This document shows positions 1-64,000 of a stretch of DNA of 64,000 nt, one piece after another (the first letter of the stretch is position 1; every line of letters starts with the position of its first letter). The DNA lies in contig CAWIAD010000002.1 in NCBI GenBank assembly GCA_963833985.1, positions 4,512,001 through 4,576,000 on the forward strand. Direction: 5' to 3'. Below the pieces are notes generated by a model that worked only from the letters and a program-made list of their open reading frames with translations, made no database searches and was not told the origin of the DNA. Made by a program: the position numbers and the translations under genes. The DNA comes from an uncultured Planctomycetaceae bacterium. Lineage in GTDB: Bacteria; Planctomycetota; Planctomycetia; Isosphaerales; Isosphaeraceae.

Positions 1-62
1 TGCTCGCGGCTCTCCTCCGAGAGCTTCTGCTCCTCCTGGTAAATCAGCAGCAGGTATTTCAT
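1..62 (-). CDS. YciI/DGPF-family protein, N-terminus only (runs off the window edge)
   Basis: Reverse strand from ATG at 62 reads [20 protein letters not shown], a typical DGPF/YciI N-terminus. ATGA overlap with the upstream ORF (59-62). Lies next to an ECF42-type sigma gene. Confidence 0.75.
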   Translation of the reverse strand, partial: MKYLLLIYQEEQKLSEESRE

Positions 63-265
63 GGCCGGGCGTCCCCCGAGAGATGGGAGATCTGAGCGTG
101 CGCGGCCTTGCAGGTGAGGTCGATCTCGTCCATGAGCAATGCCATGGCCGATCTCAGTGCGGCCACGGGCCGCTCGGTGGCGCAGATGTAGCTGGCAAGC
201 GGCTCGACGACGCGCACCAGCTCCCTGACCGTCGCCGGTTCAAGCTCGCGGTACAGGCGGTTCAT
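59..265 (-). CDS. small hypothetical protein (68 aa)
   Basis: AGGAG RBS upstream of ATG at 265 ([13 protein letters not shown]...). Stop overlaps the YciI start codon (ATGA). Confidence 0.65.
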
Positions 266-323
266 CTCGGATCTCCTGGTTTCGATGGTTCCTCTTTTCG
301 GAATCACGATGCTTGCGACACAA

Positions 324-351
324 TGTCGAATGGTGACTGTTCGGATCGACA
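324..351. promoter_or_regulatory. putative bidirectional ECF42-type promoter (TGTCGA-N17-CGAC on both strands)
   Basis: TGTCGA at 324-329 and its reverse complement TCGACA at 346-351. Resembles the ECF42 consensus (-35 TGTCGA, -10 CG[A/T]C) and sits between the divergent sigma and DGPF genes. Confidence 0.6.
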
Positions 352-380
352 GGCCCTTCGAAAAAATCGCGGGATCGAGC

Positions 381-1626
381 ATGACCGACGACCTGAACAC
401 GATCATCGATGAGATCTATCGCACGGACTGGGGCCGTCTCGTCGCGGCGATGATCCGCTTCGTCAACGATTTCGAGCTGGCGGAAGAGTGTGTCCAGGAA
501 GCATTTACAGCGGCCTTGACGGAATGGCGCGGTGCCGGGGTGCCGCAATCGCCGCAAGCATGGATTGTTCAGACCGCCCGGCACAAGGCCATTGACCGGA
601 TCCGCCGCCGGACGATGATCGCGGAAAAACTGAAGGTCTACGCGGCTCTCAGGTCGGTCACGGACGCGGACGAACTTGACGAGGATTCCGAACACATTCC
701 CGACGAGCGGTTGCGATTGATCTTCACCTGCTGCCACCCGGCACTGGCCGTGGAAGCCCAGATCGCGCTCACGCTCCGGACCCTGTGCGGACTGGAGACC
801 GAGGAGATCGCCCGGGCGTTTCTCGTGCCCACGACCACGATGGCCCAGCGGCTGGTACGCGCCAAGCGAAAAATTCGCGATGCCGGAATTCCGTTCTCCA
901 TCCCCGACCAGAACGACTTGCCGGCACGTCTTGACGCCGTGCTCACGGTGATCTACCTGGTCTTCAACGAGGGCTACGCGGCCACGCGCGGCGAGACGCT
1001 GGTGCGTGCCGACCTCTGCGCCGAGGCAATCCGCCTGGCACGGCTGCTCCGGAGCCTGATGAGCGCCGGACCGCCCGGAGAGGTGGCCGCGCTGCTGGCG
1101 CTCATGCTGCTGCATGATTCGCGCCGCGCGGCGCGGTCCAGTGCCAGCGGCGACCTTGTGCTGCTCGAGCATCAGGATCGCCGGCTCTGGAACCACCCGC
1201 AGATCGCCGAGGCGCTTCCCCTGGTGGAGGAGGCGTTTCGCGCCGGGGTGGGGCCATTCGCCCTGCAAGCGGCCATCTCGGCGGAGCACTGCCGCGCAGC
1301 CCGGGCCGACGAGACTGACTCGGCGCAGATCCTCAGGCTCTACGACCTGCTCGAACGGCTCCGTCCCTCGCCCGTTGTCTCCTTGAACCGGGCTGTGGCC
1401 GTCTCGCAGGTGCACGGACCTCAAGCTGCACTGGCGCTGGTGGAAACCCTCGTGGCCGCCGGCCACCTGGAGGGCTATTACTTGCTGCACGCGACGCGCG
1501 CGGACCTGCTGCGCCGCACGGGTTCGCGATCCGAGGCGCAGACGAGCTATGCGCCGCGCCCTCGAGCTGGCGACCAACGAACAGGAGCGAAAGTTCCTCG
1601 CCCAGCGGCTCCGCGAGCTGGACTGA
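381..1626 (+). CDS. ECF42-type RNA polymerase sigma factor with long C-terminal extension (DUF6596/TPR-like); apparent frameshift near 1552
   Basis: Motifs [58 protein letters not shown]. The canonical C-terminus [23 protein letters not shown] is in another frame and ends at 1626. Confidence 0.9.
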
Positions 1627-1731
1627 CACGGGCCAGCAGCTTGTTCGAGGATTGCCTGTCCGGCATCGGGGGCACAGGGTTGTCTTCAGGGCCCCGCGGC
1701 GCGTCGTATATGAGTGCAACCGCCTGCCAGG

Positions 1732-4339
1732 TTAATGCACGGTTCCACGTATTTGATCCGCCATCCGCGACAGGTGGTTTCTCCTTTCCAGGGCACGATT
1801 CAGGGCATCGAGACGGGGCGGGCTGCCGACGAAGGTCCCGGTCGGGAACCGGTAGTAATCCAGCAGACCCGCCAGGATGCGTTCGCCGATGTAAGAGTTC
1901 AGCGACATGCCGGCAAGATACTGGAGCCGCAGGTTACGGTCCCTGTTGATCTGGGCCCCACGCGTCCACTCTTCCAGCATCGATGCCTGCCCCGAGTAGG
2001 TGGAGAGCAGATCCACGCTCTCATCGTTCAGTTGCGCCGCACCCTCGCCACCGGTATTCAGTTCGCCGAAGCCGACCTCGTGCAGCGACTGGCTGACCTG
2101 CTTGTGATCCTCACGCTCGAGCCGCTCCTGAAACGCATCGACGTCGATCACGGTCGGCTCGACCTGGCCGAAGAGGATCGCGTCGTAGCCATGCCCCTCG
2201 CGATCGTTGCTCCAGAGGATCCCCTGGGGGAATGCCTCGAAGAACGTGGCGATCAGGCTCTTGACCGTTTCCTGGTTGCTCTCGTAGAGCGGCATCCAGA
2301 GGCAGACGCTCCCCCCGGATTCAGGTGGTCGCGGCACATCTCATAATATTCCACGGTGTTGAGTGCTGCGCATCCTTTCACCCAGGGGTCGATCGGATCG
2401 GATGTGATGATGTCGAACTTTTCACGGGTCGTGCGCAGGAAGTGCCTGCCGTCGTCGTACACCACCTGCACCTGCTTGCCGTTGACGGTATGCGGGTTCT
2501 CGCCCGCAATCCCGTCCACCACGTGGTAATTCTCGTTGCCGAACATCGGTGTGACGGTCGTGGGCACGAGCGGCTCGATGTCGCAGATGACGATGCGCTT
2601 CACATCCGGGTGCAGCACGAAGCTCCCCGCCGTGACCCCCGCTCCGCAAGCGACAACCAGCACCGATTCAGGCTTGCGGTGCAGGAGCGCGGGCAGGTGC
2701 CCCAGCATGCGCTGAAGCCGCATGTCCGCGGGCAGGGTGGACGCCTGGATCTTGCCTGCTCCGTGAAAGCTGCGCACACCATCTCGTGTCTCTGTGACCG
2801 CAACGGAGACGTTCGTCCCCTCGCCGACGTAGGTGCAGTAGACTTCCGGCTCGCCCGGGCCGGTGGGGACTTCCGTGACGAGGCCCGGTGCCGACCGCTC
2901 CAGCCAGCTCGCCGTGTGCCGGCCGAACGCCACGCTCATCCAGGGCACGGGCGTGACAGTCCAGGCACTCCATGAGGCAACACCCATGGCAACGCTCAGG
3001 GCAGCAATACCGCCGCACCGCGCCATCGTATTCGCGTGACGCAAGAGCGGCAGCAGGGCGACCATGGCCGCAAGGGCGGCAATGCCGATCAAAGCCTGCT
3101 CCGCGCGGGCGGTGCCGGCGGCAGGGATGAGCAGCAGGCTGAACGCCAGAGCACCGGCGATCGCTCCGACCGTGTTGGCCGCGTAGACCGCTCCCACCAG
3201 GCGCCCGGGGTCCTGCGCGGGCCGACACGGCCCTGAGCGCCAGCGGGAAGCTCGCACCCCACAGGCAAGCGGGCGGCAGCACGGCCCAGAGGCAGCGCAC
3301 CAGGTCGAGCTGGAAGAGATACCACGGGCTCGGCGACAGGGTGGGGACGATCGGCCAGTAGGGGAGCGACCGCGAGATCATGGCCGCCGTCCAGGCGATG
3401 GCCAGCGTCAGCAGCCACTGGCAGACTCCGAGGCCCAGCCGCGCCGTCGCGGTCTGGCGCGCCAGCACGGCCCCCACCCCGCTACCGATGCCCAGCCCCG
3501 TCAGGAACACCGCCAGGATCAGCGAGAAGCTGTAGACCGTGGCGCCGAGCATGAGCGAAAGCAGACGCGTCCAGACGACCTCGGCCCCGAGGGCGGACAT
3601 GCCGGAGAGCGCGATGGCCAGGTAGACAGACCCTGGCCCGCCGGCGCAGGAGGGCAGCCGCATCGGCCTCCGCATCCGGCGCCGGGTGATACGGCTCCAC
3701 GGCCGCCAGCACCAGGGCAAGACCCGCGACGAGGAGATTGATCGCACAGGCGACGTACGTCGCCACGGCCATGTCATACACACGCAGCAGGTAGAAGCCG
3801 GCCAGCAGGCAGCCGGACACGGCGCCGGCAAGGTTGCCGCCGTAGAAGAACCCCAGCCATGACACGCCCTTCGCGTCGGTCTGCACCCACCGCGCGATCG
3901 CCGGCAAGGTCGCGCCCAGCAGCAGCGTCGGCGGCAGCAAGCACACTCCGGCCACGACCCCGCGGAGCAGGACGCTCGGAAAACCATGACCCGCGGAGCG
4001 CACGTAGATGGACTCGACCTGGGGCATGCCGAAGAGCACCGCCAGGCTGATGCCGCCGATGCCCAGCTCCAGCAGCGCGTAAACCCTCAGGGGGTGCCAG
4101 CGCGTCGAGACCAGCCTTGGCAGCAGCAGGCTCCCCAGGCACATCCCCCCCATGAACGTCGCCAGCAGCACGCCAAGGGAGACTGCCGTCGAACCGATCA
4201 CAAGCTGCAAGAGCTGTAGCCAGACGACCTCGTAGACGAGGGCCGCGCATCCGCTGCCCATGAATAACACGAACAGCGACGGGAGGAACCGCTGTCCGCT
4301 GTCCGGCCGGGCGGCGTGTGCCAGATCGTCATAAGACAT
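1732..4339 (-). CDS. fused MFS-like membrane domain / spermidine synthase-like SAM-dependent protein; three apparent frameshifts (~3645, ~3225, ~2312)
   Basis: Four consecutive ORF pieces carry [48 protein letters not shown] and [21 protein letters not shown]. Confidence 0.85.
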
Positions 4340-4366
4340 AAACAACCGTCTTCCGTAACAGGCCAC

Positions 4367-5833
4367 TCATCCCTTGATCACGCCCACGGGGCGGAGCCGG
4401 GCGACCTTGCTGGAGATCCCCGCCTTGTGGACCACGTCGACCACCAGATCGACGTCCTTGTACGCGGCCGGCTGCTCCTCCGCGAGGCCCTTGTGGCCGC
4501 GGGCGCGGGCGATGATGCCCAGGGCGTCCAGCTCCCGGTCGATGCGCCGGCCCTCCGCCAGGCGTACCGCGGCGGTGCGGCTCATCATCCGGCCCGCACC
4601 GTGACAGGAGGTGCCGAACGAGTGCTGCATGGAACCCGGCTGGCCGACCAGCACCCAGCTCGCCGTACCCATGCTTCCGGGTATGATCACAGGCTGGCCA
4701 ATCCCGGCGTAGGCCGCGGGCGTCTCGGGGTGGCCGGGCGGGAAAGCCCGCGTCGCCCCCTTGCGATGCACACACACCTGCGCCTGCCGCCCGCCCACGT
4801 CGTGTTCCTCGAACTTGGCTATATTGTGGGCGACGTCGTACACCAGGTCCATGCCAAGCTGCTCCCACGGCTTGCCGAAGACCCGCGCGAAGACATCCCG
4901 CGCCTGGTGCGCCAGTAACTGGCGGTTGCACCAGGCGAAGTTCGCCGCGGCACGCATGGCGCCCAGGTAATCCTGGCCTTCCGGGCTGCGCACCCGGGCG
5001 CACGCAAGCTGCGCATCGGGGAGCTCAAAACCGTACTTGCGGGGCGCGTTCTTGAAGACCTTCAAGTAGTCGTCGCAGACCTGGTAGCCCAGCCCGCGCG
5101 AGCCGGAGTGGATGAGCACAGTCACCTGGCCCTCGCGCAGGCCCATCACCTCGGCGGCCGCCCGGTCGAGCACGCGATCGACCACCTGAACCTCGAGGAA
5201 GTGGTTGCCCGAACCAAGCGTCCCGCACTGGTCGGCCCCGCGCATGATGGCGCGCTCGCTCACCCGCCCCGGATCGGCGCCCGGCAGCCGTCCCTCGGCC
5301 TCGGTGAAGACCTGGTCGCGATCCGACGCGAATCCCTTGCCGACCAGGTACGAGACCCCCTGCTCCATGAGCTTGACCAGCTCCGGCTTCGGAAAGCTGA
5401 ACCGCCCGTGCTGCCCCACGCCGGTGGGCACGTCGCGAAAGAGCTGGTCCACCAGGGGACGGATCTTCTCCTTGACGTCGCTCCAGTCCAGGTTGGAGCG
5501 GAGCAGGCGGACGCCGCAGTTGATGTCGTAGCCAACACCGCCGGGCGAGATGACGCCCCCCTGCTCCGGGTCGGTCGCGGCCACTCCACCAATGCAAAAG
5601 CCATAGCCCCAGTGAATATCGGGCATGGCCATGCTGGCCTTCTGGATGCCCGGCAGGGTCGCCACGTTCACCACCTGTTCGGGACCCTGATCCTGCTTGA
5701 TCTGCGCGATGAGCGGCTCGTCCGCGAAGATGAGCCCGTCCACGCGCATGTCATCGCGGTAGCTCCTGGGAATCTTCCACTGGCAGGGCCCGACTTGCTC
5801 GAGGGGTCCGGTATAGCCTCCACTTTGGGCCAT
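4367..5833 (-). CDS. rtcB: RtcB-family RNA ligase (3'-phosphate/5'-OH)
   Basis: Motifs MPDIHWGYGFCIGGV, GGVGYDINCGVR, GTLGSGNHFLEVQ, HSGSRG, VAHNIAK, HRKGATRA, HGAGR, EEQPAAYKDVD. Confidence 0.96.
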   Translation of the reverse strand: MAQSGGYTGPLEQVGPCQWKIPRSYRDDMRVDGLIFADEPLIAQIKQDQGPEQVVNVATLPGIQKASMAMPDIHWGYGFCIGGVAATDPEQGGVISPGGVGYDINCGVRLLRSNLDWSDVKEKIRPLVDQLFRDVPTGVGQHGRFSFPKPELVKLMEQGVSYLVGKGFASDRDQVFTEAEGRLPGADPGRVSERAIMRGADQCGTLGSGNHFLEVQVVDRVLDRAAAEVMGLREGQVTVLIHSGSRGLGYQVCDDYLKVFKNAPRKYGFELPDAQLACARVRSPEGQDYLGAMRAAANFAWCNRQLLAHQARDVFARVFGKPWEQLGMDLVYDVAHNIAKFEEHDVGGRQAQVCVHRKGATRAFPPGHPETPAAYAGIGQPVIIPGSMGTASWVLVGQPGSMQHSFGTSCHGAGRMMSRTAAVRLAEGRRIDRELDALGIIARARGHKGLAEEQPAAYKDVDLVVDVVHKAGISSKVARLRPVGVIKG

Positions 5834-5917
5834 GGCTTGCTCCCTGGCCTCTGGCCGCTGGAGATCCTTGGTTCCGACATCGTCATTCTAACCGGACGCG
5901 ATGGAACGCGAACGGGT

Positions 5918-8900
5918 TCAGGGTCCCGGCGGTCCGCCCAGGCGATCGAGCGCTTGCTTGCGCGCATTCCATGCCGATGCGTCGAGCAGGCGGACGGAAT
6001 CATTGGCGTCAATTTCCATGCCGGTGATCACCTCGCACCAGAGGGCGATCCGGGCGGCGTCGCCGGGCAGTTCACGGGGAACCTGGCAAACGCGCGCGGT
6101 CTGGTCGAAACCGCCCGTGACGAACGTGTCGCCGTGCGGGGCGGCCGCCACGGCATGAACCTGATCGTCGTGCTCGATCGGAGGCCCAATCGGCCGCCGG
6201 GTGCGAAAATCCCAGAGCCGCGCCCCGTGGTCCCAGCTTCCCGTCACCACCGCCCGGCCGCCGTCGGTAAACTCGGCGGCGCTAATCCGGCCGCGGTGCT
6301 CCAGCGGTGCACCGGCGGGCTGGCCGGTGACTACGTCCCAGAACCGAATCGAATGATCGGCACAACCGGTCATGACGCATGTCCCGTCCGGGCTCACGCT
6401 CAACGACGTGACCTCGTCACCGTGTTTCAAGATGAGCTCGTGCTCCTTCTGGTCAGTACCGGTGCGGTGGATGCAGGCCGTGTGATCCGAGCTACCGCTG
6501 ATCACGGTCGTCTCGTCCGCACCAAATCGAAGACACGTCACCCAGTTGTGATGCGGCTGCTGGCTCTTGAACTCGCCGGTCGAGGTATCCCAGACACCCA
6601 CTCTGCCATCCTGAGTGCCCACCAGAACAAGATCCGACGTCGCCGAACCGTGCAGTGCCGTGATCCAGGAATTCAAGGCAAGCTTCGGGCCAATCGTTTT
6701 GCCTGTGTCGCGATCCCAGAGTTGAACCTCGCCACTCTCGGTCCCGGTGCAGATCCATCGATCGCGAGCGCAGAGTCCAGCCGAAAACAGGACACCCAGC
6801 CCCGAAATCGTGTGGCGCACCTGGCCCGACGCCACGTCGATGAGCAGGACGGAACCGTCGTTGGTGGCGATCAGCAAGCTGCGGTCCCAATGATCGAACG
6901 TGCATACGACTGCGGAGTCAGTCAGCGGGATCGCCGGCGCAACGAGCTGTTGCGTTTCCAGGTTCCACAACCGCACCTCGGGGGTCCGAAAGGGACGGCC
7001 GCCCGCGGTGGCGACATAGCGGCCGTCATGGCTGATGGCTGCCCACGCGACATCTCCCGCGCTCACCAGGCGGCGTTCGGGCCTCCAGCGCGACAGCGAC
7101 CAAGCACGGGCCGAACCATCTGAACCCACGGAGTGAAAGGCCCTGTCGTCAGGCCCGAAAGCCGCGGCTGCCACGGTGCTTTCGTGGGGCAAGGGCGGAC
7201 CGAGCGGTCGGCTTTCGGGCACGCTCCAGAGCCGCGCACTCTTGAAGCTGGTCGTGAGCAGGTGCTTGCCATTGTGACTGAAAACGACGTGGGTTACCGG
7301 GTCATCGTGCTGCATGGGCGCTCCGACGAGACGTCCCGTAGCCGTATCCCAGAGCCTGGCCATCTGGTCTCGATCGGCCGTCGCCAGCATGCTGGCGTCA
7401 GGACGGAATCGAGCTTCCGCCGTGATCGTCTGGGTGGGGATCTCGATTGACTTCTGTCCGGTGCGAAGATGACAGATCGCGAGCCTGGGCTCCGAAGTGC
7501 CGACGGCCAGAACGTCCGCTTGCGGTGCCAGCGCAATCGTCTCGATAGGCCTGACGAACGTGATGGGGGAGCCGATCAAGGTTCCTTCGTCGATCTTCCA
7601 GATGCGTACTTTCCGGTCCCGTGCGGCCGTGGCCAGTGTCTTGCCGTCCTTGCTGAGAGACACCAGATAAACGGGCCTGGGATGCACCAGCGGCTGGCCG
7701 ATGGGTTGGCCGGTCACGGCGTTCCAGATTCTTGCGGTTCCGTCATCGTGGGCCGTGGCGATCACGGTGCCGCCGGCGTCTATGGTCACGGCACCAACCG
7801 GCGCCCGGGTGTCGAATTCAAGGTCGGGCCCACGTTCCCCGCCAAGCTGCCGAAGATGAACGAGGTGCCCCTCTTCCACAGTCAGCAGCAGGTCTCCGTC
7901 GCGGGCCATGTACGCCACTTCGGCGTTCCTGGCGCCTGGCAGAAACGACTCGAGCGCGGCCTCTTGCCGCGACCAGCTTTCCAGGTTCATGCGAATGATG
8001 CGGTCCAGGTCGCTCGCTCCGGGAGGCGCAAGCTGGAGTGCGCGGGCCAGCCACAAGAGCCCGGCCGGCACGTCTCCCCGATCGCACCGCGACAGTCCGT
8101 TTTCGAGAGCAAAGCTTGCCGACAGACGGCTCAGGCTGGTGACGGACTGGGTCTTGTGGATCGCGAAGACGGCGAGCAGCACCACGAAGGCAAGGGCTGC
8201 CGCGGCCGCCAGGCTACTGGCCAGCGCCAGCGCCGGGTTGCGGCAGGCCCAGCGCCAGAGCAGCTCGGGCTTGCTCACGTCGCGCGCCCGAATCGGCCTG
8301 CGGTCCAGGTAGCGCCGCAGGTCGTCCGCCAGCTCGGCCGCCGTCTGGTAGCGCCAGCCCGGCTCCTTCGCCATCGCCTTCAAGCAGATGGTTTCCAGGT
8401 CGCGCGGAATCTTGTCATTGGTCCGGCGCGGTGGACGCGGTTCCTCGCTCAGAACCTGCTGGATGATCATCGACCACGACCCGCGAAACGGCAGTTCGCC
8501 GCAGAGCAACTGGTACAGCACCACACCCAGCGAGTAGACGTCGCTGCGGCGGTCGGCCTCGTGTGCTTTCCCGGCCGCCTGCTCCGGGCTCATGTAAGCG
8601 GGCGTGCCGACGATCTGGCCGTCGATCGTGAGCACCACCTCCGCCGTTTCGCGCAGGGCCAGGCCGAAATCGACGATCACCGGGCGGCCGATGGGCCGAT
8701 CAACCAGGGCCTCGGTGACCGCGGCTGACGGCGGCCGGGTGAACTCGATGCCGGCGTACTCGATCATCAGGTTGGCGGGCTTGATGTCTCGATGCACCAG
8801 CCCCCGGTCGTGCGCATGATGCAGGGCCTCGGCGACCTCGGCCACCAGCCGGGCGGCCTCCTCGAAGGTGAGCTTTCGCACCTCGATCAGGTCTTTGAGC

Positions 8901-9487
8901 GTCACGCCCTCCACGAACTCGGAAACGATCGCGGTGACGTCACCCTCGGTGACCACTTCATGCACCGGCACAATTCCCGGGTGCCGCAGCGCCGCGGCTG
9001 CCTGCGCCTCGCGCCAGAACCTGCCGTGAAAATCCGCGGTATCGAGGGCGTCCTCGTGGGGGATCTTGAGCGCGACGGGCCGGTGAAGCTGGGTGTCAAA
9101 AGCCCGCCAGACGACCCCGAACGTCCCCTGCCCCACGCGCTTGATCAGTCGAAACCGGGCCAGAACCTGGCTTGCTCCCCGCCCGGTTGGGTTCTTGGGC
9201 AGCTCGACGCGGAAGTAACTGCCGCAGTGCGTGCAGACGAGCTTGCCGGGAGCATCGTCCGCGGTCGCCAGCGGGTTGCGGCAGTGCGGACACGTCAGGT
9301 GCGGTTCGTCGACCGTGGAAAGATCGGTCGTCGCGTGATCGTGCGGCGCCAGGGTCTGGTCCTGGATGGTCGAGTCGGAGATACCGCTGCGCAGCGTCGA
9401 CGGCTGCGCGTCGGGACGCTCTGGCTCATCTGCGACCCGCGGAGACTCCGGGTCGGCCACGGTTGATTCTTGCCCGTCCGGCGCCAT
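5918..9487 (-). CDS. Hanks-type Ser/Thr kinase with N-terminal Zn ribbon, TM helix and C-terminal WD40 repeats
   Basis: CPHC..CTHC, GQGTFGVV, VALKIP, HRDIKPAN, DFG, GTPAYMSPEQ, a hydrophobic helix, then many ...W[D/N] WD40 units. Confidence 0.93.
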   Translation of the reverse strand: MAPDGQESTVADPESPRVADEPERPDAQPSTLRSGISDSTIQDQTLAPHDHATTDLSTVDEPHLTCPHCRNPLATADDAPGKLVCTHCGSYFRVELPKNPTGRGASQVLARFRLIKRVGQGTFGVVWRAFDTQLHRPVALKIPHEDALDTADFHGRFWREAQAAAALRHPGIVPVHEVVTEGDVTAIVSEFVEGVTLKDLIEVRKLTFEEAARLVAEVAEALHHAHDRGLVHRDIKPANLMIEYAGIEFTRPPSAAVTEALVDRPIGRPVIVDFGLALRETAEVVLTIDGQIVGTPAYMSPEQAAGKAHEADRRSDVYSLGVVLYQLLCGELPFRGSWSMIIQQVLSEEPRPPRRTNDKIPRDLETICLKAMAKEPGWRYQTAAELADDLRRYLDRRPIRARDVSKPELLWRWACRNPALALASSLAAAAALAFVVLLAVFAIHKTQSVTSLSRLSASFALENGLSRCDRGDVPAGLLWLARALQLAPPGASDLDRIIRMNLESWSRQEAALESFLPGARNAEVAYMARDGDLLLTVEEGHLVHLRQLGGERGPDLEFDTRAPVGAVTIDAGGTVIATAHDDGTARIWNAVTGQPIGQPLVHPRPVYLVSLSKDGKTLATAARDRKVRIWKIDEGTLIGSPITFVRPIETIALAPQADVLAVGTSEPRLAICHLRTGQKSIEIPTQTITAEARFRPDASMLATADRDQMARLWDTATGRLVGAPMQHDDPVTHVVFSHNGKHLLTTSFKSARLWSVPESRPLGPPLPHESTVAAAAFGPDDRAFHSVGSDGSARAWSLSRWRPERRLVSAGDVAWAAISHDGRYVATAGGRPFRTPEVRLWNLETQQLVAPAIPLTDSAVVCTFDHWDRSLLIATNDGSVLLIDVASGQVRHTISGLGVLFSAGLCARDRWICTGTESGEVQLWDRDTGKTIGPKLALNSWITALHGSATSDLVLVGTQDGRVGVWDTSTGEFKSQQPHHNWVTCLRFGADETTVISGSSDHTACIHRTGTDQKEHELILKHGDEVTSLSVSPDGTCVMTGCADHSIRFWDVVTGQPAGAPLEHRGRISAAEFTDGGRAVVTGSWDHGARLWDFRTRRPIGPPIEHDDQVHAVAAAPHGDTFVTGGFDQTARVCQVPRELPGDAARIALWCEVITGMEIDANDSVRLLDASAWNARKQALDRLGGPPGP

Positions 9488-9658
9488 TCCGCTCGACTCC
9501 CGACAACACCGTGCATTTCCACAATGGTCGCTTGCCGCCCGTACGGAACGCAAGACGTTTTGCGTCGCGGCCACGGGCGGGAAGCAACCAGGAGCGGCAT
9601 GACTTCAGTAACGCTTGCCTTGCGGAACCGACGACGAGACCTCGACATGCCCGCGGCT

Positions 9659-10262
9659 TCAAGCCTCGGTCGCAGGCGGCTCGGGACAGGGTTGGGGAGT
9701 AACAGGCTTGGGGCCGGTCGGTTTCTTCCCCCCTCCCATTCCCCCTTCGCCTCCGCCTGTTTCGCATGTCCCACACGGCGTTCCACCCAGCGTCTTGCAG
9801 AGCGGGGGGCTGCAATTGGGCTGACAGTTTCCATCCTTGAACTGGCAGCCCCCCGTCAGGGCGGCCGGGACCGCTCCCTTCAAGCCCGCAGGCGGCGCCG
9901 TCACACCGGAAAGCGGCTGAAACTTCAAGGCGGCTTCCAGGATTGTGTACATCTGGTTCGCTGCCGCGTAAAGATGATTGCAGATGATATCGAAGGCAAC
10001 CACTTCCAGGACGTGCTTGGCCGTTCCCTCGCAGATGGCCGCACGGATCCTGTCACGTTGCTGCTCGGTGACGAAGGCTCCGTAGAGGTGCCCGTCGATC
10101 CGAAAGCGGCAGGGGAGCAGTTCCACGTCGTCCCCCTCCGGCGGGTCCGAGCCCGTGATTGTCGAGAGCCGCTCCAGCGCCTCGACGGCCTTCAAATTCG
10201 CCGCGTCGAGCAGCTTGAACACGCCCCAGAGCTCGATCGCGCAAGATCTGATCTTCGGTCAT
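9659..10262 (-). CDS. hypothetical protein with Cys-rich, Gly/Pro-rich C-terminus
   Basis: ORF 9659-10222. An RBS-preceded ATG at 10262 (MTEDQILR) is out of frame and probably joins through an indel near 10240. Confidence 0.6.
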
Positions 10263-10705
10263 ACTCGAGGCCCCTCGATGCAAGAGTGATCGGAACGAAG
10301 TGAGATCGAAATGCGGCCAGGGATTCACCGCGCGGGAACCGAGCAACCGCGGGCTCTACCCGGATCGGTGCCGCTCGCCCGGGTCAAAGTCGCGAACAGC
10401 GTGACGATGACAGGGAGTGCGAGGCTCCTGCCGAGCCGACAGCCAGTGGGACTCGGCCGGAGCCTCGTCCTCCTGGAAACTCGTTTGCTCGCGTTTCCTC
10501 AGCTCGACGGCCGGCCTGGCCTCGAAGTCCACTCAGGAACCAGAACGAAATGCCCGGAACGGAAATCCTGCAACGCAGTGTGGCCTTCAAAATGTGTACG
10601 TGACATCCGGCCGATCAAGTTTACAAGGAACAGCAGGCGAGCGGAAGCGCCCGGATCGAGCTTTTTCATGACATTCCCGTGACCGTGTGCGAACCATCTC
10701 AACAG

Positions 10706-13524
10706 TCAGGCCGAGCCCGCCGCCAGCGCGGCCGCGATCACCTGGCCCGTGAGCGTGCCGGATCGCGCCACATCCTCGGGGCTGCCGGCGGCGACGACCC
10801 GCCCTCCCTCGGGACCCGGTCCGGGGCCCAGGTCGATGATCCAGTCGGCGCAGACCAGCAGTTCGGGGCTGTGCTCGATGACGATCACCGAATGCCCGCG
10901 ATCCACCAGCAGGTTGAGCGCAGCAATCAGCCTGAGCGTGTCAAAGGGGTGCAGACCGGCGCTGGGCTCATCGAGCAGGTAGAGCGTGTGTGCGGCGGTG
11001 CCCGCTCGATTCAGCACAGCGGTGGAGCTTCCCAGGAACGCCGCCAGCCTGAGCCGTTGCGCCTCGCCGCCGGAGAGCGTGGCCGCCGGCTGCCCCAACC
11101 GCAGATAGTCCAGGCCGATGTCCATGAGCGAACGCAGCCGGGCCTGAATCTTGCGCCGATGACGGAAGAAGACGAATGCCTCGCGCGCCGTCAGCTCGAG
11201 GACCTCGGCGATGTTCCGCCCGCGATAGGTGACTTCCAGGACCTCGGGGCGGTAACGCGTGCCCCGGCACTCGGGACAGCGCATCTGCACGTCGGGCAGG
11301 AACTGCATGTCGATGGTCAGAAGCCCCTCGCCATGACATTTTTCGCAGCGCCCGCCCTCGACGTTGAAGCTGAACCGCCCCGCACCGTAGTTCCGCAGCC
11401 GGGCCTCATGGGTCGCCGCGAAGGTGCGCCGGATCTCGTCGAAAACCTTCAGGTACGTCGCCGGGTTCGACCGTCCCGAACGGCCGATCGGCGTCTGGTC
11501 CAGGAACACGACGTCCGTGAGGTCGCCCACTCCGTCAAGACTATCGAATTCCGCCGTGGGCAGCGTCTGGCGATGCAGCCTCTGGCGGAGCGCGGGGTAG
11601 AGCGTCTGCTCCACGAGGGTGCTCTTGCCCGCCCCGCTGACTCCCGTGACGGCGCAGAGGACGCCCAGCGGAAAGGCCGCGTTGACGGACCGGAGATGAT
11701 GGCCACGCGCCCCGCGGAGCGTGAGCAGGCCGCGTGTCGCCGCGCGCCGCGAGGACGGGATCTCGACCCGCTTGCGGCCGGCCAGGAAATCGCCGGTGAG
11801 GGAATTCTTCACCTCGGCCAGGCCGCCCAGCGACCCGCCATACAGCAGTTCCCCGCCCGAGGTGCCGGCGCCGGGGCCCAGGTCCACCAGGTGATCGGCC
11901 GCCTGAAGGATCGTGCGGTCGTGCTCCACGACGACCAGCGTGTTGCCGGCGTCGCGCAGCCGGCCAAGGACCGCGATCAGCCGGCCAACCTCGTTGGCAT
12001 GCAGGCCAATGGTCGGCTCGTCCAGGACATAAAGCGTGTTCACCAGGCCGGAGCGCAGCGTCCGCGCCATCGCGACCCGGCGCAGCTCGCCGCTGGAGAG
12101 CGTCCGGCCGGCCCGGGCGAGCGACAGGTAATCCAGGCCGATCTCACCCAGGGTCTCCAGCCGCCCGGAAAGCTGGTCGAGGACCCGCGCCGCCACCGCT
12201 CCGCGGTCCTGTGCCCGCCACTCCGCCGCCAGCCGGCGCGCTGCACCGATCGGCAGGGCCGAGAACTCGGCGATATTCATCCCGCCCATGCGCACCGCCA
12301 GCGCCTCCGGCCGCAACCGCGCTCCATGACAGGCAGGACAGGGTCCTTGCCGGCTCCAGCGGGCCAGGAACGCCTGCACCGCCAGTTTCCATGCCTTCCG
12401 CTCCAGCCGCTCCAGGAACCCTCTCACTCCCGCGAAGCCAGCCTCCGGCCGGCCCTCGATCACCGTCTGGACCTGCCCGGGTGCCAGCTGGCGGAAGGGA
12501 ACACTCACCGGCACATCGAGCTCGGGCGCCCACTTCAGCAGTTCATCGAGACGGGACCGGTGCGCCGGGGTGGACCACGGGGCGATCGCGCCCTCGCGGA
12601 GCGACCGTGCCTGATCGGGGACGATCCGCTCCAGGTCCAGCTCGATACCCGTGCCGGTCCCCTCGCAGAGCGGGCAAGCGCCCAGGGGGTTGCTGAACCG
12701 GAAGAGGTTGATGGCCGGCTCGATGTGGTCGGTACCGCAAACGCCACACCGCCAGCCGCGCACGAACGTCTCGCGCCGGCATCAGTGAGTAGCCGGCAGC
12801 GGCCCATGCCGCGCGTGAATGCGGTCTCGATGGAATCGAGCCGGCGTCCGGGCGGATCCTTGCCGCGCACCAGGCGATCGACGATCACGTCGGCCAGCAG
12901 CGGCGCACCGGAATCTGACGGTGCCGGGAGTCCCTCGGATGCCAGGTCGATGAGCCGGCCGTCGAGGCGCGCGCGGGTGAGGCCGTCCTCGATCAGCGCG
13001 CGCGCCAGCGCCGCCGGATCCGTGCCCGGCAGCAGCTCCAGCGGAAACGCGACCTCGTAGCGCGCACCTTCCGCAAGCTCGTCGACGGCCCGCGCGACAA
13101 GTTGGGGCGTGGCGGGGACGACCCGGTGGCCGCAGTTCCGGCAGAACACCTCGCCGGCCCGAGCAAAAAGCAGGCAAAGGTCGTTGTGGACCTCGGAGAT
13201 CGTGCCAACCGTGCTGCGCACCGAGGGGAGCGATTCGCGGCCGGCCACCGCGATGGCCGGCGGGATGCTCTCGATCCGCTCGGCGTCGGGTTTTTCGAGG
13301 GGCTCGAGGAACTGCCGGGCATAGGCCGAGAAGGTCTCGACGTAGCGCCTTTGCCCCTCCGCATAGAGCGTGTCGAACGCCAGCGAGCTCTTCCCTGCCC
13401 CGCTCACCCCGGTGATGACGATCCACTTCCCCAGGGGCAGGTCCAGATCGAACCCCTTGAGGTTATGGGTCCTCACCTGGCGCAGGCGGATGGCGGCAAG
13501 CGGATGAGTGGGAGCCATTGACAC
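10706..13524 (-). CDS. uvrA: excinuclease ABC subunit A paralog; apparent frameshift near 12770
   Basis: HNLKGFDLDLP, GVSGAGKSSLAFDTLYAEGQRRYVE, second Walker A GVSGAGKST, TLSGGEAQR, Zn fingers CEKCHGEG and CPECRG. Confidence 0.93.
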
Positions 13525-13655
13525 GTGAAAGACTCATCACGAGATCAGGCGCAGTCCCACGACCCCGCGGAACGTGCTACTTGCGTTGGGAGCGAGCGTG
13601 CGGCTTTCGTCATCACCCATACCGCACTGAATCCGGTCGCATGCGCGGTTCAGAC

Positions 13656-13739
13656 TCAGGACCGACTTGACCAGTAGCCAGGTAGCCGCCCGGGATGAGC
13701 CAGGGCTTCCGCCTCGCGATGAGGAGCGACCTCAGCCAC
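13656..13739 (-). pseudogene. internally deleted RelE/ParE-type toxin remnant (27 aa)
   Basis: Overlaps the antitoxin stop. Reads MAEVAPHREAEA-LAHPGRLPGYWSSRS*, which is a ParE-like N-terminus joined directly to the AHxxRxPGYW C-terminus. Confidence 0.65.
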
Positions 13740-13983
13740 TCGACCGTTCCTCCAAGCGTCGTCGGACTCGCTGCCGGACGACATGCCAGGGGCCGGAGAG
13801 GACCGCACCAGTCTTGATCTCGTTCGCGCGGCGAGCGATTTCGCTCAACCACGCGGGGTCAAACGGCAGTGGATTCGATTCGTCCTGTGTTGCCAGAAGT
13901 GCTTCAGCCAGTTCCACACGCGCCTCTTCAGGCAAGGCCAACGCGGCTTGAAAGACTTGTTCGATCGCGGGATCCATCGGCAT
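13732..13983 (-). CDS. addiction-module antitoxin (TIGR02574-like)
   Basis: MDPAIEQVFQAALALPEEARVELAEALL...AWLSEIARRANEIKTG...PWHVVR. GGAGG RBS. Confidence 0.8.
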   Translation of the reverse strand: MPMDPAIEQVFQAALALPEEARVELAEALLATQDESNPLPFDPAWLSEIARRANEIKTGAVLSGPWHVVRQRVRRRLEERSSG

Positions 13984-14177
13984 GCCGCCCTCCCAGGGGG
14001 TCTCCGTTCTCGTCAAGACGATTCTACGAAGTCGCACGGCCGTGGTCGAGCCCGCCGGCTGATGCCGGGCCTTGACGTGAGATTCTTGAGACTTGACGAG
14101 TGCAATGGACGCCACCCTCAAGTCGGGTGGAATTGTACTGTACCGCGACCGGCGGCCGCGCGATGTCGACAATCGTC

Positions 14178-15173
14178 CTACCACTTCCAGCGAGAGCGCC
14201 ACCAGAGGATGCCGCCCGCAATGAGAATCGCCAGGCCAAGGGTGAGTGACGCCGCCGGAAGCCTGTCGGACCATGAGGCGGCCGGCTCGGCGCGAATCGG
14301 CTGTGCGGCCGACTGGGTGCGACTCTCCACGTTCACAGAAGTTCGTGGGTCTTTCGGACCGGCGGCTTTCTTGTGAACCGCATCGATAAGGGTCGCGTTC
14401 GAGTCGATCTTGGGCCAGAACATCGCCTTGGGGTAATCGCGGTTGAAGTGCAGTTCTTCAACTTGTGTTGTCGTACTCAGCACAGCAGCCGACGGCCCTG
14501 AGCTCGTGCCGTGAAGGATCAGCTCCGATGTCATCGGGAACAAGTGCCCCTCGATGTTCTGAAGGGACTTCGCGGTCCAGGCTGTGCGGGGCCTTTCCGC
14601 TGTACGAGCGACATCATCGGCATAGTACTTAACTTGGACCGGGGTCGAAGTCGAACGGTCAAGAACGTACACCGCGACAGGCGTGGACCCTAGGCTCGCG
14701 TCGACGATGAGGAACGCATCACAGTCGCGATCGAGATGACGGCGCTCGCCCAGGAACGAGGCCGTCCGAAGAGCCTGGTGAAGAGGGCGCGGGCCCACGT
14801 AGTAATAGGAGAGAGGCTCGGGGCACCAATGACAACGCATTTGGCGCTCGATCCCGAAATCGCGCTTGATGTAGACAAACTGCCTTGTCTCGCCCTCAGC
14901 CGTGGGCTCTTTCTCGTCCGCGCAGTCCTTGCCGTTGCAATAGTAGATCCAGCGTTCTTGAGGGGCTCCGGTCGGAACGGTGTGCCGCTCGAAGCGTCGC
15001 TCGCCCGCGTTCGTTTCGATGTAACGGACAAAAAAGTCGGCCGCCTCGAAAGCGCCGGGGTCAGGGCTGGCCCCTGAGTTGATAAGTCGGTCGTGGGTCC
15101 GTATTTCGATCGACCTGAAACTCTGCATCTCCCAGGCGAGAGTCTCGGCGGCCCGTACAGCGGGATGTTCCAT
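14178..15173 (-). CDS. hypothetical beta-rich (LolA-like?) protein with C-terminal TM anchor and basic tail
   Basis: GGAGA RBS before ATG at 15173. Pattern HLFPM...VEELHFNRDYPKAMF. Ends LTLGLAILIAGGILWWRSRWKW. Confidence 0.65.
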   Translation of the reverse strand: MEHPAVRAAETLAWEMQSFRSIEIRTHDRLINSGASPDPGAFEAADFFVRYIETNAGERRFERHTVPTGAPQERWIYYCNGKDCADEKEPTAEGETRQFVYIKRDFGIERQMRCHWCPEPLSYYYVGPRPLHQALRTASFLGERRHLDRDCDAFLIVDASLGSTPVAVYVLDRSTSTPVQVKYYADDVARTAERPRTAWTAKSLQNIEGHLFPMTSELILHGTSSGPSAAVLSTTTQVEELHFNRDYPKAMFWPKIDSNATLIDAVHKKAAGPKDPRTSVNVESRTQSAAQPIRAEPAASWSDRLPAASLTLGLAILIAGGILWWRSRWKW

Positions 15174-15277
15174 GTGGGGTTTCTCCGGCATCCACATCTC
15201 CTGGCGAGAAGCCCAAGGACTTCCAAGGGCCCTGGTCTGGGCGTTGCTCTGCAACCACCTGCTCCCCGTAAGACCCG

Positions 15278-15646
15278 CTAAAAGCTGGCGTAGTAAGTCG
15301 CGTAACAGTAATTCATTTGCGTGTACGGTGGAGCGCAAAGGAAATACGGGCCGCACTGCCATTGCTGATCCGTGCACGTTGATGAGGGATTCATTACCCG
15401 CGTGCAGAGGCCGAAGCTCGTGTAGGGCGGCTGTACGTTGCCGTACTGGCAGCCCCAGCCGGCTGGGCTCGCGTTTGTAGGACAGAAGTAGCACGATGGG
15501 CTGCCCGTTCCCCGAATCATGTTGGTGAGCGGGCCGTTCGGCGATCCGATGGCTTGGCCGAGCGACGGCCGCTGGTACAGCGAGGTATGGACCACGACCA
15601 GCGCGCACATGGTCACGCAAAGGGCGAGTGAGATTGGACGCTTCAT
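15278..15646 (-). CDS. secreted Cys-rich small protein (122 aa)
   Basis: GGAG RBS, signal-peptide-like MKRPISLALCVTMCALVVV, and eight Cys in the region after NMIRG. Confidence 0.7.
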   Translation of the reverse strand: MKRPISLALCVTMCALVVVHTSLYQRPSLGQAIGSPNGPLTNMIRGTGSPSCYFCPTNASPAGWGCQYGNVQPPYTSFGLCTRVMNPSSTCTDQQWQCGPYFLCAPPYTQMNYCYATYYASF

Positions 15647-15716
15647 GGCGGGCTCCAAGGAAGAAGTAGGCCGAGTCAGGGTCAGGAAAAGGACGGCGCA
15701 TCGCGTATTCCAACGT

Positions 15717-16758
15717 TCAAAGCGCATCCGCCGAGACGACTTCGCCGCCTGCGCGTACCGAGTGATCGCCAGACGGCCGGGTTGACGCCGGAGGCGAACC
15801 AGCGGACCGATCCGTCGGCCATCGCTGCGTTGACTCCTCCAGGATGGGCACTTCGGGCAGCGAAGACTCCCATGCCGTTACCACTCAAAATGCCACAGTC
15901 AGGAATGCGGGAGTTTGGCGGCGCTGAAAGCATGAAGCTCGTGTACACGGCGCCATAAAACATCCACCCCCTGCCGGCGCTCGTTCGACCTTGCTGGGAC
16001 GCGTACGATTCAGTACACACCGCGACCCAGTCGTCCGCTGAAACCGGTATGGGCGTTGGTGCCACGTCGATCCAGTCCCGAATCGAACTATAGGAGCCGG
16101 CCCCCGACCCGATACTCTTCTCTGAAAGGGAGATCGTGTTCGAGAGACCATCGCGAAAGCTCGACGCCGGGACGGGTGTCCCGTTCACGGTGAAGGCACC
16201 CGACTCGACGTACTGTTTGCCAGGCTGGGGTGGATTTCCAACCGGCACAATCGTCCAATCCCCTAGCCCCATGTTGGCCCGGTAGCTATTGCATCCCAGC
16301 GGATCGGCGTCCTGGTATGGATCAGATGGGCAGAGAAAGACCGCCACGCTTCGCGTCGCCGCCGTCATGTTCTCGGCGGTCAGGTTGTCAGGTTCCTGGA
16401 ACGGAATCATGAAGTTGATCGAGCTGAAAAGGGGCTGCTCTTCGAGGTATGGCAGCAGCGTCGCGTGGACGGACGTGTCGCTGAATTGATATCTCGTGGG
16501 TCCGATGTACTGGTACCGTGTCGCGCTGGGGAAAGCGCCGTGGTCGGCCTCGAAGTGGGCAAGGGCCGACGCCATCTGCCTGAGGTTGTTCGCGCACGCG
16601 GACCGCCGCGCGGCCTCCCGCGCCGACTGAACGGCTGGCAGCGTGAGCCCGATCACGATCAACAGTATTCCAATCACCACGAGCATCTCGATCAGCGTGA
16701 AGCCGGTCCGGTGCCTGCCGCGGAAACGCAAGAAACTGGTCGGCCCCCCTCCACTCAT
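15717..16758 (-). CDS. DUF1559 family prepilin-type N-methylation protein; indel near 15752
   Basis: [56 protein letters not shown] (H-X9-DG). Canonical end GGEVVSADAL* is in a shifted frame. Confidence 0.9.
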
Positions 16759-16764
16759 AAGACA

Positions 16765-17859
16765 TCACCCTTTCACGCGGATCATGACCGGAACGCCGAT
16801 GAAGTGGCCGGGGTCACGGTCGGTCCAGGCCCTGAGCGTATAGACCTGGGTCTTCAAGGGCGCGCCCGGCTTGAGCCGAACATCAAAATGGTCCGGGCCG
16901 CCAGAGGTCTCCTTCGCCACGGGTTCAACGATCAGCGGCGGATCTTCGCCAGGCACCGGTGCGAGGTGAACCGCAACACCTGAATGCCTTGCTTGAATGA
17001 GCACACGGGCCGCGCGCGAGGTATCCGCCTGCGCTTCGAGGATCAGTCTGGAGGGCATCGACCTCAGCGGGCTCGTCGGCTCGCCTCTTGCTTCCACGAT
17101 CAGCTCGCGGCCTCGGTCCCATCCGTCAAGGACTCTGACGCGCCCAGCGAACCCTGCGGAGGGGGCCGACGGCTCTAGCCTTACGGGAAAGACGTAGTGC
17201 CTCACCACGTAACCGGTCTGACCGATCGGCACCTCGAAAACGTCGGGTTCTCCGACCGCGAGGTCAGGGAAGTCGGCTCCTACTACTGGAGTCTTACCCG
17301 GCGCCATGGGTTCGACGGCCGCCACGTCGATTTCCCGGGACGATTCACCGGGAGCGTCATCCCAGCGAAAGTTCAAGTCTCCGGACACGGTCAGGACGTA
17401 GGGAGGCCTTCGTGAGCCGAAAAGATGGACCTTGAGCCCAATGCGCGGCGACAATGCCGAGTCGGTCTCGACCGTGATGGGCACCGTCTTGACGCCCCAC
17501 TCAAAGGGGATGACGTGGACCGAAAGGATGCATTGCGCGTAGGGAGCGACCTGAGGTTCACTGACCTTTGGAGACGCGCACCCGCACCCGCTTTCCACCG
17601 ATCGGATGCGCACCACTGAGCTTCCCAGGTTCGTAAGAACGAACTCGACCCTGCGGCCTGCCTCGTTCGGATCCGTCGATCTGATGGGATCGTCGCAGAA
17701 GTGGGTGAGTTCAAGGTGATCGGGAGCTAACCCCCCCCCCCGCGTTGCCCCCTCTCCCCGGAAGAGGGACCACCCGACGACGCAAGCACCGGCACACGCC
17801 GCGATCACGAACGGGATTCCGGCACGACGTTCGCGGAGACAAGTCCCTGAGGCAGGCAT
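16765..17859 (-). CDS. DUF1573 domain-containing protein
   Basis: N-terminal TM segment, FVLTNLGSSVVRIRSVESGCGCASP (DUF1573 CGC motif), GGAGG RBS. Confidence 0.75.
   Translation of the reverse strand: MPASGTCLRERRAGIPFVIAACAGACVVGWSLFRGEGATRGGGLAPDHLELTHFCDDPIRSTDPNEAGRRVEFVLTNLGSSVVRIRSVESGCGCASPKVSEPQVAPYAQCILSVHVIPFEWGVKTVPITVETDSALSPRIGLKVHLFGSRRPPYVLTVSGDLNFRWDDAPGESSREIDVAAVEPMAPGKTPVVGADFPDLAVGEPDVFEVPIGQTGYVVRHYVFPVRLEPSAPSAGFAGRVRVLDGWDRGRELIVEARGEPTSPLRSMPSRLILEAQADTSRAARVLIQARHSGVAVHLAPVPGEDPPLIVEPVAKETSGGPDHFDVRLKPGAPLKTQVYTLRAWTDRDPGHFIGVPVMIRVKG
17731..17741. repeat. C11 homopolymer (G11 on the coding strand) in the 5' part of the DUF1573 gene
   Basis: Eleven consecutive C at 17731-17741. 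Confidence 0.8.
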
Positions 17860-18062
17860 GCGCCACCTCCAGGCCCGAACGGATTCGAAAATGTTCTTCA
17901 ACAACAAGTACTATTCGAGGCCAGGGGGTAAGTCAACAAAAAAAGCGAAGCGGAAGGGATCGTATGAAATGAAAAGCTGCGAGCCAGGGGTTGCCCGGCT
18001 CGCAGCTTCCACCAGATGGTGAATCGGGAGGTCCGATGACCAGGGACTCGGGACACTTCAGA

Positions 18063-19899
18063 TCACGGATTATTCTTCCGCAGCGTGAACCCGGTGGACA
18101 TCAGGCCGTCCTCGTCGGACACGCTGTAGCTGCCGCCGAGCGTCAGGTACTTGGCGAAGACCGAGAAGTCCGGGAGCTTGTCGGGGTTGATGATCTGGGG
18201 GATCTCCGGCGCGGGTTGACCGCCGCGGCCGGCGGCCATGCCCTGGCGGATGGCCTTCTCGAACTGGCCGTTCTTGATCATGTCGTATGACAGCCGCGCC
18301 TGCTCGTCGGGACGGACGAACGTGGTGCCGCTGAGCTTCTGGGGAAGCTCCTTGGCGATGGTCAGGTACATGGGGCTTTCCGCCAGCGGCACTCCGCCGG
18401 GACGGAGCACCTGCTCCAGGAGCGTGGTGTCGGTGGTCACGAACAGGGTGTCCCTGGCCACGGCCACGCTGATGGGCCCCTTGATCGTCGCCTGGATATT
18501 CGCCCCGTTGTTGGGAAGGTTCGGCATGGGGACGTCGAAATCATAGATCGTGGTCCCCTGGAACTCGCGCTTCTTGGGAGACGCGCCGGCCAGCTCCATG
18601 ATCCGGGTGAGCGTGCTCTGGAACGCCTTGCTGTCTTCCAGGGCGATCCCCACGAGCATGCGCTGGCTGTCTTCCTTGATCGGCTTCTTGAAGTCGCTGA
18701 TCATGGTGATGCGGTCGCCCAGCGGGCCGAAGAGGTCTTTCTGGAAGCTCAGTGGCTGGCCGCCCTCGGGGCCGGCAAGCTGCTGCTCCAGCACGTTCAG
18801 CATGCCGGGCTGCGCCAGCTTGTTGACCAGGTCCTCGATGGCCTTGTAGGCGTTGTCAAGGTCCCAGCTCAGCGACTGGTAGCTGGCCACGGTGGCCGGC
18901 ACCCAAGATTCCGGACGCAGGCTCACCGGCGGGAACGAGAAGATCTTGAGCAAGCCCTGAACCGGAGACGGTGCGTAGAAGAACGTCTTCGTCAGGCTGT
19001 TGTAACTCCCGGCGCTCAGCGCCAGGGTGCCGCCAACCGACTTCAGCCCGTCCACACCCAGGGCCTGGATCAGGTTCTCGATCTGCTGGACCTGGGCATC
19101 GCCTCCCTTCACGCTGGCCTTGGTGACAAGCTTCACCACCTTGGCGACGTCGAGGAACCAGAGGATCTGGGCGTCACCCGCGCCGGTCTTCGACTGCGTC
19201 TTGGCGAAGGCCTCCACGTTGGCCAGGGCCCCGGTGCTGCGGCCGTCGGCGTGCGAAGCGATATCCTTGATCAGGTTGACGTTGCTGCCGATGTAGAACA
19301 CCGAGCCCAGGTTCGTCCAGACCAGCGGCGGGTGGGGCGCATCGGGCTTGCCCTCGTCTTCCTTCTTGTCCTTGGGAGGCGCCTGAATCACATGCAGGGT
19401 GCCGCCCTGGAAACCCTCGGTGCTCACCTTGCCGCCGGCATCCTCGGCCTGCTTGGTGCTGCGCGTCAGGATATCCGTCATCCGCTCGCTGTTCTTACCG
19501 GCATCGGCGATCACGGTCAGCGCCACCGGCATCTTCGGATCATCCTGGCTGACCGCCGCGATGGCCACTCCCCCCTGCGGAATATCGAAGAGGCTCTGAC
19601 AGCGTGACCCCGATCTTCTCCTTGAGCGAGTTGCTGGGCTTCTCCAGCTTGGCCGCGAGGTCGTCGCGGAAGTCTTTGAGGGCGGGATCGTTCCAGAGCT
19701 GACCATACTGGCACTGGCGGAACGCCTCGCGCAGCGCCTTGATATCGGCCACCTTGACGAAGAACACGGTCGAGTCGGGGAGGACACGTTCCGGGGGTGT
19801 CGCGGCCTGGGCGAGATTCGCCATCAGTCCGGAGCCCGCAGCAAGACCAAGACCAGCAACGAGGGCCAGGCGAAGAATCGCCCGCTTCGCCATACGCAT
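18063..19899 (-). CDS. secreted planctomycete protein, DUF3352-like; indel near 19597
   Basis: Signal peptide followed by ATPPERVLPDSTVFFV. Continues in the 18063-19787 frame with strong codon bias. Confidence 0.75.
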
Positions 19900-20146
19900 C
19901 ACTTGCATCTCCAATCCAGTCACTCCGCGGCTCACCGGCCGTGGGAACGTCTTCTCGCCTCCGACCAACCGGGTCGGGTGGGCATTGGCTTTCCAGGCTC
20001 CAAGCCTGGAAGATCGCCGACGGTGACCGGCGAGCCCGTCTTTCGTGAAAGCATCTTGCAGGCAATCATATCCTTTGGCAATGGGAACCGCTTCCGGTTC
20101 ATGAGCGCGCCGGAGGGAAATCTCCGTCGTCTCCAATCGTCTCGAA

Positions 20147-21217
20147 CTATCGGGTTGGCGGAGAGGCGGACGCTGGCGGCTTGGCGGCGCTGATGGCGCC
20201 GGGCGGTGGTTGCTGGGAGCCCCGTGACCGGATGAGCCCCTGAGGTGGGCCGGGACGCAATCGCCGCGGCGGGTCAAGATAGCGGTAGCCGCTATTGGGG
20301 TTGGTCTTGTCGAAGGAAAACGCCTCGCGATGCCGGAGGAAATCCTTCACGTAGGCGACTGGAATCGCAAACCCGAGATTGTCGGCCATGTCGGCGCGGG
20401 CACCCCGGCTGGTGACGCCGATGACCTCGCCGCGCTGATTGAACAGCGGGCCTCCGGAATTGCCCGGGTTGATCGCGGTATCGGTCTGCAAGTACAGCTG
20501 GCCCTGAAGGTTCCGGCTACGGCTGCTGACAATGCCCTGCGTCACCGACCGCTCCAGGCCCAGGGGGTTGCCCACGGCGAAGACCGCATCACCCGTATTG
20601 ACGTCTTCTCCATTACCCAGGACCACGTGGCTCGGTTTCAGGTCGGCGGGAAGAGGCAGCTTGATGAGAGCCAGGTCGAAGAACGGGTTGATCGCCACGA
20701 TCTCGACGTCTTCCACCCGCCGCCGGTTCAGCCCGCCAGACACGTTCTGGTAGAGGATCGCGGACACCCGGGTCTCTCCCTGGATCACGTGCGCGTTGGT
20801 GATCGCGAATCCGTCCTTGTTGATGAGAAACCCCGAACCCTTGCCGGAGGGCGTTTCTATGGAGATGACGGCCTCGCCAAACCGGGAGACCAGCTCCTTC
20901 ACCGGCGACGGCCGCAGCATGCCCGTGGAGAAGAAACCGGACGGGTCGATCTCCGTCGCCGACGCCGCCGGAGCCGCACGCATGGCCTCGTCCAGCTTGG
21001 CCCGCCGCACCACCTGGTCGCGCGGAATTCGTAAGAGGTCGTAGCCCAGGTCCACGTACAGGGCGTTCTGCTTCTCGGCAACAACTTCGCCCGTCACCCG
21101 CTGGCCGTCCTTGAGGATCAGCGTCTCGAAGCCGCCCGCCAGGGCACACGGCGCCAGGAGCCAGAGGACGCCGGTCGCCGCCAGGATTCTCGGTACACCC
21201 ATCGACTCTCGATTCAT
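20147..21217 (-). CDS. secreted trypsin-like serine protease (S1C, no PDZ domain)
   Basis: GSGF, TNAHV, FDLALIK, AVGNPLGL, TDTAINPGNSGGPL. Signal peptide present. Confidence 0.92.
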   Translation of the reverse strand: MNRESMGVPRILAATGVLWLLAPCALAGGFETLILKDGQRVTGEVVAEKQNALYVDLGYDLLRIPRDQVVRRAKLDEAMRAAPAASATEIDPSGFFSTGMLRPSPVKELVSRFGEAVISIETPSGKGSGFLINKDGFAITNAHVIQGETRVSAILYQNVSGGLNRRRVEDVEIVAINPFFDLALIKLPLPADLKPSHVVLGNGEDVNTGDAVFAVGNPLGLERSVTQGIVSSRSRNLQGQLYLQTDTAINPGNSGGPLFNQRGEVIGVTSRGARADMADNLGFAIPVAYVKDFLRHREAFSFDKTNPNSGYRYLDPPRRLRPGPPQGLIRSRGSQQPPPGAISAAKPPASASPPTR

Positions 21218-21532
21218 CACCTGGAAGTCGTCTGAACTTGCCAAACCGTTTCGCTCGGCGCAGCACTATTGTAAAATACGGCGGAATCCTTTCAACCCTG
21301 CGCGGAAGTTGTTTGTGCGACTGCCTTCAGCGCATTCTTCGGGTAAGTTTGCATGAACTACCTCGGTTTACTATTTTACCAGAAGAAGTGGGGAAAGAAG
21401 AGGGCTTGACGGGGGCCCGGGATTAACGCATTGTTCCGAAGCCGCAAGACTCTGTTTCATCACATCCGTCCGAGCGAGTCGTCATCACCTCTTCTGGAAT
21501 CTCGGCTCAACATGGCCTGGGGAGATCGTTCC

Positions 21533-22384
21533 GTGCCCACCATTCAGATGCGGATCTGTTCGCCGGTCTGGCTCGCACTGCTGGCGATCCTGACCTGCCC
21601 AGCCCTGCCGTGCCACGGCCAGGATCAGACGCAAGCGCCGGAGCAAGCCGCGGCCGCCAAGCCGGCCGAGGCCCCCGCGGACCAGCAAGCGGAGGGGCAA
21701 CCCCAACCGGCCGCCGAAGCACTGCCAGGGCCCAGGCCGGTGGAGGACGTCAGCCTGGTTCCCGTGCTGCCCACGGTGCCGGTGCGACGCGATCGCACGG
21801 CGTTCAACGTGCAGATGGTCAACACCGCCCTGCTGCCGCGCGACAAGGCGGGCATCTGGGTGCTGGACTTCGCGTTCAAACCTTTGCGGCTGCGAACGGT
21901 GGAAATTCCAGGCAAGGGCCGGCGGCCGGTCTACTACCTGTACTACAAGGTGGTCAACCACACCGGCAAGCCGCGGATGTTCGTCCCCCAGTTCGTCATG
22001 GTCAACGAGGAGGGGAAGAAATTCGAGGACCAGGTCATTCCCAAGGCCATTCCCCTGATTCAGGACCGCGAGGACCCCAGCATCCCGTTGCGCGGGGCCG
22101 TCGATGTCATGGGAATCATTCCACCCAGCACCAAGGAGGGTGTGGATGACGCCGTGTTCGGAGCCGCGGTCTGGGAGAAATGGGATCACAAGTCTGACCG
22201 TTTCAGCATCTACGTGCGCGGGCTCTCCGACGGGTACAAGGAAGTCCCGAACCCCGCCGGGGGCAAGCCGGTCGTCAAGTACAAGACGCTGCGCATCGAC
22301 TTCATCCGCCGAGGCGACGACCGGAACATCAGCGAGAAGGAAATCGAATTCAACGACCCGATCTACGAGTGGGTCTACTGGTGA
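21533..22384 (+). CDS. conserved secreted planctomycete hypothetical protein
   Basis: Signal peptide, strong GC3 bias, YYLYYKVVN and SIYVRGLSDGY segments, aromatic end EWVYW. Confidence 0.75.
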   Translation: MPTIQMRICSPVWLALLAILTCPALPCHGQDQTQAPEQAAAAKPAEAPADQQAEGQPQPAAEALPGPRPVEDVSLVPVLPTVPVRRDRTAFNVQMVNTALLPRDKAGIWVLDFAFKPLRLRTVEIPGKGRRPVYYLYYKVVNHTGKPRMFVPQFVMVNEEGKKFEDQVIPKAIPLIQDREDPSIPLRGAVDVMGIIPPSTKEGVDDAVFGAAVWEKWDHKSDRFSIYVRGLSDGYKEVPNPAGGKPVVKYKTLRIDFIRRGDDRNISEKEIEFNDPIYEWVYW

Positions 22385-22472
22385 CCCGTCTTGAGCCGGC
22401 GACCGGGATGGCCCCTGCGCAAGCACTGCCCGCCTGCGTCGGATTGGAACAACCCTCGACCCTCGCGGTCAC

Positions 22473-22661
22473 TCACTTGTGAGGCTGACCCGGTGCGCTT
22501 TTCGCCGCTCCGGCGTCCGCGAGCCGCTCCTGCATGGCTTTCTCGAGGATCCCGACAACCAGGAGGTTCAGCGAAATCTTGTCTTCTTTGGCCCAGGTCG
22601 CCAGCTTTTCATGCTGCTGGGGTGGCATACGGATCTGGAAATGGACCACGGATTCCGGCAT
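22473..22661 (-). CDS. small ribbon-helix-helix (Arc/HicB-C-like) DNA-binding protein
   Basis: HFQIRMPPQQHEKLATWAKEDKISLNLLV. GAGGAG RBS. Confidence 0.8.
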   Translation of the reverse strand: MPESVVHFQIRMPPQQHEKLATWAKEDKISLNLLVVGILEKAMQERLADAGAAKSAPGQPHK

Positions 22662-22987
22662 GGATTGGCTCCTCGAGAGCGGTCATTGCATCACTCGTCG
22701 CACAAATCTAACCGCTCGCGCACCAAAAAGGAAGCCATGTGCACCTAGAAGTATTCACGTTCCCGGGAGATTTTCCGGACCATTCGAGAGGGATCGATCG
22801 GATCACGTCGATTTCATGACGCGGCACGCCTGCCTGCCACGGACCATCAGAGCATCTCTCTCACTGCCGGCGGACCACCGCGCCACGGGGCACGTGGCAA
22901 TCAACGCCGGTGTATTCCGTACGTCATTGGTCCTTGATGAACAAAACAAAACGGCTGACGGGCCTCGCCGTACGAGGTGGGTCGCGC

Positions 22988-23371
22988 TCATTCCTCGAGC
23001 GGCGACCGGAACGGATCCTCGTTCTTGAAGTCATGCCGGAGCGGCCGCTCTGGGCGGTCGAGCGGATCGGCGCTCCAGCGGGAGCCCGGGCTGAACTCCA
23101 GCTCGACGCCGCCAATCATCGAGGCGACGAGGTTGAAAAGTGCCGCGCCGATGATTCCTCCAATGAAGCCGAGTACCCCATAGAACAGGGGCAGAATGAC
23201 AATGGCCCCGACACCGATACCGATGAAGGCAGCGCCGGGTTGTGGGCCGCGCGCGGCTGCACCAAACAGCGAAATCAGGGAGAAAATCGCCCCGACGATG
23301 AGCCCGAGCAAGCCGTAGAGACATGCAAAGAACCTGGCCAGCGACAGGACGCCAATTCGTGTGAGAGTCAT
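22988..23371 (-). CDS. small two-TM membrane protein, DUF3566-like
   Basis: MTLTRIGVLSLARFFACLYG...ALFNLVASMIGGVELEF. GGAGG RBS. Confidence 0.7.
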   Translation of the reverse strand: MTLTRIGVLSLARFFACLYGLLGLIVGAIFSLISLFGAAARGPQPGAAFIGIGVGAIVILPLFYGVLGFIGGIIGAALFNLVASMIGGVELEFSPGSRWSADPLDRPERPLRHDFKNEDPFRSPLEE

Positions 23372-23486
23372 CACGAGACCTCCGGAAAACGACGGTCTGG
23401 AATGGGAAAAGGGTGCGGGCCGCCGAGGTGTGCCGGTTCCCGGCACCGGGCTCAGTGGCACGCGAGCAGGGCGGCCGGCCGCTCGT

Positions 23487-24188
23487 TCATTGATCGGAGG
23501 CGTACGCGGCCGGATCGGTACGCCCCAGCCGCTGGAACGCGGCGCGGCGGATCTGGCAGGAGTCGCAATGTCCGCAGGCACGGCCGTCCTCGGCCGGATC
23601 ATAGCAGCTATGCGTCAGACCGTAATCGACCCCGAGCTCCAGGCCGCGGAGGATGATCTGGTCCTTGGTCATGTGCACCAGTGGTGCGTGGATCCGGAAC
23701 CGGCCCGCGCCCTCCACACCGGCACGCGTGGCGAGGTTCGCCATCCTCTCGAACGCTTCCAGGTATTCGGGACGGCAGTCCGGATATCCGGAGTAATCGA
23801 CGCAATTGACCCCGATGAAGAGATCGAAGGCTCCCAGCGTCTCCGCCCAGGCAAGTGCCAGGGCGAGGAAGACGGTGTTCCGGGCCGGGACGTAAGTGAT
23901 CGGGATCCCTTCCGCCATGGCGTCGGCGGGCCGGTCCTTGGGGACGGCCACGTCCGCCGTGAGCGCACTGCCGCCGAAGGACCGGAGGTCGATGGATTGC
24001 TCGACATGGCGTACGACGCCCAGCGCCTGGGCCACGCGCCGCGCGGCCTGGATCTCGACGGCGTGCCGCTGGCCGTAGGCGACCGTCAGGGCGTACAGGG
24101 CGAAGCCCGCGTCACGCGCCTCGGCCAGCGCGGTGGCCGAATCCAGACCTCCACTCAAGAGCACCACGGCCCGCGGCTGTCCATCCAT
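23487..24188 (-). CDS. queC: 7-cyano-7-deazaguanine synthase
   Basis: [46 protein letters not shown]. Confidence 0.96.
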
Positions 24189-24242
24189 CGCATGCAAATC
24201 CTTCGCGGCCAGCACCGATCGCTGCAACACCACGATCCTGGC

Positions 24243-24272
24243 TTGCCCGCCCGGCGACCGCTCCGCTATAAT
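24243..24272 (+). promoter_or_regulatory. sigma70-type promoter for rpmA-obgE-coaX
   Basis: TTGCCC-N18-TATAAT. Confidence 0.55.
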
Positions 24273-24393
24273 GAGAATCATCGGTACACGCCGTGGCGTG
24301 GACTCTTGCGCTTTGCGGAACCCGCTCAGTGTACCATTTTGGTCGTGTGTCAATCAAAAGCAGAATCACAACCTGTTCAAGGACTTGGGAGCG

Positions 24394-24666
24394 ATGGCTC
24401 ATAAGAAAGGTCAGGGATCAAGCCGCAACGGGCGCGATTCGAACCCGCAAATGCTGGGCATCAAGCTTTTTGGCGGCCAGACGGCCAAGCCGGGAAGCAT
24501 CATCTGCCGGCAGAAGGGCACCCGCTGGCGGCCCGGCAAGAACGTGGGCGTGGGCCGCGACTGGACGATCTTCTCGCTCATCGACGGCCGGGTCCTCTTC
24601 GACCAGGAAGGGCGGCGCATCAATGTCATGCCGGCCGAAGCCGTGTCAGCCGCGGTCAAGCACTGA
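24394..24666 (+). CDS. rpmA: 50S ribosomal protein L27
   Basis: [24 protein letters not shown]. Confidence 0.98.
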
Positions 24667-24714
24667 GCGGCGGGCCAGCCAGAGAGCGCAGCACCGTCGG
24701 AATGGGAAGGCTTC

Positions 24715-25782
24715 ATGTTTGTGGACCGGGTGACCCTCTTCGTCCGCGGCGGTGACGGAGGCAACGGCTGTCTCAGCTTCCGGCGCGAGAAGTACGCGCC
24801 CCGTGGCGGCCCGAACGGTGGCGACGGCGGCGCGGGCGGCAGCGTGATCCTCCGCGCCTCCGAGCATCACTCGAACCTGGCTCACCTGTCGCATCAGCGG
24901 CACTGGAAAGCCACCCGCGGCGAGCACGGCCAGGGCTCGAATTGCTTCGGCCGCGCCGGCGACGACCTGGTGATCGAGGTTCCCGCCGGCACCATCGTCC
25001 GCGACCGTGACCGGCAGCACGTCCTGCGCGACCTGAAAATGGCCGGCGAATCAGTCGTCGTGGCGCATGGCGGCAAGGGCGGGCATGGCAACACCCACTT
25101 CAAGTCCTCCACCAACCGGGCACCGCGCGAGCACGAGCCAGGCTTCCCCGGCGAGGAGCGGTGGATCGTTCTGGAGCTCAAGGTGATTGCCGACGTCGGC
25201 CTCATCGGGCTGCCCAACGCCGGCAAATCGACTCTCCTTTCCCGGATCTCACGCGCCCATCCGGAAATTGCCGACTACCCCTTCACCACCAAGTATCCCA
25301 ACCTGGGCTCGGTCGTCGTCGATCCCGAGAACACCTTCGTGGTCGCGGACATCCCCGGGCTGATCGAGGGCGCGCACACCGGGATGGGCCTGGGCCACGA
25401 GTTCCTCCGTCACGTCGAGCGCACGCGCTTGCTGGTTCACCTGATCGAGGCGGTTCCGGCCGACGGCTCCGATCCGGTCCAGAATTACCGGATGATCCGC
25501 AAGGAGCTCCAGGAATACAGCTCTGCCCTGGCGGACCGGCCCGAGCTCCTGGTCGTGACCAAGATGGACCTCACCGGCGCGGCGGAGAGCCGCGACCGCG
25601 TCGCCCGATCGCTGGGACGCCCGGTGCTGGACATCTCGGCGGTCTCCGGTCAGGGGATCCCCACGCTCTTGCAGGCAATCGCCGCACGACTGGACGAACT
25701 GCACCATGCCGAGCCCCCGACGTCTCCGCTTCCGGACGTGGAGACCCGGGCACCCATCACCGTGCCGGCGGCGGACGTGTGA
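24715..25782 (+). CDS. obgE: GTPase ObgE/CgtA
   Basis: MFVDRV..GGDGGNG..SFRREKY, GLPNAGKSTLL, YPFTT, DIPGLIEGA, TKMD. Confidence 0.97.
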   Translation: MFVDRVTLFVRGGDGGNGCLSFRREKYAPRGGPNGGDGGAGGSVILRASEHHSNLAHLSHQRHWKATRGEHGQGSNCFGRAGDDLVIEVPAGTIVRDRDRQHVLRDLKMAGESVVVAHGGKGGHGNTHFKSSTNRAPREHEPGFPGEERWIVLELKVIADVGLIGLPNAGKSTLLSRISRAHPEIADYPFTTKYPNLGSVVVDPENTFVVADIPGLIEGAHTGMGLGHEFLRHVERTRLLVHLIEAVPADGSDPVQNYRMIRKELQEYSSALADRPELLVVTKMDLTGAAESRDRVARSLGRPVLDISAVSGQGIPTLLQAIAARLDELHHAEPPTSPLPDVETRAPITVPAADV

Positions 25783-25785
25783 GCG

Positions 25786-26559
25786 ATGTTACGCATCGTG
25801 GCCGACCTGGGAAACTCCCGCGTCAAGTGGGCGCGGCTCGACGAGCACGCGCGACTCTTGCCGTCAGTTCCCTTGCCCACGGACGATCCTCTGGCCTGGG
25901 AAGCCGTCTGGGATGAATGGCACCGGGATGGCCAGGAGCCGTCAAGCTGGGCGATCGCCTCGGTCAACCCTCCCGTGGCGCAACGGCTCCGAAGGTTCCT
26001 GGAGCATCGGAAGATACAGCAGGTGTCCTGGTACGAGACAGCAGCCGACGTGCCGATTGCAATGGATGTGGAAGGGCCCGATACCGGCGGGGCCGACCGG
26101 GCCCTGGCCGTACTGGCCGCGCGGCGGATCATGCCGGCCGGGCGGCCCGGGCTGGTTGTCTCCTGCGGCACGGCGATCACGATCGAGCGGACCACCGCCG
26201 AGGGCGTCTGGCAGGGCGGGGTCATCGCCCCGGGGCTCTTTCTCTGCGCACGGGCGCTGCACCTTCTTACCGCCCAGCTTCCCCTGATCCATCCCGATGC
26301 CTCCGCACCCTATTGGGGCCGCGGCACCTTGCCCTCCCTCGAGGCCGGCGTCTTCTGGGGTACCGTGGGCGCTCTCCGCGAACTGCTGGCGCGGCAGACG
26401 TTCGAGCCCCCTGCCAATCCCTGGATCGTCTGGACGGGGGGCGACGCCGGGCGGCTGGCCGTGACGGTTTGCGGTCCGGACGCGCGCATCGTCCCCGACC
26501 TGGTTCTCAGTGGGCTGGCGCTGGCGGCGTTCCGTTCCACCGACGCACCAGATCCTTGA
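25786..26559 (+). CDS. coaX: type III pantothenate kinase
   Basis: DLGNSRVK, GADR, GTAITI, GGVIAPG, TAQLP, TGGDA. Confidence 0.92.
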   Translation: MLRIVADLGNSRVKWARLDEHARLLPSVPLPTDDPLAWEAVWDEWHRDGQEPSSWAIASVNPPVAQRLRRFLEHRKIQQVSWYETAADVPIAMDVEGPDTGGADRALAVLAARRIMPAGRPGLVVSCGTAITIERTTAEGVWQGGVIAPGLFLCARALHLLTAQLPLIHPDASAPYWGRGTLPSLEAGVFWGTVGALRELLARQTFEPPANPWIVWTGGDAGRLAVTVCGPDARIVPDLVLSGLALAAFRSTDAPDP

Positions 26560-29500
26560 ATTCATCGCTGGAGCGGATGGCGTCCAGATCGGGATCACTG
26601 GCCAGGTAGCTCGCCAGGTCCTTCACGGAAACGCCCGGCTCGCGACTCGCTCGCTCGATGAGGGCGATGGCCGAGCGCGTGTCGGCTTGCGACTGTTCGG
26701 CCCGGCACGCCGGCTCCAGCGCGGGGTCGCTGCGCGCGGCAGCCGCGGCCATGCTGAATACACAGCCGAGATTGTAAAGTTGCACAAAGCCCAACCCGGG
26801 CGCATGCACAAGCTTCTCGGCGGCGGCGACGGCCTGCTGGTGGCGGCTCAGCCTCGCCAGACAGAGGGCGCGGGCGAGCTCCTGATCCAGCCGCTCGTCC
26901 GGGCCGCAGAGTGCCAGGATGAGGTCTGTCTGGGCCAGGGCCTCCTCGTGGCGATTCAGTTCCGCGACGGTGTTTCGCAAGTTGGATCTTGCCCCTTTCA
27001 ACTGCACGCGGAGCTCCACTTCGTGCGGGGCCAGCCGGTTCGCCTCATCCAGCGCGGCCACGCTGCGCTTCTGGAGGGGGAGCGCCGCGGCCGGCCCGGA
27101 CACCGCGCGGACCAGATTTCCATAATTCACGCAAATGATCCCCAGGCATTGCAGCACACTCAAGTCGTGCGGCAACTCGGAGTGCACGGAATCGATGACA
27201 GCGAGGGCCTTGTCGAAGCCATCGCGCGCTTGCGGTATCCGGTTCAGCTTGCTCCAGGTGTCGGCCAGGTTCTGGTAGCAATGGGCCAGCGCCACGCGCA
27301 GGCTGAGCTCTTGCGGAAAGTCGTGTGCGTTCTCCTCGTTGGCCTTCACGGCGCTGGCGTAGCTGGACTCGGCCTCCGCCATCTGGTTACGGCCCCAGTA
27401 GAACGACCCCAGGTTGCTGAGCGCCCGCGCCAGGGAGGCGCGATGGGCGAGCAAGCGCGGATGGCGGCGGACGAGCTCGCGGCAGGACTCCACGGCCTGC
27501 CGCAGGACGCTCTCGGCCTCGCCCGGGCTACCATGGTCCTTGAGCTGCGGAAGCAGCAGGCCCAGGGCGTTCTGACAGGCGATGATTCCTTCCAGGTCGC
27601 TGTCGTTGCGCTCGCTGGGCGGGATGGAATCCCAGATCTTCAGGCAGCGACGATAGTGCCCCAGTGCGAGCTCGATCTGGCCCGTCTTGGCCTCGGCCAG
27701 GCCCAGGTTGTAAATCGCCCGGGCAAGGTCGTGGTTGTAGGTGCTGGGGCGCTCACTGGCCAGTGATTCGAGCAGGTCGATTCCCTTTTCCAGGTAGCTC
27801 CTGGGCGACGCCAGTCCGAAGCCCAGCTTCTGGACAGCCACGCCGAAATAGCTGCCGGCCAGCTTGGCGCGGATGGCGGGGTCATGAGTGGCGAGCGGCT
27901 GCCAGAGCGCGACCGCTTGCAGGAAATCATGCTTGCCCAGCTCGGGGCTCTCCAGCTCGGCCAGGGCGAGATGGGCGTCGGCGTCGGCGTCCTGATAGGC
28001 TTGCACGCCGGGGTGCTCGCTGAGCAGGGTGTCGAAGATGGCGGCGGCTTGCCGGCACTGGCCGGCGGCCTGCGTGTACTCACCCAGCGTCTTGTGGATT
28101 GCGGCGATGCCCAGGTGCGCCCGGCCCATTTCCAGGCGAATCGCGGGATCGGCGGGGTTTCGTTGCCGCAGTGGCTCCAGCTCCAGCAGCGCCTCGTTCA
28201 GGAGGGCGCGGCGCACCGGCTCGGCTTCGGGCACGCTTGAGAGCCGCTGGTCGGCCACCCGCACGAGCATCTTCGTGATGGCCGACAGGGCCTCGCGCGC
28301 GCTCTGCTCGGCGCTGGAGCGGGCCGCGTCGAGCGCCAGGTTCGAGGAAGCCAGCCGGATGTTGAGGCGGCGGAGCTGAAGGTTGTGCAGGATTCCTCCG
28401 GCCCCCAGTGCCAAGAGGGCCAGGACACCGAGCAGGATGCCCGCGGCCAGGGCCTTCTGGCGCCGCGCCCAGAGCCAGGCGCGCTCCCACCCCGGGACCG
28501 GCCGGGCGACGATCGGCCTCCCTTCGCGAAACCGCAGCAGGTCCTCGGCCATCGCCTGAGCGCTGGGGTACCGCCGGTGCGGGTCCTTCTCCAGGCATTT
28601 CAGGCAGATGGTTTCCAGGTCGCGGGGCAGTCCGGGCCGAAGCTGGCGCGGCCGGACCACGTCGCTGCCGCGCACCTGCATCATCGTGGCCATAGGCGAT
28701 TCGGCGCGGAAGGGGGGGCGGCCGGTGAGCACGTCGTAGAAGACCGCGCCCAGTGCGTAAATGTCGGTTCCCGTTCCGATGGCGGAGAGCGTCCCGTCCA
28801 CCTGCTCGGGAGCCATGTAACTGGGCGTTCCCACCAGGGCCCCGCTTTCGGTCTGTCGGGAATCTCCGGCGAGGATCTTGGCGAGGCCGAAATCGGCGAT
28901 CTTGGGCTCGCCGGCTGCCGTCAGGAGGACATTGGCCGGCTTGAGGTCACGATGAACGACCCCTCGTTCATGGGCGTGCTGGATGGCCCGCGCGAGCGTT
29001 TCCACTAGCGCGACGGCGCGATCGACCGGCAAGGGCGTGCCGGCAAGACCGCGCTCCAGGGTACCGCCGGGCACGTACTCGAGCGCCAGGAACGGGCGGC
29101 CCTCATGCTCGCCGATCTCGTGAATGTGCACGATGTTGGGGTGCTCGAGCCGGGCGATGACCTCTGCCTCGATGCGGAACCGGCTGATCTGCCGGTCGCC
29201 GCTGTGCGTGCCATCGAGAATCATCTTCAGCGCCACGAGACGATTGAGCGCCTGCTGCCGCGCCCGGTAGACCACTCCCATCCCCCCGCGGCCCAGCAGC
29301 TCCAGGACCTCGTATCCGGGCACGCGGACCGAGACGGGTAAGGCTTCCTGGAGCCTGTCCTCGGTTTCGGTCGGTTCGTACGGGAGGGCCTGGTCGAGCG
29401 CGAACTGAACGTTCAGCGCCTCGGCCAGTTGCGGGAAGCGGGCGACATATTCGTCCAGCGTGGGCTCGCCGTGTCCGAGCCGGCGCCTCAGCAGGACCTC

Positions 29501-29703
29501 GTGGTAGATCAGGCTGAGGATGATTTCCGGATCATCAGCCCCGCCGGCCCTTCGTGCCAGGTAGTTCTCGACCGGCGTGAGCGCCCGCGCTGCCAGTCGA
29601 CGCTCTGCTCATCGAGCAGCAGGGTCAGCTTCCAGGTCTGCGAGCTGATGGCCCGCTGACTGGAGGGTTCCGTGGGCGAGGGATCCGTACCCGGCGCGGC
29701 CAT
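26507..29703 (-). CDS. Ser/Thr kinase with TM helix and TPR-like C-terminus; indel near 29585
   Basis: GRGGMGVVY, HRDLKPAN, DFG, GTPSYMAPEQ. The planctomycete-type N-terminus (PVENYL...LIYHEVLLR...EYVARFP) can be reconstructed back to ATG at 29703. Confidence 0.9.
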
Positions 29704-29706
29704 GGC

Positions 29707-30291
29707 TCATTCCTCCCAGCCCAGTTCGCGCACGACCCGATCGAAGGCCCGCTCCAGCCGCTTGCGGGACGCCTCGGCCGTACCCCCCACGCGGGCGGCG
29801 ATCTCCCCCCATTCGCACCCGGCGGCCCGCAGGTCCGAGAGCCCGCGCTCGCTGTCGCTGAGGCGCGACCGGACGATCTGCGCCAGCTCGTTCCAGGCCA
29901 GTTGCTCGGTGAAGCTGGGACCAGGAACCGCCGGCGCGAGCATCCCGTTCTCGTCGCTGATCTCGCGCTCGTCGCGGCGTGTGACCTGAGCCTTGCGGGC
30001 CTGCGTCGCCAGCTTGTTCCGGGCCATGGTCTCGAGGAGCCGCGCTAGCTGGGCGGGGCTTTCCAGGTCGTACTGGCCCAGGCTCAGTCGGGCGAAGAAG
30101 TTGGCCAGGACCGACTGGCAGATATCGGCCGAGTCGAAAAGCCGGCGCAGCCGGCTGTCGCGGATCCGCAGCCGGATCACGCGCCGCAAGTGGGGCTCGT
30201 AGGCCGCGACCAGCTCGGCGGCCGCGGCCGGATCTCCGGCGCGAAATCGCTCCAGCAGCTCCGGCAGCCCTGGCTGTGACGACAGCGCCAT
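29707..30291 (-). CDS. ECF sigma factor of the kinase-associated planctomycete type
   Basis: LLERFRAGDPAAA, YEPHLRRVIR, DSADICQS, WGEIAARVG...RKRLERA. Ends 3 nt upstream of the kinase gene. Confidence 0.88.
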   Translation of the reverse strand: MALSSQPGLPELLERFRAGDPAAAAELVAAYEPHLRRVIRLRIRDSRLRRLFDSADICQSVLANFFARLSLGQYDLESPAQLARLLETMARNKLATQARKAQVTRRDEREISDENGMLAPAVPGPSFTEQLAWNELAQIVRSRLSDSERGLSDLRAAGCEWGEIAARVGGTAEASRKRLERAFDRVVRELGWEE

Positions 30292-30687
30292 AAGGTTAAC
30301 CCCGAAGCGGCCGCGCGGCCGGCGTGATGCTCTGTGTCTTCATATCACTCAGAAAAATGTCAGCACCCCCGTCCGCTCGTGCCGTGTGAGCGCGATCTTG
30401 CAATAGTGAAGGATAGCACCGGCGGCAAGCCGTGATGGGATCGTCCATCCTCGTTCAGAAAACCCAGTCGCCCAAAGCAGTTGCATCGCCACAAGTTGTG
30501 CCGTCGCGTACCGGCCGCCAACTCACAGGACGGTGCGCATCCATCATCGTCCGTATCCGATACGCGATCCAGTGCGGCGCGGTGTCGCAGCCTGAATGAT
30601 CTCCCGGCACATTCCGCCGTGCCCGTCGCGAGCGGATCGAACCACGAAGTTTTGACATTTCAATGGTCCGACAGCGAGGAGCTGGTC

Positions 30688-33600
30688 ATGAAACGCCTCG
30701 ATGCCCTGCGGGAGTCTCCGCGGTCCCGTTCAGGTCGCCTGCTGCGCAGCCGCAAACATTTGAGGCGATTGCTTTTCGAGTCGCTGGAGGAACGCGTGAT
30801 GCTGGACGCGAACAGCTCCAGCCCGCTTCCCGCATCCATCGTGCTGGGCCGTACCCTGGCAACACCGGCCACGGCAGCGAGCGCGACCCCGCGCCCTCTT
30901 ACTTCGTGGGCGAGGTGCAGAACGGACAGGTGACGATCACCTACACCGTCTACAACGAGCAGGCCGGCACCGAGACTGGCGTCCTTCTGACCACCACGCT
31001 ACAGCCGGGAGTCACACTTCTCAATTCCTCGGTGACGCTGGACGGCAATACGGCCACGCAGCTTCCCGACCAGAACGGCCAGAACCTGGCCTGGAGCTTG
31101 CAGCCGATCCAGGGATACGACCGCGAGAGCGTCGCGGTCACCGTGAGCCTGCCGAGCTCCTCCACCCTTCAGCTCGACTCCGGCGCACACGCTTACGCCA
31201 TGCTCGACGCCGGTGCCCTGACGGCGTCCACGCCCGCGGCCGCGCTCAGGTCCGGCAATGTCGCGGACCCCGCCCTGCTCGCCTCCACGCCCGATGCCAA
31301 CTCGAACGATCCCTACGTCCAGGAGGAAGCGGCGAAGCTCAATTACGATCCGACGCAGATCTTCAACTTCCTGCACTCCGACATCGGCTACAACTCGTAT
31401 ACCGGTTCGGTTCGTGGCGCCCGGGGCACGCTCTGGAGCAGCGCCGGCAACGCGCTGGACGTCGCCAGCCTGGGTGTGGCCCTGATGCGCACCAGCGGCA
31501 TCCCGGCGCAGTACGCGTCCGGAACGCTTTCCTATCAGCAAGCGCAAACGCTGATCCTGTCGATGTACCCGGCGAGCTACCAGACCGTCGGCTACATCCC
31601 CTCGGGCACCCAGACGGCCGATCCGGCAAACGACGCCACGCTCCAGTCCGAGACCCAGAGCCATTACTGGTTCCAGTTTGATCCCGGCAGCGGGATGACG
31701 AACGCCGACCCGCTCATGTCCACCGCAACGATCGGCCAGACCTTCACCACGGCGACGGGGACGTTCAGCGAGGTACCCCCAAGTCTGCGTGCGACCACCG
31801 AGGTCAAGCTTTCGGCCGAGATCTACAGCCAGGCCAGCGCACTTTTCGGAGTGGGCGACGGACTTACCACCACCACCGTGCTCGACCAGACTTTCAACGA
31901 CGTCGCGCTGGTTGGCCACCCACTGTCCTTCGGCAATCTCGTGAACAGCCAGGGCTTCGGGGCGATCTTCACCGAAGTCACCAACACCTACACGCCTTAC
32001 GTGCAGATAGGGGACAACGCCAATCCCAATCCCAACCAGGACACGACCATCCTGGGAACGCCATACCAGGAGGTGCTCACCAACTTTCCTCTTGGCTCCG
32101 AGGTGCTCACCGGCGAGTTCCTGAATGTTGTCCTGAGCGGGCCCGGCCAGACCACTCAATCTTTTGAGCATACCATCCTGGACCTCCTCGGACCCGCTGT
32201 GCGGCAGGGTGGCGCCGCGCCGGCTCTGTCGATCAATCCTTCCGGACCGCCATCGCTCACCGAGTTCGACATCACAACCCTGAACGCACTGCCTGGACTC
32301 CAGTCGCCCAGGACGCTCGCGCCTTTGCAGGCTGTGATCGCCAGCGAGTACCAGAGCACGTCGCAACTCATCCAGCCAGACGGGACGTTCGGCGGGACGG
32401 CCGACTCGTCCTTGAGAAACTTCTACGTGAGCTACACGCGCCTGGTCGCAGCCCAGTTCCTGATCAGCTCCGATGCCTCGACCGCACAGCTCGCCGCGAC
32501 CTCGGGGGTTGCGGCCTATGCCGACAGCCCGCGGCTGATCGTGAGTTCGACCAAGTATTACTCCGATTCATCCGCGGGTACGGGTTTGACGACCGCCATC
32601 GACCTGCTGCGCGACACGCTGCGCGTCGTCGTTGCTCCGGGCGACAACACGCAGGCGCTCCAGATATTCAATTTTGTCCGCGGTGTCATGGAAACCCAGC
32701 TCGAAGGCACGATCGTCAGCCAGTTCGGCAGCGCTCTGGGAGGCACAGCGACCAACCTCAGCGCGGGCGTGGTGCTCTCGGCCGCACATGCGCAGGGGAT
32801 CCCGCTGGTGTCGATCACGGCGATGAACCTGACGCTGCTCGGCACTCTACCCATTTCCGCCAATGCCAAGGCACTCATCACCCAAGAGGTGATGTCCGGC
32901 TCGACCGTCCTCGTTCCCGCCACTTCGGTGGCCACGTCGGCCGGACCGCAGATCGCCTGGTATCAGGTCAACCCGACCACCGGCGAGACGATCGGCGTGG
33001 GCGAGAACGGATCGCATCCGGGGATCGAGGAAAACGTGGCGTTGAAGTGGATTATCACGGGCTTCCTGCTGGGCTTTGTCGCGTCCCGGATCTGGCCCAA
33101 GCACCCCCCCCTGCCGCAGATCCCGGTCACCATCTTTACCGGCCTGGGTGCAGTCGGTGCCGCGTTTTTCATCTACCTGGCAACCGCCGCGTTCTTGCCG
33201 CTTCTGGTCCTCGAGGTCGGGATCATCATTTACCTTCTAGCGAGCAAGTCCGATCCCACGGCCGCGGGACTGCTCACGAGCCTGCTTCAGTCACCTCAGG
33301 CGCAGCCTTCTCTGGCAGCGGCTCAGGCGCAGGTCGCGAGCGGCGTGAACTCTTCCTCGGGGAGCGTCGCGGGCTCGCTCCAGACGAAAAGCCTGGCCGC
33401 CTCGGGTCCGCTCAACGCGCGCTGGACCACGAGCAGCAACACCAGCCTCTTCGCCTCCTCACTCACAGCCTCGAGCGCCAAGGTCCTCGACGCTTCCGGC
33501 AAGACGATCGGCTCCGGTTCCGTCAGTTTTCAGAGCGCCCAGGCGGTTCCGGCCATCGTCGGAGGCAGCGTCAGCTATCAGGTGACCGGAAACGGGTCGC

Positions 33601-36600
33601 TTTCCTTCGACGGCCCGGCCGGCAGCGGGCTGGGCGTGAGCGGCGACTGGCAGAGCTATTCCGCACAGGTTTCCGGCAGCGCAGCGATCGAACTCATCGG
33701 CGGCTCCCTGGTTCTCAACGGTCAGCCCCTGCCCGCTGGGACTTACACGATCACGACCGGCCAGGCGACCATCGCGGGAAGTGGAACGAGCACTTCGCCC
33801 AGCTTCTCAGGGACGGTATCACTCTCCTCGAACGGCGACACGATCAACATTGAAGCGAGCGGCGGAAGCTTCTCGGTTGGCGGCAAGCCGCTCGAGACGG
33901 ACGATGAGGCCACGCTCGACCAGTACACCGGGACCATCAACGTGTCGGCCGGCGCAGGAGGTTCCCAATCCGTCAGCCTGAGCGGTTCCGCCGGCAACGT
34001 CCTTCAAGTGACGACCTCAACCGCGACGTTCACAACCGACCAGAACACGCCGATCACATTCGCCCCGAGCATCCATGGCAGCCTGGCCGACACCTACACG
34101 CTAACGGCCAATGCGCCGTCGGGATGGACGGTCACGATCGACAGCAAGGGGAATGTCACCGCAGCCCCCGCACCGGGACTCCAGGGCGGTACCTACCCCA
34201 TCCAGATCATCGCCCAGTCTCAGTCCGATCCCAACCTCGTGGCACAGGCGACTGTGGAAGTCACGATCAAGCCGACCACTCCGGGCATGAGCCTGGGCGT
34301 TGCGTCGGATTCCGTCCTGAGCGTGCCCTTCGATGGTGCCGATCTCCCGACCGGCTTCCGCGCGAGCATTCAGAACCTTGGCCCCGCGCCGGACACCTAC
34401 AACCTGAGCTTCTCCAACGTTCCCGCCGGGTTCAGCGTGCAGACGAGCACATCCAGCGTCACCGTTCCCGCCGGACAGACCGGAATCGTCGGAGTTTATC
34501 TCGTGCCCAACCCCGGCCAGCCCCTCCCGGCGCCTGGCACGCAGCTCTCGTTCACCGTGACCGCCACGAGCAAGACCACCTCGTCAATCACCAAAGCCCA
34601 GAACGTGACCTTCACCGTTCCGGCCATCGACGCGGTTACCGTCACAGCCAGCCCATCCAGTGTGAATACCACGCCCGGTGTGGCCGCCAGCGACACGCTC
34701 ACGATCACGAACGTGGGCAACGTGCCCCAGACCAATATCAGCTTCGCGAGCAGCAATTCTGCCGGGCTCTCCGTCTCCGGACTGGCTCCGCTCTCGCTGG
34801 CGGTCGGCCAGTCGACCACCGAGACCGTCACCTTCACTCCGTCGGCCTCAACGCCCCTGAACAGCATCCTCCAGTCGACCATCACGGCGACTTACGGACC
34901 GACGACATCACCCCAGACCCAGACCCTGAACATGACGGTCGACGTCGTCGTGCCTGGAGCAGCGGCGCTCGCCAACGCAGCGGTCGCGGCCCAGCAGCTC
35001 AGTAACTCAGGGCTGGCCGGGCGCCTGCAAGACCTGAGCACTGCGCTCACCAGCCTGGTGCAGAACCCAACCAGCCCGGTCTACCAGGGACAGGCGCTGG
35101 CCAATCTCGATAGCCTCATCAGCCAGCTCACCAACGATCCGTTCCTCTCCGGGTTCACCTCGGGACTGACCACGGCCCGCACGGCCCTTGCCTCCGCGTC
35201 CACCGCGAGTGCCGTTCAGTCGGCTGTAAGCGGCCTTGGCACCGCGCTCGGCTCGCTGGCGCAGGTGATCAGCGACGACGCCGCACACCAGTTCACGATC
35301 TCGCTCTCGCCCGACCGCAACATCGTCCAGCCCGCGGCGCCCGAGGTCTTCGATATCCTCATCACCAACAACGGTACGGCTGCCACGACCTATGACCTGG
35401 GCATCTCCGGCTTGCCCGCGGGCGTGAGCTCCGCGTTCAGCCAGCCGTCCGTCACGCTTCAGCCCGGGCAGTCGCTCACGGCCGGCAATAGCGCGGTCAC
35501 GCTCACGCTCACCGAGTCCGGCGGCACGCTCATCCCGGCGAACTTCACCATCGCGGCGACGGCCGAGGGCGCCAGCGAAATCACCCAGGGCACTCCCGGC
35601 TTCCTGACCCTGCGCGACTCCTCGATCATCGCCACGGGCATCGTCACCAACCCCGCGTACGTCAGCCCCGGCGGCAAGGTGGACGTCTCTGCGCAGATCC
35701 TGGGAACCGTGAACCAGGCCACGCCGATCTCGGCGTACTATACGGTCACGGATCAGGCCGGAAGCACGCTCTTCACGTCGACCGCAGTGCCGGTCTCGCT
35801 CGCGGTCAATAGCGGCCTGGTCACGGCCGACCTGGGCAACCTGGACACGACCGGGTTCGCCCCGGGAGTCGATTCGATCAGCGTCACGCTGCTGGATGGA
35901 AGCAGCAAGCCGATTCCCGGCGGTTCCACGAGCACCAGTTACCTCATCGGCCAGCCGGTGACGGCCACGCTCTCCACCACGCCGGCCACCGTGCCCACTG
36001 GCTCGGATACGGTCACGACCACACTCTCGGCGACCACGCTGTCCACGTATCCTTCGCCGCTCACCCTCCAGGGCGCCCTGGCCACCCCCGCACCCGGCAC
36101 CTCGGTCGCCCTGTACACGTCGGGCGGCAAGACCTACGCCTACGAGAGCGGCACCGGCGGCATCAACGCCATCGACGTGACCAACGCGGCCAGTCCCCAG
36201 CTCCTCGAGACCTTCGGCCAGAACGAGATCACCAACGGCAAGTTCGGCTTCAACGTCGCGCGGGTGGTCGGCAACGAGCTGCTGGTCGGCACCTCCAACG
36301 GCAACAACGGCAGCGTGTTCAACCTGCTCGTCTACTCGCTGGCGAGCCCGGCCAGCCCGACGCTCGTGAGCAACACCACCATCAATTACCGGTTCCTCAG
36401 CGACCTGCTGGTCAACAGCACCGGCACGGCCGTCTTCGTGCCGACCAATGGCTTCATGTACTTCGGTAGTACCATCTTCCAGGACTTCGGCGATTTCGTC
36501 GCCATCGACCTCACCGATCCCACCCAGCCGGTGCTCGCCAGCGCCCTGTTCACCAACCAGGGCCAGCCCAATGGCGGCAACATGAACCAGTTCGGCGGCG

Positions 36601-39390
36601 TCCTGGTGAACGACCAGATCGCTTACTCGGCCGGACTGGCTCCGGGCGGCAGCACGATCATCGGCAACACCGGGAACCTGCTGGTCGTGAACATCTCCGA
36701 CCCCAAGAACATGTCGCTGATCACCCAGCTCAAGATCCCCGGCACGATCAACATCCTGAATGTGGCCACTTACGGCAACCGCGCCCTGGTGGTTGGAACC
36801 GCGGGCACCGAGTCGAACATCTACAATCCGAACGCCACGGGCGTGGCCAATCACCTCACCCTGACGGTGCTCGACATCACCGACCCGAGCAACCCGCAGA
36901 TACTGGGCTCGACCTTCGTCACGAACGAGCAGTTCCCGCTCGGCGAAGCCGGCGCCAAGACCGACGTGGTCAGCCTGGGCAATGGCGACTTCGCCATCAG
37001 CGACACCGACCAGGGCGGCAACCCCGCCCTGCTGGTCGTCGATCCCAGCAACCCCGGCAACATCGTCGTTTCGGCCGCGCAGGTGCCCAGCGGCGTGCAC
37101 GGCATCACCGTCGCCGGGAACCTGCTCTACGCGACGACCTCCAGCGGCCTTTCCATCTATCAGATCGGTCAGCTCGTGAGCGACCCTGTGACGTTCTCGG
37201 TCAACCTGCCGCCCGGGACCGCGGCGAATATCCCCGCCAGTTCGTTCAATATCGCGCCCACCCAGATCACCAGCGGGACGACTGCCGATACGCTCACGTG
37301 GGATCGCTCGTTCTCGGCGGGCGACACGACGTTCACGTTCTCGTGGCAGTCGAGCATCAGCGGAGTACAGGCGGGGCAGACCACCGCCGTCACCCAGGGC
37401 TCGACCATCGCCTACGTCGCGCAGGGTTCTCCCGGCTCACTGACGCTGCCGGGGACGGCCGTCACCGGCACGCCGATCATCCGCCTGATCACGACCTCAG
37501 CAACCGAACAGCCCGGGGGATCGGCAACCTACGACGTACGGCTTTATAATCCCACAAGCGCCACTGTGACCTATTCACTGAGCGGTCCTGACCTGCCGTC
37601 CGGCGTCAACGGTAACTTCACGTCGGTCACCGTCCCTGCGGACAGCAGCGTGGACACGCCGCTGGTGCTTCACTCGGGAACCTACGCGCAACCAGGAACT
37701 TACCCGTTCAGCGTCACCGCCGATTACCTTCTCTACTCCTCGGACGGTGTGACGCAGCTTGGCGAGTTCAAGGGGTCGGCCTCAAGCTCCCTGGTCATCG
37801 CGGGACCACCCGTCGTCACACCCGATTCCAGCGCACACGGCGTGGTCGTGACGATCTCACCCACCCGGGCCGTGGCCGGGCAGGGCACATCGGCGACCTA
37901 CGTCGTTCAACTGACAAACGTGGGCAGCCTCGACGACCAGTTCTCACTGGAGATCAACGGACTGCCTCAGGGAGTCTATGGCTCGTTCGGCCAGAACGCC
38001 TATAGCCTGGACGTTCCCCCAGGCGCCAGCAACGCACGCGACGTGTCCCTGACCATCACGACAAGCGCCGGGACAGTTCCAGGCGATATCCCCTTCACGG
38101 TCAGGGCCGCGTCGGAGTCGAGCGCCGGGACGCAGGGAACCGCCCAGGCGACACTCAGCGTCGTCTTCGAGCGGGGTCTCGCTGGGCCTCAGCCCCCAGT
38201 CGACCACGCCCGGCGGCAGCCTTCAACTCGACGTCACGAACACGGGAACGCAGACAGACACTTTCAACCTGGCCCTGGCCGGCCCGGCAGCCCTGGTGGC
38301 AAAGCTGGCGACATCCACCGTCACTCTGGCGCCGGGTGCCTCGCAGACGGTTCCGATCACCACCACGGGGGTCGATTTCGCCGTCGCCGGAGCGTTGCCG
38401 CTGACGGCGACAGCCACCTCGCAAGCGAATCCAGGCGTCATGCAGGCAGCCACGTCCGACCTGGCTGTTCCATCTTTCACGGGCATGACGGCGCAGTTCA
38501 CTCCTGCGTCGGTGACGGTCAAGGCACCTGGAACCACGGGCCTGGTTCTTGAGGTGAAGAACACCGGCAACGACGACGACCGGTATACCGTCGCCATCAT
38601 CGGCACCACCGGTCCGGTCACGGCCAGCCTGATCGGCCCAGACGGACTGCCAGCGCAGTCGATCGCGCTCTTCGTGCTGCCTGCTCTGGGCACGGCCGAC
38701 CTTCCACTTCAGGCCACGCTCAACGGTCCCGGCCAGGGCACGATCACCGTCCTCGTCAAGTCGCTCACGACCGGCCAGGAATCCACCGTCGTCGCCACTG
38801 TCTCCGGTCAGAGCACCGTCATCGACGGCCCGCAGGTCCTGCTCGTCCAGCGCTACGGCGTGCACATGAACCCCACGACCATCGTGCTCACCTTCGATCA
38901 GCCCCTCAACCCGACGCTCGCCGACAACGTCAACGAATACCGCTTGCTCGACCCGCAAGGGCACGTCGTACCCATCTCTTCAGCCGTCTACGACGCGGCA
39001 ACCGATACGGTGACGTTGCATCCCCGGAACCGCATCAATCTGCACCGGACGTACAGGCTCACCGTCGTTGGCGTTGGGCCCAACGGCCTGACCGACAGTT
39101 CGGGGCTCCTGCTCGACGGCAAGAAGTCCGGCCAGCCCGGCAGTAACTACGTGACCACCATCAACGGGCGCAACCTGGTGCTGCCGCCGAACTGGAACCC
39201 CGCCTGGTCGCGGAAGGCCCCCGCCCGGAAGACGGCCGCCCGCTTCGCCACCGGCCATCCGCGGCCGTTCCATCGCTCGTCGACGCTCGTGAAGCTCGAT
39301 CCGCCAGGAACCCCGAGGGAACGGTTGGTCCCCGCCCGGCCCCGCCCCGCTCTTCCCCGGCGCTCGCTGCTGTTGCGCAGCCACCATTGA
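30688..39390 (+). CDS. giant (~2,900 aa) surface protein: planctomycete export motif, transglutaminase-like domain, hydrophobic cassette, Ig/NEW3-like repeats, LVIVD-like propeller, C-terminal Ig domain; indels near 30890 and 38167
   Basis: GAGGAG RBS and ATG at 30688. RRLLFESLEERVMLD; GNALDVASLGVALMRTSGIPAQY..HYW; repeated NxGxxxDTYxL; repeated LLV[V/Y]D/IxDP. Three ORF pieces join with single indels. Confidence 0.85.
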
Positions 39391-39416
39391 CCGGCGAGGC
39401 GCTCGCGGCGTAGAAT
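39387..39416 (+). promoter_or_regulatory. sigma70-type promoter of the leu leader / leuA
   Basis: TTGACC-N18-TAGAAT. Confidence 0.7.
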
Positions 39417-39453
39417 TCACTGAGTTCGAGGCACGAATCTCTGGGAACGCCCA

Positions 39454-39528
39454 ATGCGTCTGTTGCCGGCCATTCCGCGACTGATTCTCAACCTTCGCCT
39501 TACCGGCCGGCCGGGGGTGGTGTCTTAG
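39454..39528 (+). CDS. Leu-rich leader peptide (24 aa)
   Basis: [24 protein letters not shown] has 6 Leu, 2 Ile and 2 Val. Lies between the promoter and the terminator upstream of leuA. Confidence 0.75.
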
Positions 39529-39563
39529 GGTTCGACAGGTCCGCGCCTCTCAGCAAGACAACC

Positions 39564-39608
39564 AAGCCCCGAGACTCACCTCGAATGGTGGATCCCGGGG
39601 CTTTTTTT
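39564..39608 (+). terminator. attenuator intrinsic terminator
   Basis: AAGCCCCG(39564-39571)...CGGGGCTT(39596-39603) stem with a T7 run at 39602-39608, just 5' of the leuA ATG. Confidence 0.8.
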
Positions 39609-39635
39609 CGTCCCAACCCGGAAAAGAGCCTGGTC

Positions 39636-41239
39636 ATGAGCACTGCGCAAGAGCCCTCCGCGTCCGCACCGGCGGCCGACCCGAACCGCGTCCGGATCTT
39701 TGATACGACGCTGCGTGACGGCGAACAATCGCCCGGCGCCAGCATGAATCTTGGAGAGAAGCTCGAGGTGGCGCGGGTGCTCTCCGGACTGGGCGTGGAT
39801 GTCATCGAGGCCGGCTTCCCGATCGCCTCGCAAGGGGACTTCGAGGCGGTGCGGGCCATCGCCGGCGAGATCACCGGCTCGACCGTCTGCGGCCTGCGCG
39901 CTGCAACGAGAAGGACATCGACCGTGCCTGGGACGCCGTCAGGTACGCGCAGACCCCGCGCATCCACGTCTTCCTGGCAACCTCGGCCATCCACCGCGAG
40001 CACAAGCTGCGCATGACCCGGCGCAGATCATCGAGCGCGCCGTCGCCAGCGTGCGCAGGGCCAGAAGTTACTGTGCCGACATCGAGTTCTCTCCCGAGGA
40101 CGCCGCGCGGACCGAGCTCGATTTCCTCTGCGAGGTTGTCGAGGCGGCCATCGAGGCCGGCGCCACCACCGTCAACATCCCCGACACGGTCGGCTACGCG
40201 ACGCCCACGCAGTACGCGGCCGTGATCCGCACGCTCAGAGAGCGCGTGCCGAACATCGGCCAGGCGGTCGTCAGCACGCATTGCCATGACGACCTGGGCC
40301 TGGCGGTGGCCAACAGCCTGGCCGGTGTCGAGGCTGGGGCCCGGCAGGTCGAGTGCACGATCAACGGCATCGGCGAACGTGCCGGCAACGCCGCGCTCGA
40401 GGAGATCGTCATGGCCATCAAGACACGCCACGATTACTACGGCGTGACCACCGGGATCAAGACCGAGCGCCTCTACCCCGCCAGCCGGGTCCTGTCGACG
40501 ATCACCGGGCTAGCGGTCCAGCGGAACAAGGCCATCGTGGGCCGCAACGCCTTCGCCCACGAGTCGGGCATCCACCAGGACGGCATGCTCAAGGAGCGGT
40601 CCACCTACGAGATCATGCGCCCGAAGACGTGGGCGTGCCCCGGACCGACCTGGTTCTGGGCAAGCACTCCGGCCGGCACGCGCTGCGCGAGCGGGTCATC
40701 GAGATGGGTTACAACCTCACCGAGGAGCAGATCGAGGTGCTCTTCAACGATTTCAAGGCCCTGGCCGACAAGAAGAAAGAGGTCTACGACCAGGACCTGC
40801 TGATTCTCGTCGAGAAGCACATGGAAGACATTCCCGCGCCGTGGCAGCTCCTCGGCCTGCACACCACGGCCGGCACCAGCGTGCTGCCCACGGCCACGGT
40901 CTCCATCCGCCGGCCCGACGGCGAGGTCGTGCAGGACGCGGCCATCGGCGACGGCCCCGTCGACGCCATCTTCAAGGCCGTCGAACGCGTCACGGGAGTG
41001 CACGCCAACCTGCACGAATTCGTCGTCCGCAGCGTGACCCAGGGCAAGGACGCGCAGGGCGAGGTGACGCTCGAGCTGGAGGTGGAAAGCGACGACCGCA
41101 GCTTTCGCGGCCGCGCCGCCTCCACCGACATCATCGAGGCATCGGCCCTGGCATACCTGAACGCCGTGAACGCGATCCAGACCCACAAGGAGCGCGGCCA
41201 CGTCCGCGAGGTCGTCGGCCGCCCGGCGCCGGGGCGTGA
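39636..41239 (+). CDS. leuA: 2-isopropylmalate synthase; four apparent single-base deletions (~39897, ~40021, ~40622, ~41224)
   Basis: [49 protein letters not shown], and regulatory domain GDGPVDA...STDIIEAS. Confidence 0.95.
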
Positions 41240-41377
41240 TGAGGCAGTCTCGAGCCTCTTGATGGCGATGGCAAAGGTGAGGCATTTCGCATATGCTGGT
41301 TGCTCGACGCCGGCCCCATCCCAGCCTCCCGCCTGGACGTCTTCGCGAGGAGCCGATGTCTCTTCCCGGGTTGGTCC

Positions 41378-41839
41378 ATGAGTAGAAAGCGACACCGGGC
41401 ATCGCCCAGAGTCAAAACAGAAAGAACCGAGCACACACCGAGGTCATTCCTGCGGGCGGCGACCCAACGAAGGGAGGCGGCATCATTCCTGTTCAGCAGC
41501 GGCATTTACCTAATGGACTCCATCTACCTCGCCGGATACGCAGCCGAGTGTTCGCTCAAGGCGGTGATCCTGTCCAGATCGCCGGTCTCAAAGAGAGACG
41601 GCGTACTCGAAGAGATTAGCTCCGGATCTCGGGGACATAACTTTGACTTCCTCGCGGACATTCTCAGGCAAAAGAACGTTGAGATACCAAGTCCGGTGAC
41701 CGAAAGCCTCGAGCGGGTTAACAAGGTATGGTCCACGGACTTGAGATATCGAGGATCTCAAGTCCACCCCCGAGTTGCTCAGACGATCATTGAGGCTATC
41801 AGACTGATCGTCGACTGGGCCGAGAGGAGTGCAATATGA
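41378..41839 (+). CDS. HEPN-domain protein
   Basis: YLAGYAAECSLKA, GHNF and WSTDLRY match the HEPN E..LKA / H / RY pattern. Visibly lower GC than the flanks. Confidence 0.7.
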   Translation: MSRKRHRASPRVKTERTEHTPRSFLRAATQRREAASFLFSSGIYLMDSIYLAGYAAECSLKAVILSRSPVSKRDGVLEEISSGSRGHNFDFLADILRQKNVEIPSPVTESLERVNKVWSTDLRYRGSQVHPRVAQTIIEAIRLIVDWAERSAI

Positions 41840-42150
41840 ATGGCTGGGAGAATAAGAAGACGGCCGAAACCCGCAAGCTTGAGGAACATTTCCGCAAGAC
41901 GTTTCCCAGGACCGATGCGTACCGCTTCAATTCCGCGTCAATCAGGGTGAGGGTTATCGACGATCGTTTTGAGGGCAAATCGATGGCGGAACGGGAAGAT
42001 ATGGTGATGCCACTTCTCGAGAAACTCCCTAAGAGGATTCGAGAAGATGTGCTCATGCTATTAAAGCTTGCGCCAAGCGAACTCGACACTCCGAACGCGC
42101 AAATGCTCATTAACGCTGAGTTCGAGCATCCTCTTCCTTCGCGTCTTTGA
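41836..42150 (+). CDS. small BolA-like or degenerate MNT-like protein
   Basis: IRVRVIDDRFEGKSMAERED...LLKLAPSE. ATGA overlap with the HEPN gene and GAGGAG RBS. Confidence 0.7.
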   Translation: MNGWENKKTAETRKLEEHFRKTFPRTDAYRFNSASIRVRVIDDRFEGKSMAEREDMVMPLLEKLPKRIREDVLMLLKLAPSELDTPNAQMLINAEFEHPLPSRL

Positions 42151-42258
42151 CGACCGCAGAGGCAAGCTGCGCGTGATTGAAAAGCAAGAAGCGGCCACGT
42201 TTGACCCGCCTTTTCTCAGAAACTGGACAGTCCGTCTCCTGCGGCCACTAGATTACTG

Positions 42259-42825
42259 ATGTCGCGGAACAACGAACCGTCCGATGCAAGTCTGGTGGCG
42301 AAGGTTCTGGCAGGCGACCGTGAGGCGTTCGGCTGCCTTTACGACCGCTACGCTCGCCTTGTCCGGGCCGTCGTGTACAGGGTTGGGAACGATATCCCGG
42401 CGGCTCATGACCTGACGCAGGAGTGCTTCCTGCGGGCCTACCGTAACCTTTCACAACTGAGACAGCCGGACCCGTTCGGTGCCTGGGTGGTTGGCATCGC
42501 GCGCGCCTTGGCCAGCGAGCACCGGCGTTCCTTGCGGCGTGATCGGCATCGGTTCGTCGCCGATGAATCGCTCGATGTCTGGTTCGAGCCGGATATCCCC
42601 GGCGCCCTCCAGACCGCCGACGAGATCGAGCTCGTGCTCCGCCGGGTTGCCGAGCTTCCGGAACGAGAACGTATGGCCGTTCATGCGTTCTTTCTTCAGG
42701 AAAGCAACGCAGCTCAAGCGGCCAGACTGCTCGGGCTCTCGCGATCGGGAATCTACGCGCTGCTGCAGCGCGCCCTGGCACATCTGGCGGAAGCCCTTCG
42801 CCAAGGCGTGGGAAAGGAGGTGTGA
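42259..42825 (+). CDS. ECF RNA polymerase sigma factor
   Basis: SDASLVAKVLAGDREAFGCLYDRY, AHDLTQECFLRAY, LPERER. Confidence 0.9.
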   Translation: MSRNNEPSDASLVAKVLAGDREAFGCLYDRYARLVRAVVYRVGNDIPAAHDLTQECFLRAYRNLSQLRQPDPFGAWVVGIARALASEHRRSLRRDRHRFVADESLDVWFEPDIPGALQTADEIELVLRRVAELPERERMAVHAFFLQESNAAQAARLLGLSRSGIYALLQRALAHLAEALRQGVGKEV

Positions 42826-42828
42826 GCC

Positions 42829-44204
42829 ATGCCCTGTCTGTCTTCAAGGGAGCTCGTGCGAATCGCGCTGGGGGCCCGCGCCGACCAATTTCAATCCGCG
42901 CATCTTGAGCTGTGTGAACGATGTCAAAGCAGCCTCGACTCGATCCGCTTGCTCGTCCAGAGACTGGGCCACGCCCATACCCGATTCAACCACCAGCACG
43001 AAGAAGCCCGTGCGCGATTGCTGGCGAGTTTGCCGGATGCGTGGCCGCGGTCCCTGCCCGCGAAGCGGTGGAGAGCCTACTCCCGCACGATTGGAGCATT
43101 CACGATGAGACAGAAACTCGCCCTGGGAAGTGCCGGCATGGCTGCCGTGCTGACCGTTTACGTCGTCTGGTTCGCGACCGTCGCGAAGCCGATCTACGGC
43201 ATGGACGCGATGCCGGAAACGATTCGCAACGCGAAGTCATACGATTACGCGATGACCACCGAGATGCGGCTCCCCGGAGAGGCAGGCAAGCCGCCCGTCA
43301 TCGCGGAGATGCTGGGGCACTGCTACTGGGTTGCGCCGGGTCGTACCGGGTCGAGACGCTCTTGAAAAAGAGCGCCCTGGACCAGGACCTGGTGATGATC
43401 TTGCCGGCCGGCAAACCGGGTGTGGTGATTGACCGGAAGCGGAAATCTTACATACGTCAGCCGGCGCGCCTGGGCTACTTCTCGCCGCTCATGGCCCTGG
43501 ACAAGCTGAGTACCTTCTCCGGCCATGCCGACCGCGATCTCGGTACGCGGCAAATCGAGGGCAAGCAGGCCAGGGGCTTCGAGATCGAGGCCCGCAAGAT
43601 TGATCCGGACTCTTACTCCGGCTCGATGGAGATCTGGCTCGACGCCGCAACCAACCTGCCCCTGCTGCTCCGTTACGAGCTGAAGGGGGCAAGCGCTCCT
43701 GGCACCATCCGGATGACGGATTTCCACTGGAACGTTGATCTGGACCCCAAGCTCTTCGATCCCACGCCCCCGGAAGGGTTTGCCGAGGACGTGCGCGCCG
43801 CGTCACCGCTGGACGAACAGGTGAAGAAGATCACGGAGGGACTGAAGGTCTACGCCAGGTACAGCGGTGGGCACTATCCCCGCGTCAAGATGCTTTACGG
43901 AGACGTCACGCGCGATGAGCTTGCCAGGCTCAGCGGCGCACCGTACCCGCCCCGGACAGAGAAGGACTTTAGCGATCCCCGTATCGCGATGATTCATAAC
44001 GCGACCTGGGGCTTCTCGCACATCAACGTGATCCTCCGCGAAAACGCCGATGCCGCCTATCACGGGAAGACGGTTGGACCGGAGGACAAGACGAAAGTCC
44101 TCCTGCGATGGAAGCTTGACGACGGTACCTATGAAGTGATCTACGGCGACCTGCGGTCCGAGGCCGTGCCGGCCGGACGCCTGCGTGCCCTGGAAGGCCG
44201 GTAG
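42829..44204 (+). CDS. zinc-finger anti-sigma factor with TM helix and periplasmic LolA-like domain; indel near 43335
   Basis: HLELCERC (HxxxCxxC), a TM helix, then EIWLDAATNLP and FHWNVDLDPKLF. Starts 3 nt after the sigma gene. Confidence 0.8.
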
Positions 44205-44213
44205 CCGGCCGCG

Positions 44214-45093
44214 CTACTCGGGAACGATGCCCCCGTGCGGCGACATTCCCATCGCGCTGAAGATCTGTTCGCGCCGCTGGAGGTACGCGGCGGAATTCAG
44301 GTCGCGGGGTCGGGGAAGATCGATCTCCACCACTTCCTGGATTGTCGCCGGGCGGCGGCTCATGACGAGCACGCGCCCGGCAAGCTGGACCGCCTCGTCG
44401 ATATCATGAGTGACAAAGAGAATGGTCTTGCGCTCGGCTTCCCAGATCCGCACCAGGTCGTCGCGCATCTTGAACCGGGTGATGTAGTCGAGCGCCTCCG
44501 AAGGGCTCGTCCATGTAGAGGATCTCGGGGTTCGCGGCCAGCGCCCGGGCGATCTCGACCCGCTGCCGCATCCCGCCCGAGAGTTCGCGGGGATAAGACC
44601 GCTCGAACCCGGAGAGCCCGACCATCTCGACATAGTGCTCGATCACGCTGGCTCGTTGCGGCCGAGGAATCCGGTCCAGGCCAAAGCCGATATTCTCGCG
44701 AACCGTGAGCCAGGGGAAGACGCCGCCCTCCTGGAATATGAAGATCCGCCGCCGGTCGGGCCCATCGATAGGTTCTCCCTCGACGAGAACCTCGCCCCGG
44801 CTCGCGCGGACAAATCCGCCCAGGAGGTTCAGAAGCGTGGTCTTGCCACAGCCCGACGGACCAACGATGCAGACGAACTCCCCCTGGCGGACCTCGAGGT
44901 TGATTCGCTCCAGCACATGGGTGAGATCGTCCCGGCTCAGGCTGGGATAGCTCATCCAGAGCTCGCGGACGGAGATGGCCAGTGGTCCGGTCTTGCGGTC
45001 GTCTGCGTTCGGAGGTCCCATGGTCGTGGTGCGAGAAAGTCCCGGTTCAGCGCTCTGCGGGGCCTGGCGGATCACTCTCGGAGAAAAGGCCAT
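44214..45093 (-). CDS. ABC transporter ATP-binding protein, NitT/TauT type; indel near 44498
   Basis: GPSGCGKTT, LSGGMRQR, MDEPF, FVTHDIDEA. Confidence 0.92.
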
Positions 45094-45103
45094 GACAGGT
45101 CCC

Positions 45104-45898
45104 TCAGCGGTTTCCGTATCCCCAGCTAACCTCGTCGAACCGCTCGAGTCGGCGCACCACCAGGTCGAGGGCCAGGCCGATCAGGCCGATCACGACCATG
45201 CCTGCGACCACCAGGTCGTAACGCTTGCCGGCGTTGCGGGCATCGACGATCAGGTAGCCCAAACCCGAGTTCACGGCGATCATCTCGGCGGCGACCACGA
45301 CCAGCCATGCGATTCCGAGCGCGATGCGGATGCCCGTGAGGATCTGTGGCAGGGCCGCCGGCAGAATCACTCTGCGGAACAGCCGCATCCGTCCCAACTC
45401 GAAATTATTCGCCGCCCTGAGGTAGACCGGCTGCATGTTCTGCACGGCCGCCGTGGCCGAGACCGTGATCGGAAAGACGCTGGAAAGAAAGATCAGGAAC
45501 ACCGGCGCGGCGTCCGAAACTCCAAACCAGAGGATGGCCAGGGGAATCCAGGCGATCGGCGAGATCGGTCTGAGGACCTGGATCAGGGGGTTGAGCGCCT
45601 GATAAGCCGGCCGGAACCAGCCCAGAAACAGGCCCATCGGCACGCCGACCAAAATCGCCAGGAAGAACCCCCACGTCACCCGAAACAGCGAAGCGACGAC
45701 GTACTTCAGCAGCAGACCTTTGTGGGCTAGCTCGCCGATACCGAGCACGACCTCCCAGGGGCCGGGAAACAGATCATTACGCGCGAACCCGACGATGCCT
45801 TCCCAGCCCAGGAGCACCACGGCCGCCACCGCGCACGGGAGAACCAGCTCGGCCCGCGGTCGCCACGACGGCCGCAGCGCGTTTCGGTCGAGGTTCAA
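45104..45898 (-). CDS. ABC transporter permease, NitT/TauT (SsuC-like)
   Basis: LRPISPIAWIPLAILWFG, ILPAALPQI, VVVAAEM. TTG start overlaps the SBP stop. Confidence 0.92.
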   Translation of the reverse strand: MNLDRNALRPSWRPRAELVLPCAVAAVVLLGWEGIVGFARNDLFPGPWEVVLGIGELAHKGLLLKYVVASLFRVTWGFFLAILVGVPMGLFLGWFRPAYQALNPLIQVLRPISPIAWIPLAILWFGVSDAAPVFLIFLSSVFPITVSATAAVQNMQPVYLRAANNFELGRMRLFRRVILPAALPQILTGIRIALGIAWLVVVAAEMIAVNSGLGYLIVDARNAGKRYDLVVAGMVVIGLIGLALDLVVRRLERFDEVSWGYGNR

Positions 45899-46941
45899 GG
45901 AGCGCCCTCCCAGGCGTAAGGTTGAATGGTTGTCTCGTCAAGAACAAACGAGGCGTCCGCGTAGTCGTCAAAGCGGGCGGTGCCATTGAGGATTCCCGCT
46001 TCCTTTCCGAGCTGTTCGATCTCCTCAAAATCCTTGCGAACCAGAGAGAGGTGCGTGTATTTGACCCGATCGGGTGGCTTGCTGAGGACAAACCTCAGCA
46101 GCTGCGGATCTTGATGGTAGTACCGGATTGCCGAGAAATCGGCCGCCTGCATGCGGTGCGCCATATCGCGGTCGAGCCACTTGCCGCTTTTCGCAATCCC
46201 ATCGACGAGGCGCTGAACATCAGCGCGCCGAGTCTGGATCACGCGGTCAGAGACGGCCAGCACGCAGGAAATGAAGTCAGGCCAGACGTCCTTGGTCATG
46301 AACAGAACGCGACCGTAACCATCCATCTCGGTTTGCGCCATGAACGGCTCTCCCGAGATCACCGCGTCAACGGAGCGCGAGTAGAGCGCAGCGGGCATGT
46401 CGGGCGGGGGCAGCTCCAGGAGCGTGGCCTCGCTCATCTTCATGCCTCGCTCCCTGAAGGCTTTGAAGAGAATGAGGCTCTGGTTGGAGAACCGGTTGGG
46501 GATGGCGATTCTGCGACCGCGCAAGTCCTCGATCTTGTGGATTATCGAATCCTTGTGCACCATCATGGTCGTCCCGTCGCGGTGCCCCAGGTAGACAATC
46601 TTGATCGGCACCCCTTGCTCGCGGAGCGACATTGCCAGCGGGGCGAGGATGAATGTCGCTTCCAGATCGTTCGCCAGAAACGTCTCCTTGAGCTCTGGCC
46701 AGCCATTGAACCGGATCGGATCGAAGATCCCGTCGCCACTCATTTTCTCGTTGATGAAGTTGGTCACCGGGCACGTCAGGTGGCAGGTGACCGGGATGAA
46801 GCCGACGCGGAACGGCGAGCCAGCACGACTGCGCCCTTCGAGAGTGCGGTCGAGCAGACCCAGGTTCATGGTCATGTGAAGCAGGCTGATGACCGCGACC
46901 CAGCCGAGTGAGCCGAGGAGCACGGTCCGTCGCATCGACAT
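45895..46941 (-). CDS. ABC transporter substrate-binding protein, NrtA/CmpA/SsuA-like
   Basis: RVGFIPVTCHLTCP, FNGWPELKE, GHRDG, IAIPNRFS, PPPDMP, GEPF, DVWPDFISCVL. Confidence 0.88.
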   Translation of the reverse strand: MSMRRTVLLGSLGWVAVISLLHMTMNLGLLDRTLEGRSRAGSPFRVGFIPVTCHLTCPVTNFINEKMSGDGIFDPIRFNGWPELKETFLANDLEATFILAPLAMSLREQGVPIKIVYLGHRDGTTMMVHKDSIIHKIEDLRGRRIAIPNRFSNQSLILFKAFRERGMKMSEATLLELPPPDMPAALYSRSVDAVISGEPFMAQTEMDGYGRVLFMTKDVWPDFISCVLAVSDRVIQTRRADVQRLVDGIAKSGKWLDRDMAHRMQAADFSAIRYYHQDPQLLRFVLSKPPDRVKYTHLSLVRKDFEEIEQLGKEAGILNGTARFDDYADASFVLDETTIQPYAWEGAP

Positions 46942-46974
46942 CGCGAGCCTTTCGTTTGAACGATTCCTTCCGGA

Positions 46975-48045
46975 TCACCCTTGGAGCGGCAGAGACCGCC
47001 GGCCAAAGAGGAACAGCACGTGCAGGGCCATGTTCAAGACGATCACACCGAGGGCAGCCAGCGCCAGCTCCTGGCTGGCGAGGTGCTCGTGATAGCACGT
47101 CCAGCAGTACTGGAAAAGGCACAAGAGAGCTACGGTACCCAGTATGATGCGTCGCGAGATGAAGCGTGAGACCAGGCTGCCCAGCGGGCCGCCCACGGCG
47201 ACGACCGGGGCCGCCGCCAACCAGTAAGGAAACACATCGACGATCGTCGCTCGGCTGGACGGCCAGCAGGCCGCCGCCAACAAGGAGCATCCTGCGCCAA
47301 CCACGGAGGTAAACGCCATCAGGATGACCGAACTCGGAATGGCCACCTTGATGTCGGTGTGATAGAGCAGGACGAGTGTGCCGTAGAGCAGAATGTCGGC
47401 GCCGACGCCTATCACCGAAGCGAGCAGTCCGCCAAGTGCGCCCACGACAAAGCCGATCACCGGGTCGCCCGCGAAGTACGTCCGCGAGAGCCCCTGGTTA
47501 GCCACGATGCCTCGCATCCGGACCAGAAGCAACAACCCAAAGCTGGCATAGACGACCGAAAAGAGCACCTTCACCGCGCTGTCCGCGACGTTCGGGGCCA
47601 CCAGCCCCATCCCCAGCGGCATCGCGAAGGCGGATCCCAGGAGCGCGAATCTTAGGATCCGCCACTCGATGCTCCTCCCGCGAGTGACAATATAAACGCT
47701 GGCCGATACCATGCCGATCGACTGGATGGCCAGGCTGAAGGTTCTGCCAAGCCGAGCCGGTTCGTTGAACACGTAAACGAGCAAGGGGAAGCCGATTGTC
47801 CCGCCGGCAACCGGGCTCGAGCCGCCGACGAACGAGCCTCCCGCCATCGCCAGGGCAATGCTCCAGTGGTCGCGCACCACGGACCAGAGACCAGCGCCCT
47901 GCACAATCACGAGCCAGGCCGTGTAGAACAGCAGGAGCCAGATCGCGAAGATCCGCCGCGCCGGCCCTCCCGCGGATGAGCTGCCGCGGGAAGGGACCGA
48001 GGTGGGCGAGACGACCGGTGCTCTGGTCACGAGAGCACCACTCAT
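46975..48045 (-). CDS. TSUP / TauE-SafE family membrane transporter
   Basis: Multi-TM protein with GSSPVAGGTIGFP, FSLAIQSIGM, GVGADI, SVILMAFTS, AAAPVVAVGGPLG. Confidence 0.8.
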   Translation of the reverse strand: MSGALVTRAPVVSPTSVPSRGSSSAGGPARRIFAIWLLLFYTAWLVIVQGAGLWSVVRDHWSIALAMAGGSFVGGSSPVAGGTIGFPLLVYVFNEPARLGRTFSLAIQSIGMVSASVYIVTRGRSIEWRILRFALLGSAFAMPLGMGLVAPNVADSAVKVLFSVVYASFGLLLLVRMRGIVANQGLSRTYFAGDPVIGFVVGALGGLLASVIGVGADILLYGTLVLLYHTDIKVAIPSSVILMAFTSVVGAGCSLLAAACWPSSRATIVDVFPYWLAAAPVVAVGGPLGSLVSRFISRRIILGTVALLCLFQYCWTCYHEHLASQELALAALGVIVLNMALHVLFLFGRRSLPLQG

Positions 48046-48434
48046 TTGTGAAGAATCTGCTTCTGATTGCCAAGGATTTCACGCTGGTTGGCGACGATCT
48101 CCCGTTGCCCTTCCAGAAGCTTATCCTGGTTGGCCTGAATGTGCTCCTGGTTCGCCAGGATCGAAGCCTGGTTCGCCACCGTCCGATCGAGCTTGTCCTG
48201 GTTGGCCAGGATCGCAGCCTGGTTGGCCTCGATGCTCGCCTGGTTCGCCAGCACCTTGTCGAGCTTCTTCTGGTTGTCCCGGATCGACTCCTGGTTCGCC
48301 AGGATCGCGGCCTGATTGGCGGCGATCTTGTCGAGCTTTGATTGGTTCTTCTCGATCGACTCCTGGTTCGCCAGGATCTTCTCCTGGTTGCTGAGAATCG
48401 ATTTCTGATTGGCGATCACGTCATCGGCTGCCAT
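48042..48434 (-). CDS. 130-aa heptad-repeat coiled-coil protein (IxxNQxx)
   Basis: GGAG RBS. Fifteen [I/V/T]xxNQxx heptads. Stop overlaps the TauE start (ATGA). Confidence 0.85.
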   Translation of the reverse strand: MAADDVIANQKSILSNQEKILANQESIEKNQSKLDKIAANQAAILANQESIRDNQKKLDKVLANQASIEANQAAILANQDKLDRTVANQASILANQEHIQANQDKLLEGQREIVANQREILGNQKQILHK

Positions 48435-48542
48435 GGAGAGTGCTCCGTTCACGAAGAAAAAACGGGGAAAAGCCTGGCCAGGCGGGACCCGTTCGGGTTC
48501 CGCGCTCATTCTCCCGCCGGCCAGTCAACAACCTGCGCCCGA

Positions 48543-49805
48543 TCAATGTCCAGTTGCGTTGGGTCTGGTCTGGGAGATCGCAGTGGAAGGCTTCGTTCCC
48601 GTTGCCGGGTACTGGTACTCATCCTGGAGGATCAGGACCAGCGACTGCTCCAGCTCGTCCGGCTTGAAACCGAATGGGCCGCGGCCGTTCTTGAAAGCGA
48701 CCTTGCCGTTGCGGTCGATCAGGTAGAACCGGCCGGGCATGCCGCTGTAGCGGGCTCCCACCGCGTCGTCGATCGTGTCGACCAGCAATGGAAAACCCAG
48801 GCCCAGCAACTTCCCGCAGCGCTGGGCCACGGCGACCCGTTCGGCGTAGGTGCCCGGCTGCGCCGTGGTCACGCCCACGTGATCGTTGCTTTCCATCCGC
48901 CAGCCGTCGGTGGGATGGGCTTCGCGCACGTAGACCATCAGAAAGTTCGCGCGGTCGGCGTAGCGGCGGTGCAGCTTCTCGAAATTGCCGGCCATGCTGC
49001 GGAACGGCCCGCAGGTGAAGTTGCCGAAGATGAGCACGATCGGTTTGGGACCAACTTCTTTCGACAGCGTGAGCTGCTTCTTGCCATCGTATGTCTTGAG
49101 CGTGAAATCGGGTGCGGGCTCGTCCAGTTTCGGTCCGGGCTGAAGCGAGCCGATCTCCTGGCGAAACAGGCCCCGGATGAGCATGGCCTTGGTGGGACGG
49201 TCGCCGCGCGACATGCCGCGTGCCGGCGCGGGGAAGGCCGTCTCCAGGTCGGCACGCGACAGGAAACCCAGGCCGTCGGAGTCGGTGGCGCGGAAGAAGG
49301 CCTCGAGCTCCTCGCGCGTCACCTTGCCGTTGCCGTCACGGTCCAGCCGCGAGAAGAGGTACGCGCCGGGCGGGGTCGGTGCATCGCTCCTGGAGAAATC
49401 GAAATCCGTGCCGGTGAGCGCACCGTCGCGGTCGCGATCGAGCCGGGCGAAATCGTGGTCGAGACCCGGAAACTCCGCGCGCGTGATGCGGCCGTCGCCG
49501 TCTCGGTCATAGCGTTTGCGGGTGCTGTCCCAGGTGAACCGCGTCTGGGTGACGGCGGTCCGGAACCAACCGTAGTTCGGTCCCATGGCCTCGTCGTCCA
49601 GGATGGCCGTGTACATATCGAGCCATTCGGGACGATCCGGCCAGGACTCCTTGAGGACCCTGGCGATCTCGTCGGCCTCGGTGGCCGCCGGAGCGCCCGT
49701 GGGTGTCGCGGCCCCCTTTGGCTCGTCGGCGGACGCGGGCCACGCCGCAACCGCCGCGCCGAGAAGCCATGTCAGCATCTTGGTCCATGGTCTCGAAACA
49801 GGCAT
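48543..49805 (-). CDS. exported EF-hand plus iodothyronine-deiodinase-like (thioredoxin-fold) protein
   Basis: Signal peptide; four DxDxDG/DxDxxG loops; FGNFTCGPF, VYVREAHPTDGW, LVDTIDD, YSGMPGRFYLID, GRGPFGF. Confidence 0.85.
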   Translation of the reverse strand: MPVSRPWTKMLTWLLGAAVAAWPASADEPKGAATPTGAPAATEADEIARVLKESWPDRPEWLDMYTAILDDEAMGPNYGWFRTAVTQTRFTWDSTRKRYDRDGDGRITRAEFPGLDHDFARLDRDRDGALTGTDFDFSRSDAPTPPGAYLFSRLDRDGNGKVTREELEAFFRATDSDGLGFLSRADLETAFPAPARGMSRGDRPTKAMLIRGLFRQEIGSLQPGPKLDEPAPDFTLKTYDGKKQLTLSKEVGPKPIVLIFGNFTCGPFRSMAGNFEKLHRRYADRANFLMVYVREAHPTDGWRMESNDHVGVTTAQPGTYAERVAVAQRCGKLLGLGFPLLVDTIDDAVGARYSGMPGRFYLIDRNGKVAFKNGRGPFGFKPDELEQSLVLILQDEYQYPATGTKPSTAISQTRPNATGH

Positions 49806-49874
49806 GAAGAAACTCCTTGAGGAAGGTCGTGGTTGTAATCGGATCGGAAGCGGAGTGAATCGCTCCGGACCGCG

Positions 49875-50339
49875 TCAACGTCGCAGCATGTCCCGGAAAA
49901 CCGTGACCGAGGGACTGGTGCCCACCAGGTAATACACGGTCTTCTCGATCGGTTTGCCCTTGTTCCCGGCGAGCGTGAGCTTGACCCGCACGCTCAGGTT
50001 CGCGTCGCGCGGTTGCCCCTCGCCCAGCAGTTGATAATCCAGCAATCGGACGCCGCCCTGCCAGTCGAAGTCCTGCACCGTCATGGGAGGTGCGGCCGCG
50101 GCAAGCGATCCGGGGGCATCCCCGTTTTTCCAGCGATCCAGTGCCGTCACCAGCGCGTCTCGTGCGCGGGACGAATCCACCGCGTGGGCCGCGCTGCTCC
50201 CGCAGCCGGAAAACGCCAGCAGCGAGAGCGCGGCCAGGCAGGCGGCGAGAATGCCCAGCGAACCGTACAGGGCCAGTGTGCGTTCTGCCCTGACGGACGA
50301 CATGGACTGACTTGTCAGGCCCGATTTCGTGTTCCACAT
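49875..50339 (-). CDS. lipoprotein of the DUF1559-associated type
   Basis: Lipobox-like FSGC, then ARDALVTALDRWKNG..QDFDW..YLVGTSP. Confidence 0.75.
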   Translation of the reverse strand: MWNTKSGLTSQSMSSVRAERTLALYGSLGILAACLAALSLLAFSGCGSSAAHAVDSSRARDALVTALDRWKNGDAPGSLAAAAPPMTVQDFDWQGGVRLLDYQLLGEGQPRDANLSVRVKLTLAGNKGKPIEKTVYYLVGTSPSVTVFRDMLRR

Positions 50340-50358
50340 GAAGCTGCCCCTTCCTGTA

Positions 50359-51313
50359 TCAATAGCTGTCTGCGCTGATCACTTCGCCGCCGGAAATGGT
50401 GCCAAGCACCGCCAGACGGCCAGGTTGATCGAATCTTTCGTGAACCGCACCGAGCCGTCCCCCAGCAGCAGGTTCACGCCACCCGGGTGGTGGCTGCTCG
50501 GCGGCATCACGGCGCGGAGCGAAAGGAAGAAACCGCACGACCGAGAGTTCGGACCCGAGACATGAGTGAAGATATGCTGCCCGCACAGCCAGGCGCACCC
50601 ATGAACAGGGGAAACTGGTTCTGCAAGTTCGTGATATCCACGGCCTGGCATTGCTGAAAGGCCTGGTCGGGCGTCGTGGGAGCCAGCGGTGAGAAGAAGA
50701 CGTCGGCGACCGGGCTGACGATCGCGTTGTTGCCGTCGGCCAGGACCCGCTCGCTGAAGAACCCGGTGTTCGACAGCCCGTCGGTGATCGCGGCGAACTT
50801 CGTGGCACTGTCGCCGTGGAATACGCCGTTGGGCGTGGGCAATCCCACGTTCGGCCCCACGGGCGACTGCCAGACGATGCCACTGCCCATGTCGGCCATG
50901 TAATTCGTCTGCGCACCCAGGGAAGGCAAGGGATCGCTCAGGTCCGAGGGGCAGACGAACTGGCTGACGACCGTGTACATCGCGGTCGTGTTCGTGGGGT
51001 CCTGGTAGTTGAAGGCGCAGTTCACCGAGTTGTAGATGCCCGTCTGCTCCATGAGCGGCAAGAGCATGGTGAGCGCGGAGAGCTCCGTGACGTTGAACAC
51101 CATGTCGGCCCCGGGCAGGGCCCCGCGCGACTCGGCGTAGTTCTGGCACGCCAGCCCGATCTGCTTGAGGTTGTTCACGCACTGGATCCGCCGCGCAGCC
51201 TCGCGGGCCGATTGTACGGCTGGCAGCAGGAGAGAGATGAGGACAGCGATGATGGCGATGACCACCAGCAGCTCGATGAGCGTGAAACCTCGGTGCGTGG
51301 AACGAATACGCAT
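50359..51313 (-). CDS. DUF1559 family prepilin-type protein; indels near 50597 and 50405
   Basis: [77 protein letters not shown]. Confidence 0.92.
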
Positions 51314-51657
51314 AAGCAACTCCTTGAGAATGATCGAAGGAATGAGAAGACTTTGATAACAATGCGCGCTAATAATGAGGGGAGTACGGATCGCGCAGGA
51401 TCTGCGCCGGCGCTGATGACAGCGGCCATCAGAGCCGTGGCGTTTGCGCGAAGGCCCAGGGTTTCCGGCACGGGTCGGACCGCCGCGGCAGTCGAGCGCC
51501 GCTCGAGTGCTCGGGGACGGATCCTGACGTACAGGCACCCGCGCACGCGGGACCACCGCGAGCGCCAGAAGATGTCCGCATCTGCACCGGACGCCGCCAG
51601 CACGCATCGAGCCTGCGGCGCAGCGCGCAGCCGGCCATACGCTCCTGACAGGGTTCC

Positions 51658-52111
51658 TCAGGCAGAGAAGGCGCGGCGGCGCGGTCGGGGCGGGTGGAAG
51701 ATCGAGCAGGTCCGGTCGATGCCGGGAGGACCGGGATCACAGGGCAGGCTTGCGATGAGTCCCGGCTCGTTAGCCGGGCCAGCGGTCACTGCCAGGGCCC
51801 ACTCGACGCGGAAAAGGCGGGAGCCGGACGGCTGTGTCGACGACGGTGCCGCGGGGCTCCTCGAGCAGAAGGCCCCGGTGCACGGCATTGCCGGCAACCG
51901 GTGTGGGGTGCGATCGGCCAGGTCGAGGAGTGCCCCCGAACGTTCCAGCTGCTCCAGGCCAGCGAACCAGGCTGCCGCGCCATCGTGGAATGGACGTAAG
52001 GTGCGTCACAGCCGGCACGCACGGCGCCGGCATGAAGGCGAACGCAGCCAGCAGCGCGAGCCATCCGCCGCTGAGGCGATTTCCCAGGAGGTTTCGAACT
52101 GGGAGTCTCAT
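51658..52111 (-). CDS. secreted Cys-containing leader-type protein ending IFHPPR (reconstructed across two indels, ~52025 and ~51960)
   Basis: GAGGTGG RBS and ATG at 52111. Signal peptide ...AVRA|GC, then PCTGAFCS and [15 protein letters not shown]. The ORF track splits it over three frames. Confidence 0.6.
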
Positions 52112-52451
52112 TCCACCTCGCACGACGCGATGAGCTGAAACGCGATACGGCTTCTGGGCGAACCCGCCATGAATTTGATGATTGCTCGGCGGCGAGAAGC
52201 AATCCCGAGCACGACGACAGTGAAATCGTGAGTAAAGGTACCACCACGCTCACGCGGATTCAAGCCGTTCAATTCGCGTTTTGCCAGCCGGACGTCACGA
52301 GAGGGGTCATCGGGCGACGCTTCGCTTCGCGGCCCCAAGTCGCGCGAGGTTGTGTTCTAGACTTGCACGGAGTCCTCGGGGCCGTACTCAGGGCCACGGT
52401 GCGGACTCCGCCCGCGGACGCGTCGAGCGCACAGGCCCTCGGAGCATGCCG

Positions 52452-55129
52452 ATGTCGATCGCGAGCCCGCCACCAGCGGACCAGCGCCGGGCCAGGCTCG
52501 CGGACATGGTCCTCGTCGTCCTCTTCCTCGCGCTCACGTTTCTACTGGGGATGTTCCTGGTCCGGGATGCCGATTTCTACTGGCACCTGCGAACCGGCGA
52601 CCTGATCCGCCAGACCGTTCAGATTCCCCGCACCGACATCTTCACCTTCACGGCAGAGCCTGAGCGCCCCTGGATCAATTTGCACTGGCTCTTCGAGGTG
52701 GCGATCAGCTGGGTCCACGAGAGGTCCGGCGTGGCCGGCGTGAACCTGGCCAAGTGCGGCGTCACCACGCTGGCCCTGCTGCTGCTGGTGACGGCGCGGC
52801 GGCCGGAATGGCCGATGTGGGCCATCTTGCTGGCATGGCTTCCCGCGCTTCTCGTGCTTTCAGGACGGATGTATGTGCGGCCCGAAACGCTCACGCTTTT
52901 GTACCTGTCCGTCTTCCTCGCGGTGCTGGTCCGGTGGGATCGTCACCCGCGCCTGACCTGGCTGCTGCCCGTCGTCCAGGTCTTCTGGGTGAACTCACAG
53001 GGGCTCTTCCTGCTGGGGCCCATTCTCCTGGCCTTTGCGCTCGGGGACGCCGCGCTATCGCCGGGGGCGTTTACTTCCGAGCGGCGGGCCTGGTGGGCCA
53101 CGATCGGCCCGCCGAGCGCGGCCGCCTGCGCCGCGTGCCTGGCGAACCCGTTCGGCGTCCGCGGGGTGGCCGTGCCACTGCACCTCTTGCAGGCCATGAG
53201 TGACCCCGTCTTCTCGACCTGGGTGGCCGAGCTGACGCCGATCCCGGAATTCATCCGCCGCACGGGATGGCTGAATCTGCGGCTCTGGCTCTACTTCGCC
53301 ACCATGCTGCTGGGGCTCTCCAGCTTCCTGTTCCCCCTGGCCTGGTCAGTGCGCTCCAGCCGGCAGGGGCCGATGCCGCCCGAGGAACGCTGGCGGCTGA
53401 GTCCGTTTCGCCTGCTGCTGTTCGTCGCGTTCTCCGCGCTCAGCTTCAGAGCCACGCGGAACAGCCACCAGTTCGCGGCCGTGGTGGGCGCGGTGACGGC
53501 ATGGAACTTCGGCGAGTGGGCCGCGGCCGCGGCAGGCCGTCGAGCCGCCACGGGCGAATCGTCCGCGTCCTCCCCTGGAACGGTCTGGGCGCCCCGACTG
53601 CTCGCCGGCGCCGCGATCGTATCCCTACTGTTCTGGGTTGGCTCCGGCTGGTTCTTTGAGGCGACACGCGAGGATCGGCGGTTCGGGCTGGGGGAGGACC
53701 CCCTCTACTATCCGCATGAGGCCATCCGCTTTTGCGGGGGCCAGGCGATGACCGAGCGCTTCCTCGGCTTTCCGGTCGCCGAGGCCGCGCTCTACGAGTA
53801 CCACAATGGACCGCAGCGCAAGGTCTTCACGGACCCGCGCGCAACGCGCAGAGCCTCGGCAAGTTCGTGCGGCTCTATCAGGGCATCGGGGCGGACGAGC
53901 CAGGCTGGGAGGCCGCGCTGGACGCGATGGGGCGTCCAGTCGTCATGGCCGACCACGCGAACGCCGCGCACCTGGGCGCCGTGCTGCTCCGCCAGGGCAA
54001 CTGGCGGTGCGTCTGGTTCGACCCGGTCACGGCGGTCGTCGTGCACCAGCAATCCGTGCCGGCCGCGCGGGTTCCGGCGGTGGACTTTGCCGAGCGGCAT
54101 TTCGCGCCTCATGGGCCGGCCGGACCGCGCGACGTCCGCACCCTGCTGGCGTCGGCCAGGGCGGTTTGCAATTACCTCGGTGCCATCCCTCCCGATCGCC
54201 TGTACCTGGTGCGGCCGCTTGCCTGGGCCGGTCTGGATGACGCTCGCCAGGCCACGGTTCTCGATCCCGGGTCGAGCGAGGCCTGGCAGTGCCTGGGGCA
54301 GATCGAACTGCTGCGCAGTCCCTTGCCCGCGCGTGCTCCGCGCTACAACCTGCCCTTCGATCCGACCGTCGATCTGCCCCTGGTCCGTGCCTCCTGCGCC
54401 CTGCGCCGCGCGCTCGATCGAGCGCCCGAGGACTTCACAACCCTCATGCTGCTTGACCAGGTGTACGAGACGCGGCAGATGTATGAGGCCGCGCTTCCCC
54501 TCCTGGAGCGAATGACGGGCGTTCGAGCGTTCAATCAGAACCAGGCCAGGCTGCAAACGCTGGCAGCCGGCGCGGCGCTCGGATTCCGTCGCATGCTGGG
54601 TCCGCCACCGCCGGAGCACTGGCGCAGCCCCGAGGAGCTGGAACAGGTGATCGCGGTTCTCCTGCGTCTCGGGCGGGCCGAGAGCGCCGCCGTGCTCATC
54701 GAGCGGGGCCATTCCCCGGCGCATGCGCGCTGGGAATGCGTCGATCGGGTCGCGACCCTGTGGCTGCACCTGGGTGACCCGGCCCGCGCCCGGTCGCTCT
54801 GGGAACAGGCCGGCACGGTGCCCGACCGGGCCCTGCTCGCCGCGAGGATCGGCGCGACGTACCTCGCCGAGGCCGATCTCGTGCAGGCTCGGCAGGCCTA
54901 CCAGCGCGCGATCGCCCGCAACCCCAGGCTCTTCGAGGCCCAGTACGCCCTCGCCGTGCTGGAAGCCGACGCCGGCCACGCGACGGCGGCCTACCAGTGC
55001 GGCCTGATCGCCGTCGCGACCGCGGCGGATGCAAGATCCAGAGCCGCGGCGCAGGAAATCGTGCAGGAGGTCCAGCGCTCCGCCCAGCCAGCGGCAGGCG
55101 AAAGCCATCCAGAGATCGCGACGCGATGA
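52452..55129 (+). CDS. multi-TM GT-C-like membrane protein with C-terminal TPR-like region; indel near 53850
   Basis: DADFYWHLRTG, PWINLHWLFE, RPE, WVNSQG, ANPFG, KVFTDPR, followed by helical repeats. Confidence 0.75.
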
Positions 55130-55241
55130 ATGAGCGTCAGCAATCAACCGTGTGATTCCAAACAACTCAGGTACGAACGGCAAGCCCGCATGACGATTGC
55201 ATGTTCCGCTGTCGCGTCCATGGATCGGCTCGACGCCTGCC

Positions 55242-56108
55242 TCACCAGGAGAGCGTTTCGGGGAAGAACTCGGCGATCAGCTCGCGGTAATAGGGCTCGA
55301 GGGCAGCGACATCGGGCGGCTGGTGGCCCTTCGAGTAAAGATCGTAGGGGTTGAACTTGCGGACCCACTCCATCTCCCGGCGGTCGCGGTCATTCATCAG
55401 GCAGGTGTACTCTCCCTCGCGGTGGGCGGGGTAGAAGGAGTGGTAGCGGATCATGGCCAGCGCCTCGTCGGGCAGGTAATTCTTGACCACGTGGTACAGA
55501 TATTCATCGTGGCCCCACGAGAGGTCCACCTTGTCGAGACCGCAGCCCGGCTCATAGATACCGTTCTCGGACTGGTAGGCGGGCACGGAGGAATCGGGAT
55601 TGTCGCGAAAGAACTCGTGGAAGACGATCTTTTCCGAGTAACGGCAGCCAACCGGGAAGGTATCGCCCACAACGGCCCACTGCGGCTCGCCCCAGAGGCA
55701 GAGGATCTTGCCGAGGTCGTGGATCAGCCCCGTAAGGATGAACCAGCGGGGATGGCCATCGGCACGAATCGCCTCGGCCGCCTGCATCAGATGTTCGATC
55801 TGTGTCAGTTCGGTATCCGGATCGCTGTCGTCGACCAGGGTGTTGAGATACTCCATGGCGTCCCAGATTCCCATCCTGCGGCGCGACAGGGAGAGGAACT
55901 CGCGCTTCTTGGCCCGCACGAAATCCACCGTCTGGGAGGTGTGGTTGAGATAGTAGAACTCGCGCACGCCGGGGCGGACGCTGTCGCCATAGTCGCGAAA
56001 CGCCGCTCCTTCGCCGGGCGCCGGGTAGCGCTCGACCAGGAACGACTCCCAATCGTCAAGGTGTTCCAGCGGTTCAGGTTGGGACGGGCCGGATGAGTTC
56101 GCTGCCAT
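55242..56108 (-). CDS. inositol oxygenase (MIOX) family HD-domain di-iron enzyme
   Basis: [63 protein letters not shown]. Confidence 0.93.
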
Positions 56109-56431
56109 GTCGGTTCCCCTGTGTGGGACGGGAGCAGAGTGGGCGTTGCGAGTGGCGTCGCCTCATTTTAATGTTCCGCACGGCCGATGAGAACGGATGA
56201 CGAGATCATCGCGCCGGGGCCTGGCAAGAGAAATTGTCGCTCGATTCCGGAAATTCCTCACAGCCCGAGACACGGACGAACGATAACTAGACCACATGGA
56301 CTGGTCGCGATGAAGAAAACGAGACGCCGGAACGATCGGTCCTGATCCAGGTCACAACGGTCCCGGCGCCGGCCGGAGGGCAGGAGAGGCTCCCGGCGCG
56401 TTCGCGCAAGTCCCAAGGAGGGGGAAAGACC

Positions 56432-57043
56432 ATGTTCCAATCCGCGCGGCACCGGAGCCCGATGACCCCGCGCTGGGTTCGCGGCCTGCTGACGAGTGCC
56501 TTTCTGGCCGTGATGACGACGACGCATTCTGGCTGCGGACTCGATTATGTGTACCGCAACATGTCGCCCCTCCGTCCCACGGGGTGGTCGTTCGCCTGGC
56601 CTGTCTTGCCGTCACAGCAACAGCGCCTCGAAGAAGATATCAAGCGTGAGCAGCGGGACCGCGTGCCCATTCTGGATCCGATTCCCGCCGACGGTCTCGG
56701 CGCGGCCTGCCTTGACCCGCCCAGCGAGGAAGAGGTCTGGAACAAGGTGCCCAAGTTCAAGAACGGCGCTTATTTCTTTTATGAGACGCAACGCAATAAC
56801 GTCCGCATCCTGATCGAGAAGATCGGCGAGAAGATCGACCCGTGCAAGATCTACCCGCTGGCCGGCCCCTGCCAGCTCGTGCACTGCCATTACAAGTGCA
56901 CCGTCTACTTTGACGAGCTGTACTGGTCGGACTACCCCATTCCCTTCAACCACGTGGATCACCGGGTTGAGGTGGTCTACATTGACAAGGATCACCTGCG
57001 ACGCTGCGGCGGACCCGCACAGGCCATCACGCCCCCGCTCTGA
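56432..57043 (+). CDS. planctomycete-type putative lipoprotein with Cys/His motifs
   Basis: AGGAGG RBS, SGC after a hydrophobic stretch, CLDPPSEEEV, GPCQLVHCHYKC, VVYIDKDHL. Confidence 0.75.
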   Translation: MFQSARHRSPMTPRWVRGLLTSAFLAVMTTTHSGCGLDYVYRNMSPLRPTGWSFAWPVLPSQQQRLEEDIKREQRDRVPILDPIPADGLGAACLDPPSEEEVWNKVPKFKNGAYFFYETQRNNVRILIEKIGEKIDPCKIYPLAGPCQLVHCHYKCTVYFDELYWSDYPIPFNHVDHRVEVVYIDKDHLRRCGGPAQAITPPL

Positions 57044-57140
57044 GCCGCAACGGTCGGAAGCGGGAGGCGGCAGCAGCATGAGCCGGCGGCTCGCACGTGG
57101 GTGCGGCCCGCCGGCTCATGGCCGTTTCCGCGGGGTCAGC

Positions 57141-58100
57141 TCAGCGGCGCCCGGCGGTCTGCTTGAAGAACGGGAAGATGGCCAGCAGCTCCTGGCTCGA
57201 AGGCTGTGTGCCGTATTCGCAGACCTCGAAGGCCTCCGCGCACTTCACGGCCGAGCCCGCTTCCTGGCCCAGCTCAGCGATGAGCTCGGCCCGGAACCGC
57301 TGGGCCAGGCTCCCGGATCGCTCCTCGGCTCGTTTCCGCGTCCAGGCCAGCCGCTCCTCCTTGCCCTGTGGCACCTCGTTCAGGTAACCGAAGAGCCATG
57401 GGTTCCACTCATAAAACTGCGACTCCAGCGCGTCGATGCAGGCGACCTTCTGATCCATCACCGGGTCGATCGGCACGACGGCGTCGGGCTGGAATGGGTT
57501 GGGCTTCTTGAAGCCGTCGGAGCAGTACAGGAACACGGGGTTCTTGCACAGCGCCGGGACGTCCGGGCAGAAGCTAGGCACGATCACCATGAACGCCGCG
57601 TCCTGGACGAGGATCGCCGTGTAGCGATGGTCGGGATGGTAATCGTTGGGCCGGGGCGAGATGACCACGTCGGCCTGCCACTCGCGGATCTTGCGGGTGA
57701 TCGTGCGGCGGTTCTCCAGGGTCGGCATCAGCTCGCCGTCGTGGATATCGAGGACTTCGGTATCAATCCCCAGGATCTCGGCGCAGCGCTTCACCTCGGC
57801 GGTCCGGCGGCGGGCCAGGACGGCCCCGGCCATCTGGTGATGTCCGATATCGCCATTGGTCACGCTCACGAACTTCACCTTGAAGCCCAGCTTGACCCAC
57901 CGCGCCGCGGTCCCTCCGGAGGAGATCTCGCAGTCGTCGGGATGGGCCCCGAAGACGATGACGCGAAGCGGCTTTCCGCCGTCCTGAACGATTTCCGCAC
58001 CCGGGGCCGCGGAACAGGCCAATCCATGCGCCATACTGAGAGAGAGCAAGCAAACCCCGGCGCTGAGCCAGGCGGTCTTGCTACCGTGTCCGTGCCGCAT
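57141..58100 (-). CDS. secreted PIG-L/LmbE family deacetylase
   Basis: FGAHPDDCEI, VTNGD.G, RRTAE, DYHPDH. AGGAG RBS and signal peptide. Confidence 0.9.
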   Translation of the reverse strand: MRHGHGSKTAWLSAGVCLLSLSMAHGLACSAAPGAEIVQDGGKPLRVIVFGAHPDDCEISSGGTAARWVKLGFKVKFVSVTNGDIGHHQMAGAVLARRRTAEVKRCAEILGIDTEVLDIHDGELMPTLENRRTITRKIREWQADVVISPRPNDYHPDHRYTAILVQDAAFMVIVPSFCPDVPALCKNPVFLYCSDGFKKPNPFQPDAVVPIDPVMDQKVACIDALESQFYEWNPWLFGYLNEVPQGKEERLAWTRKRAEERSGSLAQRFRAELIAELGQEAGSAVKCAEAFEVCEYGTQPSSQELLAIFPFFKQTAGRR

Positions 58101-58240
58101 CGACGAGACTCCTGCAAGTGAGCGAATATGGACCAGGACGCGCAAAAGGGATCGCCCGGCCAGCATGCCGGCGGGTTGTCGATCTCGATGTCCAGCGTAA
58201 CATGCCGCAACGTGCCGTCACGGGTGCACTGCCACGGTGC

Positions 58241-58270
58241 TTGCCGCGGGGGAAATCACCCCCGTAGAAT
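58241..58270 (+). promoter_or_regulatory. sigma70-type promoter with palindromic spacer, probably giving a leaderless mRNA
   Basis: TTGCCG-[CGGGGGAAATCACCCCCG]-TAGAAT, with the ATG 7 nt downstream. Confidence 0.55.
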
Positions 58271-58277
58271 CGAGATC

Positions 58278-60179
58278 ATGAAAAGCCAGCGCAAGTCAAT
58301 TTCGGGCGCGGTCGCCGGCGTGCTGGTCCTTGCCGCCCTGGTGGGCAGGGGCCAGGCGGGAACCTACGCGGAGGCCACCCCCGGCCGAGGCGGAGACGAT
58401 CGCTCCGCGGTCGTTCTGCTGGATCGCGCCGGACAGCCGCGGATCGAGGGAACCCTGCTCCTGGAGCCCGGCGGCCGGCTGAAGCTGGTGCCTCGAGACG
58501 GCCGGCTGAGCGGTCCGACGACCCTGGAGCCTGGAGCGATCGTGAGCTTGCCGGCCAGCGCCCCCCAGGTGACCGCCATCCCCCCCCTGTTCCGCGTCCA
58601 GGTGGGCGAGACCGCGCGGATTTCGGGGATGCTTCGTGCCGTCACCGACAAGGCCGTGCTGCTCAGCGTTCCCTGGCAAGCCGCGGATGTCGCGGTGACA
58701 CGACCCGGCGTCCAGGCCGTGCTCCAGCGCCCTGGCGAGGCACGGCTGTTCGCCGATCGGTTCGATCGACTCGAGCCGGCGCGCTGGAGCGTACGGGGCA
58801 AGCCCCAGCCTGCGGAGTCATTGGCTCCGGCGCACGCGGGCAAGGGCCTGCGGCTGCCCGCGGGCGAGGCCTCCCTGGAGCACCGGCTCGCCGAGCCCGT
58901 GGGCTCCGGACGCGTCGAGCTTGCGTTCCTGGATGAAGGCCGGACGGCCGCGGGCCAGCGCTGGACTTTCGAGCTGACTTTTCGGGGCCCGGCCGGACCG
59001 GCCACTCTCTGTGTCTTGCTGGGCTGGGCGGAGGAAAGCCTGGCTGTGGAGTGTCCGTCGGGACCGACGCTCGCGGTGCAAAGGCTGGCGCACTCCGCCG
59101 GCTGGCACAGGCTGTCGCTCCGCTTCGGACCGGAGCATACCGAGATCGCCGTCGACGGGAAGGAGTTGGCGCACGGCCGCGCCCCTGCCGGCCCGCTCGA
59201 CTCCGTGAAGATCGCCACGGGGAAAGCCGGCGCGAACCCTACGCCTCCGTCCGCCGACCTCGCAGGGTACCTCGGCGAGATCCAGATCATCCGCTTCGCG
59301 GAGCCGCCGACCAGCCTGGAAGTCGACCCTTCTCAGGATGAAGTGCGGCTGGTGGTTGGCGACCAGCTTTACGGACAGGTCCACCAGGCCGATCACGACC
59401 GGGTGACCATCGACATCGAGGAGAAGTCGGTGGCGCTGGACTGGAGCGAGGTCGCGGGCATCCACTTTCGCCGCGTGCCCGCAACGTCGCCCATCGTCGC
59501 GGGCGCCCTCGCCCGGCTGGAATGGCACGCCGTCCCCGGAGAGCCCCGGGACGGCCGCGACCTTGACTTCGCCGAGGGCGCCGTCACCGCCATCTCCGAC
59601 ACGGCCATCACCCTTGCCACGCCCTACGCAGGCACCCTGGTCATTCCGCGCGACCGGCTCGTCCGGCTGCGCGTGCTCGATCGGGGCTGGCTGCGGGTCA
59701 TCGACTCCGCCGCGCATCACCTGGGAGACAACATCTCGACCACCCCACCGTTGCTCGACCCCCCGTTGCCGGAAGGCGGCGTCCTCGAGCGCACCTTCGT
59801 GCTGGATGAGGCCCGTCCCGGCAACCAGGCCTTCGTGGTCCTGGACGTGGTGCAGGTGGTGGGCGAGAGCTCGGGACTGCCGTACTCGAACCTGGTCCAG
59901 AAAGGGGAACTGCGCACCTACGTGGCCGTCAACGGCCGGAGAATCGACTACCTCAACCGGTACATCAATACCTCCAACGAGACGCCCGAGCGGATCCGCA
60001 TTCCGATCCCCCGCGACCTTCTCAAGACCGGCAAGAACCTGCTGAGGATTGAACAGACCGGTATCGCCAGCGACCCGACATGGTTCGACGACCTCGGCAT
60101 CCTCCAGGTGGCCATCCAGTTCTCGAACCCCGAGACCACAGCGCCGGACGGGCCGGCCGGATCAGGGGCCAAACCGTGA
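58278..60179 (+). CDS. secreted multidomain hypothetical protein (central LamG/lectin-like beta-sandwich)
   Basis: Signal peptide, WHRLSLRF...IAVDGKEL strand pattern, strong codon bias. Ends 10 nt upstream of the DAC gene. Confidence 0.7.
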   Translation: MKSQRKSISGAVAGVLVLAALVGRGQAGTYAEATPGRGGDDRSAVVLLDRAGQPRIEGTLLLEPGGRLKLVPRDGRLSGPTTLEPGAIVSLPASAPQVTAIPPLFRVQVGETARISGMLRAVTDKAVLLSVPWQAADVAVTRPGVQAVLQRPGEARLFADRFDRLEPARWSVRGKPQPAESLAPAHAGKGLRLPAGEASLEHRLAEPVGSGRVELAFLDEGRTAAGQRWTFELTFRGPAGPATLCVLLGWAEESLAVECPSGPTLAVQRLAHSAGWHRLSLRFGPEHTEIAVDGKELAHGRAPAGPLDSVKIATGKAGANPTPPSADLAGYLGEIQIIRFAEPPTSLEVDPSQDEVRLVVGDQLYGQVHQADHDRVTIDIEEKSVALDWSEVAGIHFRRVPATSPIVAGALARLEWHAVPGEPRDGRDLDFAEGAVTAISDTAITLATPYAGTLVIPRDRLVRLRVLDRGWLRVIDSAAHHLGDNISTTPPLLDPPLPEGGVLERTFVLDEARPGNQAFVVLDVVQVVGESSGLPYSNLVQKGELRTYVAVNGRRIDYLNRYINTSNETPERIRIPIPRDLLKTGKNLLRIEQTGIASDPTWFDDLGILQVAIQFSNPETTAPDGPAGSGAKP

Positions 60180-60189
60180 CGGTTACGGC

Positions 60190-61089
60190 ATGAAGACATT
60201 GACCCGCAGCCTGGTCCGCCATGCCCACGCCATCGCCCGCGAGGTCGATGCCCGCGTGATTCTGCTGCACGCCGACGTCATCGAGGAAGATGCCGATCTG
60301 TCGTCGCTCATCGAGGATGTCAACTTCCGGATCATTCTGGTCTCGCACCGGCCCGGATTTCTGCCGCCCGTGGAACGCAAGGATATCTGCTCGGTGGTCC
60401 ATGTCCCCGACATCGCCATGACCCGCGCCGGCCTGGTGAAGGTGGCCACGCTGGTGGCCGCGGCCGAGAGCCTGGTGAAGGCCGGCGACCGCATCCTCTG
60501 CCTGACGGGAATTGACGGCTCGGGCTCGATCGATACCATCATGGTCCTGGACATGGGCACGGAGATTGAGCTCTTCTCTGCCTCCGCGGCCGATCCGCTG
60601 CCCAGGGACGTGACCTCGGCGGTCTTCGAGCGAATCCTCACGCTCGCCAGCGAGCTGGGCGTCGAGGGCCGGGAAGGCCGGACGGTCGGTACCCTGTTCG
60701 TGGTGGGCGACAGCGACCGGGTGCTGACTCAGAGCCATCAGCTCGTCTTCAACCCGTTCCACGGCTATCCCGAGACCGACCGCAACATCCTGGACCACCG
60801 CCTGGAAGAAACGATCAAGGAATTCTCGGCGATTGACGGCGCTTTCGTGGTGCGCGGCGACGGCGTGGTGCTGGCGGCCGGGCGGTTCATCGCCCCGCGC
60901 AGCCGGCTGGAGGAGCCGCTTCCTCAGGGCCTGGGCACGCGGCATGAGGCGGCCGCGTCAATCACCGTGACCACCGATTCCATCGCCGTCTGCGTGTCTC
61001 AATCCACCGGGACTGTCTCCATCTTCAAGGGCGGCCGGATGATCCTCGACATCCAGAAGCCCCGCAGCCGCGGTGGTGACGGTCTCTGA
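60190..61089 (+). CDS. diadenylate cyclase (DisA_N domain), soluble DacZ/CdaZ-like
   Basis: EGREGRTVGTLFVVGD, FNPFHGY, EFSAIDGAFVV (DGA motif), GLGTRHEAA, VSQSTGTV. Confidence 0.9.
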   Translation: MKTLTRSLVRHAHAIAREVDARVILLHADVIEEDADLSSLIEDVNFRIILVSHRPGFLPPVERKDICSVVHVPDIAMTRAGLVKVATLVAAAESLVKAGDRILCLTGIDGSGSIDTIMVLDMGTEIELFSASAADPLPRDVTSAVFERILTLASELGVEGREGRTVGTLFVVGDSDRVLTQSHQLVFNPFHGYPETDRNILDHRLEETIKEFSAIDGAFVVRGDGVVLAAGRFIAPRSRLEEPLPQGLGTRHEAAASITVTTDSIAVCVSQSTGTVSIFKGGRMILDIQKPRSRGGDGL

Positions 61090-61182
61090 AGCCGGCCCCG
61101 CAGGTGCGTTCGCCCCCGAAAGGACCGTCGTGAAGCCATGTCCGGTGGCTCAGCGCGTTGCGGCGCAACGCAATCCGCCGTC

Positions 61183-62811
61183 TCACTTCCCCTTGTTGAT
61201 CTGGTCGTAATAGGCGCGGATGTGCTTCTCGACGTTCTTGGGGATCTTCTGGTTCGAGAGTGCGTCGGCGGCTGAAGCGGTCGCGGCCTGCATCTCGCCC
61301 TGGATGTCGATGACGCTCTGGCCCTTGACGGTCTTGCTCGGCTGGGTGAACCCCTGGAGCACGGCCTTCCCCTTGCGGATCTGTTGCTGGACCTTGGTGG
61401 AATAAGTTGCGGTCTGGTCGGGGGCCTCGGGCCGGTCGCCCTGGCCGCGTCCGCGGCCGAGCCCGTTGCCCATACCCGGGCGCATGCCTTCCATGCCGCC
61501 CATGCCGTTCATCACGTCGCCAAGCTGGTTCATGCCGTCCTCGTTCATGCCGTTCTTGCAATCCATGACATTCGCCATGGCACTATCGAGGGCTTCCATC
61601 TCTTCCATCTGCTTGGCCATCTGGGCCAGTTGCTGCTGCGTCATCCCCAGGGATTCGGCGGCTTGCTTGGTGTCGCCGCGCTTGAGCGCCTCCTGGGCCT
61701 GGCCCAGCTTGCCGGCCAGCTGCTCCAGTTGCTTGAGGCTCTTGGCCTGCTGTTTCAGCTTGTCCATCTCGCGTTCGTATTGCTCCTTGCTCAGGCCGCC
61801 GTTCTTGAGCGCCTGGTCGAGCTGCTTCTTCCGTTCCTCCATGTTGGCGGCTTGCTGAAGTTTCTTGGTCATCTCGGCAAGCTGCTGTTCGAGGGCCTTC
61901 TTGTCGGCCTGGGTCATCTCCCCCTTCTCGAGCTTCTGCTGGAGCTCCTTGAGCTGCTCGGCGGCTTTCTTGAAGTCGCCCTTGGCGAGTTCCTTGGAGA
62001 ACTGGTCGGCCGGGCCGTTCTGGCCCATCTCCTTGAGCTGCTGGAGCTGGCGATTGACCTGGTCGGGAGAGCCGAGCTGCTTCTTCCGCTCCGCGAGGGC
62101 GTCGGTCAGCTTGTTCATCTCCACCAGGAGCCGGTCCTTCTGGGCTGGCGGCGCCTTGGCCAGGTCCTCGGCCTTCTTCTCAATCTGGGCCAGCAGCTTC
62201 TCGGCCTCGGGAAACTTGTCCTTATCGATCGTCTGCCGCTGGCTGGAAATCTTCTTGGCCAGCGACTCGGTCTTTCTGGCCAGGGCCCTGGCATCGACCT
62301 TGGTTTCGGTCTTCGCCTGGACGGTGCGCTCGATCCAGGCGGGAACGAAGAGCATGGACACCGCCAGGCCGGCGGGTATCAGCACGACCCAGGCGCGGCG
62401 GGGGAGCCGGGGGCCGAACGCGGAGGTCACGTCCAGGTCGGCCAGCTTCTTGCGGGCATCGGCCACCAGGGCATGCCCGGCGGCACTCTCACGCAGCTCG
62501 CCCGGCAAAGTGAGCGCCGTGCTCACTCGCTCACTGAGCCTGAAGGCGTGATCGATGGCCACGGCGGCGTCGAGCCGGCTTGGCCCGCTGAGGACGGCAA
62601 CGAGGGCCGCGGTCAGCATGGCAAGGCCTCCGGCCACGGCGAACGGTGCCCACTCGGGTCCCGGCAGGGGCCGGTTCAGCGCCTTGCTTGCCGCCAGAAC
62701 CCCGGCGACCAGCAAGAGCCCGATCGCCAGCGTCCACACGAAGTTGGTCACGAACCGCTGTAGCCTCAGCCGCCGAAACACCCGGCCCACCGGTTTCTCC
62801 AGCTCGCTCAT
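61183..62811 (-). CDS. membrane-anchored long coiled-coil protein
   Basis: TM helices, AAVAIDHAFRLSERVSTA, K/Q/E-rich heptads, Gly/Met-rich linker, end IRAYYDQI. Confidence 0.8.
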   Translation of the reverse strand: MSELEKPVGRVFRRLRLQRFVTNFVWTLAIGLLLVAGVLAASKALNRPLPGPEWAPFAVAGGLAMLTAALVAVLSGPSRLDAAVAIDHAFRLSERVSTALTLPGELRESAAGHALVADARKKLADLDVTSAFGPRLPRRAWVVLIPAGLAVSMLFVPAWIERTVQAKTETKVDARALARKTESLAKKISSQRQTIDKDKFPEAEKLLAQIEKKAEDLAKAPPAQKDRLLVEMNKLTDALAERKKQLGSPDQVNRQLQQLKEMGQNGPADQFSKELAKGDFKKAAEQLKELQQKLEKGEMTQADKKALEQQLAEMTKKLQQAANMEERKKQLDQALKNGGLSKEQYEREMDKLKQQAKSLKQLEQLAGKLGQAQEALKRGDTKQAAESLGMTQQQLAQMAKQMEEMEALDSAMANVMDCKNGMNEDGMNQLGDVMNGMGGMEGMRPGMGNGLGRGRGQGDRPEAPDQTATYSTKVQQQIRKGKAVLQGFTQPSKTVKGQSVIDIQGEMQAATASAADALSNQKIPKNVEKHIRAYYDQINKGK

Positions 62812-62970
62812 CGTGCGTCTCCCCGCGACCGTGGTTTCTGAAGTGGAACCGAGCGACCTGCTCTGACGAACGTCATATGCTGAGTCTAATGCGCGCGCCG
62901 CAGGATTGCAAGGCGTGTCGATGCGCACGGTTCTCCTGAATGCCACGAATCCTGGCGGGAAAGGTCGGAC

Positions 62971-63199
62971 TCAGGAGAGATGCCTGTGGCCGTTGATGAC
63001 CCTGAAGTTCTTGACGTCAATGACCGGCTCCGGCTGCACCTGGGACCGGGCCGGCGCGGCCAATCTGGCGCTGCTCGGCGATGGCGTCTGCCACTCGCTC
63101 GATCCGCGCGGCGACTCGTTCGCCCACGGCGCAGTAGGCTTCCTCGATGCACTGGCCGGCGGCACGGAGCGCGGACCTGATCGATTGGCATATCTTCAT
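62971..63199 (-). CDS. small hypothetical protein (possible indel near 63055)
   Basis: GGGAG RBS and MKICQSIRSALRAAG... The frame stops at 63017 as written; an alternative frame continues to 62971. Confidence 0.4.
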
Positions 63200-63260
63200 A
63201 AAGGCGATCTCCCGCAACAAGGGTGCGAATCCAGGATCAGCCGGCAAGGTTTCAAAGTTC

Positions 63261-64000
63261 TCACTCTCGTTCCGCGCGCTCGAGCAGTCCGGCGGCGGCC
63301 GGTTCGTCGAGGATCCAGGTGACCGCGGGCGCGCTGGCCTGGAGTAGCGACGCCGGCACCTCGGCCGTCATGGGTCCGCCGATGGCACGCGCCACCACGT
63401 CCGCCTTGTGTCCGCCCGTGGCGAGCATGACGATGGAGCGGGCGGCGAGGATGGGGGCCACTCCCATGGTGAGCGCACGGGGGATCACGCGTTCCAGTCC
63501 ACCGAAGTCGTGCGCAGCGTCGGCCCGGGTGACAGAGTGCAGCTCGGTGAGCCGGCTGGGCAAGGCGAGCGCCTCACCGAGCGGCCGCGTGCAGGGCTCG
63601 TTGAAGCCGATGTGGCCGTTGCGGCCAATGCCCAGGAGCTGAAGATCGATCCCGCCGTCGGCGGCGATCCAGCGGTCGAACACCGCGCAATGTTCGGCAA
63701 CGAACGCCTCGGGGATGGTGCCGTCGAGCATGTGGGCGCTGTTGGCCGGCAAGTCCACGTGGCTGAACAGGTGCTGATGCATGTAGTAGCGGTAGCTCTT
63801 GGGATCGAGCGGGCCGATCGGGTAGAACTCGTCCAGATTGTAGGTGACGATGTCGCGGAACGAGAGTTCTCCGGCGGCATGGAGCGAGACCAGTTGCGAG
63901 TACACCTTGCGCGGCGTGGCTCCGGTCGCCAGGCCCAGCACGGCCCGGCCGCGGGCGGCGACGGCGGATTGAACCGCCTGCTGGATCCGCGCCGCGGCTT
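63261..64000 (-). CDS. nagB: glucosamine-6-phosphate deaminase (5' end beyond the window)
   Basis: LGLATGATP, TYNLDEFY, GGIDLQLLGIGRNGHIGFNEP, ALTMG, PASLLQ. Confidence 0.93.
   Translation of the reverse strand, partial: AAARIQQAVQSAVAARGRAVLGLATGATPRKVYSQLVSLHAAGELSFRDIVTYNLDEFYPIGPLDPKSYRYYMHQHLFSHVDLPANSAHMLDGTIPEAFVAEHCAVFDRWIAADGGIDLQLLGIGRNGHIGFNEPCTRPLGEALALPSRLTELHSVTRADAAHDFGGLERVIPRALTMGVAPILAARSIVMLATGGHKADVVARAIGGPMTAEVPASLLQASAPAVTWILDEPAAAGLLERAERE

Follow-up and report, generated by a model that had tools for sequence, protein, structure and literature searches.

Described systems related to the locus

The oxyanion importers SsuA/TauA/NrtA/CmpA have the same fold class and three-gene layout as the transporter analysed here, and the SAO system (SaoB/SaoX/SaoP; Haft and Gwadz, 10.1101/2022.07.06.499078) is likewise an ABC importer with selenocysteine (Sec) or Cys in its binding cleft. 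A predicted Zn site is shared with the S. aureus protein 3UN6 and clade-B CODH-associated binding proteins, and models of related proteins include a Zn site of the Cys2His1-2 type (PMC13592312, available part); their His/Cys positions align with residues 53, 120, and 226 of the present binding protein. The iodothyronine deiodinases Dio2/Dio3 and the bacterial deiodinase-like selenoproteins (NF038285) share a fold, a catalytic position, and the EAHPxDGW motif with the deiodinase-like protein of this locus. Enediyne clusters contain a minimal PKSE cassette with E3, E4, and E5 (available parts of PMC9992847 and PMC11069151), and iodide is required for anthraquinone-fused enediynes (PMC11350584 and PMC11069151, available parts). 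No description of an ABC importer for halide in bacteria was found in the literature searched.

The locus lies in a stretch of 64,000 nucleotides from an uncultured Planctomycetaceae bacterium, which is called the window here. Its transporter has the composition of a NitT/TauT (NMT1-like) importer, with NMT1_2, BPD_transp_1, and an ABC ATPase that is frameshifted in the assembly. However, the binding protein scored below all curated cut-offs of the oxyanion families, with 107 vs. 163.5 bits for TIGR01728 (SsuA) and 33 vs. 304 bits for TIGR01729 (TauA), and its relatives were also below; in addition, there were no ssuD/tauD/nar neighbours, and a Cys/Sec-His site is found in the present family. 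Membership of the SAO system was rejected as well. SaoX similarity was weak (40 vs. a cut-off of 300 bits), SaoP and SaoA reached 180 vs. 295 and 159 vs. 360 bits, the motif and the phyla differ, and no Sao neighbours were seen. The top sequence match (E 3e-40) and top fold match of the binding protein was 3UN6, with ~23% identity in the fold alignment. What sets the present family apart from 3UN6 and the clade-B proteins is [U/C]HLTC, Sec, an anchor in the membrane at the N-terminus, and its halogen-related partners.

Organization of the locus

All nine co-directional genes of the original prediction were confirmed on the minus strand by ORF and profile searches (9/9; Table 1). The gaps after DUF1559, which had been given as approximate, measured exactly 19, 69, 108, -4, 33, -4, and 10 nt, the first being counted from the DUF1559 stop codon (50359-50361). 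Nine terminator-like sites were observed vs. 7.4 +/- 3.0 in shuffles, and none of the nine was on the coding strand between two genes, in agreement with the earlier remark that no obvious intrinsic terminator was present. Folding was no stronger than chance in the gap 48435-48542 (z = +0.47), and the overall folding of the spacer before DUF1559 was ordinary (z = -0.74), which speaks against a special structured RNA and removes the ground for calling this spacer hairpin-rich. Three genes were frameshifted: the leader (split across three frames in the present assembly), the 3' part of DUF1559, and the ATPase near 44500. These are likely assembly errors, because leuA and other flanking genes were frameshifted too. 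Signal peptides were assigned by eye. The host genome is 96% complete.

Table 1. Features of the locus, in transcription order; positions are those of the window.
Feature	Positions	Strand	Basis
Leader ORF, likely exported, CxxxxC and C-terminal HPPR	51658..52111	-	three-frame translation and whole homologues
Spacer; predicted hairpin over the DUF1559 ribosome-binding site	51314..51657	-	folding prediction
DUF1559 prepilin-type protein, 3' part frameshifted	50359..51313	-	PF07596, PF07963 (N-methyl)
Lipoprotein, DUF1559 partner	49875..50339	-	no Pfam; lipobox by eye
EF-hand/deiodinase-like protein, likely exported	48543..49805	-	PF00837 E 3e-25; NF038285
IxxNQxx (N@d) coiled coil, without signal peptide, predicted anion store	48042..48434	-	heptad spacing
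TauE/SafE-family membrane protein, accessory	46975..48045	-	PF01925
Membrane-anchored NitT/TauT binding protein, motif VT[C/U]HLTC	45895..46941	-	NMT1_2
ABC permease	45104..45898	-	PF00528
ABC ATPase, frameshifted about 44500	44214..45093	-	profile search and frame analysis

The neighbourhood analysis supported the locus as one conserved system. DUF1559, the lipoprotein, the deiodinase-like protein, the NQ coil, and the binding protein were found together in 10/54 loci, the window included, so the upstream and downstream halves do occur together elsewhere and the proposal that they form one system held; the original prediction was to be given up if they never did and were transcribed independently. 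The other explanation is that two unrelated modules, DUF1559-lipoprotein-deiodinase and coil-TauE with an ordinary sulfonate/nitrate ABC transporter, became adjacent by chance. The gene order is rearranged in two loci (L011, L030), the upstream half is missing from most transporter loci outside Planctomycetia, and DUF1559 genes are abundant, with 86 tblastn matches (paralogue pieces) in the host genome. Chance adjacency is nevertheless highly improbable, since the identical gene set recurs in those 10/54 loci from several lineages and the binding protein falls below the SsuA, TauA, and SaoX cut-offs. The lipoprotein is present as a single copy in the host genome and was near the transporter in 10/54 loci.

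Probable selenocysteine and the predicted Zn-type site of the binding protein

Among 204 copies of the binding protein, the first motif Cys codon was TGA in 85, TGC/TGT in 119, and TAA/TAG in none, and homology continued past the TGA. The window copy has TGC at this codon (Cys53; 46783-46785). The hairpin 3' of the codon was SECIS-like and had a lower MFE in 74 TGA copies than in 108 Cys copies (-11.6 vs. -7.1 kcal/mol), and third-position entropy was lower at 15/16 codons. The selA gene was detected in 26/27 genomes with a TGA-type binding protein, a count made without L059 (partial gene, no motif), and it was not detected in 9/26 Cys-type genomes, which are incomplete MAGs. Judged by these codon and hairpin patterns, the binding protein almost certainly carries Sec in many relatives. 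The family is not in the catalogue of 119 families (the families of Haft and Tolstoy 2025 are tabulated in PMC13188914, Table 1). A search with the binding protein gave 7,707 matches at E <= 1e-40, some of which are probably more distant relatives; Prosthecobacter and Phragmitibacter, which include cultured carriers, were represented among them.

Residues H54, C57, H120, R121, D122, and C226 were invariant in 96 sequences. The candidate Zn ligands among the invariant positions aligned to 3UN6, and they may converge in the cleft.

Halogenases and enediyne cassettes among the relatives

In four loci (L037, L038, L063, L096) the ATPase was fused to a flavin halogenase domain. Searching with one of these fused proteins returned 294 proteins at E <= 1e-150; among the 120 matches listed, all 120 matched the window ATPase with a median identity of 65%, and 108/120 kept WxWxIP. 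The fused domain has GxGxxG and WxWxIP, its closest structures are halogenases, with PltA the closest (E 6.5e-93), and the Lys that corresponds to K73 of PltA is conserved, so that flavin halogenase activity is predicted. Halogenases with WxWxIP were adjacent or fused in 9/203 loci, plus one at 7.7 kb, on several tree branches, and seven further adjacent halogenase-like genes were without the canonical WxWxIP. The host genome had no Trp_halogenase match. No halogen-related neighbours were found within 8 kb in 37/40 phylum-wide loci or in the Thermoanaerobaculia loci.

The transporter was inside or adjoining DUF1702/UnbV/UnbU cassettes in 5/203 loci belonging to two clades. A PKS was visible in three of these, and full PKSE, E3, E4, and E5 were found at L012, L017, and L262. 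Relatives of the transporter thus sit inside enediyne cassettes of the type described in the available parts of PMC9992847 and PMC11069151, and they co-occur with E4/E5-like pairs. The window contained no PKSE, E3, or E5 and is not an enediyne cassette, and the host genome had no RnfD/UnbU-like (E5) or DUF1702 (E3) match. Enediyne cassettes on actinomycete plasmids differ in being without the importer: DUF1702 was detected in 22 actinomycete plasmid records and the binding protein matched no plasmid record, which indicates that enediyne clusters do not generally carry the importer.

UnbU followed the transporter at the genome level. In Blastocatellia it was present in 25/29 transporter genomes vs. 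41/201 overall (about 6 expected), and in Planctomycetota in 27/36 vs. 33/401 (about 3 expected), although both enrichments are overstated because related genomes are not independent. The Planctomycetota count was reduced from 39 to 36 genomes by dropping G217, G332, and G374, which were distant and without the motif. Twenty of the 25 Blastocatellia UnbU genes lay within 10 kb of the transporter, and in 14 UnbU regions of Planctomycetota genomes a UnbV-UnbU pair stood without PKS. These halogenase, enediyne, and UnbU links narrow the probable anion to a halide.

Import of an anion of sulfur or selenium (thiocyanate, sulfide, thiosulfate, or selenite) to supply the Sec/Cys redox enzymes that the cluster encodes is unlikely. 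It would fit the richness of the loci in predicted selenoproteins (deiodinase-like, AhpD CxxU), the presence of TauE, which belongs to a sulfite-exporter family, a fold class that binds sulfonates and nitrate, and the thiolactone that the enediyne iodoanthracene also bears; such anions could also be ligands of a Zn-thiolate site. However, selA occurred in 192/201 Blastocatellia genomes and the transporter in only 29, following UnbU instead, which also weakens a general selenium importer. The Cys-type genomes without selA point the same way, within the limits of incomplete MAGs. Moreover, selA was found in 0/203 loci, no sulfur-relay or sulfonate gene was conserved among the neighbours, and the halogenase fusion would be left unexplained. 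Sulfonate- or nitrate-type cargo, as first suggested, found no backing, since catabolic genes for either were absent from the conserved neighbours.

The deiodinase-like protein, the coil, and the leader

The deiodinase-like protein scored 520 bits against NF038285 (cut-off 250) and aligned to mouse Dio3 4TR3 (E 4e-20) with conservation of the catalytic position and EAHPxDGW. Its active-site Cys codon (49011-49013) is TGA in many homologues. The window copy differs from Dio2/Dio3 and the NF038285 proteins in its EF-hand N-terminus, its likely export, and its Cys, and deiodination is predicted. We know of no demonstrated substrate for the bacterial deiodinase-like proteins. The gene was not enriched in transporter genomes (12/39 vs. 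123/401) and its link with the transporter was limited to one clade, so that it was rejected as an obligate partner and a general coupling of the two found no support.

An organo-halogen, for instance an amino acid that carries iodine, or an intermediate of a pathway could be imported in place of free halide. In L014, L198, and L251 the cluster includes an APC amino-acid permease and an AhpD CxxU gene, as does a second leader-DUF1559 module of the host, and a deiodinase-like neighbour is compatible with such cargo. This explanation is nonetheless improbable: the deiodinase-like protein is apparently exported, which would place its action ahead of import, and the substrates of the partners are diverse (pyrrolyl-type clusters, polyene PKS). 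Because these substrates differ so widely, a shared small anion is simpler.

The coil has 15 NQ layers spaced 7,7,7,10,7,7,10,7,7,10,7,7,14,7, and its heptads with hydrophobic a and Asn d positions are those of an N@d coil, for which an anion-holding trimer is predicted. Such layers carry chloride in crystals (PMC13580157, available part), and the chloride affinity was possibly weak, ~0.1-1 M, in one peptide (available part of PMC12933892). The coil was near the transporter in 16/54, 4/29, and 29/80 loci and in 0/40 of the phylum-wide set, and it accompanied the transporter in two phyla. An Atlas search with the coil returned unnamed clusters only, with a low recognition score. TauE was present in 4/203 transporter loci; it is accessory rather than a core component, and the export step assigned to it earlier would likewise be accessory.

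The leader, proposed as a secreted Cys/HPPR ORF, proved to be a genuine gene. Intact homologues preceded DUF1559 in 6/10 upstream regions (L014, L025, L027, L031, L034, L035), and a second copy was found in the host genome (C2:5645540). Its closest described counterpart is the copper-responsive CruR/DUF2946 leader (PMC9426467, available part), since both are ORFs for an exported product (likely so for the present leader) that lie upstream of an envelope operon and have a Cys pair, a C-terminal xxPP, and a signal-like N-terminus. In contrast, CruR has CxxC and RAPP and the present leader CxxxxC and HPPR/RPPR. Four homologues and two window frames matched no Pfam family, PF11162 (DUF2946) included, and membership was rejected.

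This likeness bears on the explanation that the Cys/Sec-His site takes up a soft metal (Cu, Zn, Hg, or As species) and that the locus encodes a metal importer controlled by a CruR-like leader. SaoB/SaoX Sec binding proteins have been proposed as metal binders, the 3UN6 structure was solved with Zn, CuSO4 is included in enediyne medium, and an ars-like operon, recognized by eye, follows the transporter in L055. However, metal-independent flavin halogenases are fused to the ATPase, N@d layers are anion binders, the leader is not of the DUF2946 type, and no conserved metal-homeostasis neighbours were found. We therefore regard metal cargo as quite unlikely.

Proposed function

We favour, at a probability of about 0.58, the reading that the locus encodes an importer for a scarce halide, likely iodide, with a Zn-type site, because the binding protein almost certainly carries Sec in many relatives and because relatives lie beside or fused to halogen-handling genes. 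The anion-handling theme of the original prediction was right, with halide favoured, and its TauE export, general deiodinase coupling, and sulfonate/nitrate parts were unsupported. The Sec of the binding protein and the halogenase, enediyne, and UnbU links had escaped it.

In the proposed mechanism, a Zn site of the 3UN6 type, made up of [U/C]53, H54, H120, and C226, would bind a soft anion at its open position, and the permease and ATPase would bring it in. The cytoplasmic N@d coil may store or buffer the anion in its Asn layers. In the relatives, the anion would be used by either the flavin halogenase or the E4/E5-like pair UnbV/UnbU. In the host, the exported deiodinase-like protein might release iodide from organo-iodine, which the importer would then take up, with TauE exporting the surplus, and the CxxxxC/HPPR leader might set expression through ribosome stalling; the deiodinase/TauE and leader-stalling steps are the weakest of this mechanism.

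A tentative extension, to which we give somewhat less than even odds, is a widespread and so far unrecognized bacterial iodine economy. The Sec/Zn ABC importer would take up iodide with high affinity, the N@d coil would be a dedicated halide store, selenoprotein deiodinases would free iodide from soil organo-iodine, and E4/E5 (UnbV/UnbU) would be a general iodide-activating unit borrowed by enediyne clusters.

Implications

Whatever the ligand, a large selenoprotein family would be added, whose TGA members are shortened by gene finders. If the halide reading is true, this would be an ABC importer for halide that, as far as we found, was previously undescribed. Three orphan families would gain a function open to testing: the deiodinase-like selenoproteins of bacteria, the all-N@d coils, and the UnbV/UnbU pairs that occur away from enediyne clusters. 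The question of how E3/E4/E5 get and activate iodide would become directly testable. The transporter would also mark clusters for halogenated products in soil bacteria that are uncultured, and it would be relevant to the cycling of iodine and radio-iodine in soil.

Organization and conservation of the gene cluster

The source genome of the window was 10.2 Mb and 96% complete. The nine co-directional minus-strand genes agreed with the original prediction in all identities and gaps. Frameshifts were found in the leader ORF (CxxxxC/HPPR), DUF1559 and the ATPase, and likewise in flanking genes such as leuA; as homologues were intact elsewhere, the sequence suggests that these are probably assembly errors. 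All cluster genes were single-copy in the genome apart from three, namely those for DUF1559, permease and ATPase. The best relative of the NitT/TauT-type binding protein (motif VT[C/U]HLTC) was annotated as Isosphaeraceae (78%), and its close family was patchy among neighbours, occurring in 0/13 same-genus and 2/36 same-family genomes.

Features in the window and in compared loci
Feature	Location	Strand	Remark
Nine-gene cluster	window 44214-52111	-	leader, DUF1559, lipoprotein, deiodinase-like, NQ coil, TauE, binding protein, permease, ATPase
ECF sigma factor and anti-sigma-like gene	window 42259-44204		anti-sigma-like gene frameshifted; converging on operon
Toxin-antitoxin-like pair	window 41300-42150		HEPN-domain gene and small BolA-like gene
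leuA	window 39585-41381		frameshifted
Very large surface protein	window 30663-39390		transglutaminase-like stretch (by eye); frameshift close to end
Myo-inositol oxygenase	window 55242-56108		PF05153, E 3e-112
Second leader-DUF1559 module	G000:C2:5645500-5649500 (L264:5300-9540)		window's genome
Different Cys/His NitT/TauT importer	L275:781-13622		genome G501; flanked by AhpD, TPR-UnbV, UnbV, UnbU, NQ coil
Biosynthetic clusters	L037:467-20626; L038		three halogenase-like genes, AMP-ligase, carrier protein, acyl-CoA dehydrogenase; alginate-export porin inserted within ABC operon

The cluster is real and conserved. Among 54 loci (51 from GTDB, two from relatives and the window), ten, the window included, carried DUF1559, the lipoprotein, the deiodinase-like gene, the NQ (IxxNQxx, N@d) coil and the binding protein within 10 kb; four or five of these ten were close kin, and several other loci ended at contig edges. 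The upstream and downstream halves, which the original prediction had alternatively read as two adjacent modules, were found together, and a chance neighbourhood of unrelated modules is highly improbable. Partners within 8 kb were the coil (16 loci), deiodinase (13), AhpD-like genes (12), a porin (8) and TauE (2). Behind the second leader-DUF1559 module came genes for an APC permease and for an AhpD-like protein whose CxxU is encoded with an in-frame TGA; both genes were located inside the main cluster in locus L014. A DUF692-like ORF, recognized by eye, lay directly after the second module on the opposite strand. Eight loci (L021, L023, L025, L027, L030, L031, L034, and L035) were selenoprotein-dense: each had more than one AhpD-like gene with CxxU or deiodinase-like gene with TGA, and the two kinds were sometimes fused together. 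The leader is not DUF2946; its design resembled that of CruR as described in the available text of PMC9426467.

Predicted selenocysteine in the binding protein

The Cys53 codon of the motif was TGA in 85, TGC in 72, TGT in 47 and TAA or TAG in none of 204 binding-protein copies, drawn from 200 of 204 loci. After removal of duplicates, the region +10 to +48 after the codon folded at -11.6 ± 3.2 kcal/mol in 74 TGA copies vs. -7.1 ± 3.0 kcal/mol in 108 Cys copies. The selA gene was present in 26/27 TGA genomes vs. 17/26 Cys genomes, and U and C at position 53 alternated over the binding-protein tree. The window's genome contained selA and tRNA-Sec, yet used Cys at this position. In six Thermoanaerobaculia loci (L046, L049, L050, L052, L041, and L054), which lay at a fixed housekeeping position, the gene for the Sec binding protein or the ATPase was duplicated in tandem.

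Importers of this class, and binding proteins with Sec, are already known, according to the part available of 10.1101/2022.07.06.499078. Among 119 selenoprotein families, the accessible text of a 2026 review gave BtuF, SaoX and SaoB as the only binding proteins (PMC13188914), and that of BSepDB did not name this family (PMC13326102). No NCBIfam 20.0 model matched the binding protein above cut-off. A literature search, with most subscription papers outside its scope, found no description of a Sec-bearing VT[C/U]HLTC protein, and neither this family nor a halide cargo.

Binding site and fold

The structural model of the binding protein had a pLDDT of 80.6, and model and profile both ranked 3UN6 first, a Zn-bound Staphylococcus aureus protein of unknown function. 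H54, C57, H120, R121, D122, N153, C226, and R292 were invariant in 96 non-redundant members, and position 53 was D or H in distant relatives. Zn sites of the Cys2His1-2 type may bind a soft anion where a coordination position is free. Related proteins were modelled with such a site; the motif is beta-carbonic-anhydrase-like, with a poor structural alignment to one such enzyme, in the available text of PMC13592312. A sulfur or selenium anion as cargo is unlikely, and so is a metal. Seven distant binding-domain relatives (P0158, P0207, P0227, P0228, P0233, P0240, and P0241) were fused to GAF, MCP, response-regulator/SpoIIE or AsnC domains, so this type of site also serves as a sensor.

Links to enediyne cassettes and halogenases

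Neighbours were scored in four sets, 203 loci in total. In five (L012 and the similar L017, L262, L158, and L224) the transporter was located in or next to an enediyne cassette, ordered in L012 as DUF1702, permease, ATPase, binding protein, UnbV, UnbU, PKS. We take E3, E4 and E5 to be DUF1702, UnbV and UnbU; "UnbU" here denotes the membrane protein that matches PF03116 weakly. The cassette product was reportedly identified by Gui in 2024 as a diiodotetrayne. Iodide is essential for anthraquinone-fused enediynes (available text of PMC11350584 and PMC11069151), and the three cassette genes are called functionally unknown in that of PMC9992847.

In 201 Blastocatellia genomes the transporter occurred in 29, UnbU in 41 and both in 25 (5.9 expected), and in 401 Planctomycetota genomes the motif-bearing transporter in 36, UnbU in 33 and both in 27 (3.0 expected); kin inflate both enrichments, which have no matched control from other NitT/TauT families. 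The tallies include two unpublished genomes (G700 and G631), and no claim depends on either alone. Within Blastocatellia, 192/201 genomes had selA, 20 of the 25 had both genes within 10 kb, and two of the four transporter genomes without UnbU carried an enediyne-type cassette. In Planctomycetota the two were mostly unlinked (37/40 loci without such a neighbour); UnbU regions (L265-L278) had a two-gene UnbV-UnbU pair in 14/14, with PKS and E3 absent in 14/14. The importer of G501, whose binding protein had ~25% identity and TC, H and CC motifs, was an apparent non-orthologous replacement. The window's genome had neither UnbU nor DUF1702; its 16 CRTAC1/UnbV-like loci make UnbV adjacency alone weak evidence. 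Among actinomycete plasmid records, DUF1702 was found in 22 and a binding-protein match in none.

WxWxIP halogenases adjoined the operon in 9 of the 203 loci, and halogenase-like genes without this motif in 7 more. The ATPase was fused to a PltA-like domain in four loci (Planctomycetota, Acidobacteriota, and two unassigned MAGs). A protein search for such fusions gave 294 matches; among the matches listed, 120/120 had both Pfam domains and matched the window's ATPase, the association with a window-type binding protein being seen in 4 loci only. No halogenase was found in the window's genome. An organo-halogen as cargo is very unlikely.

Putative cargo

The N@d coil was found beside both main transporter clades, and Hartmann is said to have shown in 2009 that N@d layers bind iodide. 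They coordinate chloride (PMC13580157), perhaps weakly (PMC12933892), in the available text of these sources. Deiodinase-like genes adjoined the transporter in one clade only, and were not enriched at the genome level (12/39 transporter genomes vs. 123/401 Planctomycetota); among the matches listed, the great majority had one in-frame TGA.

In the window, the system would include deiodinase release, TauE overflow and leader control, which are the least supported steps. Halide is the single need common to flavin halogenases, the iodide-dependent cassette, the deiodinase fold and N@d layers, and we consider the transporter to be probably a halide importer (probability about 0.58). Because chloride is usually plentiful, iodide or bromide would be a more fitting cargo for a high-affinity pump, and iodide would be favoured by the links to enediyne cassettes and deiodinase.

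Follow-up and report, generated by a model that had tools for sequence, protein, structure and literature searches.

Free-standing Asn-layer coiled coils near halogen-related genes and at the N-terminus of sigma54 activators: candidate halide-responsive elements in bacteria

Asparagine layers at core position d of coiled coils (N@d layers) have so far been regarded as structural elements of the stalks of adhesins and viruses. In trimeric autotransporters, the stalks are built from serial I@a/N@d heptads of the [I/V]xxNTxx type, interrupted by stammer decads and bracketed by basic residues at g and acidic ones at b; R@g-D@b brackets are common in these trimers, and the Brucella autotransporter BMI_I1862 has 37 N@d layers in a row (PMC13580157, cited in part), while the succession of an N@d layer and a stammer has a solved structure in OMP100 (PMC4786415, in part). 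N@d layers set the register and the trimer state; halides bind to N@d as well as to Q@a layers and, in GCN4 variants, each N@d layer destabilises the trimer and folding becomes chloride-dependent (PMC12933892, in part). Two other described systems are relevant here. Sigma54 activators of the FhlA/NtrC/PspF class combine an AAA+ domain carrying a GAFTGA-type loop with a Fis-type HTH, behind a receiver, GAF or PAS input, and the enediyne cassette contains adjacent genes for E4 (UnbV, FG-GAP) and E5 (UnbU). According to Gui et al. 2024, this cassette reportedly makes iodinated products. E3-E5 are core enediyne proteins (PMC10760148, in part), and the production of dynemicin and sungeidine requires iodide (PMC11350584, in part). 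The Asn-layer motif itself is known; what is new to the literature searched is the free-standing family described below, its role as a sigma54 input and its association with halogen-related genes, as a search of titles and abstract starts found no paper on any of the three. In these NQ rods, N@d-type layers make up an entire family of proteins and serve alone as the input domain of a transcription activator.

The gene studied lies in a stretch of 64,000 nucleotides (the window) from an uncultured Planctomycetaceae bacterium with a genome of 10.2 Mb. It occupies positions 48042..48434 (-), and translating window:48042-48434(-) reproduced the 130-aa sequence quoted in the original prediction, with 16 N@d-type layers (15 NQ, 1 GQ) at residues 9, 16, 23, 30, 40, 47, 54, 64, 71, 78, 88, 95, 102, 109 (GQ), 116 and 123, at spacings of 7, 7, 7, 10, 7, 7, 10, 7, 7, 10, 7, 7, 7, 7 and 7. 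Thirteen NQ-to-NQ spacings are of 7 or 10, and more than three occurred in none of 20,000 composition shuffles (0/20,000). The three-residue insert first described as LDK/LDR is a stammer; it is present three times as claimed, and is better described as a K-L-D stammer decad, with K-L-D at residues 33-35 (48330..48338 (-), predicted g-a-b bracket of the decad), 57-59 (48258..48266 (-)) and 81-83 (48186..48194 (-)). The 24-residue super-repeat that the three decads produce likewise stands in the window protein and fails as a family constant: among the matches listed, the distance from decad to decad is 24 in 49 and 17 in 42 of 102 intervals, and some members have no decad.

This is a real gene, as indicated by its codon use (GC3 of 0.82, with 0.73-0.84 in its neighbours), by a ribosome-binding site GGAG read from the sequence 8 nt 5' of the ATG (48443..48446 (-)), and by its single-copy status, the NQ gene being the one locus in the genome with at least three such heptads in succession. 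The 72-bp units of the gene show 3-6 synonymous codon differences per pair, and the repeat is therefore maintained at the protein level. The repeat makes up the whole protein, in agreement with the proposed lack of a signal peptide or other domain, and neither Pfam nor NCBIfam gave a match above cut-off for the family (the window protein scores 19.4 bits, E 0.0015, against DUF7262 (PF23923), below the Pfam gathering score of 27). A phmmer search of the PDB with the window protein returned one chance match (E 0.064).

The AlphaFold2 monomer is a single helix from residue 2 to 129 (pLDDT 97.7), uninformative on oligomer state. A Foldseek comparison of this single predicted helix with the PDB gave no match and was uninformative. 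Together with isoleucine at position a in 93% of 737 heptads (among the matches listed) and the mostly stand-alone organisation of the family, this prediction bears out the description of a helical repeat of the N@d type that stands alone. The K-L-D of the decad fits g-a-b if the register is N@d and, judging from the sequence, a trimer is favoured by this bracket together with Ile@a. Hydrophobic residues are frequent at position b (L 48%, I 12% among the matches listed) and, in 23 broken layers, N was retained nine times and Q eight times, N being no better conserved than Q (both are otherwise at 100% by construction, the search pattern having fixed them); these two properties also fit a Q@a/I@d/L@e register or a higher oligomer.

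The rod shares with autotransporter N@d stalks the serial heptads (I@a/N@d in the predicted register), the stammer decads and the basic-g/acidic-b bracket, but it carries Gln instead of Thr at e, a frequently hydrophobic b and a stammer every 17 or 24 residues, and it is a free protein or an activator input. An identity as a trimeric autotransporter adhesin was rejected, signal peptide, head domains and C-terminal barrel anchor all being absent from the window protein; the rod works like an autotransporter N@d stalk yet is not an autotransporter. Its 15 NQ layers are no record, because of the 37 consecutive layers reported in the part of the autotransporter paper cited above. The best PDB profile match, a weak one (E 0.003), is the N-terminal domain of YbgF/CpoB (2XDJ), which has an IxxNQxxL..V..xQ-like stretch and belongs to a trimer (PMC4458516, in part), but is periplasmic, TPR-fused and involved in cell division, and the likeness is probably convergent.

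How widespread are such rods? A phmmer search found 45 homologues of similar length, each unnamed or hypothetical, the closest being in Isosphaeraceae records (L057, L060), in line with the planctomycete host that the DUF1559 gene of the window also suggests; matches in the ESM Atlas belong to unnamed clusters only. A DNA pattern of four NQ at 7-10-7 spacing matched at least 120 genome stretches, and about ten phyla are represented among the matches listed: Acidobacteriota, Planctomycetota, Armatimonadota/Abditibacteriota, Gemmatimonadota, Myxococcota/Deltaproteobacteria, Verrucomicrobiota, Actinomycetota, Bacillota, Bacteroidota and Methylococcales. Nearly all members listed are stand-alone, have a few residues ahead of the first NQ and finish soon after the last one, mostly with ILAK-like tails; those with a Met start (n=115) are 53-168 aa long (median 72), and shorter forms of ~36-50 aa without a decad, a size that searches easily miss, were also found. 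In 224 decads of the matches listed, the insert has K/R in 78%, L in 98% and D/E in 80% of cases. Q and N account for 26% of residues of the members listed and F and Y for 0.2%, with no W or C and almost no His. The distribution is patchy, with an NQ gene in 2/40 relatives and in 4/200 and 5/300 genomes of two phylum samples, and a plasmid search gave no match. Five of ten profile matches in the planctomycete sample (G322, G329, G365, G432, G527) were removed as not being NQ genes, a viral-contig match (L126) was a different repeat and was removed from all counts, and one record (G580) is the same locus as another (L071) and is not independent. An open frame of 1,977 codons over the homologue in G013 is read as a GC-rich shadow frame, since a ribosome-binding site and an ATG directly precede the repeat.

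In the window, the rod belongs to a run of genes on the same strand, headed by a DUF1559 gene with a shifted frame (50379..51362 (-)) and a small lipoprotein-like gene without Pfam match (49875..50339 (-)), which recurs at four other loci (L005, L030, L038, L060). An exported EF-hand protein (48543..49805 (-)) is encoded directly upstream of the NQ gene, after a 108-bp gap; from its sequence (NF038285 520 bits, NCBIfam cut-off 250; PF00837 E 3e-25; GNFTCGPF, Cys form) its product is a member of deiodinase family NF038285 and a putative deiodinase. Downstream, a TauE/SafE-family membrane protein (46975..48045 (-); PF01925 E 1.2e-17) begins within the stop of the NQ gene (ATGA), as had been noted, and is followed by an NMT1/SsuA-like ABC binding protein (45895..46941 (-)), a NitT/TauT-type ABC permease (45104..45898 (-)) and an ABC ATPase split over two frames (44214..45093 (-); 44404-45093 and 44214-44633). 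Searches of the window's genome for UnbU, halogenases, vanadium haloperoxidase and an NQ-type sigma54 activator gave no match, so that for this copy the link to halogens depends on the deiodinase-family gene next to it and on the habits of the family. No sequencing run was listed for window:44400-50400, which speaks neither for nor against the reading.

The neighbourhood of the rod was compared over 82 flanked loci besides the window (L004-L085, among the matches listed, 40 short-flank loci being left out), with flanks of ~6 kb, less on short contigs, and genes called by a simple script and clustered. An ABC binding protein or permease of the NitT/TauT type lies within ~6 kb of the NQ gene in 27/82 loci (12 Acidobacteriota, 11 Planctomycetota, 3 Armatimonadota/Abditibacteriota, 1 Opitutaceae), against a background of 0.25% of the window's genome (G000, one genome) within 6 kb of such a permease. 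Other neighbours recur, per 82 loci, as FG-GAP/UnbV-like (29), UnbU-like (17), AhpD/CMD (15) and halogenase-like genes (11), and more rarely as radical SAM/Asn-synthase-like (7), deiodinase-family (5) and transglutaminase-like genes (4), with Sec-type AhpD/CMD and a metal-binding HMA-like gene also among the neighbours; related genomes are not independent across these and later co-occurrence counts. At least one recurring neighbour was present in 48/70 non-Myxococcota loci, and none in 22/70, while the Myxococcota-like loci have a different context, the NQ gene being followed in 12/12 by a small cNMP-like gene and a membrane/HEAT/cNMP protein. By tblastn, TauE lies beside the rod in 0/82 other loci, apart from one divergent copy directly after the rod in L018, and a family partnership with TauE was rejected on this 1/82. 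In the reciprocal comparison, an NQ gene was found near the binding-protein motif in 12/120 metagenome loci, and in 3/16 of those with at least 5 kb on both sides; the rod is optional at importer loci, and not an obligate importer subunit. Of the proposed coupling to anion transporters, the linkage of NQ homologues with NitT/TauT ABC genes is thus upheld, while TauE and an obligate coupling to the importer are not.

In the family of the binding protein, the ligand site carries either Cys or selenocysteine, within a C/U-HLT-C motif (GFIPVT-C-HLT-C-P in the window copy, which is the Cys form of a family that often has an in-frame TGA at the first Cys). Such a TGA occurs in 32/120 metagenome matches of the motif, and the distinct TGA forms (n=31) are open on both sides of it; downstream hairpins are stronger in these (-19.9 +/- 2.4 kcal/mol) than in 83 Cys forms (-11.8 +/- 5.1 kcal/mol), the compared forms having a GC content of 0.61 (TGA) and 0.55 (Cys). 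A single TGA was seen in 22/32 planctomycete matches against 4/33 in NQ genomes, and the C/U-HLT-C protein is present in 32/55 NQ genomes against 30/300 of a planctomycete sample. SaoX and SaoB of the SAO system are also NMT1-like ABC binding proteins with Cys or Sec, but the window protein scored 40 bits against SaoX (cut-off 300) and gave no match to SaoB, and was rejected as either; its U/C-x3-C motif is absent from the passages covered of a 2026 review (PMC13188914). The nearest structure, 3UN6, is zinc-bound, its ligand is not known, and it is related to bicarbonate and nitrate binders (PMC13592312, in part). Given this nearest solved relative, the importer cargo could be a metal or another anion.

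Several of the recurring neighbours are related to halogen chemistry. The closest solved relatives of the recurring halogenase-like flavoprotein are the tetracycline 7-halogenase (E 2e-52) and PltM; several copies have WxWxLR instead of WxWxIP, and activity is for that reason not assured. At one locus (L022) the NQ gene lies between two genes of the Trp-halogenase family (325 and 335 bits), and a halogenase-like gene is present in 29/60 NQ genomes against 18/300 planctomycetes, two of these 18 having a rod. The UnbU-like (RnfD-like) gene, with 28-31% identity to annotated enediyne proteins and to UnbU, adjoins UnbV_ASPIC (FG-GAP) proteins as in an enediyne cluster; unlike in such clusters, no enediyne PKS was seen at the NQ loci, and the window's genome is without UnbU. 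It occurs in 39/50 NQ genomes chosen for taxonomic spread from the matches listed, and in 11/200 and 23/300 genomes of the phylum samples, including all true NQ genomes there (4/4, 5/5), with no rod detected in 7/11 and 18/23 of the UnbU genomes. The NQ gene also marks a recurring halogen-related set in poorly cultured soil bacteria, which includes a selenocysteine importer and homologues of UnbU/UnbV that lie outside enediyne clusters; this could offer a way into microbial halogen cycling and into the function of enediyne E4/E5.

What, then, would a bare coil do in such company? Part of an answer comes from fusions. A pattern for fused NQ ends was too strict and found no fusion in 61 genomes, and a search of longer proteins gave 15 matches, of which six clusters (P0056-P0061, 13 members) are NQ-sigma54 fusions; this count excludes P0049, P0053 and P0055, and P0047, P0050 (deiodinase), P0054 (ABC), P0051, P0048 and P0052 were rejected as likely single-record read-through or frameshift calls. 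In the fusions, 55-65 residues of NQ repeat are joined directly to a sigma54 AAA+ domain and HTH, the repeat being the entire N-terminal input. With its AAA+ domain (PF00158, 238 bits in P0059), GAFTxA loop and Fis-type HTH (PF02954), this architecture identifies the fusions, by their predicted domains, as sigma54 enhancer-binding proteins, different from the FhlA/NtrC/PspF class in having a bare NQ coil as input. Some of them are labelled 'formate hydrogenlyase transcriptional activator' in the database. Across 119 Blastocatellia-class genomes (15 candidates scored per genome), the eight matches at E <= 1e-150 are six NQ fusions and two halogenase fusions.

A stand-alone NQ gene with a near-identical repeat lies directly downstream of the fusion in 6/6 loci, followed by an outer-membrane barrel gene and then, where the flank allows, by MFS, TGA-split AhpD and TPR/FG-GAP genes; 2/6 of these loci also contain a vanadium haloperoxidase homologue (E 1e-100), and sulfatases flank one. 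In a tree of 20 AAA+ domains rooted on ten distant activators of the window's genome, which lie outside the clade, the six NQ-input and four halogenase-input activators form one clade (100/100), with the latter nested inside the former (100/99), indicating from this phylogeny that a nested sub-clade exchanged its NQ input for a halogenase-like domain; the halogenase-input activators are arranged divergently to a stand-alone NQ gene in L039, L265 and L283. A -24/-12-like GG-N10-GC element, a putative promoter, lies upstream of 7/7 activator-adjacent NQ genes with 9-10 of 12 points against the consensus, a score of 9 being reached by ~8% of shuffles and by 14/113 other NQ upstream regions; the window gene scores 6 of 12. 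A scan for sigma70 promoters and terminators stayed at chance level.

The best explanation of these observations, for which the chances appear evenly balanced, is that the rod is likely a parallel trimer, Ile occupying a and Asn d, with a halide likely bound in each Asn layer, and that the family is likely the halide-responsive element of a halogen-handling system. We infer the trimer and the core halide, a halide-gated assembly that controls how the AAA+ domains oligomerise, and a buffering or feedback role of the free copy. The many N@d layers and the stammers would make the trimer marginal unless halide fills its core; in the fused form, halide-driven assembly would unite the AAA+ domains and turn the operon on, and the stand-alone copy, encoded first in this operon, would take up halide, join the activator in mixed coils as a form of feedback, or do both. 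Within the genome of the window, the rod may act as a cytoplasmic halide holder between the deiodinase-family reductase and the importer/TauE genes. The preferred ligand would be iodide or bromide, chloride being also possible, since a scarce halide best accounts for a high-affinity importer and for deiodinase/UnbU genes. Counting against this reading are the frequently hydrophobic position b, the negative searches and the low promoter score in the window's genome, the UnbU genomes without a rod, the 22 loci without any recurring neighbour, the different Myxococcota context, the zinc-bound relative of the binding protein and the occurrence of the halogenase-like gene mostly in planctomycete genomes without the rod. 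Of the 'anion storage or sensing' first suggested, sensing gains support from the sigma54-activator fusions, whereas bulk storage of common anions such as chloride or nitrate is rejected, as the capacity would be too low at about one site per 24 residues. The full proposal is more tentative, and on balance somewhat doubtful: a bare Asn-layer coil assembling only on a scarce halide (iodide/bromide) would switch the sigma54 activators, the free copy would buffer the halide, and together they would run an undescribed system for taking up and using iodine or bromine (selenocysteine importer, halogenases, haloperoxidase, deiodinase-like and UnbU/UnbV proteins) in soil and freshwater Acidobacteriota, Planctomycetota and others. 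Two small soluble proteins make 'halide-dependent folding as a signal' directly testable.

The strongest of the alternatives, an unlikely one that nevertheless has some substance, is an ion-independent protein-protein switch, in which the rod binds the NQ segment of the activator or another partner and regulates it in trans, much as PspA does PspF, any core anions being structural only. The fused and free repeats are near-identical and adjacent at every fusion locus, N@d layers being known to specify register and trimer state. However, most stand-alone copies seen occur in contexts without such an activator, the window's genome included, and the replacement of the NQ input by a halogenase-like domain suggests that the signal is a small molecule.

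Also unlikely, and next in order, is that the rod binds a non-halide anion linked with the importer (selenide/sulfide, thiocyanate, nitrate, bicarbonate or sulfite), or that it has a role in soft-metal uptake. The Cys/Sec and His at the binding-protein site, the relation of 3UN6-like proteins to bicarbonate and nitrate binders (PMC13592312, in part), the Sec-type AhpD/CMD and HMA-like neighbours, TauE adjoining the rod in the window and L018, and the sulfatases at one fusion locus are all in line with this. Against a non-halide ligand, several separate halogen-chemistry families recur around the NQ gene and, as for soft metals, a rod without Cys and with almost no His or aromatics cannot itself bind them.

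The hydrophobic position b, the richness in Q and N, and a length varying from ~36 to 168 aa could also be read as those of a structural scaffold, or of a higher-order bundle or filament (a tetramer or larger, lined by N/Q), organising the membrane importer or a UnbU/UnbV complex. This is improbable: the K-L-D bracket with Ile@a favours a trimer, the activator-input use would be left unexplained, and the rod accompanies so few of the well-flanked importer loci (3/16). A ribosomal peptide precursor modified by the adjacent enzymes is very improbable, since, although a small gene near halogenase, radical SAM or Asn-synthase-like (7-11/82 loci) or transglutaminase-like genes (4/82) would suit one, there is no leader/core split, the repeat is uniform with a strict 7/10 spacing, it offers essentially no aromatic residue to a flavin halogenase and no Cys, and it is fused to a transcription activator.

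Binding proteins with the motif PVT-(C/U)-HLT-C-P, encoded in the window in the Cys form (window:45895-46941, minus strand), are likely to constitute an uncatalogued selenoprotein family. TGA occurs in 32 of the 120 metagenome matches to this motif (L129-L248), and SECIS-like hairpins accompany these TGA forms. AhpD/CMD genes are also split by TGA, at a CxxU position (L006:4962-5525; L039, L065, L021, L030), one of them in the window's genome (G000:C2:5648949), where tRNA-Sec is present. A second binding-protein subfamily, with a GLT/GIT-C-EA motif and Cys-rich C-terminal tails (e.g. CPCCTRCC), lies downstream of or flanking the rod gene in planctomycetes and one Opitutaceae genome (L030, L038, L041, L043, L057, L060, L070, L071, L083).

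The C/U-HLT-C binding protein was found in 20 of 23 planctomycete genomes bearing UnbU (enediyne cassette E5). An UnbU-like gene together with two FG-GAP/UnbV-like genes was observed at nine loci (L012, L027, L033, L047, L067, L071, L074, L079, L083), in whose fetched flanks no enediyne PKS was found. Fusions of about 880-900 codons join a PltM/CtcP-like halogenase domain to a sigma54 activator (L039:6835-9504; L264, L265, L267, L283). Three genes, one Asn-synthase-like, one for a RaSEA-like radical SAM protein and one halogenase-like, recur together at L011, L023, L028, L042, L043, L063 and L078.

In Myxococcota the rods are longer, rich in Lys and built of repeats of 17 residues; they are coupled to a membrane protein of the TLC-like/HEAT/cNMP type and to a small gene that is cNMP-like (L015, L031, L045, L046, L048, L052, L058, L059, L069, L072, L073, L080). 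An exact NQNQILLNQFYL repeat on a viral contig (L126:3001-3078) was rejected as a member, having no relation to the rod family.

Within the window, several genes are broken over different frames, namely isopropylmalate-synthase-like (window:39585-41381), anti-sigma-like (window:42829-44204), ABC ATPase (window:44214-45093) and DUF1559 (window:50379-51362) genes; this pattern points to assembly errors of the indel kind. A surface-type protein of 2,629 aa with repeated beta-rich domains (window:30663-38552, plus strand) extends in a different frame up to 39390. A HEPN-domain gene and the small gene overlapping it, which has a weak BolA-like match (window:41300-42150, plus strand), may form a toxin-antitoxin-type pair. 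The gene at window:55242-56108 (minus strand) belongs to the myo-inositol oxygenase family, matching PF05153 with E 3e-112.
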